Assembly (NCBI GenBank): GCA_002269645.1
Contig: NIVC01000067.1
Location: 620,001 to 684,000, forward strand
Origin: Macrostomum lignano
Taxonomy: Eukaryota
Direction: 5' to 3'
Length of the DNA stretch: 64,000 nt
Positions within the stretch are counted from its first letter, which is position 1. Each line of letters starts with the position of its first letter. The notes under the pieces are model-generated. The model had not been told where the DNA came from and did not search any database. It was given only the letters and a program-made list of their open reading frames with translations. Both the position numbers and the translations under genes were made by a program. Below are positions 1 through 64,000 of the stretch, piece after piece.

Positions 1-96
1 AAATTTAAAACATCAAATTTTACTTTTGTGAATTGTGCTTTGTATGTGCTTTTGAACAAACAACAAAAAATTTATAGGAAAAAATAAAAATTTAAA

Positions 97-1650
97 TTTA
101 TACCTATAAAAATGAAAAATCCATCTATGTATAATTTTGTTTGCTATGAACTCCCAAACTGCTTTACCAAATTATAGCAAATTTTGTATCTGCCCTAAAC
201 TTACTATGTCTTAGGCTGTATAGGAAAGTCCTAGGCAAGATAACAGAAATTTAGTATGACCTTAAAATTTCCTAAATTTAAGTCTTTCATACACTAAATC
301 TTCTAATATACTAAATCCTACCTTAAAGTGCAAAAATTATTAAAAAGTACAAAAAACTAAATTCTTTAAAGTGTTGCTCCAAGTTTACCAATTGTCTTTA
401 AATTTGACATAAACAATCTTCAACTATTTTGACACAATTGTATATAATTTCAAGTCTTAAAGTTAATCCCAAATGGCACTATGCACTTTAAAGTTAGTTT
501 TTTTTAACAATGCAACCACCCCAACCTCTTTGCATCTCTTTTTTCCTTAGGGCCTATCTGGCCAGATGTTTAAAAGGGGTTTACAATTGACTAACTTTTG
601 GCTGCTATAAGTTTGCTCTATATGAAGCAATTGACTTTAAAATTAACACAATTTTTCATTTATTTATTCTATGTCTAAATGTAGAGTCTCAAACTCTGTA
701 ACTCAATTAGGAAGGAAACTGTAAGCATATGAAGTTTGTCTGTTTTTTAGTATTTGTACTGTTTTACTCAGTCTTCTAGAGGAAAGGGTCAGGCAATAGG
801 GCTGAGTATATATAGCAAATATAGTGTTTTGGAATAAAACTTATTTATAGCCTTCTTTGTACTTGTAAAGAGGCTTTTAGCCATGAGAGTTTAGTGAGAG
901 ATACTAACCACTATCTAATTAAAAGTATTCTGTTATACAAACTGGCTTTCTAAGCACTTGAGTTGATGCCATAGGATATGCACTAAATAGTATGGGTTTT
1001 AGATCATCTTGGTACTTTCTAGAAGATAGAGACTTAAGACTTGCATTTTTATTGCGAGGGCCCAATAGAGAATATAGCTTATGGCTATGGGCTAGATAAG
1101 AGAAAACTAAAGGGGATAGAGGAAAAAGTTGATAAAACATGAGATGAGAAAGAACATAAGACAGAATTAAAGGAAGGGGGTAAAGGAAAGAAAGAATGAA
1201 AGGAGAGATGAGAAAGTAGAGAGAAGAAAGAAAAAAGGGGAAAGAGTAGAGAGAAGAGAGTAGAAAGAAGAGATGAAAGATAAGAAAAAAAATAAGAAAA
1301 AAGAAAAAAGAAGAAAAGAGGAAAAATAAGAAAAAGAGAAGAGAGAACAGAACAGAACAGAAAAGTTTCAAAGGATCTAAGGGACAAAGATAGAGGGAGA
1401 GATCAAAGACCTTAGAGTTTGCCAATGCATATTTTAAACAAATATTAGCTATCTATCATTCTGTTGCAACTCCAATCAACAAGATCAATACTTGCCTCAA
1501 ATTTTAATCTAACACTAGTTTACTTCAATTTCTATTTAATTCTATTCTAACTATTATTTTTAATAAGTTTCTTAAATATGGCTTTAGATTATAGAATATA
1601 TGCAAAAATACTTCTGGGTATTGGACTGCTGCAAGTTTAAAATCCTAGTT
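97..1650 (+). mobile_element. Degenerate AT-shifted copy of the Helitron-like non-autonomous repeat at 7258-9570
   Basis: Colinear similarity to 7258-9570: TACCTATAAAAAT, CTCCCAAAC, CTAAACTTACTA, GTCTTAGGCT, AATTGACTAACTTT, GGGTCAGGC.ATAGGGCTGA, ACTGGCTTTC.AAGCA, a GA-rich block, then TGCCTCAAAT and TGCAAAAATA. Only about 4 CpG were found in 1-2340. Confidence 0.8.
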
Positions 1651-3919
1651 TGTATAAAATAAAAACAATGTAAAAACTCAAAATTAGGATTGCCAAATTG
1701 AAAATATGTGCCAAAGTGGCACCAATTGCCTTAATTAAAGTAATTTGTACTATTTGGAATTTGGATTTGGGAAAAATATGGTAAGGGCATAAATTTGGCA
1801 GAAAAACCCTATAAAAGAACTTTATTTGAATTGAATTTCTATAAGTGCTAAGATTGCTTCAAGTATTTGAATTGTAGTTCTACTTGTTTCCTTTGAACAA
1901 CACTCAAATTTGGATATAAAATGGTAAGGCCTATATATATAGTACTTATATATTTGATGTACTCGTATGATTTTGAATACTGAAATTGTATATAAATACT
2001 ATGGGATTTTAGCCTTGGTTCAAGCTCAGGTAATATTAAAATACACGTAATGCAGATATATTATCTAGTTAACCAGGGAAGTACAAGATTTGCAAGCAGG
2101 AGATCTGCTAACAGTTGCTAGCTAAAGTAAAGTAACAAAGTTTAGCAGCCAAGGCTTGATAGCAAGAATTTTGCTAGCCAAACTTGCTGTTTGCCTTTTT
2201 ATCTATTGTGTGTTTGCTTATTAACAAGCGAGTCAGCCACTTTGATTCCTGTGCATAAATATAGCTTGTAGGGCCTACTGCTACTGTCAATGCCAGCTAT
2301 TTAGGCTGAGTCTTCATGATGTGATGTGATGATAGGTTAAAAACTTAAACATCCGCCTTCTGTCTGTGCGAAAATAAAAGGTAGAATCAATGTCAAAGAG
2401 ATTATCTACAAAAGCCCTGTTTTTCTCTGTTACTGTATTACTGTATTTTCATATTGTATGTAATTTTACGACAGTGTATAATTCTACGCGCTTAAATATA
2501 CGTTTTTATAAATAGCTTCATTCTTTCTTAGAAATTACTGCATTTTAAACTTTCGCCAATATTGTTTTAATGCAGCGTTTTTAAAAACCATTCTAAGCAT
2601 AAAATTTGTTATAGACTTTTTCGAAACTCTTCTCGTGGTGCATTCACATATCCTACGGGGATTTATTTAGGAGTTTTATTACTGCTATGATTATTCGGTT
2701 AATGTGGGCTGTTCGGGGTCGGGCTTTGGTACCGGGTTCGGGGTTCGGGAGGGGTACCGGTTTGCCCGCTCAGGTCAGGGTGAAGGGGCTCCGAACGATT
2801 GTTAAAGCTCCGAAAGGTCCTTTAAACGATTGTTAAAGGTCCTTGTCGAAAGGGAAGGAAAAGCGGAATGGTAACAGCTAAACGTGGAAAGGAAGGGCAG
2901 TTGACTGTACGGTCAGGAAGTTCAGAAAGTTGGCGCTAAGAACTCGAAACGAGCTCTTATTGATAGCCCTGAGATCATGCGTCATGTGATCACGTAAGCG
3001 TAATGCGTGATATTGAAGGCCGTGACTTGCCCTTGACCTCCCGTTACCAAGCAACCTGATGAAGTGACCCGTCAGCCGCGCTGTTATTGGACGAGAAATT
3101 GGGGTGAAGGTGCAGCGGAGAAGAATGATTTATGATGGGGGGATTACGCAACAGGCAAGAAAAAGCTTCGAGAGTTTGGGGGTTATAAAACTGTCACACG
3201 AATGAATGATTTCGAAAAAAGGAGGTGGGGTTGGTCAGCGGAGGAGGGTGTGGACGATAAGCATGAGTCATCACGGGGCGCAGAAATCACAGGGAAAGGA
3301 GGGTGCACAAAATTAGTGGGAGCCTAGGACGTGCCTAAATCAGTGCTGTAATACGCTAGCGGCTATATGTGAAATACTACTGAAGTACATAAGTATTGGA
3401 AGAAAAAACCCGATAACTTTGGTGATAGCGAAGAGGATTTCTCAGGATAGGACAAAGAGACCTGTGACAACATTTGGTGACAGTTATAGGATCAATTTCA
3501 GAAGGTAGAACAAACGGCACTAGTATATACATGTATGCACAGCTAATTCAGATTAACTATGCTGGCAACACAGCTGGAAGGTCAGTAGCAAAAACAGCAA
3601 TTATATATACAGGTGTCTTATATTCTTTATGCTATTCTATTTTAAGAACGAAGAAAATTATTTTGATAACTAATTTTGCCAATTGCCAATATACAATAGT
3701 GTTTTTTAATCAGGCAAAAGCAAGTACGTTTTAGCATACAGTATTGCACACTGCAGCTTACATGTTGGTGTACAGTGTATCACTATCTACAGATCTGGCC
3801 AAAGTACAGTTTAATTCAATTACTGTGTATTGTAAATTTATGGATATATTCCATCAACGACTATACAGTGTACATAGAAAATACTCAATGCCCTTACCCT
3901 ATGCTTACCCTTACTTTAC

Positions 3920-4830
3920 CTACCCCGGTATGAAACTTTAGGTTCTTTCAACGTTTTCTCAAATTCTCTAAAGGGCCCGTAGGACTGCTTGGCTGTCGGA
4001 GTGAAAAAAATCCCGACCGCTGAGCTACCTTCGGTGCAGCTCTGCCGCACAGGAGCTGATGGCAAACAGCTCGCTCTAAAAAACACAGGAGTTAAGTCCA
4101 GTGTGCTGGGAGTAGCTCTCCCTTGATGAGGACGCATTGCTCCGTGAAGCCTGAGAGACCATGCCTCATTGAGCTGTCAGTGTAACACTGTACTTCAGAA
4201 TCGCTTTGACTGCCACTGGCCTCAAGTCGACGCTGAATGATGACATTGTACCTCTCTCTGGCTCGGGAGAAGGGTGGCTGGGTGGCTCTGAGAATGTTGC
4301 AAGCGATTTACGATATTCACAGATAGGCGAACGCTTCTTAAAAGCCCACAATTTTATTAATTGATATTAAATATCCAGATGAGGAGCATTGAAGAAGATA
4401 TTCATGGTAGGGAGTTAAAGGGAGTTAAAAGGAGTTAAGGGTGGAGCGCTCATAGTCATGCGGCAAGCTCTGCCCTGGATTCTTCTATATAGAGCGTCGA
4501 GGTAACCCTTGACGTTCAGGCCGCTAGCCCACACGAGGCTGGCGTAACTGATCGAGGATAATGGCAGTGTAAATCCATCACAGCTTCCTAGGGAAGGCCC
4601 CCAGGTGGTGCCTACGGTGCGCCTGATCTGAGCCAGGAGTCAAGACAGCCATGGCTTTTTTGGCTTTAGTTTAGACGTCGAAGTCCAGTTTAACTGCCTG
4701 TGGTCCAGAATGCGGCCCAGACAAACGGGCTGGCTTCTCCATAGAAGTTTGTTGGTAAACATGACCACTGTGGTTTCGACTCTGAGATCGAGTCTAAGGA
4801 TCCGCCAAGGTCAAGGACTACTTAAGTAGA
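3920..4830 (-). pseudogene. Decayed LOA/R1-group LINE fragment (RT C-terminus + RNase H)
   Basis: Minus-strand translation gives TTVVMFTNK, LAQIRRTVGTTWG, SYASLVWAS, CYTDSS, GLNSCVF*SELFAI and FHSDSQAVLRAL. These parallel the intact element at 44302-46296 (LRRAIGPTWG, TYASLIWTS, CFTDGS, VFQAEICAI, YTDSQAAIKAL). Multiple stops and frameshifts. Confidence 0.85.
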
Positions 4831-5379
4831 TATAAGAGCGTATATATACTATCTTAAATGTTGTTTTAATTAATCTTCCTGAGGGCAATATATTATATAT
4901 AATCACATAATGAGGAGGGATCTATTAACTAGAGGCCCATATGGCTATGGTATAATTATATCACCCAGTCATGTGGATTGTGGCACAGAAGAGCAGTAGC
5001 TATTAAATAAATGAAATTAAGTTAAATATGGTGGTGTTCTAGTAAAGTAAGAAATCTCATGTATCTAAGATGCTGAAAATTTTCAGATTAGATCTACAGA
5101 AGTAGGCCTAGGCCCTAGCACATAGTAAGACATTATAAAAGGAAAGATACAACTCTATTTCTAGCTATATATAATAAAATCAAATAAGGATGCATTACAA
5201 GAAGATTAAAATTCTGCACCTGTTCTACACCAGTCGATAATATCTCGCAACGATTATAAAGCTGTTTTCTACTTCTACTTCGGCTATGTAAACCATTACG
5301 AAAATCAGCCACCAACGAATTTCCCACGAAAGTTGAGTCTTGCGTCCTACTTTAGTCGTCCTTGGCCCACTGGTGGTCA

Positions 5380-7183
5380 ACTTTTACCGGCTGCAAGCTA
5401 GCGGCGACGGTGGAATGACACTGGACCGAACGCCACGCGGAGATTAACACAGCTGGATTACATTCTCGTGCAGTTCTGCGAGCGCACCCGCGCGCGTGAC
5501 TACCAGCGGACCATTCCGCTGGCACTGAAAACATACCACAAACGGCCGGTCTGGGAGACTGAACCGGAAGTTCAGACTCAAGGCGCTGCGCGTGGCAGGA
5601 AAGAGAGCTGAAGCTACCCTCGCGGAGGCCTACAGGCAAGGACAGCCGACCGCCGTGAGAGACCTTAAACCATGAGGATGGACAGGCAAAAAGGCAAACA
5701 AAGCGACGTTTGGCGAGCAAGAGGCGGAAACAGCGCAAAAGAATCATAAAAGGGGGAGCAGCAAGCGAACTCCCCAGAAGCTACGAGCAGTCTTGTATTT
5801 TTATTTCGTTTTAAAAAAATTGAGATCCAGACTGTGACACCGGTAGGACGCGACAGAAGGCACCGCACTGTTTGGAGCGCCGTGAACGCACTGACCAGGA
5901 TGAAGTGCAGGACGCCTCTGAACATCACGGGCGACACGGCCGAAGCTGGCCGCGGTAAGCTGCAGGCCTTCTTTACTGGAATCGTCAATGCGCTGCCCTC
6001 TTGACAGCTAAGCGACATCGACATGCTTCTCTCCCCGGAAGTGCCCCTGCCGAAGGAGGAGGATTTCAACGCCGGCCCCATCACAGAAGCCGAAGTGATC
6101 ACACAGGCGAAGAGATCCCCCGAAGGAAAGACGGCTGGCCCAGAAGAGTACAGGCGCTGGTCTGCGTGACGAATCGCGTACTTGTCAGCGCCCCGCCTCC
6201 GGTGGAGTGGACGAGAGCGCTCCTTGTTCGCATTCCGAAGAAGCCCGGAACACCCAAGATCGACAAAGACAGGGGCATCTCGCTGATGTCGTGCGCCGCG
6301 AAACTCTTTAACAAGATCTTGCTGACGAAAGGCTTTCAACTCTGTGGTTCGCGGTGTCTTCGCACCGGTCTTGCGATCGCACCACATACCAGAGGGACTG
6401 GTCACAGCAAACATAACTCTGGACGCTGTGGTGACACCTGACCTACCTGCCCGACCTGTTTAACATGACCCCGGGAGTGCTGCAAGGTGACACACTTGCA
6501 CCCTACCTTTTCGTCTTGGTGCTCGATTGGGTGCTGTGGAGGGACCTGCCAACAGATGAGGCCGACTTCTTGCTGTGCCGACGAACAATCAGCCGCCACC
6601 CGGAGAAGCGGCTGTCGCTCTTGTGTTACGCCGACGACCTTTCGCTGCTCGCCTCTACGTCTGGGGAGCCCAGTGCATGCTATAGAGAGCCTGATGCCAG
6701 CTGCAGTATCGGGACGGGCTAGCGGTGAACATCGATGTGGTGAACATCGAGATGATGACTGTACCTGCGGAGCTGCCTTTCAACATCACCTACCGGAGCT
6801 CTACCTCGCTGCACACGCTTCACGTACCTCGGCAGTCTTGTGCCTAGTGTCCAGGAGGACTTAGCGCGACGCAGGAGCCTGGCTTGGGCGGCCTTCCGCT
6901 CTATCCGGGTCGTCCTGCAGAACGCTGCGCTGCCGAACCGCTTGAGGGTTCGGCTGTTTTAGGCGGTAGTCGAATCCATCCTGACCTACAACACCGAGAC
7001 ATGGACGCCAATAAAAAACGCCTCATTACGTGGATTGCCTGCTGGATGACGCTGGGTGATCGGCCAGGCGCACACTGTTGCCGCCTTTAGAGAGCTCGCA
7101 CTGAGAAAACTGATCTAACACCGCCCTTCGTGAACAGTACTCTGTTCCCCGGCGGTGTGCTTTGTTGTTGTTGTTGTTGTTGT
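5380..7183 (+). mobile_element. Degenerate RTE-like LINE (APE C-terminus + RT) ending in a (GTT)n tail
   Basis: Motifs in shifting frames: TQLDYILV (APE), IPKKPG..RGISLMSCAAKLFNKIL, GVLQGDTLAPYLFVLVLD, YADD, FTYLGS and RLFKAVVESILTYNTETW. (TTG)n at 7162-7183. The 5' end is not defined. Confidence 0.85.
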
Positions 7184-8059
7184 CGTACTGTCAAGAGCAA
7201 TACATGTTTCCCACAGATTTTCTACATCGTCAAGAAGGAAACATTTTAAAGCAATAATCTCTACCTATAAAAATCAAAACTCTGTCTGTCTGTGGACAAA
7301 TTACTTCGCTATGGACTCCCAAACCGCTCAACCAAATTACACCAAACTTTACACCCACCCTAAACTTACTACGGAGAATGTCTTAGGCTACCTTTAAATT
7401 TCCTAGACTCAAGTCTTCCTACCTAAAAGTACAAAAAACTGCTCAAAATGCGCGATTTTTTCACTTAATCCTCCATAGCGCCGCTCCACTTCTACCGATT
7501 CTCTTCAAATTTGACACAGATAATCTTAAACTATTTTGGCACAATCATGTAAACTTTTGAGTCTCAAAGTTAATCCTGAGCGGTGCTGTGCACTTTTAAA
7601 GTTAGGCTGTTTTTTTTCAGCGTAGCAACCACCCCAACCTCCGCCCGCCTGCCTCTCTTTCCCGATACCGATCTGGGCCCAGATGTGTAAAAGGGTTTCA
7701 AAATTGACTAACTTTCAGCTGCCATAAGTTTGCTCCACGTAAAGCGATTGACTTCAAACTTGACACAATTCTTCATTGACTCATTCTCTATCTAAATGTA
7801 AAGTTTCAACTCTGTAACTCAACCGAAAAAGAAACTGTAAGCATGTGATGTTTGTCTGCTTTTTCTGTTGTTTGTGCCACTCACTCACTCATTCCCCCAG
7901 CCCAGACGAAGGGTCAGGCGATAGGGCTGAATGTACATAGCAAATGTACAGTGTTTTGGAATAACTTTTTAATAGCCTTCTCTGCACCCCGCGCGTGGAG
8001 AGGCTACGTTTAGCCTTGACAGTTTAGTGAGAGATTCAAACCACTGTCCTCTGTATGGA

Positions 8060-8284
8060 CAGTCTGCAGCAGCGGCAAACCAAGGCGATGCGAGCAGCGG
8101 GATGGTTTGTACGAGCGTATTTGTAAAAATAGCGAAAAATTAATAAATAACTGATTACGATGCAATCCTACTAAATTAGTTACACCATGAAACTTTTAAC
8201 ATTAAGTTTCGCATAAGGTACTTTAAAATTTAAATATCTCCTAAGAAATGCGTGTGTCCTTGGTTGTTAGACTGCTGCAGACTG
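8060..8284. mobile_element. Candidate MITE nested in the Helitron-like copy
   Basis: Imperfect TIR CAGTCTGCAGCAG..AACCAAGG at 8060 and its reverse complement ending at 8284. The segment is absent from the sister copy. No TSD was found. Confidence 0.4.
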
Positions 8285-8459
8285 TGGTGGTGTTCGTGGA
8301 GCTGGAGATTCCTCTCAGGTAATTGGCCAGAAAGATGACGTGATTAAAGCATGAGAAATGATAACAACTACGTCCCAAAAACTGGCTTTCGAAGCAGGGA
8401 TCGGCAGATTTTTACCTCAAAGGCCAGATAAAGAATCAAGCTCATGGCTGCGGGCCAGA

Positions 8460-9320
<861 letters not shown>

Positions 9321-10345
9321 GAAGTTTCAAAGAATGCAAGGGACATAGGGAGAGGCAGAGGTAGAGGCCAGAGTTTTCCTGACATTCTGCGCAGCACCCC
9401 AGCCAACAATATCAATGTTTGCCTCAAATCCTAATTTTACACGAATGTACTCTATTTCATGTTTAACTCTATCCCAACTAATAAATGTTTTTGTTTGAGT
9501 TTAATCTCAATACATGCAAAAATAGTTCCGGGGATTGGAGTTTCCCGGGTTCAAAATCCGCGGGTTTCAACAGCTTGTAGATTATACGAGCGTATAACAA
9601 CTTGAACTTGTAGCGCTCTTACATACGTGTAGCATATTTAGTAGCTCTTTTTTCAAAAGACAAGTTCAGGCAATCAAATCATCATAAAAAAGCCTAAATG
9701 CACTTGTTCTCAAAAGCCTATCCATTCGGGGTATACCTCGTAAGTGCACAAGTGCTGCTAGTGCTATATTTTTCGATCTCTTTCTTCGTCGACAGGCTGC
9801 AACTTTTTACAGAAAAGAAAGTATGGGTTACTCATGAATGCCACAATTTCTGCCAGGACAATGTAACCCTCCCCAGGCAGATGCTCGGGGGTGGGGGCTC
9901 AATTTTGATGAATTGAATGCTGCAAGAGCAATGCAATTGAGGTTTGGGCACAGATAAAGAACAATAGACTCAGAGCGCAGCTATATGACCAAGGCTTGCC
10001 CAAAGTTTAAGCTCCGAGGGTAGATGGTAGTTAAATATTCTGAATACTTGCTTGCTTTTCGCCTAAGCAAGCAGCTGGAGGCCAACTGGATATGTGTAAT
10101 GATATATTTTTAGAAGGTCTGGCCAACCCCGACTCTCTTTCCACCTACGCCTCTCGTTGGAGGAAAGCCGAAGTATTTTGAGGCGTGTATAAGAAAGAGA
10201 AAATTATAGGCGCAGCGCCGCGCACTCGCTCAGCAGCATAGGTTCACTCGGCGAAATCGGCAAAAGAATTGAGAAACTAAAAGGTACAAGCAGGGCCAGC
10301 CGAAGGATCCAGCACTAGGCTGCAGTTTTCGTGCAGCAGCTCAGG

Positions 10346-11801
10346 ATGGGTAACGAACAGAGCGGTTCTCCGGACGGAACAGCCGACCCGGCCTCGACAG
10401 ACGGAGGGCCCAGCGCGCCGAGCACTCCGCGTCCAATACTACGAAATGCGGCGGGTGGCGGCGGTCATCTGAGCGATGAGAAAAACCGGCGTAACGTCGT
10501 ATTCCGCGACCAGACAGAGGACGCACTGCGGTTTAATCATTCGATTTTGCGTAGCAGTGCCGGCGGTAGCGAAACACACAGCCAGTCTGCAGCAACCGGC
10601 GGTGGCTTGACACGTCTGTCGCAGCAAGTGAACAACCTCAACGGAGGCCTGCAGCGACAGGCTGTAGCGGAATCGCTGCAGGCCAACGGTCAGGCGCGAC
10701 GGCCTGCCCGCACGCAAAAGCCACCGGCACCAGCGCCGCCGTCTGTGGTAGATGGCGGATTAAACAGCGAGAAAGATGCAGCTGCTGAGCCGATGGAAGA
10801 CAGCAGGGTGTCCCGCATGCGAGAATATGTATTCGCGCTGGCAGAAAAGAAGGAGAAGAACAGGGTAGTTGACGTCGACCCAAACGAAGGTAGATTGTAT
10901 GACCCGAGCAAGCAGGAGCTACCAACTGTCACAGAGGAGTTGGAGGAGCGGGACGACACATTGCGTAGAGGTCTGTCGAAAGCGGACTCAACTGAAACAC
11001 TGAAGGAGGAAATAAAGCAGGAGATTCTCCGGGACTTGCTGAGCCACTCGTCAAGCCCATCGCAGCAGCAGCAAGCGATCGCATCAGCAGAGGGGGCCGT
11101 CTACGGAGCCAAAATCGGCGATGCTGAGAAGAAAAAACTCATCGCAGAGATTCGTCAACAACTGCTTGGCCAACATCCGCTTCAGGCACCGACAGACTTC
11201 ACGGAAGGCAGCCTGCTCGAGCCAGACTATTCGGAGGATGAGTCAGCCACACCGGCAGCGGAGCAGCCGCCGCGCCAATTGACGCGATTCTCTTCCGAGT
11301 TGGAAATGAGCTCAGTTGGCGTTGGTAACGGGCACTACCGGAGTCCGCTCCAGCCTAGGCGCTTCAAGGGCCCCGCCCCAGCTCCTCCAAACGCTCGATA
11401 CAGGCGAAGCGGCGGCCCGCCGGTTGTCCGCGAGCCTTATCAGGAGCAGTGGGAGGAGCCGATCTTCGCCTACGACAGGCCACAGACAGAGGAACAGCTG
11501 CAGGAGCAGATGGAGAAGGCCTACGACGATCGCTACCGACAGAAGAGTCGCTCAAAACGGTTCGGCGACAGTTGGAAACGAATGACGGCCAGTCTGAGCA
11601 AGGCGTTCGGCTTCAACAACAACAGCGGCGACAGCGGGGGCACCAGAAAGTCCGGCATCGTCCGCCGTTCGTCTGTCCAAGATAGCACATTCGATCGGCC
11701 CGGTGAGTCCCGCAACCATCAGCAGCAACAGCAGCAGCAAGGCTTCAGAGGCAATCGCACTGGCAGCGTCTACAGCCTGGCGAGTGCGGAGACGCCGCCA
11801 A

Positions 11802-11886
<85 letters not shown>

Positions 11887-12181
11887 TCTGGCCCAGCAGC
11901 TGATGCAGCATCATCACCAGCGGGCACCCCTGCCGACAGACATTTGGCGTGACGTGGCCCAGGCGAGCCACGACCAGATGCTGCACACCCGCAACCCAGT
12001 ATTCAGCTACCAGTCTGCGTCAGCGAACGTCGGCAGCGAGCCAAGCAGGGCACCGCAGTTTGCCGCCGGTAGCCAATCAGAATCGGCCGCATGGCAATCG
12101 AGGTCGCCGATTGCGCGAGTGACAGTCCCGCCGTTGAACGCAAACAAAGTAAATGCAAATGGAGAGAATACTTACCTGTGA
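10346..12181 (+). CDS. Single-exon 611-aa disordered polyQ protein; predicted N-myristoylated scaffold with RVxF/SILK-type motifs and a C-terminal PDZ ligand
   Basis: 1836-nt GC-rich open frame from ATG 10346 (MGNEQS) to TGA. Contains RNVVF, SILR, two PAPAPP motifs, 26 pure CAG codons (11807-11884) and ends ENTYL. No family was recognised. Confidence 0.8.
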
Positions 12182-12659
12182 CAATTCCAATGCACTTTAC
12201 TATTCCCTCTTGACCCTATACGACCCACAGATGTATGGTGGAACTAACAGTTACTTTTGTATTTCGATTTTTTAGTAAGATGCTTAGTCATGAAAAATGG
12301 GCTGAACATTCTGATTTTAGAACAGTTTATTATTGGTATGTTACACCATTAGATCTGGGTTACTGATGAACTGAAACCATCTTTACTTATCATCATTCAT
12401 AGCAACGCTGCATCGATGTTTAATAGTGTAGCATTCTTAAGAATCAGTTAGTGTTCAGGAGGGGCTCAAAACACACAGCCTTACCAAACCTTTTGCGATA
12501 GCCATACGAGTACTTGGAACTTATTGCATATAAAGATCTAAACGACATCTGTAAGCTTTTTGTAAGTTTCAAGTGGGTTGACGCAAAAAAGGATGTTTGC
12601 TGATTTAAATGCATTGGAGTAGAGAGCACCTGTTCAACAAGGCATATAGCTGCAGCAGT

Positions 12660-13263
12660 CGGTGGCGCAACCAGAAATTGGGGGGGGGCGGATTCCGGGG
12701 GGTTGAAGACCCAAGGGGCCGGATTTCGGGGGGTTGAAGACCCAAGGGGGCGGATTCCGGGGGGTTGAAGACCCAAGGGGCGGATTTCGGGGGTTGAAGA
12801 CCCAAGGGGGCGGATTTCGGGGGTTGAAGACCCAAGGGGGCGGATTCCGGGGGGTTGAAGACCCAAGGGGCGGATTCCGGGGGGTTGAAGACCCAAGGGC
12901 CGGATTTCGGGGGTTGAAGACCCAAGGGGGGCGGATTCCGGGGGGTTGAAGACCCAAGGGGCCGGATTTCGGGGGGTTGAAGACCCAAGGGGGCGGATTT
13001 CGGGGGGTTGAAGACCCAAGGGGGGCGGATTTCGGGGGGTTGAAGACCCAAGGGGGCGGATTTCGGGGGGTTGAAGACCCAAGGGGGCGGATTCCGGGGG
13101 GTTGAAGACCCAAGGGGCGGATTTCGGGGGTGAAGACCCAAAGGGGGGCGAAGGGGGCGGGCTTGTATTTTGGCGAAAATGCCCCTTTCATTTCTTCCAG
13201 GTCTCCGCCGAAAGGGGGGCAGCCGCCCCCTCGCCCCTTCCCCCCTCCATGGTTGCGTCCCTG
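12660..13263. mobile_element. hAT-like MITE carrying an internal ~30-bp minisatellite (12676-13140)
   Basis: Termini CGGTGGCGCAACCA and reverse-complement CAGGGACGCAACCA. Flanks GCAGCAGT and AAAGCAGT form a 6/8 match to an 8-bp TSD. Internal unit GGGGGCGGATT(T/C)CGGGGGGTTGAAGACCCAA, about 15 copies. Confidence 0.6.
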
Positions 13264-14140
13264 AAAGCAGTAAATAGTTGTACAATTGTACAAGCCCGTA
13301 AACTAATGGGCCTTTAAAACTTGCTATATTACGGGGTGCTGGCTATTTTTCTACATTCAAACAGTTCTTGACAGCGGGTCTCAGTCGCTAAAGACCGTAG
13401 AATTAAGCCGCGCAAACGTTTCAAAAGGTTTTGCACTAAACGCAATATTGGCTATTTCTATTGCACCTGGATATTTTCATGAACGCTCAATCGCTTTGTG
13501 CTTGCCCGTACCGCATGGCTACATTACTATACTGTTCCGTATTTGCTCGCGTCAATTTATTGCCAACTGCTGCACAATAGAGTGTCGCTGCAGCGCCCTA
13601 AAAGTTCATTTATTTTTACTCTAAAAGAAATATAGCCAAAATGCAGACTGGTCCGCACGGATTTGCCTTTGTTCTACTCAAATATTGTCACCTGTGACAA
13701 CTCTGCTGCACTGTTTTTGTTTCACTGGCAAAGAAATTTTGTTTTAAATAACGATAATTATTTTAACTTTACACGAAAAAAGGGTATACAAACAAAGAAT
13801 TGTGATCAGGTTGTCTCATCCTGTCCGATATTACATCGTATTGTGCCACCGTTCTGCTTTCGCAGGTGTAAATAATTAGTAAATTTACCAGAGCCCAAGC
13901 CTATATATGAGCCTATGAGAGAGGTTGCTGCTTGCATCCTTATTTGTGCTGTCTATGGCCAAATCAACTTGCTTGCCCTTTTCCGAGCCTTTGAAGTATT
14001 GCTCTTGAAGCATACAACATTTTTGCTATAACACTGGATTCAGATTGCTTGCTTGTTGTCAGTCCGTTCTAACTCGCGTACGCTATAATCGTCTCTTTGA
14101 GCATAGTTATTAGGCCAGGCAATAATTAGCGCTAGACGAA

Positions 14141-15290
14141 ATGTCAGTCAGCAACGCTACTAACGGCACCGAAATTCAGCTAAAATTGGAATACGAGAAC
14201 GATATACTCATCCAGCTGCTGTACAATACGCTCAGCTGCTTGACTATACTGTCCGTCTGCATGCTGGCGTTGATTCTGTACGATTACGAAGTCAGGTAAG
14301 GACGAGCTGGAGGCAATCTATTACTGCAGCTATGAGCATTGGCTTCTGGGCAGAGGCTTGCGCAAGTATCTCGTAGATAAATGCAAGGCATGTGAGGTGT
14401 CGCAGCGCCAATATGCATGGGCTGAAGTGCCAACGAGATGTTGTGAGCAGCGCAAAGAAGGTTTCAAGGGGCGCCAAGTTGTGTGCCGTGAGGGGGGCAT
14501 GTTGGGTGCAGGTGGGCAAGAATTGGGTGCAGGTGGGCAAGTTGGGTGCAGGTGGGCAAGTTGGGTGCAGGTGGGCAAGAATTGGGTGCAGGTGGGCAAG
14601 AATTGGGTGCAGGTGGGCAAGTTGGGTGCAGGTGAACAAGTTAGGGGCAGGTGGGCAAGTTGGGTGCAGGTGAACAAGTTAGGGGCAGGTGGGCAAGTTG
14701 GGTGCAGGTGAACAAGTTAGGGGCAGGTGGGCAAGTTGGGTGCAGGTGAACAAGTTAGGGGCAGGTGGGCAAGTTGGGTGCAGGTGAACAAGTTAGGGGC
14801 AGGTGGGCAAGTTGGGTGCAGGTGAACAAGTTAGGGGTAGGTGGGCAAGTTGGGTGCAGGTGAACAAGTTAGGGGCAGGTGGGCAAGTTGGGTGCAGGTG
14901 AACAAGTTAGGGGCAGGTGGGCAAGTTGGGTGCATGTGAACAAGTATGTAGTTCCGTCTGCAGTGCCAAAATGGATTTCTACTAGCCTAATAAACAGGCG
15001 TGCGAACAAAACACAAACTAAGTATTCACGCCGGCATGCCGCACATCAGGTACCAGCTGGTGTCAATCGGCATCCTGCCAGTGATCCAAAGTCTGGAGTT
15101 CCACATGAACCTGCTGTTCTCATTGAATTTCGCCGCTCTGCGCGACTCCCTAAGACACGGAGACTGGACGCACATGCGCGTGGAGGACAATCTGCACTGG
15201 CGGCGCCGGTTCGAGGTGGGCAGCATGGTGCGCCAGGCTGTGCAAGAGCTGCAGCTGCCCGACAGTGTCGCCACTGCGACCGCGAAATAA
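14141..15290 (+). CDS. Putative 2-exon 131-aa single-pass membrane protein (exons 14141-14295, 15050-15290)
   Basis: ATG 14141 reads MSVSNATNGT (two N-glycosylation sequons) then a hydrophobic stretch LIQLLYNTLSCLTILSVCMLALILY. Donor AG|GTAAGG and acceptor CATCAG|G are phase-compatible. Exon 2 has GC3-rich codons and ends in TAA. No homolog recognised. Confidence 0.55.
14500..14940. repeat. Intronic minisatellite, 19-bp subunits (GGGTGCAGGTGGGCAAGTT and variants) forming a ~38-bp dimer
   Basis: Direct inspection. Confidence 0.95.
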
Positions 15291-15594
15291 CTGACTGAAG
15301 CCTCGGTGTCAGCGGCGAGATTACAGGTAAAGCATGTAAGAGACCACATGTAAAACTGAGAATTATCTGAGAGACTCGCAGGATCCCCAACCCGGGGTTT
15401 TCACCTAAAAGTGACCCGCGGTTTCGGTGATCGCTTCTACATGTGCGTGTTCAAAATTAATATTTGAACTTGCGATAGGCCAGTACTTGTTTCTATTAGT
15501 AGGTTATATAGCTACTCATTGTCTTATAGCTGGTCTTATCCTAATCCCTGTGGACACGCACTGTCGAAGTTTTGCGCATTCTTGTTATTGCTAA

Positions 15595-16117
15595 CTAGAG
15601 ATTCAGTCAAGCACATCCCGTACGTCACAGCACATCAGTAGAGCAAGTATGTATTCAGTCAAGCACATCGCGTACGTCACAGCACATCAGAAGAGCAAGT
15701 ATGTATTCAGTCAAGCACATCGCGTACGTCACAGCACATCAGTAGAGCAAGTATGTATTCAGTCAAGCACATCCCGTACGTCACAGCACATCAGTAGAGC
15801 AAGTATGTATTCAGTCAAGCACATCCCGTACGTCACAGCACATCAGTAGAGCAAGTATGTATTCAGTCAAGCACATCGCGTACGTCACAGCACATCAGTA
15901 GAGCAAGTATGTATTCAGTCAAGCACATCCCGTACGTCACAGCACATCAGAAGAGCAAGTATGTATTCAGTCAAGCACATCGCGTACGTCACAGCACATC
16001 AGTAGAGCAAGTATGTATTCAGTCAAGCACATCCCGTACGTCACAGCACATCAGTAGAGCAAGTATGTATTCAGTCAAGCACATCCCGTACGTCACAGCA
16101 CATCAGTAGAGCAAGTA
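15595..16117. repeat. 52-bp minisatellite, about 10 copies
   Basis: Unit GTATTCAGTCAAGCACATCCCGTACGTCACAGCACATCAGTAGAGCAAGTAT. Confidence 0.95.
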
Positions 16118-17099
16118 TAGTACACTTGTAATTCAAAAAACGTGCAAAACTATCCGAAGGTGGGTTTATGCTGCAAAATACACTGGCAAGATAGAAAGTT
16201 TTCAGTTTTTTTAGCAATTACATCGACAATATCTCACCTTCTAAATTTACAAATTCCAAATTAAACACGTGTGTGTGTGTGTGTGTGTTTCGTTTGAAGT
16301 GCACTCACAAGGTCAGGCAAACAAGCAAGCACAGTTTCAAATTTCAGCTGTCCCTATTTTCTGTACTTTAGCAGCTTGCGGAAAAACGAAGTAAGTTGCA
16401 AGCGAGAAAAGTAAAAGTTTATTAGCTTTACGCGTCAGATATAAATAAGCACGCGATCACATGGGGAGGTGCGCCAAAAAGGTGGCACGAACCCCCTCCC
16501 CCCCGACTTAGCATATTGACTGTCTGTCCGAGTACACCCACCCCCAGCTTGGCGGGCAGGGGGTTTCCGTGCAGATGTACTCGCAATCGCTGGCTGCGTG
16601 CTGATTGGACCGCCACAGTACTGTATTTTTTCCAGCGCAGATTTTTCTCGGCCGAAATTGTCTATGGCGAAACCCCCATTCAGCGCTGTGCAACTGTATA
16701 CTCTGAGCGTTGCCTTGTGAGTGCACCTGGGAGGAAGCACATAAATGTACTTGCTTTATTTGGAAATGAGAAGTCCAGAAATTGAGCTATTGTGAATTTA
16801 GTGCTAAAGAAAATGCTCCTAGAGGGTCGAATGTATCTGGCAAAAAATAAAAAAACGAGATTAAACCATAGCAATCTTGCCTGCTTGTTGATTCTGGTTT
16901 ATTAGTTCATCTGTTGCCCATTTTAATGGGCCAGTCGTTAGCATTGAATTGAAATAAACGTCTGGAAATTTGTCCTTTTATTTAAGGCCGCCTCAGATAA
17001 ATGCGCTATCTACACAACTGTTGACTTTTTTGTGGTAAAATTAAACTCCTACATTGATTTTATGTATAGTTTATCGATTGGTGAGGATCTGGGGTGGGG

Positions 17100-17505
17100 T
17101 GGAACTGATGAACATCCAGGAGCTGGGATGGTATTGATGAACATCCAGGATCTGGGATAGCATTGATGAACATCCAGGATCTAGGATGGTATTTATGAGC
17201 ATCCAGGATCTGGGATGTTATTTATGAGCATCCAGGATCTGGGATGTTACTGATGAACATCCAGGAGCTGGGATGGTACTGATGAACAACCAGGAGCTGG
17301 GATGGTACTGATAAACATCCAGGATCTGGGATGGTACTGATAAACATCCAGGAGCTGGGATGGTACTGATGAACATCCAGGAGCTGGGATGGTACTGATA
17401 AACATCCAGGAGCTGGGATGGTACTGATAAACATCCAGGAGCTGGGATGGTACTGATAAACATCCAGGATCTGGGATGGTACTGATGAACATCCAGGATC
17501 TGATC
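17100..17505. repeat. 29-bp minisatellite, about 14 copies
   Basis: Unit CATCCAGGAGCTGGGATGGTACTGATGAA. Confidence 0.95.
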
Positions 17506-18449
17506 AGAGAGCCTACTATACAAAAATTATATGAAAGGGCAGAAACACATTGGGGCTGGAATATCAATATCAATAAAGAAGTAAGTCAGGGAAGTAACAA
17601 AGCATATAAATTTGAATTGTCAGTATCAATATTTTAAGAAAATGTGTCACTCTTTCAGCGCCAGACAAAAACTGACAGTTACAGCGGAATAAATGATAAC
17701 ACAAGAAATGATTTTAGCGCGAAGACAAATGTAGTCAAATTGAGTCGGACTGCAACAGATCACTGTCACAGTATCGGGGTTCCGAAAATGTCATCAATAT
17801 AATTGGATTTTAATGGTTCAAAGCAGAAATTAGAGTTTAGAAAAAGACCATATGAAATTGGCACTACGAGTGCTACTCGTAATAACAATATCCACCCCAC
17901 TCAGATTGATAAGTCCATGGCTTTGAGGCGTGAGCCACGAACAGGCAGTGTGTACGCACACGCCTGTCAATGAGAGTCAGGGCCGCTGTACACTAGCTCG
18001 TATAATGTGGGCTGACCATATTTTAGGCTGAGCTAAAAACTGTCGCTGCTTTTTCTCCTAGTGTCGACAGGTAAACTGAATAATAAAGTTCTACACATTG
18101 CATAATAACTTCACTTTTTTAGTTAACAGCTTTAATTGAATGGAAGAGCGAATGAGTGCACGTGCACTTTAACAGAATTGCGATCGACTTCGCAGACAAA
18201 AATAATTTGGCAATGGCGTAATCAGGTGTGTTTTTAGGAACCGGACAGTTGAGCAAATACCGCAAATACTAAAATAACTAGATGTGTCACTCGCAATTAA
18301 GTTGTAGAGCGTAGAGCGTCTTCTCTGCTTTCAGAGAAAAACAATGAGGCAGCCAAAATAGCCTTTCCTTAATCGGGGTTTGAGGCTTCATGAGCATATG
18401 AGGTTAGAAATTAACAACAAGCATTTAACTCGATGTACACAAGTGAACG

Positions 18450-18875
18450 CAGGACGGACGAAACTCAGCCTAGGGGATAGGCCCAATCTAGTTCAGCCAA
18501 TGAGAGAGCAGTAAGGAGAGAGGACAAAGTTGGACGTACAAAACTCAGCCTAGGGGCAGGCCCAATCTGGCTCAGCCAATGAGAGAGCAGTAAGGAGAGA
18601 GGTCAAATTCAGACACAGGAGGGCAAGAGGAAAGCCAAACTTTTTATCGGTTTGGCTGGGGGCTGGGGCGCCACCCCTTTTCTCTCTTACTCTCTATGCA
18701 CTGAAGGATTTGGTTTGCAGGTGTCTAGGACAGGCTATTTCAGACAGAGGTGTTTGGGTCAGGTTATTTTGGACAGGTGTCTAGGACAGATTATTACGGA
18801 CAGGTGCCTAGGACAGGTTATTTCTGACACGTGTCTAGGACAGGTTATTTTAGATAGAGATGTCTAGGACAAGTT
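18450..18875. repeat. ~85-bp direct duplication (18450-18610) plus ~29-bp degenerate tandem repeat (18715-18875)
   Basis: AAACTCAGCCTAGGGG..CAGCCAATGAGAGAGCAGTAAGGAGAGAGG occurs twice; GTGTCTAGGACAGGTTATTT-type units occur about 5 times. Confidence 0.85.
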
Positions 18876-19228
18876 ATTTCGGGTCCTATAGCGCATTTTT
18901 GCGAGTTAAATTATCTTGTTACCTTAATATTTGCGGGAAAGCGGCAATAGAGGAAGAGCAATTCCTGTATCTAGCAGCATAAAAGCGTGGAGACACGTGC
19001 ACACGTAATCGTAAAAAATATCTAATAGGTCGTACAAAACAGAGCTAAACTTTCAAGGCACCAAAATCTGTCAATAAAAAATTTACATAATTTACATTCA
19101 AACTGTTTTTACGCACGAGTATTCCAAATAAAGTGTTGCCAATTTGCTATCATACCTCGGACTTCCTAATCACTCAGAACGGGAACTTGAGCGTCATGGT
19201 AGAAAGTACATGCATGACGCTCATTTAA

Positions 19229-19312
19229 AAGCATTGTCTATGGCCAAAGCCTAATACAAATATAAAGGGAAGTAAATGGAGTTTGTATAAGGCTTGGCCA
19301 TAGACAATGCTT
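19229..19312. mobile_element. 84-bp hairpin MITE flanked by TTAA
   Basis: Near-perfect arms AAGCATTGTCTATGGCCAAAGCCTAATACAAA and its reverse complement; TTAA at 19225-19228 and 19313-19316. Confidence 0.65.
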
Positions 19313-19807
19313 TTAAACGAGCCTCGTACTTTTTCCTGTCCTTGAATTGAATTTGTGCCAGCAAGTCAAGCAGACGGCTGTCTATGGTCAAAAATCAAAT
19401 GCCAGGGAAGCGGCATTTTTTGGCTACAGCTACAAGGTTGGCATTTTATCATATGCTCGGCATTCTTTGTACTAACTTGTCAATCGCAATATTCGTATGC
19501 ACAAAAAAACGTTTAACACGCGTAATAAATCTTTTAGGCTCTAGATATTTTTATAGAATACAGTAAATTTAAACAGACTACTCCCCGCTCAAATAAGCAT
19601 GTACATCAAATTGCAAGGAGCATTATACCAAAAAGCAGAATACGTATTAATGCATTAAGGCTCCTAAATCATTCTCAACAATAGAATTTGACTCGATCTA
19701 ATTCTGTAACAGGATCGTACTATTCTAAGCCAGGCAAACAAGCTAAGAAAATCTAACTGTCAATAAGGATTGCTCACTTCACTATTGTACCAGCCAGTGG
19801 TCTTTGA

Positions 19808-22800
19808 TCACACCGAGTAGAGGCACAACCGTTGCGGCGCACTTTTAGTAAAGCTTGGCGGACTGAATGGGCTGAGCCAGCGCCATGAGATTGGCTGGCC
19901 AAACACTCCCTCTAATAGGGACATGCGCGATTGACGTTTCCAGGAATGGCGCTCGCGTTTCAGCGTCTCGATGCCCTGCGGCCGGAGGTTCCGGGTTTGA
20001 TTTTGGGCGATTGTTAAAGGCGGTCTGGTTGCGACTTTATGGGTAGTCCAATGGCAAATTCATGGGTAGTTCAAGGGCGATTTATGTGCAGCTCAAGTGC
20101 GATTTCTGTGTACCGGTAGCTCAAGGGCGATTTCTGTTTACCGGTAGTTCAAGGGCGATTTCTGTGTACCGGTAGCTCAAGGGCGATTTCTGTGTACCGG
20201 TAGCTCAAGGGCGATTTCTGTGTACCGGTAGTTAAAGGGCGATTTCTGTGTACCGGTAGTTAAAGGGCGATTTCTGTGTACCGGTAGTTCAAGGGCGATT
20301 TCTGTGCAGTTCAGGGGCGATTTCTGTGCAGTTCAGGGGCGATTTATGTGCAGTTCAGGGGCGATTTAGGTGCAGTTCAAGGGCGATTTTTATGCAGTTC
20401 AAGAGCGATTTTTATCGGTAGTTGAGAAGTGATTGAAAAAAATATTTAGAGGTAGTTTAAAACAAATTTAGGGGTAGTTTAGTGTCATTAATGAGCGATA
20501 ACTGGGACAGGACAAGGGTGCATTATAGTTGCTAAGGGGAGCTGACTAGCAATTTTAGTGACATATTTAGAAGCGATTCTAAAGACACTTTATTAAGTTT
20601 CGTTACGGACGAGCGGACGAACTCAAAATCACAGTATAACAAGATCACAGTAAAAATGCTCATAAATTCACTCACAGTCTGATCCTTTAAAATGCTGTGA
20701 ATCTGGTCGCCAAACATGATAGCAGTGAACAGGCCGAACATGATGCTCTCGAATATCAGCAGCACCAGCAGGACTATTGGCAGCGGCTGAGTCAGGGTCG
20801 GACGGCATACTGCAGTGGTGTTAATGAAGTGTCGCAATGGCTTTCAGTACACGACATATTACTACCGACTGCACATTTGAAAGCGGCCAGTTACTCACTG
20901 TCCCAGTCCGAGCACTTCACAAAATGGTGAACGGTCATGAAGATGGCAAAGCAGCTGACAGCGCAGATGTACAGCTGTGGGGGTGGCCAAGTTAGTGTTG
21001 ATTGATTCAAGTTATATAGTTCAGCGTCGGGATCATGAAAAACAAGGATCGGGATTCTGGGATTTGGGATCCGGATTTTGGAATTTGGGATCGGGATTCT
21101 GAGATCGGGATTCTGGGATCGGGATTCTGGGATTTAGGATCGGGATTCTGAGAGTTGGGATCGGGATTCTGTGAGTTGGGATCGGGATTCTGTGAGTTGG
21201 GATCGGGATTCTGTGAGTTGGGATCGGGATTCTGTGAGTTGGGACCGGGATTCTGTGAGTTGGGATCGGGATTCTATGCTTTAAAATTCGGATTCTATGA
21301 TTTCGGATCAGGATTCTGGGATTCTGGGATTTGGGATCGGGATTCTGGGATTTAGGATTGGGATTCTGGGATTTGGGATCGGGATTCTGGGATTTAGGAT
21401 TGGGATTCTGGGATTTAGGATTAGGATTCTGGGATTTAGGATTGGGATTCTGGAATTCCGGTTCGGGATTCGGCGCTTTATAATCTGGATTATATGATTT
21501 GGGATGGGGATTCTGGGATTTTGGATCGGGATTCTGGAAATTGGGATCGGGATTCTAGGATTCGAGGATTCAGGAATGGGATTCTGGGATTCAGAAATGG
21601 AATTCTGGTATTCAGGATAAGATAGGATATCCTGAATACCTAAGATAGGATATAGGATTTGGGATCGGGATTATGGGGTTTTGGATCGGGATTCTGGGAT
21701 TTGGAATCGGGATTCTTGGATTTAGGATTGGGTTTCTGGGATTCATTAATGGGATTCTAGGATTTAAGGGTCGCAGGATAATGCCAACTGAATTTGTGAT
21801 TTCAAATTCGACAATTTAACAGTTCACGGAACAGAAAATGAACTTTTAATAATGGATGATTGACAATTGACATCAAATACCAAATCGTGAAAATTCCTAA
21901 ATTAAAGCCAACACGAGATAACCAGATGTCAAGAGGACTCACGGTGAACAGCACGAAGTACTTCTGATTGCACTCCCCGACGCAGTTGTTCACCCACGGG
22001 CAGTGATGATCCATCTTGCGGATGCACCGCCGGCAGACGCTGCAGTGATGCGAGCGGTCGGGCTTGATACTGGAGCACTTGCCGCACTTGTACACAATGC
22101 GGTCGGCGCCCTCAGACCCGCAGCCCAGACTGCGGATGTTCTCCTCTGTGGCGTTGCCGAGCGGCACGGCGCCCTTGGGAGGATTTGGCAGACAAAATTC
22201 AATCTCAAACTGTGATTAGAGTGACAGCAGTTGAGATCCCAAACTGGGATTAGAGTGACAGCAGTTGAGATCCCAAACTGGGATTAGAGTGACAGCAGTT
22301 GAGATCCCAAACTGTGATTAGAGTAACAGCAGTTGAGATCCCAAACTGGGATTATAGTAACAGCAGTGAGATCCCAAACTGGGATTAGAGTGACAGCAGT
22401 TGAGATCCCAAACTGGGATTAGAGTGACAGCAGTTGAGATCCCAAACTGGGATTAGAGTGACAGCAGTTGAGATCCCAAACTGGGATTAGAGTGACAGCA
22501 GTTGAGATCCCAAACTGGGATTATAGTGACAGCAGTTGAGATCCCAAACTGGGATTAGAGTGACAGCAGTTGAGATCCCAAACTGGGATTATTAGAGTGA
22601 CAGCAGTTGAGATCCCAAACTGGGATTAGAGTGACAGCAGTTGAGATCCCAAACTGGGATTAGAGTGACAGCAGTTGAGATCCCAAACTGGGATTATTAG
22701 AGTGACAGCAGTTGAGATCCCAAACTGGGATTAGAGTGACAGCAGTTGAGATCCCAAACTGGGATTAGAGTGACAGCAGTTGAGATCCCAAACTGGGATT

Positions 22801-23455
22801 AGAGTGACAGCAGGAGTTGAGATATCAATTTGGGATCTGAGTGACAGTAATAACCATAGAAACCAGTCGTTTGAGAAAGGAAAAAACTATGGTTGGAATT
22901 AACGTTATGATTTGGACTGAAAATCGTGAGCTGAAAAGTGCAAACTGTTCAAGTGCATCAAACAGAACTCACGGGATCCGAGAACATTGCCTTGCAATGG
23001 GACCAGAATGACAGTCCGATCAGCGAGTGAAAAATGGCACCAGCGATCCAGTTGAAGACGGCGGACTCCGAGTTGGCCAGAATGACGGTGCACGCGACAT
23101 ACTCGGCGAACACCAGCAGCAGCCAGGTGAAGATGGCGCAGAAGATGCCGCAGACGTCCATCACCAGCCAGCAGCCGCGCGGCGGGAACTGCCTGACGCC
23201 GAAGAGGCCGCACAGCCAGTTGCAGCGGAAGACGGCCAGCTTCTTGGGCGGTTTGACGGGGTCCTGGCCGCGCCTGCCGGACACAGTCTTGACTACGATT
23301 TTTGCCACCTTTGGCGCCCCGGGGTACTGGCTAATGCCGCCGCTGCCGCTGGCACCCATGCTGACAGCAGACTGATCCACTCCATTGTCCTCCAGCGACA
23401 CTGCCACCATAGAGGAGCGCTCGGTTAGCTGACCACCACCCGGGAGGGCCATCAT
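19808..23455 (-). CDS. ZDHHC3: DHHC palmitoyl acyltransferase, ZDHHC3/7-like, ~363 aa (exons 22973-23455, 21943-22173, 20899-20974, 20676-20809, 19808-19975)
   Basis: Phase-consistent GT-AG splicing (four GTGAGT donors) gives SDP|GAVP, the [63 protein letters not shown]|GIE.LK and a C-terminal WLSPF. The start could also be 23410 or 23359. Confidence 0.95.
20065..20420. repeat. Intronic 21-28-bp minisatellite (ZDHHC intron 4)
   Basis: Unit CAAGGGCGATTTCTGTG(TACCGG)TAGTT. Confidence 0.9.
21045..21760. repeat. Intronic degenerate GGGATTCTGGGATTT-type repeat (ZDHHC intron 2)
   Basis: Direct inspection. Confidence 0.9.
22205..22815. repeat. Intronic 34-bp minisatellite, about 17 copies (ZDHHC intron 1)
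   Basis: Unit GGATTAGAGTGACAGCAGTTGAGATCCCAAACTG. Confidence 0.95.
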
Positions 23456-25110
23456 TGCTTGATGCTGCTGAAAATATCATTTGAGTAGGCTTTGAGGTAT
23501 CACTGCTCATATTACTCAAAGTAATATTACAGGGACTTTTTTGTTATGGCCTTAGCTTGATTGCAAATGCAGTCACTTTTAGTTGGGGCTCAAATGGAAG
23601 CTTAGCTTGAGTCTGCTCATGCAATAAATCCCCTTGAGGGCCAACCCCCATAGCATAGAAAGTATACATGCCTGAGAATTAGAAATTCAGGGCCACTGTT
23701 ATACTATATGTGAGTCGTCTATATGTGAATGTATATTTATCTATACACTTGTGTGCCTGCTCAGGGAGCTAGCAGAATGGGCAGTAATACCTCTTGCTAG
23801 TTGTGTGGCAAAGCTACTTAAACTGCGCTAGAAGGCATGCAGCCTCCCTGCCTTTAATAAAGAGGGTCTAGCAAAAGTTATATAGGCATAAACATAAATG
23901 ATTAAGATATAGCTTAGAAGTTAGATAAAATCAAAGTTTTGGTTTAAGTAGAATTGGGATTTTAATTTCTATTAGGATCTTGGGATTTTGAGATTATAGT
24001 AATGAAACCAGAATCCCCAGGCCTTATCTAATTACAAGGATATATAAAGGCTAAATAAGATCAATTTTTAGGATTGTAATCCCAGTTTTTCTAGGATTCG
24101 ATGATTTTAAGATTAGGAATATTCTTATGTCATCCCAGAGTCAAGAAGATGGCAAAGTATGTAATTGGAATAAACTTTGGAAGGCAATCTATATATTGCA
24201 TATTAGCTATATGCTATCTAGGCACTACTTTTTCTATACTTCTAATCCTAATCCTAGGCTATAGAAATTAATTTGTAGAAAAAAATATACCGAAATTAAA
24301 TATCCAAAAAGGTAAGTTAGATGAAAATACTTTGTTTTTGACAAATTCATATAGGCCTAATTCTTAGATTAGAATTCATACTGACTAGTCACTACACAAC
24401 AATTGTATGGTTTGATGCCAAAGATTCGGTGTGTACTAGAGTTGTGTCCCACATGAACCAGTTGTATAGCCAAAGACTTTGGCTTTCCAGTTGTAGTTGC
24501 AAAGTTAAAGTGCCAGGTGCGCTCAGTTGCTTTATTTAAAAGTGAAAGTACAGAACAAAACAAACCAACAAAAGTAATGGCATTAACAGTAGAGTACTGT
24601 ATTAATTTCTCTCTCATCTTTGACAGTCTCGTTCCGCCTCAGCTACTGTGCAAGTAAACTTCCTTAGATCTTAGGCTCTTCTTCTTCTTCGTAACACAAC
24701 TACAGTAGACAAACGTTGCGTTGTTAAAAATATCTAGAAATTTTCAAGTTAAATGTGTGCTTAGTGTATTTCTGCAGAAACGTATAGTTAAACGAAATAC
24801 AATATAAATTAAAAAACCATCAAGTACTGATTATTAGAAAGTTAAATATAGGAATAACAATATAAAAATCAATTGCTACAAATAATTTTAAAGATAAATT
24901 TTATTAGTCTTAGATTGTATATGATAATAAATTTAACACGTGCAAGTCTGAACACTAAATTAATATATGCAAACGTTCCGAAATCCAAACGTCTGCTTAC
25001 CACCAGACCGATAACAGGAATCAGTGATCAAGTCTAGTTTACTCTCAAGCCCAAGAAATATTTTAACTCACACTGTTTTAGTGTAACTGTGTGATTAAGC
25101 TATAAATATC
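23456..25110. promoter_or_regulatory. Candidate bidirectional promoter region between ZDHHC and APT1
   Basis: 1655 bp separate the two divergent ATGs. There is a local CpG cluster at about 24600-24730 in an otherwise CpG-poor region, and a minus-strand acceptor TTTTCAG ending at 23468 implies an upstream 5'UTR exon or trans-splicing. Confidence 0.45.
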
Positions 25111-28100
25111 ATGGCATTGGCAGCCTATTCTTCTGTGATAAAACGACCATCCAAAATTCACACTGCCACAGTAAGTTATGTCTGTTAAAGAGGCTTTATA
25201 GGTAAATGATGTAGTCTATCAAAAATGCTAGCTTCGATGAAAATTATAAATGCAACAAATAGATTTTTTATTTCTCATTAGGCAGCTATGGAGTATATAT
25301 GGCTCAAGTAAAATAGCTAAATATGCTTTGTATAGGTATAGCCTTTGTGTATAGCTAATGCATTATTTTAATCAAATAACAGACTTCAGAATTAGAAAAA
25401 GAATGTCAGCTTGAAGAATTAAAATACTTTTTCAGTTACAGTAAAGGTATTGCAGAGCATTTTATCAGTTTAGGCCTATTTTCTCATCTCATTAAAATAG
25501 GATATCAAAAAGCAAACTGGGATACTAAAATTCCATACTTAAAAGCATGAAAACTTTAGACTTAAGATAGGCCCATTATATTATATTATTACTATTAGCT
25601 ACCAGGCCAATAGGCATGTATAATCGTTTTTGCTAGAAGATATTAATTATAATGTTTTAATATCAACTTTTTGTTCAAAGCAAAATTTTAGCAATGTTTT
25701 ATGCCATAAGGGCAAGATTTTACTTAAAAACATGACCAATTTTCATTTAAAAGCCAAAAGTTTGTTAGCTAACCCTTTGCCTCTCCTAGATTGTTTTTAT
25801 GAGCTATTGTAATTAAGTAGCAAATTCTAATAAGTATGACCTATAAATCTATGATACCTTGCTTATTATTATATGAATAAATATAATATTTTTATTTAAT
25901 AATGCTAGTACTCATGAAATGCTTTTGCTTTATTTATTATATAGACTTAATTTCATGTATTTTTCTTAAAGCTTTTTATTTCCCATTTCCATAATTGTTA
26001 ATATGATATTCTTATTGAGCTCCTTATATTACAAGTAGTGTTTTAATGATAATGCTACTTTTATCTAAAAATCTACTTACCTTATTTTTCCTATTCAGTT
26101 AGTTTTCCTACATGGCCTTGGCGACAATGGACATGGATGGTCAGAGATTCTTTGGCCACTGCTGCCACCCTACTGCCGCTTGGTGTGCCCTCATGCGCCA
26201 GTGCGACCCCTCACTGTCTATGGTGGCGAGCAAATTCCCGCCTGGTTTGATGTGCTTGCTAGGAGTCCCAGTTCGGCTGTGCAGGTGAATCTAGAACTTC
26301 AAAAAGTTTATAGTCATCCTTCTCGCCTTTCATAGTGTTGACACAGTCTATGATATATTAGACTTTGGGGGGGAGGCGTAGCCTAGTGGTCTAGCGCGGC
26401 GCTCCGATGTGTCAGCGGCTCTCAGGCTCGATTCCAAGTGCAGTCACATTAATTTTTGGGTTGAATTTGGAATCTCGGCTTGGCTGTGCTCGTGCAATTA
26501 ACGCCCCGAGAGCCAATCCCCAAGGAACAGTGAGGTGTACATGCCTAACAATAAATAGAGTTATCTCGCCTCGCCTCTCTCCAGTTGTGTGAAAATTTCG
26601 CCTAATGGCCGGTTCACGTTACTGCTACTATATAGCTCCGCGGGTCCAAGATTGATCAAATCAATTTCAACATGGGTCTGAACCAACTGCAAATTGATTT
26701 GATCAATCTTTGGACCCACGTAGCTACTAGCGGTAATGTGAACCCCACCTTAAGTGTGCCAGGATGCACACAGCCCTCCTGCCTCTCGAAAAGTATTAGA
26801 CTTTGGGAGCTTGAATTCATCTGAAAGTTCTTGCTACAGCCTCAAATGAGTAGCTACTCTATGAAATCTGTTTTCTTTCATGAGATATTAAATATACTCA
26901 GCAACCCCTCAATTTACTTGTTTTATCAAGAGGCACAGAAGTCATTAACCTTTATTTACACGTTACTGAATCCTCAATGGCATTGCTTAACTTCCGTGCC
27001 GCATGACGTAAGCGTAAGTTAAGGCGCTGCTGAGTAAAATTACAGTCTGAATTGCAGAAACTTATTACTTGATTGTTATTTTTGATGATGTAGCAGCATT
27101 TGTAGTAGTAGTGAAGTACTAAAAAGTAGTGATACTTTTAACCGTTGCTTTCGTTTTATAGCTTCCTGTGATATAAAACTTTATGAACTGATAGCGGCAA
27201 ATCTCTTCTACAGACTGCTTTTTGAATTTTTAAAATTGATACCAGAGAACAAAAGTTATACCCACGAAAGAAACAGTACCTGTACCATAGAGTTACACAA
27301 ATTATAGGCAGAGCTTCACGAGATCCATGCCGAGTAAGCTTTGATGAATTGTTGATTTCAGCTTGTTCAACCTGTCAGCGATCTCTCTAATGGTCAAGAA
27401 GATCAGGTCGATGAAAGTATGGCCGCCACGTCCGATGCTGATCTGCCAAGTCAGTCGTTCCCTCGCTGAACTGCTCAATCCATCGATAAACTGTCATTTT
27501 GCTGACCGCAGAGGATCCGTGCGCAGAGCAAAGTTTTGCGTGAATCTCTGAGGCACTATGGCCAGCACCCCAAAGAGTGAAGATGGCACTTTGCTGAGCA
27601 ACAACTGAGTGCACATCCATGTGTGTTGTCGAGTATGGGCAATGGATAAATAATCAGCGGTCCCAGTGCCGGCGCGAGCCATAGACAAATCGTTGTCACG
27701 TGCTGCGACCGCTGATTCTTTGCATTGTTTTTCTATTTGACGATCCTACAGACAATGCATTGCTTGTAGTAATTGATTGTTCTGCATTAAAAATGTGAAT
27801 AATGATCGTCAAATTGCTAGACAATGAAATCATGAACGAATCGCAAAATGCAAGCTCCTCTGTTTGCAAGTAAATTAATGAATTTAATGCTTTATTTTTC
27901 TGCGCATGATCCCGTCCATAGACAAATTTCAGTCAGTCACAGTGAGCATCATTTTGCAATTGGGCTTTGCTTAAACCATGGACTTCTATACTTAGCAGAT
28001 GCTAAGTATAGAAGTCCATGGCTTAAACAAGACATCTATCGATGCCTTCTTAATGAATGAGTGCAGAAGTCGACTATTATAAATTTCGATATAGTTTGTG

Positions 28101-30068
28101 TAACTCTATGGTACAGGTACTGTTTCTTTTGTGGGTATAACTTTTGTTCTCTAGTATCAATTTTAAAAATTCAAAAAGCAGTCTGTAGAAGAGATTTGCC
28201 GCTATCAGTTCATAAAATTTTTAATCACAGGAAGCTATAGAACGAGAGCTACGGTTAAAAGTATCACTACTTTTTGGACACCCCTCGTAGTTCCATTTTT
28301 AATGCTTTAGAAACCAATAATCCACAAGACCCTTGGTAACTCTCTGGTCGATTTCGCCGCTTTGCGCTTCCACCTGATTGTTGCCATGCCTGCAAACTCG
28401 ATCCAGGACCCATCCAGCGTAGCCGAAGCTGTCAGCAGTTTGAACCGGCTGCTAGCAGCCGAAGTCGCCGCGTTGCCGTCGACCGGCCGGCTACTCCTTG
28501 GTGGCTTCTCCCAGGGCGGCGCGCTCGCCCTGTACGCGGGACTGGCCGGAGGTTTGAGCTGCCGCCTGGCTGGCCTTGTTGGCCTGTCCTGCTACCTGCC
28601 GCTGATGGAGCAGGCGTACGGCAAGACTGAGTGTAGGCGCGACTGTTTAATTTTTTGTTAACTTTTAGATATCCTTTCTGACTGGTTCAGTAGGTGTTCC
28701 TACTGTGTTCAATGGGTTCCCAATGAGCTCTTGGCTTACCTTATAACAGTAATAGGGTAAAAGCGGAGTCAGGACGTGGCTTGATTTTCAATCTGCATTT
28801 TCAATATTTTTCACCCTGCAGGAATAACACGAGCTTAAGGGTATTGGCAAAGATCGCCACTTGAACAAACGTCACTCTAAAGGCCAGTTTTGTTCGTATA
28901 GCTTGGGGCTTATTAGCTAGATGTACAGTTGTAAACCAGGTGAAAGTGAGAGTTGGTCTTTTGATAGTTGATGAGTGTAATACTACTTTACACTGTTTCA
29001 TAATAATTTCAAACATCTCCAATTCTCCATCAAATACTTGTTATCCATACACTTCTTCACGTCTTATTTCTAAATCTAAACCCAGGTTCGATCTTCTATC
29101 AATTTTAAATGCAACAAAGCCAATTGCCTTGTCCCATATGGCGCAATCATTAAAATATGAATACCTTTGCTACGAGAAGGTCAGGACCGCTGTACTAATG
29201 CTCCATGTCGGACAGCGGCATTGCAATCGCTAATCCACAGCTACAAACTCTGCAGGCGGTGTTGCATCGGGCAGCGGCCAGTCGCAGCCGCCCGTGTTCC
29301 TCGCCCACGGTGACGCCGACGAAGTTGTGCTGCCAGAGAGAAGCCGGGCAGCTGGCCAGCTGATGCGGGAGAAGCTGGGCGTGACCGATCTGCGGTATCA
29401 CGTCTACCCAGGACTGGAGCACTGCAATGGCAATCAGGCGAGTTCTCAACCTCCTGGCGTTGCTTGCTATTTTAACCAATGTGCTGGTAGGTAGATGCAA
29501 CTTCTGGCTGTAGTCACTCTGCAGCCAACGATGTAGCCGTTAAGATTGTCTCTTGATCTTCTGACCCCCCTGACCCTGCATGGCAGGTTAAACTACGGCA
29601 AAAAGGTTGCATTTTATTCTTGTTCATTCTCTTCCTATTTTGTATCTATTGTAGTCTTATGCAAAGCGAGACATTTACCTGTAGCTGGTTCAATCGTGTC
29701 TGTGCAAATTTAAGAAAATCAGACAGTGTACATACCTGTAGCTACCATGCAGTGTACCGCAACGGTTTAATTAGCTCGCTCGTACCTTCTTGAGCGTCCA
29801 TCTTCATGCACCGTTTCCATTCCCAATGAAGTAATACAGCTACATGTATTTATAATTAGTTGACTCACTGGATTTCACAGCTGAACCCTTATAGCTAGGC
29901 TTTCATAGATTCACTCAGACTGAGAATACAGACTATACATTTTCAGTTTTGATCACCGTAGATCACTCTACATCTATACACATGTAGAGCCTATATAAAT
30001 ATCCATTTCAGGAAATGGCCGACTTAAAAGACTTCATCTGGTCCGTGCTGTCGGAGAAGCAACCTTAA
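25111..30068 (+). CDS. LYPLA1: Acyl-protein thioesterase (APT1/LYPLA1/2-like), ~237 aa (exons 25111-25170, 26099-26284, 28407-28620 or 28632, 29241-29437, 30012-30068)
   Basis: HTAT|LVFLHGLGDNGHGW, CPHAP.RP, PAWFD, GGFSQGG (nucleophile Ser), LSCYLP, FLAHGDAD (Asp), YPGLEH (His) and EMADLKDFI. All splice phases are compatible. The last intron has a GC donor (CAG|GCGAGT). Confidence 0.95.
26370..26793 (+). mobile_element. tRNA-derived SINE with 14-bp TSD (APT1 intron 2)
   Basis: A-box TAGCCTAGTGG (26379-26389) and B-box-like GGCTCGATTCC (26425-26435). TATTAGACTTTGGG is duplicated at 26356-26369 and 26794-26807. Confidence 0.8.
26606..26750. mobile_element. PIF/Harbinger-like 145-bp MITE nested in the SINE
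   Basis: Long imperfect inverted arms (GGTTCAC.TTAC.GCTA..GGGTCCAA.GATTGATCAAATCAATTT); TAA at 26603-26605 and 26751-26753. Confidence 0.7.
27109..28287 (-). mobile_element. Internally deleted mariner element with transposase N-terminal HTH remnant
   Basis: About 190-bp inverted repeats (27121-27305 and 28090-28275). The right end reads TA|CGAGGGGTGTCCAAAAAGT on the minus strand; the left end is decayed. ORF 27387-27620(-) SASEIHAKLCSAHGSSAVSKMTVYRWIEQFSEG..LADQHRTWRP resembles the mariner N-terminal HTH. Confidence 0.85.
27975..28022. mobile_element. 48-bp perfect hairpin flanked by TTAA (micro-MITE) inside the mariner
   Basis: 21-bp arms CCATGGACTTCTATACTTAGC / GCTAAGTATAGAAGTCCATGG with a 4-nt loop and TTAA on both sides. 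Confidence 0.6.
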
Positions 30069-31379
30069 AAATGAAAGAGACCGGCATGCTGAAAATCGCA
30101 TTTACTGCTGCTGCTGTAACAGTTGTTGCTTGTGTTGAGCTAATTTTGTCATCGTTTTAGCCAGAAATTCTGTCACATTCATAATTATAAGGATAACGGC
30201 AAGTTCATCCAACTGATGATGCATAGCGCTAAGCTTAATATTAATCACCGATGTCAATCTGCCTGTCAATTCTGCATATCTATTTCCATAAGCCATAAGA
30301 AGGATCAATTGTCAAGATGGAAGCTCAGATTTTTACAGATTAGTGGATAGATTTATGATCTGAGAAAATTACAAAAAGATTACGCCTTTTCACTATCGAG
30401 GGGAGGGCGCTGCCACACCCCCCCCCCGATTGCCCCGGAATCATTAGTGCGGGTCTCCGCTCGCGAAGTTAAAATGAGAAAGGAGAGGGAAAATAGAGAG
30501 GAAAGGGATCAAGGAGGGAGGGCACGAGGATGGGAGGGGCAGAAGAAAGTGGAAGAGGGAGGAAAGATCATCTCAACCATCCAATGAAAATCTCACCCCT
30601 GATAGCATCCCCAAACAGTAGTTTGTGTGACGGAGAACTGAATTCATACCTGTATCATAGGGCTAGAATGAGCTCTCAGACACACCTCAAACCTCATCTC
30701 AACATCAAACAAGCTTGAGTTTCTGTGACTGAGAGTTTTGGCGGACAATACTTTTAACATTGAATAAAGTAAAACAAGCGACAAAGTCTCAAAACTCAAA
30801 ACGGCTCTCTGACTAAACCACCGTAATAAACGAAGTCTAAGTAAAAAAATAATAGCTACGATGTGAGAAATTTATTGATAGTGGTGTCTCTGGCAGATTG
30901 ACGTCGCAATTGAACTCACAATGTCGAAAACTTTAGCAAGGGCCGAACACTATACTGCATAGTTCTTGTTATATTAAATTTTCGACGTGGAGTTTCGAGC
31001 TTATGAAGTTTCAACCTTGTGAGAGTGGCTGCTATTGGCTCTCTGCAGTGCAGTCTGACAAAACTTAATTATGGTCATGCAATTGTAGATGTCCAGTTAT
31101 GAAAATATTGGTTTGCTTGACAAAAAGACAAGCAGCTTTAAATCAAGATTGACACATTTTCGATTCCGGCTATAAATGTTAATTAACTTTAGTATGTATA
31201 GAGTAACATCACATGAAATCCAATGATGTAATATGATTATGAAACACGTATATTAATTGCAAGCGTTTTAAAGACGACGGCTATATATACAATTTTCATA
31301 AAGAAATTTCGAACAACTAATTGTTGAAAAGCAATTATTCAAAGCGAATTGAATGAGAACAAGTACATGAAAATCAATA

Positions 31380-31522
31380 TTAAAAATGTAGCCAACTATA
31401 GCTAATGGTGGGGGGCAAGTGGATTTTGCCGAAGAACAAGCCATGCAGCTCCTCATCGGCCTCATCTGGGTCTTGACCCTTCTCCGGGATAAAGACCCAC
31501 TCCAGCAGCTTGAATAGCGCAC
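31380..31522 (-). CDS. Putative orphan terminal exon (ALFKLLEWVFIPEKGQDPDEADEELHGLFFGKIHLPP...)
   Basis: Good acceptor TCTCTTCACCTAG at 31523 followed by a GC3-rich open frame; the upstream partner exon is uncertain. Confidence 0.3.
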
Positions 31523-32222
31523 CTAGGTGAAGAGAACTAGCTATATGGTAATTTGCAGTGTTGTGAGTTGAAGTCAAACTTTTACTCAAAGCGGGTTCTT
31601 ATAGCTTTTTTGAGTTGCAAGTAGAGAGTTAGCCAGCAACTATATAGCTATGCCTATTTTTTACAACCGAGAACTCTGTCTAAAGAGTTCTGATAGATCG
31701 AGTTACTACTCAGACTAATGGTCGCGGAAATTGCTTATTTCTTAAAACCTAGTATGCAAATGGCTTTGCAAGTCGGCAACACAAGCTCATAAATGCACCA
31801 ATTATAGCTATGTACTGGTAGAACTTCATATCCGCAAATACGCTTTGGTTTCCATTCGGACATTTATCCGACTGTAAAAGTCCTGGGACAACTATATAGC
31901 AATGCATACGAGCGTACTGAATATATGGGATCGATCCTCCAATTGACACATTAAAACTAATGGGATTTTTATGGAATTCACAATTTTGTTTCAAATAGTA
32001 TAAGCTAAAAACTTAATGTTAGCCACCACCAATCTTTTGCACCTTGGTCCTACGAGTACAAGATGATTGCCAGTTTTGTCTATTTAATAATTACTAACTA
32101 TTCTATATGCTTTATAGTAGTCTTGTTTTATCGCGCAGCCATTTGACTGAAAAGTGTACAGCTTGTATAATTACTCTCATATCCCGGAGATTTGTACACG
32201 CAAGTGCATGGATCGGATGAAG

Positions 32223-35200
32223 CTATGAACAAGATCCGTCACTCGGCGTCGTCGACACCGGGGGAATCCGATGCAGCCAGAGCATGGCCAGCGGTCCTCC
32301 TCGCATGAGCCGGCCGTCCGGCACGGGCCCGGCCAGTTTCTGCGGCCGAATCCGGCGCAACGGCTCTCGGCCGATCGTGCCGGCGTCCCAGACGGTCAGC
32401 GGCAAGCGCAGGCCCTCTGACCAGCTGCAGTTGGCTAGGCACAGGTCCAGCAGGGAGGCGCCAACGAATGCGCCTGGTTGGGAAGGCGCCAAACGGGACA
32501 GCAGCGTCACGAGATGGTGGCTGGTGTTCACAGTGAGGATGGCCGACCTGCTGTGCTGGTCCAGCGGTGTCCAGGGTGGCACGTCTCTGTGAAATGTGAA
32601 TAGGTTGTAGAATTAAGCAAAATACTCCTATAAAATGTTTCTGCATGTAGTTACATGTAATTCATTACATCCACTGTACTTGAAGCGTATTACCTATAGC
32701 TAGAAAAGAGTAGTTGCCTTTTTTACTGTACTTTATTGTCTTTAGATTCCAATTAAATTTACTCAATCAACAGTACAGTTGCAATTGCGACAGGCCGCGG
32801 TGCCCCCTACGTGACTCGCTCGTTGCATACTATCTTTCTTGAAGGCGGCGAGCTCTGGTACATAAATGTACACTGTAGATGTACATGTAATCAGTAACCT
32901 TTACGCTTGCATGTAATTGTGCCAAGTCCCATTCCGCCCCTGCAATTAGAGTTCCATTGAATCAAAACTCCAAAGCGGTCAAAAAATACGTGTCATATAC
33001 ATCCACCATTATTCTTATGTCCTATGTCCAAGGTTTTGTCTTATGTCCCAGCAGCCATCAGCACATTATTAGTGTTATTTAGTAATTAGCCACTACCTGA
33101 CCACTGTAGCAGAATCTGCATGGTTTTAAAGCCGCTAGGAATTTTGCTTTCCCTATATACTTTTTCCCTCGTCATATTTCCTCCATTTTGCTGGGGAGGG
33201 GGCTGCATGGTTTGCACGCTAATCCCCCTTCTAATAGTCAAGTCGAAGGCCGAAAACCTTTAAATTAGCCATACGAGTGTAGCCTCGCTCTTGTAGTTAA
33301 GAATTGCTTGATGGGATTGCAATAATTTGTCGACGTCACTGCAGACTGGGAGCTCTCCACAATTGCCTAATTTTACAGTCCCGTCAGCCTGCGTTACATG
33401 TTAAGTCCTCCGTAGGGGGTCCATGGCGCCAGAGCCATATAAGTTCGCTAATTGTCTCTGGCGGCTCTGCCGGCCACTGGCTGCACTGACCTGAAATTTG
33501 TACTTGCGACTTTTCACTGCTGAAGCCGGTTCGCATTACCGCCTGTAGCTCTGTTTGTTAAACATTGCTCAAATCAAGCTAAAAATGGGCTTGAACCAAG
33601 GGCTGCGTGGATTCGGGGGCCGCCGTCATTAAATTTGATTGGACACCATTTCATTGACTAAAGCGCCATTTCATTGACTAAAGCGCCATTTCATTGACTA
33701 AAGCGCCATTTCATTGACTAAAGCGCCATTTCATTTGACTAAAGCGCCATTTCATTGACTAAAGCGCCATTTCATTTGACTAAAGCGCCATTTCATTTGA
33801 TTAAATTGCCATTTCATTTGATTAAATTGCCATTTCATTGACTAAAGCGCCATTTCATTGACTAAAGCGCCATTTCATTTGATTAAATTGCCATTTCATT
33901 TGATTAAAGCGCCATTTCATTTGACTAAAGCGCCATTTCTTTTGACTAAAGCGCCATTTCATTTGATTAAATTGCCATTTCATTTGATTAAATTGCCATT
34001 TCATTGACTAAAGCGCCATTTCATTGACTAAAGCGCCATTTCATTTGATTAAATTGCCATTTCATTTGATTAAATTGCCATTTCATTTGATTAAATTGCC
34101 ATTTCATTGACTAAAGCGCCATTTCATTGACTAAAGCGCCATTTCATTTGATTAAATTGCCATTTCATTTGATTAAATTGCCATTTCATTTGATTAAATT
34201 GCCATTTCATTGACTAAAGCGCCATTTCATTGACTAAAGCGCCATTTCATTTGATTAAATTGCCATTTCATTTGATTAAAGCGCCATTTCATTTGACTAA
34301 AGCGCCATTTCTTTTGACTAAAGCGCCATTTCATTTGATTAAATTGCCATTTCATTTGATTAAATTGCCATTTCATTTGATTAAATTGCCATTTCATTGA
34401 CTAAAGCGCCATTTCATTGACTAAAGCGCCATTTCATTTGATTAAATTGCCATTTCATATGATTAAATTGCCATTTCATTTGATTAAATTGCCATTTCAT
34501 TGACTAAAGCGCCATTTCATTGACTAAAGCGCCATTTCATTTGATTAAATTGCCATTTCATTTGATTAAAGCGCCATTTCATTGACTAAAGCGCCATTTC
34601 ATTGACTAAAGCGCCATTTCATTTGATTAAATTGCCATTTCATTTGATTAAATTGCCATTTCATTTGATTAAATTGCCATTTCATTGACTAAAGCGCCAT
34701 TTCATTGACTAAAGCGCCATTTCATTTGATTAAATTGCCATTTCATTTGACTAAAGTGCCATTTCATTTGACTAAAGTGCCATTTCATTGACTAAAGCGC
34801 CATTTCATTTGACTAAATTGCCATTTCATTTGATTAAAGCGCCATTTCATTTGACTAAAGCGCCATTTCTTTTGACTAAAGCGCCATTTCTTTTGACTAA
34901 AGCGCCATTTTTGACTAAAGCGCCATTTTTTTACTACAGCGTCATTTCATTTGACTAAAGTGCCATTTCATTTGACTAAAGTGCCATTTCATTGACTAAA
35001 GCGCCATTTCATTTGACTAAAATGCCATTTCATTTGACTAAAGCGCCATTTCATTTGACTAAAGCGCCATTTCTTTTGACTAAAGCGCCATTTCTTTTGA
35101 CTAAAGCGCCATTTTTGACTAAAGCGCCATTTTTTTAGTACAGCGTCATTTCATTTGACTGTAGTGCCATTTCATTTGATTGGGGAGCCATTTCATTTGA

Positions 35201-37805
35201 CTTGGGTGTCATTTTATTTGATTCGCCTCTTGTGAATATTGAATGGCCTAATAAACAAATAGTAAAAAAACACGATTTTATGATTTTAAGCTTTTCCAAT
35301 ACGACTAAACGATTAATTTGACGATTAACCTCAGAATAGACTTTAGGTAATATTGAAGATAGCCGTATGAAGTCACTGGTGAGGTTTAGGAAACAAGATC
35401 CACTATAATTCCAATGCAGAATCAGAGTTCAAAATGCTTGCCCGAATCTGTGTTAAGTTGCATGTTAGCTACAGCTATCTGCTTTTTCCTTGTGCACACA
35501 AAAGCTGATGCCAATGCTTTCCTGTCTCACAGCAGCTGATGGTGTCATTATATAACGAGCATTTCCTCAGAGTTAGGCGTTGAGTCAACAGTGCTCACAG
35601 AGAAAGATGCATCACGAGGCTATGTTTGCAATTTGCATACCAGCTATAGAGTTTGAACTGCTTAGTCTCACACTTGGTGAATGTGATGAACGTGGATTCC
35701 ATTCAGAATGAGTCACTTATCCAGTTGAGAATGAGTCACTTATCCAGTTGAGAATGAGTCACTTATCCAGTTGAGAATGAGTCACTTATCCAGTTGAGAA
35801 TGAGTCACTTATCCAGTTGAGAATGAGTCACTTATCCAGTTGAGAATGAGTCACTTATCCAGTTGAGAATGAGTCACTTATCCAGTTGAGAATGAGTCAC
35901 TTATCCAGTTGAGAATGAGTCACTTATCCAGTTGAGAATGAGTCACTTATCCAGTTGAGAATGAGTCACTTATCCAGTTGAGAATGAGTCACTTATGCAG
36001 TTGAGAATGAGTCACTTATGCAGTTGAGAATGAGTCACTTATCCAGTTGAGAATGAGTCACTTATCCAGTTGAGAATGAGTCACTTATCCAGTTGAGAAT
36101 GAGTCACTTATGCAGTTGAGAATGAGTCTCTTATCCAGTTGAGAATGAGTCACTTATGCAGTTGAGAATGAGTCACTTATCCAGTTGAGAATGAGTCACT
36201 TATCCAGTTGAGAATGAGTCACTTATCCAGTTGAGAATGAGTCACTTATCCATTTGAGAATGAGTCACTTATCCAGTTGAGAATGAGTCACTTATCCAGT
36301 TGAGAATGAGTCACTTATGCAGTTGAGAATGAGTCACTTATGCAGTTGAGAATGAGTCACTTATCCAGTTGAGAATGAGTCACTTATCCAGTTCAAAATG
36401 AGTCACTTATCCAGCTCTCACTTAGCCTTGATGACAGTGAGCACTCCGCTCCTGCTCAGCTGCCTGATTTCGCTCTCGAGCTGGCCAACCAGTCCGGACT
36501 CGGTGAGGGCCCGGAGACCGGGGCTGGCAAAGCCGCCGGCCTGCCAGATGGTGTAGCTCCGGTCGTGAGTCACGCCTGCGGGTTGGTTGTCAGGTAGGCG
36601 GGCACCTGGCTGAAGCGGCACCTTGTTTGAAATCGATCGAATTCTAAACGAACCGGAGGTCGAACTTGAAACCCAACCGGCAATCCAGCCACGAACCCAA
36701 CCGGAACTCCAAGCAGGAACCAAATCGGAACTCCAATCAGGAACCAAGCCGGAACTCCAATCAGGAAACAAACCGGAATTCCAATCAGGAACTCAACCGG
36801 AACTCCAATCAGGAACCCAATTAACTTGAAATCCCAGTAAAAACCCAACCGGAAATCCCAGTAGAAACCCAACCGGAACTACAATCAGGAACCCAACCAG
36901 AATTCCGATCAGAAACCCAACCGGAACTCCAATCAGGAACCCAACCGGAACTCCAATCAGGAACTTAACCAGAAATCACAGCAGGAACCCAACCGGAAAT
37001 CCAACAGCAAATCTAACCGAAAGCCCAACTGAAATTTCAAGCAGGAGTCGACATCAAAGCAGTACTCACCAAGCAGCTGGGACCAGGCCAGGCGAGCTGC
37101 ACTCCTGGCCGACGGCAGTAGCCGCCAGGGCAGCGCCAGGCTCTGGAACTGCAGCTGGTAGTTGGCCGAGCCACAGGCACAGCACTCGGCCGCGGGCAGG
37201 CGCAGCAGGGCCGGGTCCCCCAGCACCGGAGCCCGGCAGAGCACCCGGCTGTCGCGGACCCACCAGCCTGCCCGGCCAGCTCCATCGGTCTCCAGCTCGG
37301 CCAGAGCGCGAAGTTCGACGCACTCGGCAGTGTCGGAGCTCGCCGCCGACGGCGCCGTCCAGTCGAATTCCAGCTGGCTGCGCTGCCGCCGTCCTCTTCG
37401 CCAGCAGTCGGCGGCGCAGGTAAAAGAGACGCAGTCGGCGTCCGGTACGTCGGTCAGGGGCTCCCTGGCCAGCAGGCGGCCGACGTCGCGCCCGACAGTC
37501 CGGTGAGGCCTGATGCCGACTGTGTAGGCACGAAGCTTGGCGCCCGACTCGGCCAGCACGGCGATGACGTAATCACCGTCTGGCTGGTAGTGCCCGCCGA
37601 GCAGCATGGCGTTGAGCTCGTCCGAGTCCGTCGCGCCCTGGGCAGGAAACAACCGGATCCGCAGCGGCTTCACCGGCGCCACTGCTGCCGCGGCCGCCGC
37701 CGGTCTGCTGAGGTTGCGGCAGCTGTCGAGAGCCGCACCGAAACCAGCGACGATGCAGGCCGTTGCAGCAATGAACAGCCAGCGAATGGCCGGGCCCGTC
37801 CGCAT
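32223..37805 (-). CDS. SPON1: F-spondin-like secreted protein, Reeler + Spondin_N, ~417 aa (exons 37070-37805, 36422-36575, 32223-32586)
   Basis: Signal peptide, then Reeler-like DC..VTC..F.WTAP, CCACGSANYQL, WSQLLG|VTH..Y.IW..GGFAS.G, EIRQ..VLTVIKAK, HHLVTLLS.LAPS, DLC..NCSW and WDAGT. Splice phases 1 and 2 are compatible. A stop follows the Spondin_N domain. Confidence 0.88.
33650..35220. repeat. 20/21-bp satellite (~1.6 kb) with two alternating variants (spondin intron 2)
   Basis: TTCATT(T)GACTAAAGCGCCAT and TTCATTTGATTAAATTGCCAT arranged in blocks. Confidence 0.97.
35704..36414. repeat. 23-bp minisatellite, about 31 copies, abutting the spondin exon 2 donor
   Basis: Unit GAGAATGAGTCACTTATCCAGTT; each copy contains TGAGTCA. 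Confidence 0.97.
36670..37030. repeat. Degenerate 24-bp repeat (spondin intron 1)
   Basis: ACCCAACCGGAACTCCAATCAGGA-type units. Confidence 0.9.
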
Positions 37806-38574
37806 TGAGGTTTCTTAGAATAGGAAAAACACAGAACGCTACTGTAGGCTTAGCGGCCCAGTTTGTAAGTTGCTTTCTGCTCTGCTCTTAACCCCTCAGT
37901 CCTCTCGTCTCCACCCAGTCCCGCACCGCCGCTCGCGAATCTCTCTCTCTCTCTCTGTCTGTCCTGTGTCTCTCAGCTGGGAGCAAAAGCCAATTTCCCG
38001 AGGTTTCCTCTTCAACTCCGATACTCCTCCCTGCACGTAATCTTGCAGACTCTCCACTCTGTCTTTCTAGTTTCAGCTATGGGCTTTCAGGCAGCTCTTC
38101 CCCATTCTAACAGAGGATTGTAATTAAAATTTGGCGCACCGCTTGACCAACGCGAGAACTGGGAGGAGGGGAGGGGGGCAGACGAAGGCCAAAGTCTGGA
38201 AAAGTAGTTTTGAAAGAATTATCGCGCCCGGACACAAAGTGGGCGGGCGCGGCACCCCTGGGAGGCTGAGGGGTGGATTCCGCATTCAATACAATTCCAG
38301 CTGACCACAGATGATCGCCACAGGGAGCTGCTCTGCTGTTGGGAAGGGGTTTCCAGTGTCATGGAGGGAGGGGCGGGCATTGCCCAGTAGGAGCTCACGC
38401 AGCTGTCTGAATCCCATCCCGGATTTCATTTCTTTCCTTTCGAACTGCAGTTTCCCCATCTCCGCGTGCTTGTTTTTGCCAATTGTTTTAAAGCTGGCGG
38501 AAAGTGCCTGACGGTGGGTAGCAAAATCTGAATAACAGATAGGAACGCAAATACAAATGATTTGTCCATGCGAC

Positions 38575-38835
<261 letters not shown>

Positions 38836-39106
38836 ACTTCTATCGATACTTCTTATCTTGCAACCCATATCTATGGTATGAGTCCTATTCATATGCATGC
38901 TTTGGAAGTATCATTTTCAATTGTCTATTATAATAGCCAGGTTTTTCTCAAAGAAGCCAGTAGATTATAAACTACAGCAGACACAAATTTTCCTAATTAC
39001 TTACTTGCCCGGCAACCAAGACTAGTTTACAGCAATGTCTCACCTTAAGAGTCAACATCGACGCAGGGTCAACTGCAGGGACTGCACTCTCGACATCCGC
39101 GTTTCC

Positions 39107-42100
39107 ATGGTGCTCCTGGAGATCCAGCCGGGTGAATCTGAGCACTCCGATGGCGCCGAGTCCGTATCGTTCTGCGCCTCGCCGGTGCAAAATGATGAGG
39201 AAAAACCGGTGAGCTACTTAAAGTAGTTTACTAGCTAGTTATTTTCTGGGTTGCAAGCAGTCAGATTCATTCGGCTGACCCCTGAGCAGGCACACGCTCA
39301 CACAGGGTGTACAGCGCTCCAGACGTTCTCATTGTCAGGCGAGCTTTGCAAGCTCTCCCTGTGAAAGTGAAAATGTTCTGAAACTTTGAATTTAATAAAC
39401 GAAAAATCCTGGGATTGTAAAAAATCTTGCAGGAGGGAGTTTCTGAGCAGCGCCGAGTTGGTAGCGATGAATCAGCCTTCGGCGAAGGCAGCTGGTCGAG
39501 CTCCTCGTTCCCACCGACCAGCCAGCTTGACTGTCGCCTGACCAACAGTTCCGACAGCTGCAGCAGCGGCGGCGATTCTGCGATTGTGCGATCGCCAGTT
39601 GAGTCCGCGGTACAGCCTGACAGAGCGAGGCCTGTGTACACGGCGGACAGTGAGTCTAGCGGGCTCCGTGGTAACCATGGCAACATCGCTTGTGCTTGCT
39701 TGAGAAGCTTATAATTTACTTAGCAAATTTTTGTGTAGATAGAGCGTTGGGCGCCAGAATGAGTATTCCGTGCCTAGATGAATACTCGGTGCCTAGATGA
39801 ATACTCGGTGCCTAGATGAATACTCGGTGCCTAGATGAATACTCGGTGCCTAGATGAATACTCGGTGCCTAGATGAGTACTCGGTGCCTAGATGAGCAAT
39901 CGGTGCCTAGATGAGCAATCGGTGCCTAGATGAGCAATCGGTGCCTAGATGAGTACTCGGTACCTAGATGAGCAATCGGTGCCTAGATGAGTACTCGGTG
40001 CCTAGACGAGTATTCGGTGTCTAGATGAGTATTCGGTCCTAGATGAGAGTTTTCGGTGCATAGATGAGTATGAGCTTCATATGGTGTACTCTATTATCTT
40101 TCCAATATATAGTACTAAAATCTCAATCTTTGTATCTCTATCTCTATCTTTTATATCTGACTCTAATACAAAAAATTACAAAGGTAGTTTTCTCAAGTTC
40201 GCACTCAGGGATCATAGTTAATTTTTAAATCCAAATATATAAAAAATGGTCCTGAAACGTAAAATATGTTTCTCCTTCAAATACTCGTATGTTGTCCGTT
40301 TTCTGCGAAACTTGTCCCTACTCATTGGTAGAGAGATAGAAATATGTACAGTAAAATTTAGTAGTGGCGAGTTTTACCAACTGATTTGAATTTCTTTTGC
40401 AGCTGTCACAGAAAGCTGTACCACCGATTTTACTTACGCTTCCGTGGTCTCTCGTCTTGAGTCGGATGACAGCGACACCCTGCCCGCGCTTCCGGTGCAG
40501 CTGCCTGCCGAACTACCGACAGTGCAGCAGCAGACGCAGTGTTGCTGGCTCTGCCAGAAAGCTGAGCCAGTCTCTGCTGTCAAATGGTGAGCTCTTTATC
40601 GTCTGAGCTGGATTGCTGCAAACCAGCTGTGTGCACTGACCCGCGTAGGATCTCTCTGACCCGCGTAGGATCTCTCTAACTCACGTGAATCTCTGACCCA
40701 CGTAGGATCTCTCTGACCCGTGTAGAATCTCTCTGACCCACGTAGGATCTCTCTGACCCGTGTAGAATCTCTCTGACCCGCGTAGGATCTCTCTGACCCG
40801 CGTAGGATCTCTCTGACCCGCATAGGATCTCTCTGACCCGCGTAGGATCTCTCTGACCCGCGTAGGATCTCTCTAACTCACGTAGAATCTCTGACCCACG
40901 TAGGATCTCTCTAACTCACGTAGAATCTCTGACCCGCGTAGGATCTCTCTAACTCACGTAGAATCTTTCTGACCCACGTAGGATCTCTCTAACTCACGTG
41001 AATCTCTGACCCACGTAGGATCTCTCTGACCCGTGTAGAATCTCTCTGACCCGCGTAGGATCTCTCTGACCCGCGTAGGATCTCTCTGACCCGCGTAGGA
41101 TCTCTCTGACCCGCGTAGGATCTCTCTAACTCACGTAGAATCTCTGACCCACGTAGGATTTCTCTAACTCACGTAGAATCTCTGACCCGCGTAGGATCTC
41201 TCTAACTCACGTAGAATCTTTCTGACCCACGTAGGATCTCTCTAACTCACGTGAATCTCTGACCCACGTAGGATCTCTCTGACCCGTGTAGAATCTCTCT
41301 GACCCACGTAGGATCTCTCTGACCCGTGTAGAATCTCTCTGACCCACGTAGGATCTCTCTGACCCGTGTAGAATCTCTCTGACCCACGTAGAATCTCTCT
41401 GACCCACGTAGGATCTCTCTAACTCACGTAGAATCTCTGACCCACGTAGGATGTCTCTGACCCGTGTAGAATCTCTCTGACCCGCGTAGGATCTCTCTGA
41501 CCCACGTAGGATCTCTCTGACCCGTGTAGAATCTCTCTGACCCACGTAGGATCTCTCTGACCCGTGTAGAATCTCTCTGACCCACGTAGGATCTCTCTGA
41601 CCCACGTAGGATCTTTCTGACCCACGTAGGATCTCTCTGACCCGCGTAGGATCTCTCTGACTCACGTAGGATAACGCTGACCCAAAGCTGTTCACTGCGA
41701 CCCGAAAATTCTTGTTCTAAAAGCTGCTTTCTAATTGACGAAAAGTGTTGCTCTTTAAAGTCAAACTGATAAAAATTGTTTTGACTGAAGCATGGAAAGT
41801 TATGCAAAATTTCCTCATTTATAAATAATTCGTTTTCCCAGTCCCTCAAACGGTCGCCAAGACGCCGCCACCCAGACGGTGGGCGGGCAAGTTGCTCCGC
41901 CTTCCAGAGTCGCTGCCGGATCGCCAGCTGCGCAGAGTCACCGGCGAACAGCTGAAAGGTGCAATCACTTCACCCATAGTGGCAGCTCAGTTCTGATAAC
42001 CAGTTGACTCAAGAGTGTGAGATCTGCTCAGCAATGATTCAGGAGTGTGAGATCTGCTCAGCAATGATTCAGGAGTGTGAGATCTGCTCAGCAATGATTC

Positions 42101-42845
42101 AGGAGTGTGAGATCTGCTCAGCAATGATTCAGGAGTGAGAGATCTGCTCAACAATGATTCAGGAGTGAGAGATCTGCTCAGCAATGATTCAGGAGTGTGA
42201 GGTCTGCTCAGCAATGATTCAGGAGTGTGAGATCTGCTCAGCAATGATTCAGGAGTGAGAGATCTGCTCAGCAATGATTCAGGAGTGTGAGATCTGCTCA
42301 GCAATGATTCAGGAGTGTGAGATCTGCTCAGCAATGATTCAGGAGTGTGAGATCTGCTCAGCAATGATTCAGGAGTGTGAGATCTGCTCAGCAATGATTC
42401 AGGAGTGTGAGATCTGCTCAGCAATGATTCAGGAGTGTGAGATCTGCTCAGCAATGATTCAGGAGTGTGAGATCTGCTCAGCAATGATTCAGGAGTGTGA
42501 GATCTGCTCAGCAATGGTTCAGGAGTGTGAGAAACTTCAGTTAAGACCACTTCATTGCTTAAACTATTTTCGATTTCGTATTCAAAGATATCCCTTAATC
42601 CCCACGTGTTCAACAGCCGCTCCGCAGGTGCAGCAGCCGCCGCCCATCTCTGGACTCGGCCGAGCTTCAGTCCAAGTCAGCGTCAGCAACAAGTGCAAAA
42701 CCGGGCCAAAACCGACCCCAGAACCATCAACAGTTCTCCAGGACTCAGTCGGGGGTTTCCGACTAGCCAGATGCCGCTAAAGTGCATTTCCGGCAGCTGG
42801 GGCAAGCATCGCGAACTCTGGAAAGAGTGGAGACCCACCAGCTAG
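39107..42845 (+). CDS. Orphan 5-exon disordered protein, ~282 aa (exons 39107-39208, 39433-39649, 40403-40586, 41842-41958, 42617-42845)
   Basis: Four GT-AG introns with phases 0,1,2,2 all give one open frame. Ser/Ala/Gln-rich, with a CCWLC motif and RQDAATQT. The start could be ATG 39035. No homolog recognised. Confidence 0.65.
39760..40050. repeat. Intronic 19-bp minisatellite, about 15 copies
   Basis: Unit CGGTGCCTAGATGAATACT. Confidence 0.95.
40636..41672. repeat. Intronic 20-bp minisatellite, about 50 copies with variant blocks
   Basis: Unit CTGACCCGCGTAGGATCTCT and CTAACTCACGTAGAATCT variants. Confidence 0.97.
42010..42532. repeat. Intronic 30-bp minisatellite, about 17 copies
   Basis: Unit GCAATGATTCAGGAGTGTGAGATCTGCTCA. 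Confidence 0.97.
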
Positions 42846-43179
42846 AAGAGCTGGCGCATTCTATGCACATGTTCTATGGCTTCAGTCCCCGGAATCATTT
42901 TGGCTTCCGTTTCATGAACCGCTCAGGTTGCAATTTTAACCCCTGAAAGTTATTTTTTTTGCTTTTCCCTAGGGAACCACCAGTACGTAGTACTTCAAGT
43001 AAGACCATTCGCATTTCTGCCCTGCATTCTAAGACGTTAGGATGCCGCTGCTCGTGTAGTCAGAAAGCTTCTTCAGCGAGCCGGCCTAGAATTTTCCTAC
43101 TTTCATTGTGTTATTTAAATATACGAGTAAATGTGTTTGCCAGCTCCAATGCAGCTGCTCTTCCATGCATTTCTTTTTT

Positions 43180-43186
43180 GTCTGCG

Positions 43187-43225
<39 letters not shown>

Positions 43226-43718
43226 GTGTCTGTCTTTCTTAGTGTCTGTCTTCCATAGTGTCTTAGTGTCTTAGTGTCTGTCTTTCTTAGTGTCTTAGTG
43301 TCTTAGTGTCTTAGTGACTTAGTGTCTTAGTGTCTTAGTGTCTTAGTGTCTTAGTGTCTTAGTGTCTTAGTGTCTTAGTGTCTTAGTGTCTTAGTGTCTG
43401 CCTTTCTTAGTGTCTTAGTGTCTTAGTGTCTTAGTGTCTTAGTGTCTTAGTGTCTTAGTGTCTGTCTTTCTTAGTGTCTTAGTGTCTTAGTGTCTTAGTG
43501 ACTTAGTGTCTTAGTGTCTTAGTGTCTTAGTGTCTGTCTTTCTTAGTGTCTTAGTGTCTTAGTGTCTTAGTGTCTTAGTGTCTTAGTGTCTGTCTTTCTT
43601 AGTGTCTTAGTGTCTTAGTGTCTTAGTGTCTTAGTGTCTTAGTGTCTTAGTGTCTTAGTGTCTTAGTGTCTTAGTGTCTTAGTGTCTTAGTGTCTTAGTG
43701 TCTTAGTGTCTTAGTGTC
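43180..43718. repeat. (TCTG)n grading into (TTAGTGTC)n; 3' flank of the LINE
   Basis: 8-bp units interrupted by TGTCTTTC and TTAGTGAC variants. Confidence 0.97.
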
Positions 43719-48405
<4,687 letters not shown>

Positions 48406-49199
48406 GGTCCATCTAGATATTCCGAATTGAAAATTGTCGCAATAAATCGTCATGCACAGAGCTTACATATGAAGGAAATGCAAGCACTGTTTAGCCCATA
48501 TCCCCCACACTCTCTCACCCTGCTCTGTGTAGTCACCTTCTTCTCAGCCCAGCCCAGTTGAGCAGGGCTGACTCAGCCGCAAGCGGCACTGCTGTCGCCC
48601 CTCAGTGTTTCTGTACTCGATTTTTTTACTCAGAATCGTAAAAATGTTTTCAGGTACGTGCGCGGCTGCATTTTCGGTAGGGTGGGGGCAGATTTGCTAA
48701 TAAAGCTGGGGTGGCCATGGCAGGCAGGCAGGCATGCAGTGCTATCGCAGGGCACAACGGTGATTTTATTGAGCTGTTTAGGCGGCTGCTTTCCCAACCT
48801 GCTCCAATTCTAAGCTATTGATTTTTACCCGTTTCGTGCCTGGATCACGGATTCGAGAGTGAGCGCGAGTGTGTGAGGGGGTGGTTTTTTAGAAACATTG
48901 AAATAACACATTGCAGAACTGGAGATTTCCCCGGTCCTGTTGAGCCAATATGCGAATCTCTCTATTTGAGAAAAATAATTCTGTTTGGAGAAAATGAGAA
49001 CATAGTTTCTGGGTCATGGCTCAAGTAGTCCTGTCTTGTCGCGTGAACTGCAGCTTCGCTTAATTAAATAAAGAACACTTGAAGCACCAACCGTTCAAGT
49101 CTATCTCAATTGACTCTCTGGCTTCTGAATCGCGCTTAGTAAACTGCTACAGAATGCATTGGCAACAGAATGTCATGTACTCTTATGAACCAAAATAAA

Positions 49200-49890
<691 letters not shown>

Positions 49891-50824
49891 TGGAAACAAA
49901 GAGTTGAATCAATTTGTTCAACTCAAATCAACCGGTAAAGTTAGTAGACTTTCGCGCCTCTCAAGGCCAAGTAAGCAGTGCTCAGCAGTGCTCAGCAATG
50001 CTAGCCCATTTAATTTGTTTACAATCTTTCTTGTCTCCCCTCTCACTATCCATACAACTTACCCTTGAAAAACTAGCACAAAGTACTGCCGGAAACGCTG
50101 GGACTTGGGAGTTAGACATTGGCGCTATGCCTGTAGCCAGTTTTAATCTTATCAGTGAGCGCCTATCTATCGCTCGCAATGCAGAGCTCAACCCAGAGAC
50201 TACTGAGGGTTGGTGTGCCCAATGAATTTCTACATTTGGCATTGTAGAGTCTCGACTTTCCATGCTTCTTATCCGAAGGGCGCTCTCTCTGTCCATACTT
50301 GATGCCCCCTGCTGAGAATTCGTTAATTCCTTTTGAGTCGCCGCCGCCCTGCCGCTGTCACCGCCATTTTTGAAACAATAAAAACTCGTTACACTAAAAG
50401 TTTATAACAAAATTTTCAAACGTGTGTTTTTCTCTATTGCTGCCTTTTCCGTCCAGTCTTTTGCCTTTTAACAACACTATTTTTGACTGCCTGAGGCCTG
50501 ACTCACCTCAATACAGTGTTTTCTCTATCTTTTATTCGCCAACTCTCGCTATAGGTTCTGTCTGATTTTGCTCCAGGGCAAATACAGCAGTTGCTCGTCA
50601 AGGAGAACTAAAAACCTGTATCTGGAGTGTCAACACCCTCACGCATTCAGTCAGTCTGGTTTTTCACCTGGATTATCGCATTTCGAATCATTAATCACTC
50701 TAGTATAGCTAATCTCTATCAGGGCACGCGTTTACCGGTCATAACGTTTCTTATCTAATAATGCAAGTTTGAAAAAGACAGTTGAGCCGTTTTATTAAAT
50801 GTCGGTTAAATATAACTCTGCCTA

Positions 50825-51110
50825 AGAGACTGAAGCCAAAATGATTCAGGAGACTGAAGCCAAAATGATTCAGGAGACTGAAGCCAAAATGATTCAGGAG
50901 ACTGAAGCCGAAATGATTCAGCAGACTGAAGCCAAAATGATTCAGGAGACTGAAGCCAAAATGATTCAGGAGACTGAAGCCAAAATGATTCAGGAGACTG
51001 AAGCCAAAATGATTCAGCAGACTGAAGCCAAAATGGTTCAGGAGACTGAAGCCAAAATGATTCAGCAGACTGAAGCCAAAATGGTTCAGGAGACTGTAGC
51101 CAAATTTATT
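50825..51110. repeat. 24-bp minisatellite, about 12 copies
   Basis: Unit GAGACTGAAGCCAAAATGATTCAG. Confidence 0.95.
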
Positions 51111-51467
51111 CAGCAGATAAGCAGAGGTTGTGAAAAAATAAAAAATAAATGACAGTGTGCTGTTCGTAAGCATAACTAAACAGATTTTCATTGCGTTAAT
51201 AACTGATATCAGTTTGCAATCCAGATGCTCTGTTTAAGGTGTCCTTGACTGCGCACTACACGATCAAGTACTCGAGTTTTTCTGTTGGTGGGGTGGGTGC
51301 GCTGGGGGGAGGGGCGAGCAGCACAGGACGGGTCCGCAATAGCCTGGGGGGTCTGTCTGAGCTGTGGGTTGGGGCGGCAGTGTGCGGGCGCTATAAACCC
51401 GAGGCTGTTGCTGAGTCTGCTCAGAGCCGACCTCAGTCTGATTCAAAATCTTCCCTTTGCGCCACCA

Positions 51468-53807
51468 ATGGCCGACGCAGAGATACAACCTGCGGCTTCA
51501 TCGGCTGCAGCAGCGCCGGACGAGAAGTCCAAGTCCAAGTCGAAGTCCAAGTCGAAGTCGAAGTCCAAGTCCAAGAGACCGGATGATGCCGTGAAGCTGG
51601 GCTGCGGCGGGCTGTTTCGTCGGCGCAAAAAGAAGGCCGCCGCCTCGGACGCCGAGGCCGACGATGGAGACGCCTCGAAGGCGCCGATCGAGAAGCCAAA
51701 AAAGGAGGCCAAGCCGGTGGCCGGGGTCAAGGTGAGGATTGCAGCTGGCGTAAAATATTCTTGAAGAATCTCACTTTTAGAGGAGAAGCTCATATTAGAG
51801 GAAAACCTCATCCGTAGAGAATACAAGTAATCTCACCTGTAGAGAATAATCTCATCCGTAGAGAATAATCTCACCTGTAGAGAATAATCTCACTTGTAGA
51901 GAATAATCTCACTTGTAAAGACTTAATCTCACCTGTAGAGAATAATCTCACCTGTAGAGAATAATCTCACTTGTAGAGAATAATCTCACTTGTAAAGACT
52001 TAATCTCACCTGTAGAGAATAATCCCACCTGTAGAGAATAATTCCACCTGTAGAGAATAATCTCACCTGTAGAGAATAATCTCACCTGTAGAGGAGAATC
52101 TCACTTGTAGAGCATAATCTCACCTGTAGAGAATAATCCCACCTGTAGAGAATAATCTCACCTGTAGAGAATAATCTCACCTGTAGAGAATAATTCCACC
52201 TGTAGAGAATAATCTCACCTGTAGAGAATAATCTCACCTGTAGAGAATAATCTCACCTGTAGAGAATAATCTCACCTGTAGAGAATAATCTCACCTGTAG
52301 AGGAGAATCTCACCTGTAAAGGAGAATCTCACCTATAAAGAATAATCTCACCTATGGAGAATAATCTCACCTGTAGAGGAGAATCTCACTTGTAGAGGAG
52401 AATATCACCTATGGAAAAGAATCAATGTAAGTGCCTTGTAGACTTGCAGAATGGTGAAGTAATGTACAATGTAATTGGAAAACATTTAATTAACTAGTTT
52501 TTATTGCGCCTATTCTCGCATAAGTATAAGCATGAGCTGTTCGGCAATTTAAGGTGAGTAGGTACTCACAGCTCATGCTAATTACATAGGCCATTATGCT
52601 TTGGATAGCCGCGCAGTCATACAGGCGTGAGCTGACAGACATTGCAGTCCACCTTTACTCTCCCATCACGTGAAAAGGCTTTGTTGTTTGCATGCTTCAG
52701 CTAGCTCGTATGCGCAGCTAAAGTGAGAAGTTCATTTAAGTTCACTATTATTTCTCTGTTGAGTACTCTGGCAAACTACTCACAGTAGACTGGAATGGTT
52801 TTCAGCATTATTTTTAGGAATAATTTTACAGACGATTTTAGTAATGCCAACATTTTTAATTTACATATACATGGTCTACTTTCTACTGCGTAAGTAGGCA
52901 ATCATGAAAATGATAGTATTTTTGTTGAAATTATTTTTATCTGGCGCAGGACTCGTGTGTAAAAGAAATACAAAAACCGGAAAACAGCGACGGGGCTCAG
53001 CCGGGGCAGCAGAAAGTTGATGATAAGGAATCGGTCAAGCCAGACCACGTGGCGGAGCAGGAGTCCAAGCTGGCTGCAGTAGACAAAGAGGCGCAACAGC
53101 CTGAAGTGACTCCTGACAAAGAAACTGGACAACTTGAGGGGACCCCTGACCGTGATGCTGAACAGCCTGAAGAGACTCCTGACCGTGACGCTGAACAGTC
53201 TGAAGAGACTCCTGACCGTGATGCTGAGCAACCTGAAGAGACTCCTGACCGTGACACTGAACAGTCTGAAGAGACTCCTGACCGTGACGCTGAACAGTCT
53301 GAAGAGACTCCTGACCGTGATGCTGAACAGTCTGAAGAGACTCCTGACCGTGACGCTGAACAGCCTGAAGAGACTCCTGACCGTGACGCTGAACAGTCTG
53401 AAGAGACTCCTGACCGTGATGCTGAACAGTCTGAAGAGACTCCTGACCGTGATGCTGAGCAGCCTGAAGAGACTCCTGACCGTGACGCTGAACAGTCTGA
53501 AGAGACTCCTGACCATGATGCTGAGCAGCCTGAAGAGACTCCTGACCGTGATGCTGAGCAGCCTGAAGAGACTCCTGACCGTGACGCTGAACAGTCTGAA
53601 GAGACTCCTGACCATGATGCTGAGCAGCCTGAAGAGACTCCTGACCGTGATACTGAACAGCCTGAAGAGACTCCTGACCGTGATACTGAGCAGCCTGAAG
53701 TAACTCCTGACCGTGACGCTGAACAGCCTGAAGTAACTCCTGACTGTGACGCTGAACAGTCTGATGAAGAAACAGCTCTTGCTGCCGTTGTTGTAAGAAC
53801 TCGATAG
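51468..53807 (+). CDS. 2-exon protein, ~373 aa: basic KS/RRRKKK N-terminus plus about 19 acidic 11-aa repeats TPDRDAEQ[PS]EE (exons 51468-51731, 52950-53807)
   Basis: GCCACCAATGG start context; donor AAG|GTGAGG and acceptor GCGCAG|GAC are both phase 0 and in frame with the 33-bp repeat ORF. A possible alternative donor at 53792 would join the profilin exon. Confidence 0.65.
51800..52410. repeat. Intronic 19-bp minisatellite, about 31 copies
   Basis: Unit AATCTCACCTGTAGAGAAT. Confidence 0.95.
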
Positions 53808-54247
53808 CTGATGACGTCATCAAAAAAGTGTGCGGCGAATTCTCTTTGAGTGAAGTGTGCTCACGATTAACTGTCTGACTTGATCAACCTAACCCTACTG
53901 AGTCCGATTGAGGTGACAGTTAAGCTGGTGCAGTTTTTTAGGCGAAAGCTTTTGCCACGGTTAACAATTTTACGGAGTTGAATAGTTTTCTTCATAACAA
54001 ATACCTCATACAGGGACTCCTTAAACAACATCCCTGCATAATTCACAGCTAATATAGTATCACGTGATGTCTTTGATAATTTAAAAGATGAAACCAAGAA
54101 CCTACATTAGTAAGTGAATCGATTGCAACTTGATTAATCTTCTAACAATTATAGTGCTACAATATCGATTGCTGCCTGCTAGAGAGGTTTTTGTGCTTTG
54201 CAGTGCTTTGTAGAACATAACTACTCTTTAAGTTCAGAAACTACTAA

Positions 54248-54575
54248 CAGTAGCAATCGGTCACGTGACTCAAAGCTCTCGCCCGCCCCAGTAAAGACAC
54301 TACTGACGGTAGCAATCGGTCACGTGACTCAAAGCTCTCGCCCGCCCCAGTAAAGACACTACTGACGGTAGCAATCGGTCACGTGACTCAAAGCTCTCGC
54401 CCGCCCCAGTAAAGACACTACTGACGGTAGCAATCGGTCACGTGACTCAAAGCTCTCGCCCGCCCCAGTAAAGACACTACTGACAGTAGCAATCGGTCAC
54501 GTGACTCAAAGCTCTCGCCCGCCCCAGTAAGACACTACTGACAGTAGCAATCGGTCACGTGACTCAAAGCTCCCA
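54248..54575. repeat. 59-bp tandem repeat (about 5.6 copies) carrying GTCACGTGAC, TGACTCA and GC-box-like CCCGCCCC
   Basis: GTCACGTGAC occurs six times (54260, 54319, 54378, 54437, 54496, 54554); the last copy runs into the sequence just before the profilin ORF. Confidence 0.95.
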
Positions 54576-54616
54576 CCCGCCCCACCCTGCAGTGGGAGGA
54601 CGGGCCGCACTCGCAG

Positions 54617-55006
54617 ATGTGGACGAACATCGTCAACAACAGCCTCGTTGGCACCGGTGTCTTCAGCCGGGCCGCGGTCGCTAGCCTCGACAGCGGCGGC
54701 GTCTTCGCCAGCAATCCGACAGCGTTCGCGCCGACGCCAAGCCAGGTGGCGGCTCTGCGCGACAATTTCGACAGTCGGGGCGGCGCGCTGAGCGCGGGTT
54801 TCGGCGTCGGCAGCACCGTCTACCGGCTGCAGGAGGAGACCAGCTCGCCAGAGATCCTGTGCGGGGTCAGCCAGGATGACACCGAGGGTCTGCTGGTGGC
54901 GCAGACCAACACTGCGCTGTTGTTTTGCGCCTACACCAAGGACCTGGACCAGGCTGCGGAGATGCTCGCCGAGCTGCGCAAAAGCTTCATCAGTCAGGGA
55001 TGCTGA
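54617..55006 (+). CDS. Profilin (129-aa domain), standalone or the C-terminal exon of the 51468 gene
   Basis: WTNIVNNSLVGTG, RAAVASLD, VFAS, QVAAL..NFD, GLLVAQTNTALL and a C-terminal LRKSFISQG fit the profilin fold pattern. Acceptor-like CAG lies directly before the ATG. Confidence 0.85.
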   Translation: MWTNIVNNSLVGTGVFSRAAVASLDSGGVFASNPTAFAPTPSQVAALRDNFDSRGGALSAGFGVGSTVYRLQEETSSPEILCGVSQDDTEGLLVAQTNTALLFCAYTKDLDQAAEMLAELRKSFISQGC

Positions 55007-55484
55007 ACTGCTACTTTGAGTCTGAGGCGAGAATGTAGTTTTGAAGGGGCCGACTAATAAATTAAGTAACATTTTTATGTTTTACCGTTTCAAAATACTT
55101 GATTTCAGCCTTTAACTACTGCAAGTAAGAAAGCGAGCCGCTTTGAAGTGTTCAACAAGTAATTTAAAAGCATGTGACTTCTGTTTATAACTCGTGCTTC
55201 GAAATATTGCGCTAGATAAAATTATTAGTTGCGTTGCTTTTTTGCCATCTAATTGACACCATGCAACAGTACAGTACATCATAGCTGAATTAGTAGGCTT
55301 CAGTGCGTAAACCCTGAGCTCTCTTGTCCTATTCTGTAACTTTGATTCAGCTCAAACACTTTGAGGCTAAACTGCTCGATTCAGTTTTAATACACTGGTT
55401 ATTGGCTTTTGAATTCATGCTCTCCTCTGTCATAGGAAATCATGTGTTAAACCTGGCCGCAAAGTTTTTTGAGTGTAGAGATGA

Positions 55485-57400
<1,916 letters not shown>

Positions 57401-58114
57401 TAGGATTATAATTAGCTTTTCAATCTCCAGTGGAACTCTATGGTTCAAAGTGCACCACAGGCCGTACAAGCAGCAGATTGATTGATCGCACCCGAAAACC
57501 GCGCATTCGTCCTGGATTCGCCACTACTGCACTGCGAAGCGGAACAATTTAGGAGTCATGCCGCTGTCACGTGAGCGACTGCCGCAGATTCTGTCGCTGC
57601 CCTACGGGCTGGCTGGCCGGGCCGCCAGCTTTCGAGGCATTTACGGCTCTCAGGTGGGGCGCGCGGCCCTGCCCAGGCAGAAGATTCTCCTGCTTGGCAG
57701 CATGAGCGACAGTGCGTGAGTGCGAAGGATGGGGGAGAGCTTGCGCAAGTTTAATCTGCTGATGTCCCAGCACTAAGCGGTGCCAACACCAAGCAGCCTA
57801 ATCTTCAATTTGACAACGAAACGGGATGGCAGTGGCTTTAAAAATCATGCATTGTGGAGTATCAAGTTCAATATTGATCAAATACTTTCTTTCGCTTCAC
57901 AGGATCCGTGAACCCCTTAACAGTCTCGGCTACGCCCAGCTTAGTGACGAGACAGCTTCCAATGAACTGGCAACGGAGGCGGACCAAAACAAACTCAATA
58001 TTGTGATTACCTGTGCCGGCCAGAGTCACCCCCTGCTGTGTGAGCCAAAACTTTTAACAACAGTGTTTCGCTTAAACATGTATTTCATTTTTTCGATTAC
58101 TTGGTTTTTGTCTG

Positions 58115-58700
58115 AAGGTAGCTACCTGACCCATCTCGCACCTGTCTCTCTCCTCTATCAGACGGTGTCCCAACTACCTGACCCAGTCTCGCACCTGTCC
58201 CTCTCCGCTATCAGACGGTGTCCCAACTACCTGACCCATCTCGCACCTGTCCCTCTCCGCTATCAGACGGTGTCCCAACTACCTGACCCATCTCGCACCT
58301 GTCCCTCTCCGCTATCAGACGGTGTCCCAACTACCTGACCCATCTCGCACCTGTCCCTCTCCGCTATCAGACGGTGTCCCAACTACCTGATCCATCTCGC
58401 ACCTGTCCCTCTCCGCTATCAGACGGTGTCCCAACTACCTGATCCAGTCTCGCACCTGTCCCTCTCCGCTATCAGACGGTGTCCCAACTACCTGATCCAG
58501 TCTCGAACCTGTCCCTCTCGTCTATCAGACGGTGTCCCAACTACCTGATCCAGTCTCGCACCTGTCCCTCTCGTCTATCAGACGGTGTCCCAACTACCTG
58601 ACTCAGTCTCGAACCTGTCCCTCTCGTCTATCAGACGGTGTCCCAACTACCTGACTCAGTCTCGCACCTGTCCCTCTCCGCTATCAGACGGTCCTAACTA
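58115..58700. repeat. Intronic 52-bp minisatellite, about 11 copies (TTLL intron 2)
   Basis: Unit CTACCTGACCCATCTCGCACCTGTCCCTCTCCGCTATCAGACGGTGTCCCAA. Confidence 0.96.
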
Positions 58701-59669
58701 CCTGATTCTCCGGCCGTACACCAGCCACATGTACCGGATGTGCAGCAAGTGGCTTCTTGTCCGCTCTCTTCGCCAGGCTGAGGAGAAGATGCTGCAGAGA
58801 GGCCTCATCTACTCAACAGGATCCGGGGACATTTTCAGTCACGAAGAGTTCACGCCATTCACAGTCAGCATGGCTGACGATAATTTAGAATCAGTTTTGA
58901 GTAGGTTGCATCCCCTTTTGAGGGCATTTATACTAGAATTGAAACAAAAATCTGTGCAACTTCTTGCAGGAAATCACCCTGGCACCTACCTGGCGAAGAC
59001 AGTTTCGTGAGTTTATTTAAAATTGGGATTCGGTCAGTTTGCTACTTTGTCGAGGGGGAGGTGGGCGCTGCCGCGATTGAAGGCCACAGTCGAACCGCAG
59101 GCAGTGAGTAGACTAGCAGTCATGCCCATTCCTCTGACTCCTGAGCATATGCAAGCGCACCAATGCCTACTGTACTCATACACACGCTCACACAGGCTGA
59201 AAAACGGCCCTGACTTTCTAATCGTCAGGCATGTACCCTCGCTGTGCCTTTGGGTAGTTGGCCCTCATGGCTATGAATCGCACGACAACCCTCGGACATG
59301 CTTTGAGGTAGTCAACAAGTCAAGTCAACAAATGACTTGAGGGTTACCTGTGCATGGTATTGCATGCACCTCATGCTTCGTACGTGCGCATGCAATACCA
59401 GAGTGTCGCTCGATTTCAGCGGCAGCATGGGCAACAAGATACAGCTAGTCAGGATCCGACGCGACCACGTCCGGGAAGACCTGCTCAGCTTTTTGACCAG
59501 CAGCGAGTTTCAGGACATGCCCAGCGATCAAGTCATCATGCAGCGCTACATTGAGCGGCCGCTAGTGGCCGACAAGCGCAAGTTCGACCTGTGAGTCTAC
59601 ATGCTGGTGATCAATGCTAAACGAGTTGGAACCGATTCCGCTTGCGGGGACGGTGCGTTCGTCTTTATA

Positions 59670-60655
59670 TACCTGACCCATTCTCTCACCTGTCCGGCTC
59701 CACTATCAGTGTCCCAACTACCTGACCCATTCTCTCACCTGTCCGGCTCCACTATCAGTGTCCCAACTACCTGACCCATTCTCTCACCTGTCCGGCTCCA
59801 CTATCAGTGTCCCAACTACCTGACCCATTCTCTCACCTGTCCGGCTCCACTATCAGTGTCCCAACTACCTGACCCATTCTCTCACCTGTCCGGCTCCACT
59901 ATCAGTGTCCCAACTACCTGACCCATTCTCTCACCTGTCCGGCTCCACTATCAGTGTCCCAACTACCTGACCCATTCTCTCACCTGTCCGTCTCCACTAT
60001 CAGTGTCCCAACTACCTGACCCATTCTCTCACCTGTCCGTCTCCACTATCAGTGTCCCAACTACCTGACCCATTCTCTCACCTGTCCGTCTCCACTATCA
60101 GTGTCCCAACTACCTGACCCATTCTCTCACCTGTCCGGCTCCACTATCAGTGTCCCAACTACCTGACCCATTCTCTCACCTGTCCGTCTCCACTATCAGT
60201 GTCCCAACTACCTGACCCATTCTCTCACCTGTCCGGCTCCACTATCAGTGTCCCAACTACCTGACCCATTCTCTCACCTGTCCGGCTCCACTATCAGTGT
60301 CCCAACTACCTGACCCAGTCTCTCACCTGTCCGGCTCCACTATCAGTGCCCCAACTACCTGACCCAGTCTCGTACCTGTCTGTCTCCGCTATCAGACGGT
60401 GTCTTAACTACCTGACCCATTCTCTCACCTGTCCGTCTCCACTATCAGTGTCCCAACTACCTGACCCATTCTCTCACCTGTCCGTCTCCACTATCAGTGT
60501 CCCAACTACCTGACCCATTCTCTCACCTGTCCGTCTCCACTATCAGTGTCCCAACTACCTGACCCATTCTCTCACCTGTCCGTCTCCACTATCAGTGTCC
60601 CAACTACCTGACCCAGTCTCGTACCTGTCTGTCTCCGCTATCAGACGGTGTCTTA
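59670..60655. repeat. Intronic 49-bp minisatellite, about 20 copies (TTLL intron 5), related to the 52-bp array
   Basis: Unit CTACCTGACCCATTCTCTCACCTGTCCGGCTCCACTATCAGTGTCCCAA. Confidence 0.96.
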
Positions 60656-63239
60656 ACTATACCTGGTATAGTCTCAAACCTTGTACGCTCGATTAGTGCA
60701 ATACCCTTTGAAAACTTTGATTTCGTTTAAGCAAAGCAAGGTGTAAATGATTGAAGGAACCACCTGAGGGAACCCTTTTAAGGAAATCTGCAATAAAGGT
60801 ATCACTAAAAAAAGAAACCCAAACGGAGGTAACTAAGTGAACCCGAACCGATCCATAGCCCAAAGGGAATTGCCTAAAAACGCCACGAGGAAGCCCAGAA
60901 TCGGAACCCAACAAAAAAGGCAAAGTCCCGTCTAGCCCGGCTCCCAGCTGATGCACAAGCATGCGCGCATCCGCAGCCAGTCAGCTGGGCTACTTCGTCT
61001 TCATGCACCCGGGCTTCGTGCGGTTCAGCTCGCTGCCCTACGACGCCGCCTCGCCGGACCTGGCCGTCCACCTCACCAACCAGAGCGTGCAGGCCAAGCA
61101 GACCAGGACGTTCAGCCAGCTCAAGGAGGTCACCACCTGGTTTCCGGACGAGCTCAACGACTACTTCAACAAGCGGCACCGGCTGCAGGATCGCGACTGG
61201 GCCAAGCGGGAGCTGTACCCGAAGATCGGCGCCCTTCCAGGCTACGTGTCGGCCGTGTTCCGCTACTTCCTCGACGATCGCGACTGTCCGAGCAACGCGT
61301 TTCGCATCCTCGGCGTCGACTTTCTGATTGACGACGAACTCAGACTCTACCTGCTTGAGTTCAACGCCTACCCGGCCTGGGGCTGCCAGACCTCCGTGCT
61401 TGCCAAACTGAAGCCCAGCCTGTGGCGCGAGGCCGTCTGCCTGTCCAGCGAGGTGACGATTCGCTTCCGGAGCCGCCTGCCGGTGGCCGAGCAGCACCTC
61501 GTCACCAGGCAGGACTTCGGCCTGGTGTTCAGCTCCGAGGAGCCGGAACTGGCCCGGCGAAATGTTGCTAAGTTGTACAAATGAGTGCTCAGCTGCACTG
61601 CTTGTCATTTTAATTACTTGCACTTTTTTGACTCTGTCATTTCTTCTCTCAACTGTTCTTGATGCATAAATGACGCAGTTTATACAAATATGCGAGATTG
61701 AAATCAGTTTGATTTTTAACTGGCGAAATGGCACATTATGATCTGATTACTTATTGACATTTACATCACGAGCACTAATGATATGCATGTACATTTACAT
61801 GTATCTGATAGTTGCACGAATTCCAAAAGCCATTTAAACAATATTAGATGCTGGCAAAGACTACTCAAGTGAGGACGGCAAACCACGTCGTTTCTTGGAA
61901 ACTTTTATTACGAGGCAGACTTTACACCAGAAATTACATTACGGAGAATTTTCATTTTTAGCACAACATTTTTTATTGCTTTCGTACTAGAATTTGAAAC
62001 ATAATGTACATGTACTTTGTACAGCAGATGTATAATACGAGCGCACTGCATACATGTACATACTGATTGAGGGTTCTCATATACACTTGTAACATAATTT
62101 AGCAGGCAGGTACGTTGCGTTTAGTTATAGTTAGTCAGTTAGTATTTACACACGAGTGCATCTTTAGAACTAACTGTTTTTGTGATGAATGCAATCTTAA
62201 GATATCTGATGCACTGATTAACATTTTTTTAACATATGTACGAGCGTATTCCGTCACCATTTAATGCGCTAGAAATGATCGAACTACATAACATGATGTA
62301 TGCATCTGAATAGATATATATAGACACAACAAAGCTGTGCTTTAAACATAGTCGAGTCAATATCCAAAGGTCAATTGAATTCTGACCCGGAATTTTAGTG
62401 GTACTTTCTGCAGTACTAAGGGTACTGAATTATGCTGTAGGGAATTGAATATTAATCAATGCGTGATTCTTATTCATCATTCACAATTGGACTTTAAATC
62501 ACTTAGTTACCTCAGTCGTCCTTGATCATTCAGTGCACATGCATGCATTGTCAGTATTCAGACGTTACGTAGTTCCATCAATTAGTTGATCAATAATTTA
62601 TGTCATGATGAAGAGGTGCTTAACGCAGGGTTCCAGCAAATTTCAGCAAAGGAATTCAGAATAAGAAATTTGAAGGCGAAAATAAAAGCCTAATTTAATT
62701 AACGTTTTCGGCGGTTTGATTTTTTCCCCGATTGATGAACAACGAATCGGCTATTCCTCACTTCAATCTTAGAGCTAAAAATCAAGGACCACTGTTTTAT
62801 AAATGTTATACTACATTAGTTCTAGCTAAAAGTATTTCTGTAAGCATACATTTTTTAGCAAAACTATACTCACATGTACCAATTTTTGTAGATCAATAAT
62901 GTAGAGAAAAAGCGTTTCCTCAGGCAAAATATTAGTAAAAAACTATTCAAATCTCATTAATCTTATTTTTTAACTTCAGGCATTCAAATTATTTGTGCTA
63001 TGATTCTCCTTTCGTACACAATAATATTGAGCCCCTGCTTTTGATGCTACATATTTCTGTTTGTAAACGAACCCATTCGTTATTTTACAGTTAAACGAGC
63101 GACTTCTAAATAAACTATAGGGTCGAATGATATTTACAAGCAGTGCCTTAACAGGTTTTTGCAATAATCATCCTATCTTTTCCAAATTTATTACGAATAT
63201 TTGTTTTAAAATTCCATCTTTACAACTTTTAAACTTGCC

Positions 63240-63619
63240 GGGTCTCCCTAAAACACGCACCGCACCGCCCCGAACCGCTACACATTATAACTTTTTTTGT
63301 CAATGCAGTATTTGATTGCAAAGAAAACTATTTGTTGTAAGAGTAACGGAATAAATATCTTTAATTATTATCATCAATATTATTATTATTTTTTATATTC
63401 TCGTTTTCATTATTAAATTATATTATTATTATTTTAATAATATTATTATTAATATCACTTATTATTCACCGAATTTTATATTTCATAGTAAAAAAACTAA
63501 ATTTAATAAAAACTTTAAAGCTTAACAGAAAACGCATTTTAAAGTGTCTTCAGTTACAGTCCAATTTGTTTTAATGTGTAGCGCTGCAGGGCGGTGCGGG
63601 GCGTGTTTTAGGGAGACCC
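63240..63619. mobile_element. Mutator-like (MULE) MITE, 380 bp
   Basis: About 47-bp TIRs GGGTCTCCCTAAAACACGC.CCGCACCGCCC...CGCTACACATT; perfect 9-bp TSD AAACTTGCC (63231-63239 and 63620-63628); AT-rich interior. Confidence 0.85.
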
Positions 63620-64000
63620 AAACTTGCCGTTGTAAATTAATATTGTTTTGTCTCAATTGTGTCGTTTTTATATTTTCAATAATACTTTACTCTATAATCT
63701 ATAGACTACACTTGGGGGCGTTGTGGGGGGATTTTATAGATATAAGCTTAGAAAAATAAGTAAAAGCCTTTAATTTTTTTAGTTTGGCCTATAAACTGCT
63801 TTTCATTGACTGCGGCTCATAGGTCTACTGCACTCTGTAGGCCTACTTGTACTTGTTAACTTGTACTTAGACCTAGGCTAGTAGTAGTTTTGATTGTGTT
63901 GTCATCATGTCATAGGTTGCGCTTCTCACCAAATTTTCTAGCACAGAAATGATTATTTGCCACACACAGCGCGCAGCCCACGCATCTCCTCAGTTCTATG

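What the first reader, a model, noticed from the sequence alone, without database searches (positions are those of the whole stretch)
19808..30068. Palmitoylation writer and eraser genes head-to-head
Seen: a complete ZDHHC3/7-like DHHC acyltransferase (minus) and a complete APT1/LYPLA-like thioesterase with Ser-Asp-His triad (plus) diverge with only 1655 bp between ATGs. Established: DHHC enzymes add and APT enzymes remove S-palmitate, and divergent pairs often share a bidirectional promoter. Inference: a co-regulated acylation/deacylation cycle module, an arrangement I do not know to be described in animals.
Basis: partly seen in the sequence, partly recalled or inferred. Interest (0 to 1): 0.75.

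Follow-up and report, generated by a model that had tools for sequence, protein, structure and literature searches.

The report
Flatworm palmitoylation enzyme genes as neighbours
In the flatworm Macrostomum lignano, an intact gene for an enzyme that adds palmitate to proteins and one for an enzyme that removes it do sit back-to-back 1.65 kb apart, but nothing found here shows they are regulated together, and in other animals the first gene's conserved partner is a different gene (EXOSC7), so this is most likely an ordinary, lineage-specific neighbour pair.

Summary
The window is Macrostomum lignano scaffold NIVC01000067.1. It holds a complete five-exon ZDHHC3/7-type palmitoyltransferase gene on the minus strand (23455..19808). 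It also holds a complete five-exon APT1/2-type thioesterase gene on the plus strand (25111..30068). Exactly 1655 bp separate the two ATGs.

The interpretation as a co-regulated writer/eraser module gained no support.
- The spacer exceeds the 1 kb used to define bidirectional promoters. It is AT-rich and no better conserved between the two assembled haplotypes than the introns.
[quoted passage not shown] The ATG distance therefore says little about the transcription start sites.
- The pairing is absent in every other animal examined. In Lottia, Lineus, Ptychodera and vertebrates, ZDHHC3 lies head-to-head with EXOSC7.
- The human ZDHHC3/7-to-APT2 link acts through Cys2, which the flatworm protein lacks.

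The best reading is two housekeeping genes juxtaposed by a lineage-specific rearrangement. Low interest. Expression data and other Macrostomum genomes would settle it.

The parts
19808..23455 (-). ZDHHC3/7-type DHHC palmitoyltransferase gene. CDS exons 23455..22973, 22173..21943, 20974..20899, 20809..20676, 19975..19808; 363 aa, or 362 aa from the conserved second ATG at 23452.
   Evidence: Hand-built model with GT-AG introns. Pfam DHHC 7e-35. One substitution from UniProt A0A1I8HF81. DHHC-CRD motif intact.
25111..30068 (+). APT1/2 (LYPLA1/2)-type acyl-protein thioesterase gene. CDS exons 25111..25170, 26099..26284, 28407..28632, 29256..29437, 30012..30068; 236 aa.
   Evidence: Model is identical to PAA92002.1 / Mlig001722g3. 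Abhydrolase_2 2e-44. APT1 9e-41 in the PDB. Ser117, Asp179 and His213 are invariant.
23456..25110 (.). 1655-bp spacer between the two start codons. Its 100-bp windows are 16-52% GC, mostly 25-45%; it is CpG-poor, with no tandem array and no long dispersed repeat within the window. It presumably holds the promoter(s).
   Evidence: It is 96.6% identical to the sister haplotype, against 94.8-97.3% for the introns.
23468..23473 (-). Candidate 3' splice or SL trans-splice acceptor TTTCAG, 12 nt upstream of the first ATG of the DHHC gene.
   Evidence: Sequence read. Conserved in L001. Fits the [T/C]TNCAG motif reported for M. lignano SL acceptors (PMC8629364). Actual use is not shown.
25075..25081 (+). 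Candidate 3' splice acceptor CTGTTTTAG, 29 nt upstream of the APT ATG.
   Evidence: Sequence read. Conserved in L001. It has TAG rather than CAG, so it is a weaker fit to the SL acceptor motif. Actual use is not shown.
29438..30011 (+). GC-AG intron (donor GCGAGT) between APT exons 4 and 5.
   Evidence: This is the only junction that reproduces the deposited protein.
27121..28275 (-). Decayed mariner/Tc1-like element with 186-nt terminal inverted repeats, inside APT intron 2. It is not part of either gene's function.
   Evidence: Inverted repeat I1, 95% complementary. HTH_48 (Mos1 transposase) remnant at 27387..27620, 2.3e-9.
20065..22813 (.). Three separate minisatellite blocks that fill most of DHHC introns 4, 2 and 1: 20065-20411 (28- and 22-bp units), 21046-21766 (21-bp unit) and 22202-22813 (34-bp unit, about 18 copies).
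   Evidence: Array lengths differ between haplotypes.

Best explanation
These are two ordinary, independently functioning housekeeping genes of Macrostomum lignano. One encodes a Golgi-type ZDHHC3/7 protein S-acyltransferase. The other encodes a cytosolic APT1/2 acyl-protein thioesterase. They became divergent neighbours through a rearrangement specific to the Macrostomum, or at most flatworm, lineage.

Each gene is transcribed outward from the 1.65-kb AT-rich spacer. Their mRNAs are probably matured at the splice acceptors lying 12 and 29 nt upstream of the ATGs. That maturation would be either SL trans-splicing or removal of a 5'UTR intron, so the true transcription starts are unknown.

Shown: the gene structures, the family membership, the orientation, the spacing, and the absence of this pairing in the other animals examined.

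Inferred: that the juxtaposition is not a selected regulatory module, and that any co-expression would reflect shared housekeeping character or shared open chromatin.
For: - Intact genes of well-known families.
- The window is identical to GenBank scaffold NIVC01000067.1.
- The same arrangement occurs in contig NIVC01002065.1 and, truncated by a contig end, in NIVC01002394.1. These copies are 95-100% identical throughout, introns included, so they share the arrangement by descent. M. lignano is a recent hidden polyploid with a redundant assembly (PMC5730564; PMC10468722).
- The spacer is 96.6% identical between haplotypes, against 94.8-97.3% for introns and 99-100% for CDS. There is no sign of extra constraint.
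- ZDHHC3 orthologues lie head-to-head, 212-415 bp away, with an RNase_PH gene in Lottia, Lineus and Ptychodera. In Lottia the neighbour is identified as EXOSC7/RRP42.
- Human ZDHHC3/EXOSC7 is a listed divergent pair 136 bp apart, kept in 7 vertebrates (PMC2871058 Table S5; PMC6114488).
- No APT gene lies within 10 kb of ZDHHC3 in four non-flatworm species. No DHHC gene lies within 10 kb of APT in two.
- No EXOSC7 is present in the 64-kb window.
- Gene density is about one gene per 10.5 kb (72,846 genes in 764 Mb) with a mean gene length of 7.5 kb. A 1.65-kb spacer is therefore unremarkable.
Against: - For this specific enzyme pair, chance adjacency is rare: roughly 0.1-2% per genome under my assumptions.
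- In human cells ZDHHC3 and ZDHHC7 are precisely the acyltransferases that act on APT2 (10.1101/2020.06.18.157545). The pairing is therefore biologically suggestive.
- Expression data were not available, so co-regulation is not excluded.
- Close relatives (other Macrostomum species, other flatworms) could not be examined.
Confidence: 0.72

Rival explanations
1. The 1.65-kb spacer is a shared bidirectional promoter. It co-expresses writer and eraser so that the palmitoylation cycle is stoichiometrically coupled, making this a selected regulatory module.
For: - Divergent orientation and a short spacer.
- Functionally opposed enzymes.
- In human cells ZDHHC3/7 acylate APT2 and this is needed for its activity.
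- Conserved divergent pairs in metazoa tend to be functionally related (PMC2871058).
- Chance adjacency of this exact pair is low.
Against: - The pair is not conserved in any other species examined, and the ancestral partner of ZDHHC3 is EXOSC7.
- The ATG-ATG distance exceeds the 1-kb criterion. Enrichment of short divergent spacers was not seen in non-vertebrate animals.
- The spacer is no more conserved than the introns.
- The flatworm APT lacks Cys2, the residue through which ZDHHC3/7 act on human APT2.
- The TSS positions are unknown, and acceptors upstream of both ATGs suggest long outrons or 5'UTR introns.
Confidence: 0.15
2. A neutral neighbour effect. The two genes have separate core promoters but share an open-chromatin or enhancer neighbourhood. 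They are mildly co-expressed as a by-product of proximity, with no selection for coupling.
For: - General behaviour of head-to-head pairs reported in the literature (abstracts listed; PMC2871058).
- Both genes are conserved housekeeping types.
- In M. lignano, regions up to 2 kb upstream of the TSS were sufficient to drive faithful reporter expression (PMC5730564). The two control regions would therefore overlap physically.
Against: There is no direct data either way. This reading is hard to distinguish from the best explanation without perturbation experiments.
Confidence: 0.1
3. An artefact: a mis-assembly joins two unlinked genes, or one of the genes is a dead copy.
For: The Mlig_3_7 assembly is redundant and has known errors. 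The DHHC gene is not annotated in this scaffold.
Against: - The same junction occurs in an independently assembled contig with 3-5% non-coding divergence.
- Both reading frames are intact with canonical splice sites.
- There are only 1-3 amino-acid differences between copies.
Confidence: 0.02

Closest known systems
Vertebrate ZDHHC3 / ZDHHC7 (Golgi DHHC S-acyltransferases)
   Same: Same Pfam domain, a complete DHHC cysteine-rich motif, a TM-rich architecture, a TGIE motif and a conserved C-terminal tail. Identity to ZDHHC3 orthologues is 47-55% over 72-95% of the protein.
   Different: It has an N-terminal extension of about 90 residues with no match in other ZDHHC3 proteins (coverage). It also lacks the EXOSC7 head-to-head neighbour found in mollusc, nemertean, hemichordate and vertebrates.
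Human APT1 / APT2 (LYPLA1 / LYPLA2), PDB 1FJ2 and 5SYN
   Same: Abhydrolase_2 fold, a GFSQG nucleophile elbow and a Ser-Asp-His triad in register. It is much closer to APT1/2 than to LYPLAL1.
   Different: Identity to the closest non-Macrostomum hits is only 34-41%. There is no N-terminal Cys2, the S-acylation site used by ZDHHC3/7 on human APT2; the first Cys is at residue 46. It has an insertion in the loop before the catalytic Asp.
ZDHHC3-EXOSC7 divergent gene pair (candidate bidirectional promoter, Davila Lopez et al. 2010, Table S5)
   Same: The same DHHC gene is in a head-to-head arrangement with an unrelated housekeeping gene.
   Different: The partner here is APT, not EXOSC7. The spacing is 1655 bp between ATGs, against 136 bp in human and 212-415 bp between called genes in Lottia, Lineus and Ptychodera.
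SL trans-spliced genes of M. lignano (Wudarski 2017; Ustyantsev & Berezikov 2021)
   Same: Both are conserved protein-coding genes with a pyrimidine-rich acceptor just upstream of the ATG. The DHHC acceptor fits [T/C]TNCAG.
   Different: No SL-containing read was available here, and the APT acceptor ends in TAG. A cis-spliced 5'UTR intron is equally possible.

Membership tests
DHHC protein S-acyltransferase, ZDHHC3/7 subfamily | DHHC cysteine-rich domain with the full Cx2Cx9HCx2Cx2Cx4DHHCx5Cx4Nx3F pattern | tested here: met
   Residues 191-234 match by regex. Pfam PF01529 at 7e-35, 120 bits against a cutoff of 28.7.
DHHC protein S-acyltransferase, ZDHHC3/7 subfamily | Four transmembrane helices flanking the cytosolic DHHC domain | tested here: inconclusive
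   Kyte-Doolittle scan. Three segments pass a 1.6 threshold: 97-115, 235-253 and 273-291. The expected TM2, around residues 131-151, falls below it. No dedicated TM predictor or structure model was run.
DHHC protein S-acyltransferase, ZDHHC3/7 subfamily | Closest relatives are ZDHHC3/7 rather than other DHHC subfamilies | tested here: met
   All named top hits are ZDHHC3 or ZDHHC3-like, E 1e-96 to 1e-86. DHHC20, DHHC9 and DHHC5 in the PDB match only at 7e-27 or worse.
DHHC protein S-acyltransferase, ZDHHC3/7 subfamily | Acyltransferase activity and Golgi localisation | not testable with these tools
   This needs biochemistry and imaging.
Acyl-protein thioesterase APT1/2 (LYPLA1/2) | Abhydrolase_2 fold with a GxSxG nucleophile and a Ser-Asp-His triad | tested here: met
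   PF02230 at 2e-44. GFSQG at residues 115-119. S117, D179 and H213 are invariant across 12 orthologues. They align to the human APT1 triad.
Acyl-protein thioesterase APT1/2 (LYPLA1/2) | Closer to APT1/2 than to LYPLAL1 or bacterial carboxylesterases | tested here: met
   APT1 9e-41, APT2 4e-38, LYPLAL1 4.7e-19, bacterial carboxylesterases 1e-20 to 7e-24.
Acyl-protein thioesterase APT1/2 (LYPLA1/2) | N-terminal Cys2 S-acylation site. This feature belongs to the human enzymes' membrane cycle, not to the fold. | tested here: not met
   The protein starts MALAAYSS and the first Cys is residue 46. In alignment A1, MCGN is present only in the chordate sequences.
Head-to-head gene pair with a bidirectional promoter | Adjacent genes on opposite strands, transcribed divergently | tested here: met
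   Gene models. The same orientation is annotated in the sister contig.
Head-to-head gene pair with a bidirectional promoter | Transcription start sites less than 1000 bp apart | not testable with these tools
   Only the ATG-ATG distance is known (1655 bp). Acceptors upstream of both ATGs mean the mRNA 5' ends and the TSSs are undetermined. The criterion is taken from PMC2871058.
Head-to-head gene pair with a bidirectional promoter | Adjacency conserved across species | tested here: not met
   Absent in Lottia, Lineus, Ptychodera, Watersipora, Branchiostoma and Tyrophagus. In human, ZDHHC3 is flanked by TGM4 and EXOSC7. Close relatives were not available.
Head-to-head gene pair with a bidirectional promoter | Correlated expression, or a shared cis element shown by reporter | not testable with these tools
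   No expression data are reachable. The gene identifiers were not found in the searchable literature.
SL trans-spliced gene of M. lignano | [quoted passage not shown] | tested here: inconclusive
   DHHC has TTTCAG 12 nt before the ATG. APT has TTTTAG 29 nt before the ATG. Both are conserved in L001, and the motif is from PMC8629364. The absence of an upstream donor cannot be judged from DNA alone.
SL trans-spliced gene of M. lignano | RNA-seq reads carrying the 35-nt SL joined at that acceptor | not testable with these tools

The most novel reading that the evidence does not exclude
In the Macrostomum lineage, the deeply conserved ZDHHC3-EXOSC7 bidirectional pair was broken and replaced by a ZDHHC3-APT pair. 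The spacer of the new pair acts as a shared promoter or enhancer that locks the Golgi S-acyltransferase and its opposing thioesterase into co-expression. This would be an evolved 'writer/eraser' cassette in an animal genome.
Probability: 0.1. Interest if true: 0.45.

Novelty: new member of a known kind. Interest (0 to 1): 0.15.

Why it matters
If the two genes really shared a promoter, this would be a rare animal example of opposing enzymes of a reversible lipid modification being hard-wired into co-expression. M. lignano has working transgenesis, so it could be tested there. As the evidence stands, the value is mostly corrective.
- The pair is a lineage-specific neighbourhood of two annotated housekeeping genes.
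- The by-product is more informative: the ZDHHC3-EXOSC7 head-to-head pair, already listed for vertebrates, extends to a mollusc, a nemertean and a hemichordate. It was lost in M. lignano and in a bryozoan.
- There is also a practical warning. In trans-splicing animals, ATG-to-ATG distance and 5'RACE or CAGE do not locate promoters.

Tried and rejected
I used the database twins P0121, P0242 and P0241 instead.
- The Lingula ZDHHC3 (P0043) was not on record.
- The mouse locus (L006, Celera assembly) had no neighbour annotation. tblastn with invertebrate EXOSC7 fragments found nothing within 10 kb upstream. The vertebrate pairing therefore rests on published tables.
- I searched the window for an EXOSC7 remnant. 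The only hit was one weak match (7453-7557) to an intronic, repeat-like Ptychodera fragment, which I dismissed.
- Phylogenetic footprinting of the spacer was uninformative. The only comparators are haplotypes 3-5% divergent, and L001 and L003 are identical to each other.
- tRNA and Rfam scans of the whole window found nothing.
- A literature search for the gene identifiers found nothing. A search for any described DHHC/APT head-to-head pair found none.
- The sigma-70 promoter scanner was not used because it is irrelevant to a eukaryote.
- Structure prediction was not run because sequence-level family assignment is unambiguous.
- Other flatworm orthologues could not be retrieved. The homologue lists are capped at the best 120 hits, and these are dominated by molluscs, vertebrates, arthropods and bacteria.


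Full report
**Source and identity of the window.** The window is eukaryotic, repeat-rich DNA with GC-rich exons and AT-rich non-coding sequence. The two proteins identify it as Macrostomum lignano. The DHHC protein differs by one residue from UniProt A0A1I8HF81, and the thioesterase is identical to GenBank PAA92002.1, BOX15_Mlig001722g3. Locus L002, fetched around PAA92002.1 from scaffold NIVC01000067.1 of assembly Mlig_3_7 (GCA_002269645.1), is 100% identical to window 15111-35000. By that offset the window corresponds to about 620,001-684,000 of the scaffold.

**Checking the observation.** On the minus strand I assembled five coding exons: 23455..22973, 22173..21943, 20974..20899, 20809..20676 and 19975..19808. 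All have GT-AG borders and together give 363 aa. The product matches Pfam DHHC at 7e-35. It carries the complete DHHC cysteine-rich pattern at residues 191-234 and a TGIE motif. Its best named relatives are ZDHHC3 or ZDHHC3-like proteins of molluscs, nemerteans, a hemichordate and vertebrates, at 47-55% identity.

On the plus strand there are five coding exons: 25111..25170, 26099..26284, 28407..28632, 29256..29437 and 30012..30068. They give 236 aa, and the fourth intron is GC-AG. The model reproduces the deposited protein exactly. That protein comes from a transcriptome-guided annotation (PMC5730564). It matches Abhydrolase_2 at 2e-44. In the PDB it matches human APT1 at 9e-41, APT2 at 4e-38 and LYPLAL1 at only 5e-19. 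Ser117, Asp179 and His213 are invariant in an alignment with eleven orthologues.

The spacer between the ATGs is 23456..25110, which is 1655 bp. One refinement is needed. In the sister copy the first DHHC ATG reads TTG, so the conserved start is the second ATG (23452), as in the 362-aa database models.

**Surroundings.**
- Three of the four DHHC introns are largely minisatellite arrays.
- APT intron 2 holds a decayed mariner/Tc1-like element with 186-nt inverted termini and an HTH_48 remnant.
- The spacer's 100-bp windows are 16-52% GC, mostly 25-45%. It has almost no CpG and no tandem array. Apart from one 62-bp, 81% match, it has no other copy in the window.
- No tRNA or Rfam family is present anywhere in the window.
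- Other genes in the window are unrelated to palmitoylation: a non-LTR retrotransposon, a profilin and a TTL-family exon.

**Is the adjacency conserved?** Within M. lignano the same head-to-head arrangement is annotated in contig NIVC01002065.1 (L001: DHHC 4729-8327 minus, APT 10001-15191 plus). It is also present, cut by the contig end, in NIVC01002394.1 (L003). These copies are collinear with the window through exons, introns and spacer at 95-100% identity. L001 and L003 are identical to each other in the compared part. M. lignano is a recent hidden polyploid and the assembly is redundant. These copies are therefore alleles or young homeologues that inherited the arrangement, not independent evidence.

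Outside the species the picture is different.
- In Lottia gigantea, Lineus longissimus and Ptychodera flava, the ZDHHC3 orthologue lies head-to-head, 212-415 bp away, with a 289-292-aa RNase_PH/RNase_PH_C gene.
- An exon of the Lottia neighbour matches human exosome component RRP42 (EXOSC7) at 7e-21, far better than RRP45.
- In human, ZDHHC3 is flanked by TGM4 and EXOSC7 (PMC6114488).
- Table S5 of Davila Lopez et al. 2010 lists ZDHHC3/EXOSC7 as a divergent pair 136 bp apart, kept in seven vertebrates.
- In the bryozoan Watersipora, neither EXOSC7 nor an APT gene lies within 10 kb.
- From the other side, APT orthologues of Branchiostoma floridae and the mite Tyrophagus have no DHHC gene within 10 kb.
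- The window has no trace of EXOSC7.

The ancestral bilaterian partner of ZDHHC3 is therefore EXOSC7. The APT partnership is derived in the lineage leading to M. lignano. Whether it predates the genus could not be tested, because no other Macrostomum or flatworm orthologue was returned.

**Is there evidence for a shared promoter?** None was found, and several points weaken the inference.
- The customary criterion is TSSs less than 1 kb apart. The enrichment of short divergent spacers is a feature of tetrapods, most marked in mammals, and was not seen in fishes or non-vertebrate animals (PMC2871058). Here the only measurable distance, ATG to ATG, is 1655 bp.
- M. lignano has 72,846 annotated genes in 764 Mb with a mean gene length of 7.5 kb. 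Spacers of a few kb are therefore the norm.
- The spacer is 96.6% identical between haplotypes. This lies within the range of the introns (94.8-97.3%) and below the CDS (99-100%).
- Each ATG is preceded by a good 3' splice acceptor that is conserved in both haplotypes: TTTCAG 12 nt upstream of the DHHC ATG and CTGTTTTAG 29 nt upstream of the APT ATG.
[quoted passage not shown] The reported acceptor motif is [T/C]TNCAG, and trans-spliced genes are enriched for conserved genes (PMC5730564 and PMC8629364). From the published fractions I calculate a prior of about 45% that a human-conserved gene is trans-spliced.
- Either trans-splicing or a 5'UTR intron would uncouple the mRNA 5' end from the ATG. 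For trans-spliced genes, 5'RACE or CAGE would report the SL junction rather than the TSS.

**The functional link.** In human cells APT2 must be S-acylated on Cys2 by ZDHHC3 or ZDHHC7 to be active on membranes (10.1101/2020.06.18.157545). The particular DHHC subfamily found here is thus the one known to act on an APT. But the flatworm APT begins MALAAYSS and has no cysteine before residue 46. In the alignment, the MCGN N-terminus is confined to the chordate sequences. That mechanism cannot simply be transferred.

**Chance.** I assumed about 20 DHHC loci, 2-8 depalmitoylase loci and 15-22 thousand distinct loci. Under these assumptions the expected number of adjacent DHHC/thioesterase pairs per genome is 0.004-0.02, and about a quarter of that for the divergent orientation. 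This is low. However, the pair was noticed post hoc among a very large number of possible 'opposing enzyme' or 'same pathway' pairs, for which some chance neighbours per genome are expected.

**Verdict.** The most likely explanation (about 0.7) is an ordinary, lineage-specific juxtaposition of two housekeeping genes. Each is transcribed outward from an AT-rich spacer and probably spliced just upstream of its ATG. A shared bidirectional promoter or selected module remains possible (about 0.15) but has no positive evidence. A neutral neighbour effect (about 0.1) and an artefact (about 0.02) complete the list.

The genes are already in public annotation, and in the sister contig their protein accessions are consecutive (PAA61157.1 and PAA61158.1). 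The searches run here found no paper that describes a DHHC/APT head-to-head pair. Interest is low.

Noticed in passing
L004 4333-15175; L005 5711-15517; L007 2427-91895: ZDHHC3 lies head-to-head, 212-415 bp away, with an RNase_PH gene in a mollusc, a nemertean and a hemichordate. In Lottia the neighbour is identified as EXOSC7/RRP42. This extends a divergent pair already listed for seven vertebrates (136 bp in human) to bilaterian depth. It is absent in M. lignano and in the bryozoan Watersipora (L011).
   Followed up: partly
window 19808-23455: The DHHC gene of this scaffold is intact but was not among the called genes of NIVC01000067.1. Only the sister copy on NIVC01002065.1 (PAA61158.1) is annotated. 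This is an annotation gap.
   Followed up: partly
window 23453-23455 vs L001 8328-8330: The first ATG of the DHHC reading frame in the window reads TTG in the sister haplotype. The start codon shared by both copies is the second ATG (window 23452).
   Followed up: yes
window 20065-20411, 21046-21766, 22202-22813: Three of the four DHHC introns consist mostly of different minisatellites (28/22-bp, 21-bp and 34-bp units). The aligned array stretches differ between haplotypes: the 34-bp array spans 612 bp in the window, and its alignments to L001 all fall within about 236 bp.
   Followed up: partly
window 27121-28275: A non-autonomous mariner/Tc1-like element with 186-nt, 95% complementary terminal inverted repeats lies in APT intron 2. 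It contains a Mos1-type HTH_48 remnant (27387-27620, minus strand). Its interior differs between haplotypes.
   Followed up: partly
window 29438-30011: The last APT intron is a GC-AG intron (donor GCGAGT). It is required to reproduce the deposited protein.
   Followed up: yes
L003 2757-7969 (protein P0241, PAA58257.1): The annotated 174-aa APT product of this contig skips exon 2 in frame (186 nt). This removes the HGLGD...CPHAP region. It may be an alternative isoform or an annotation error.
   Followed up: no
window 26355-26440: A tRNA-like stretch (…GTAGCCTAGTGGTCTAGCGCGGCGCTCCGATG…GGCTCGATTCCAAG…) lies in APT intron 2. It could be a tRNA-derived SINE or a decayed tRNA gene. ARAGORN and Rfam call nothing here.
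   Followed up: partly
window 43811-47627 (minus strand): A non-LTR retrotransposon with long open frames: an APE-type endonuclease (46407-47627), a reverse transcriptase plus RNase H (44302-46296) and a 163-aa downstream ORF.
   Followed up: partly
window 54617-55006 (+) and 60961-61584 (+): A single-exon profilin ORF (Pfam 8e-16) and an exon of a tubulin-tyrosine-ligase-family gene (3e-17). Neither is related to palmitoylation.
   Followed up: no
window 10331-12181 (+): A 616-aa GC-rich open reading frame with long poly-Q tracts and no Pfam match. It may be a real low-complexity protein gene.
   Followed up: no
L001 vs L003: Contigs NIVC01002065.1 and NIVC01002394.1 are identical over the compared part of their shared region (DHHC exon 1 into APT intron 2, about window 22850-27586). 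This points to redundant assembly of one haplotype. Relative to the window, L001 also carries about 3 kb of extra sequence downstream of the DHHC gene (window ~19277/19319).
   Followed up: no
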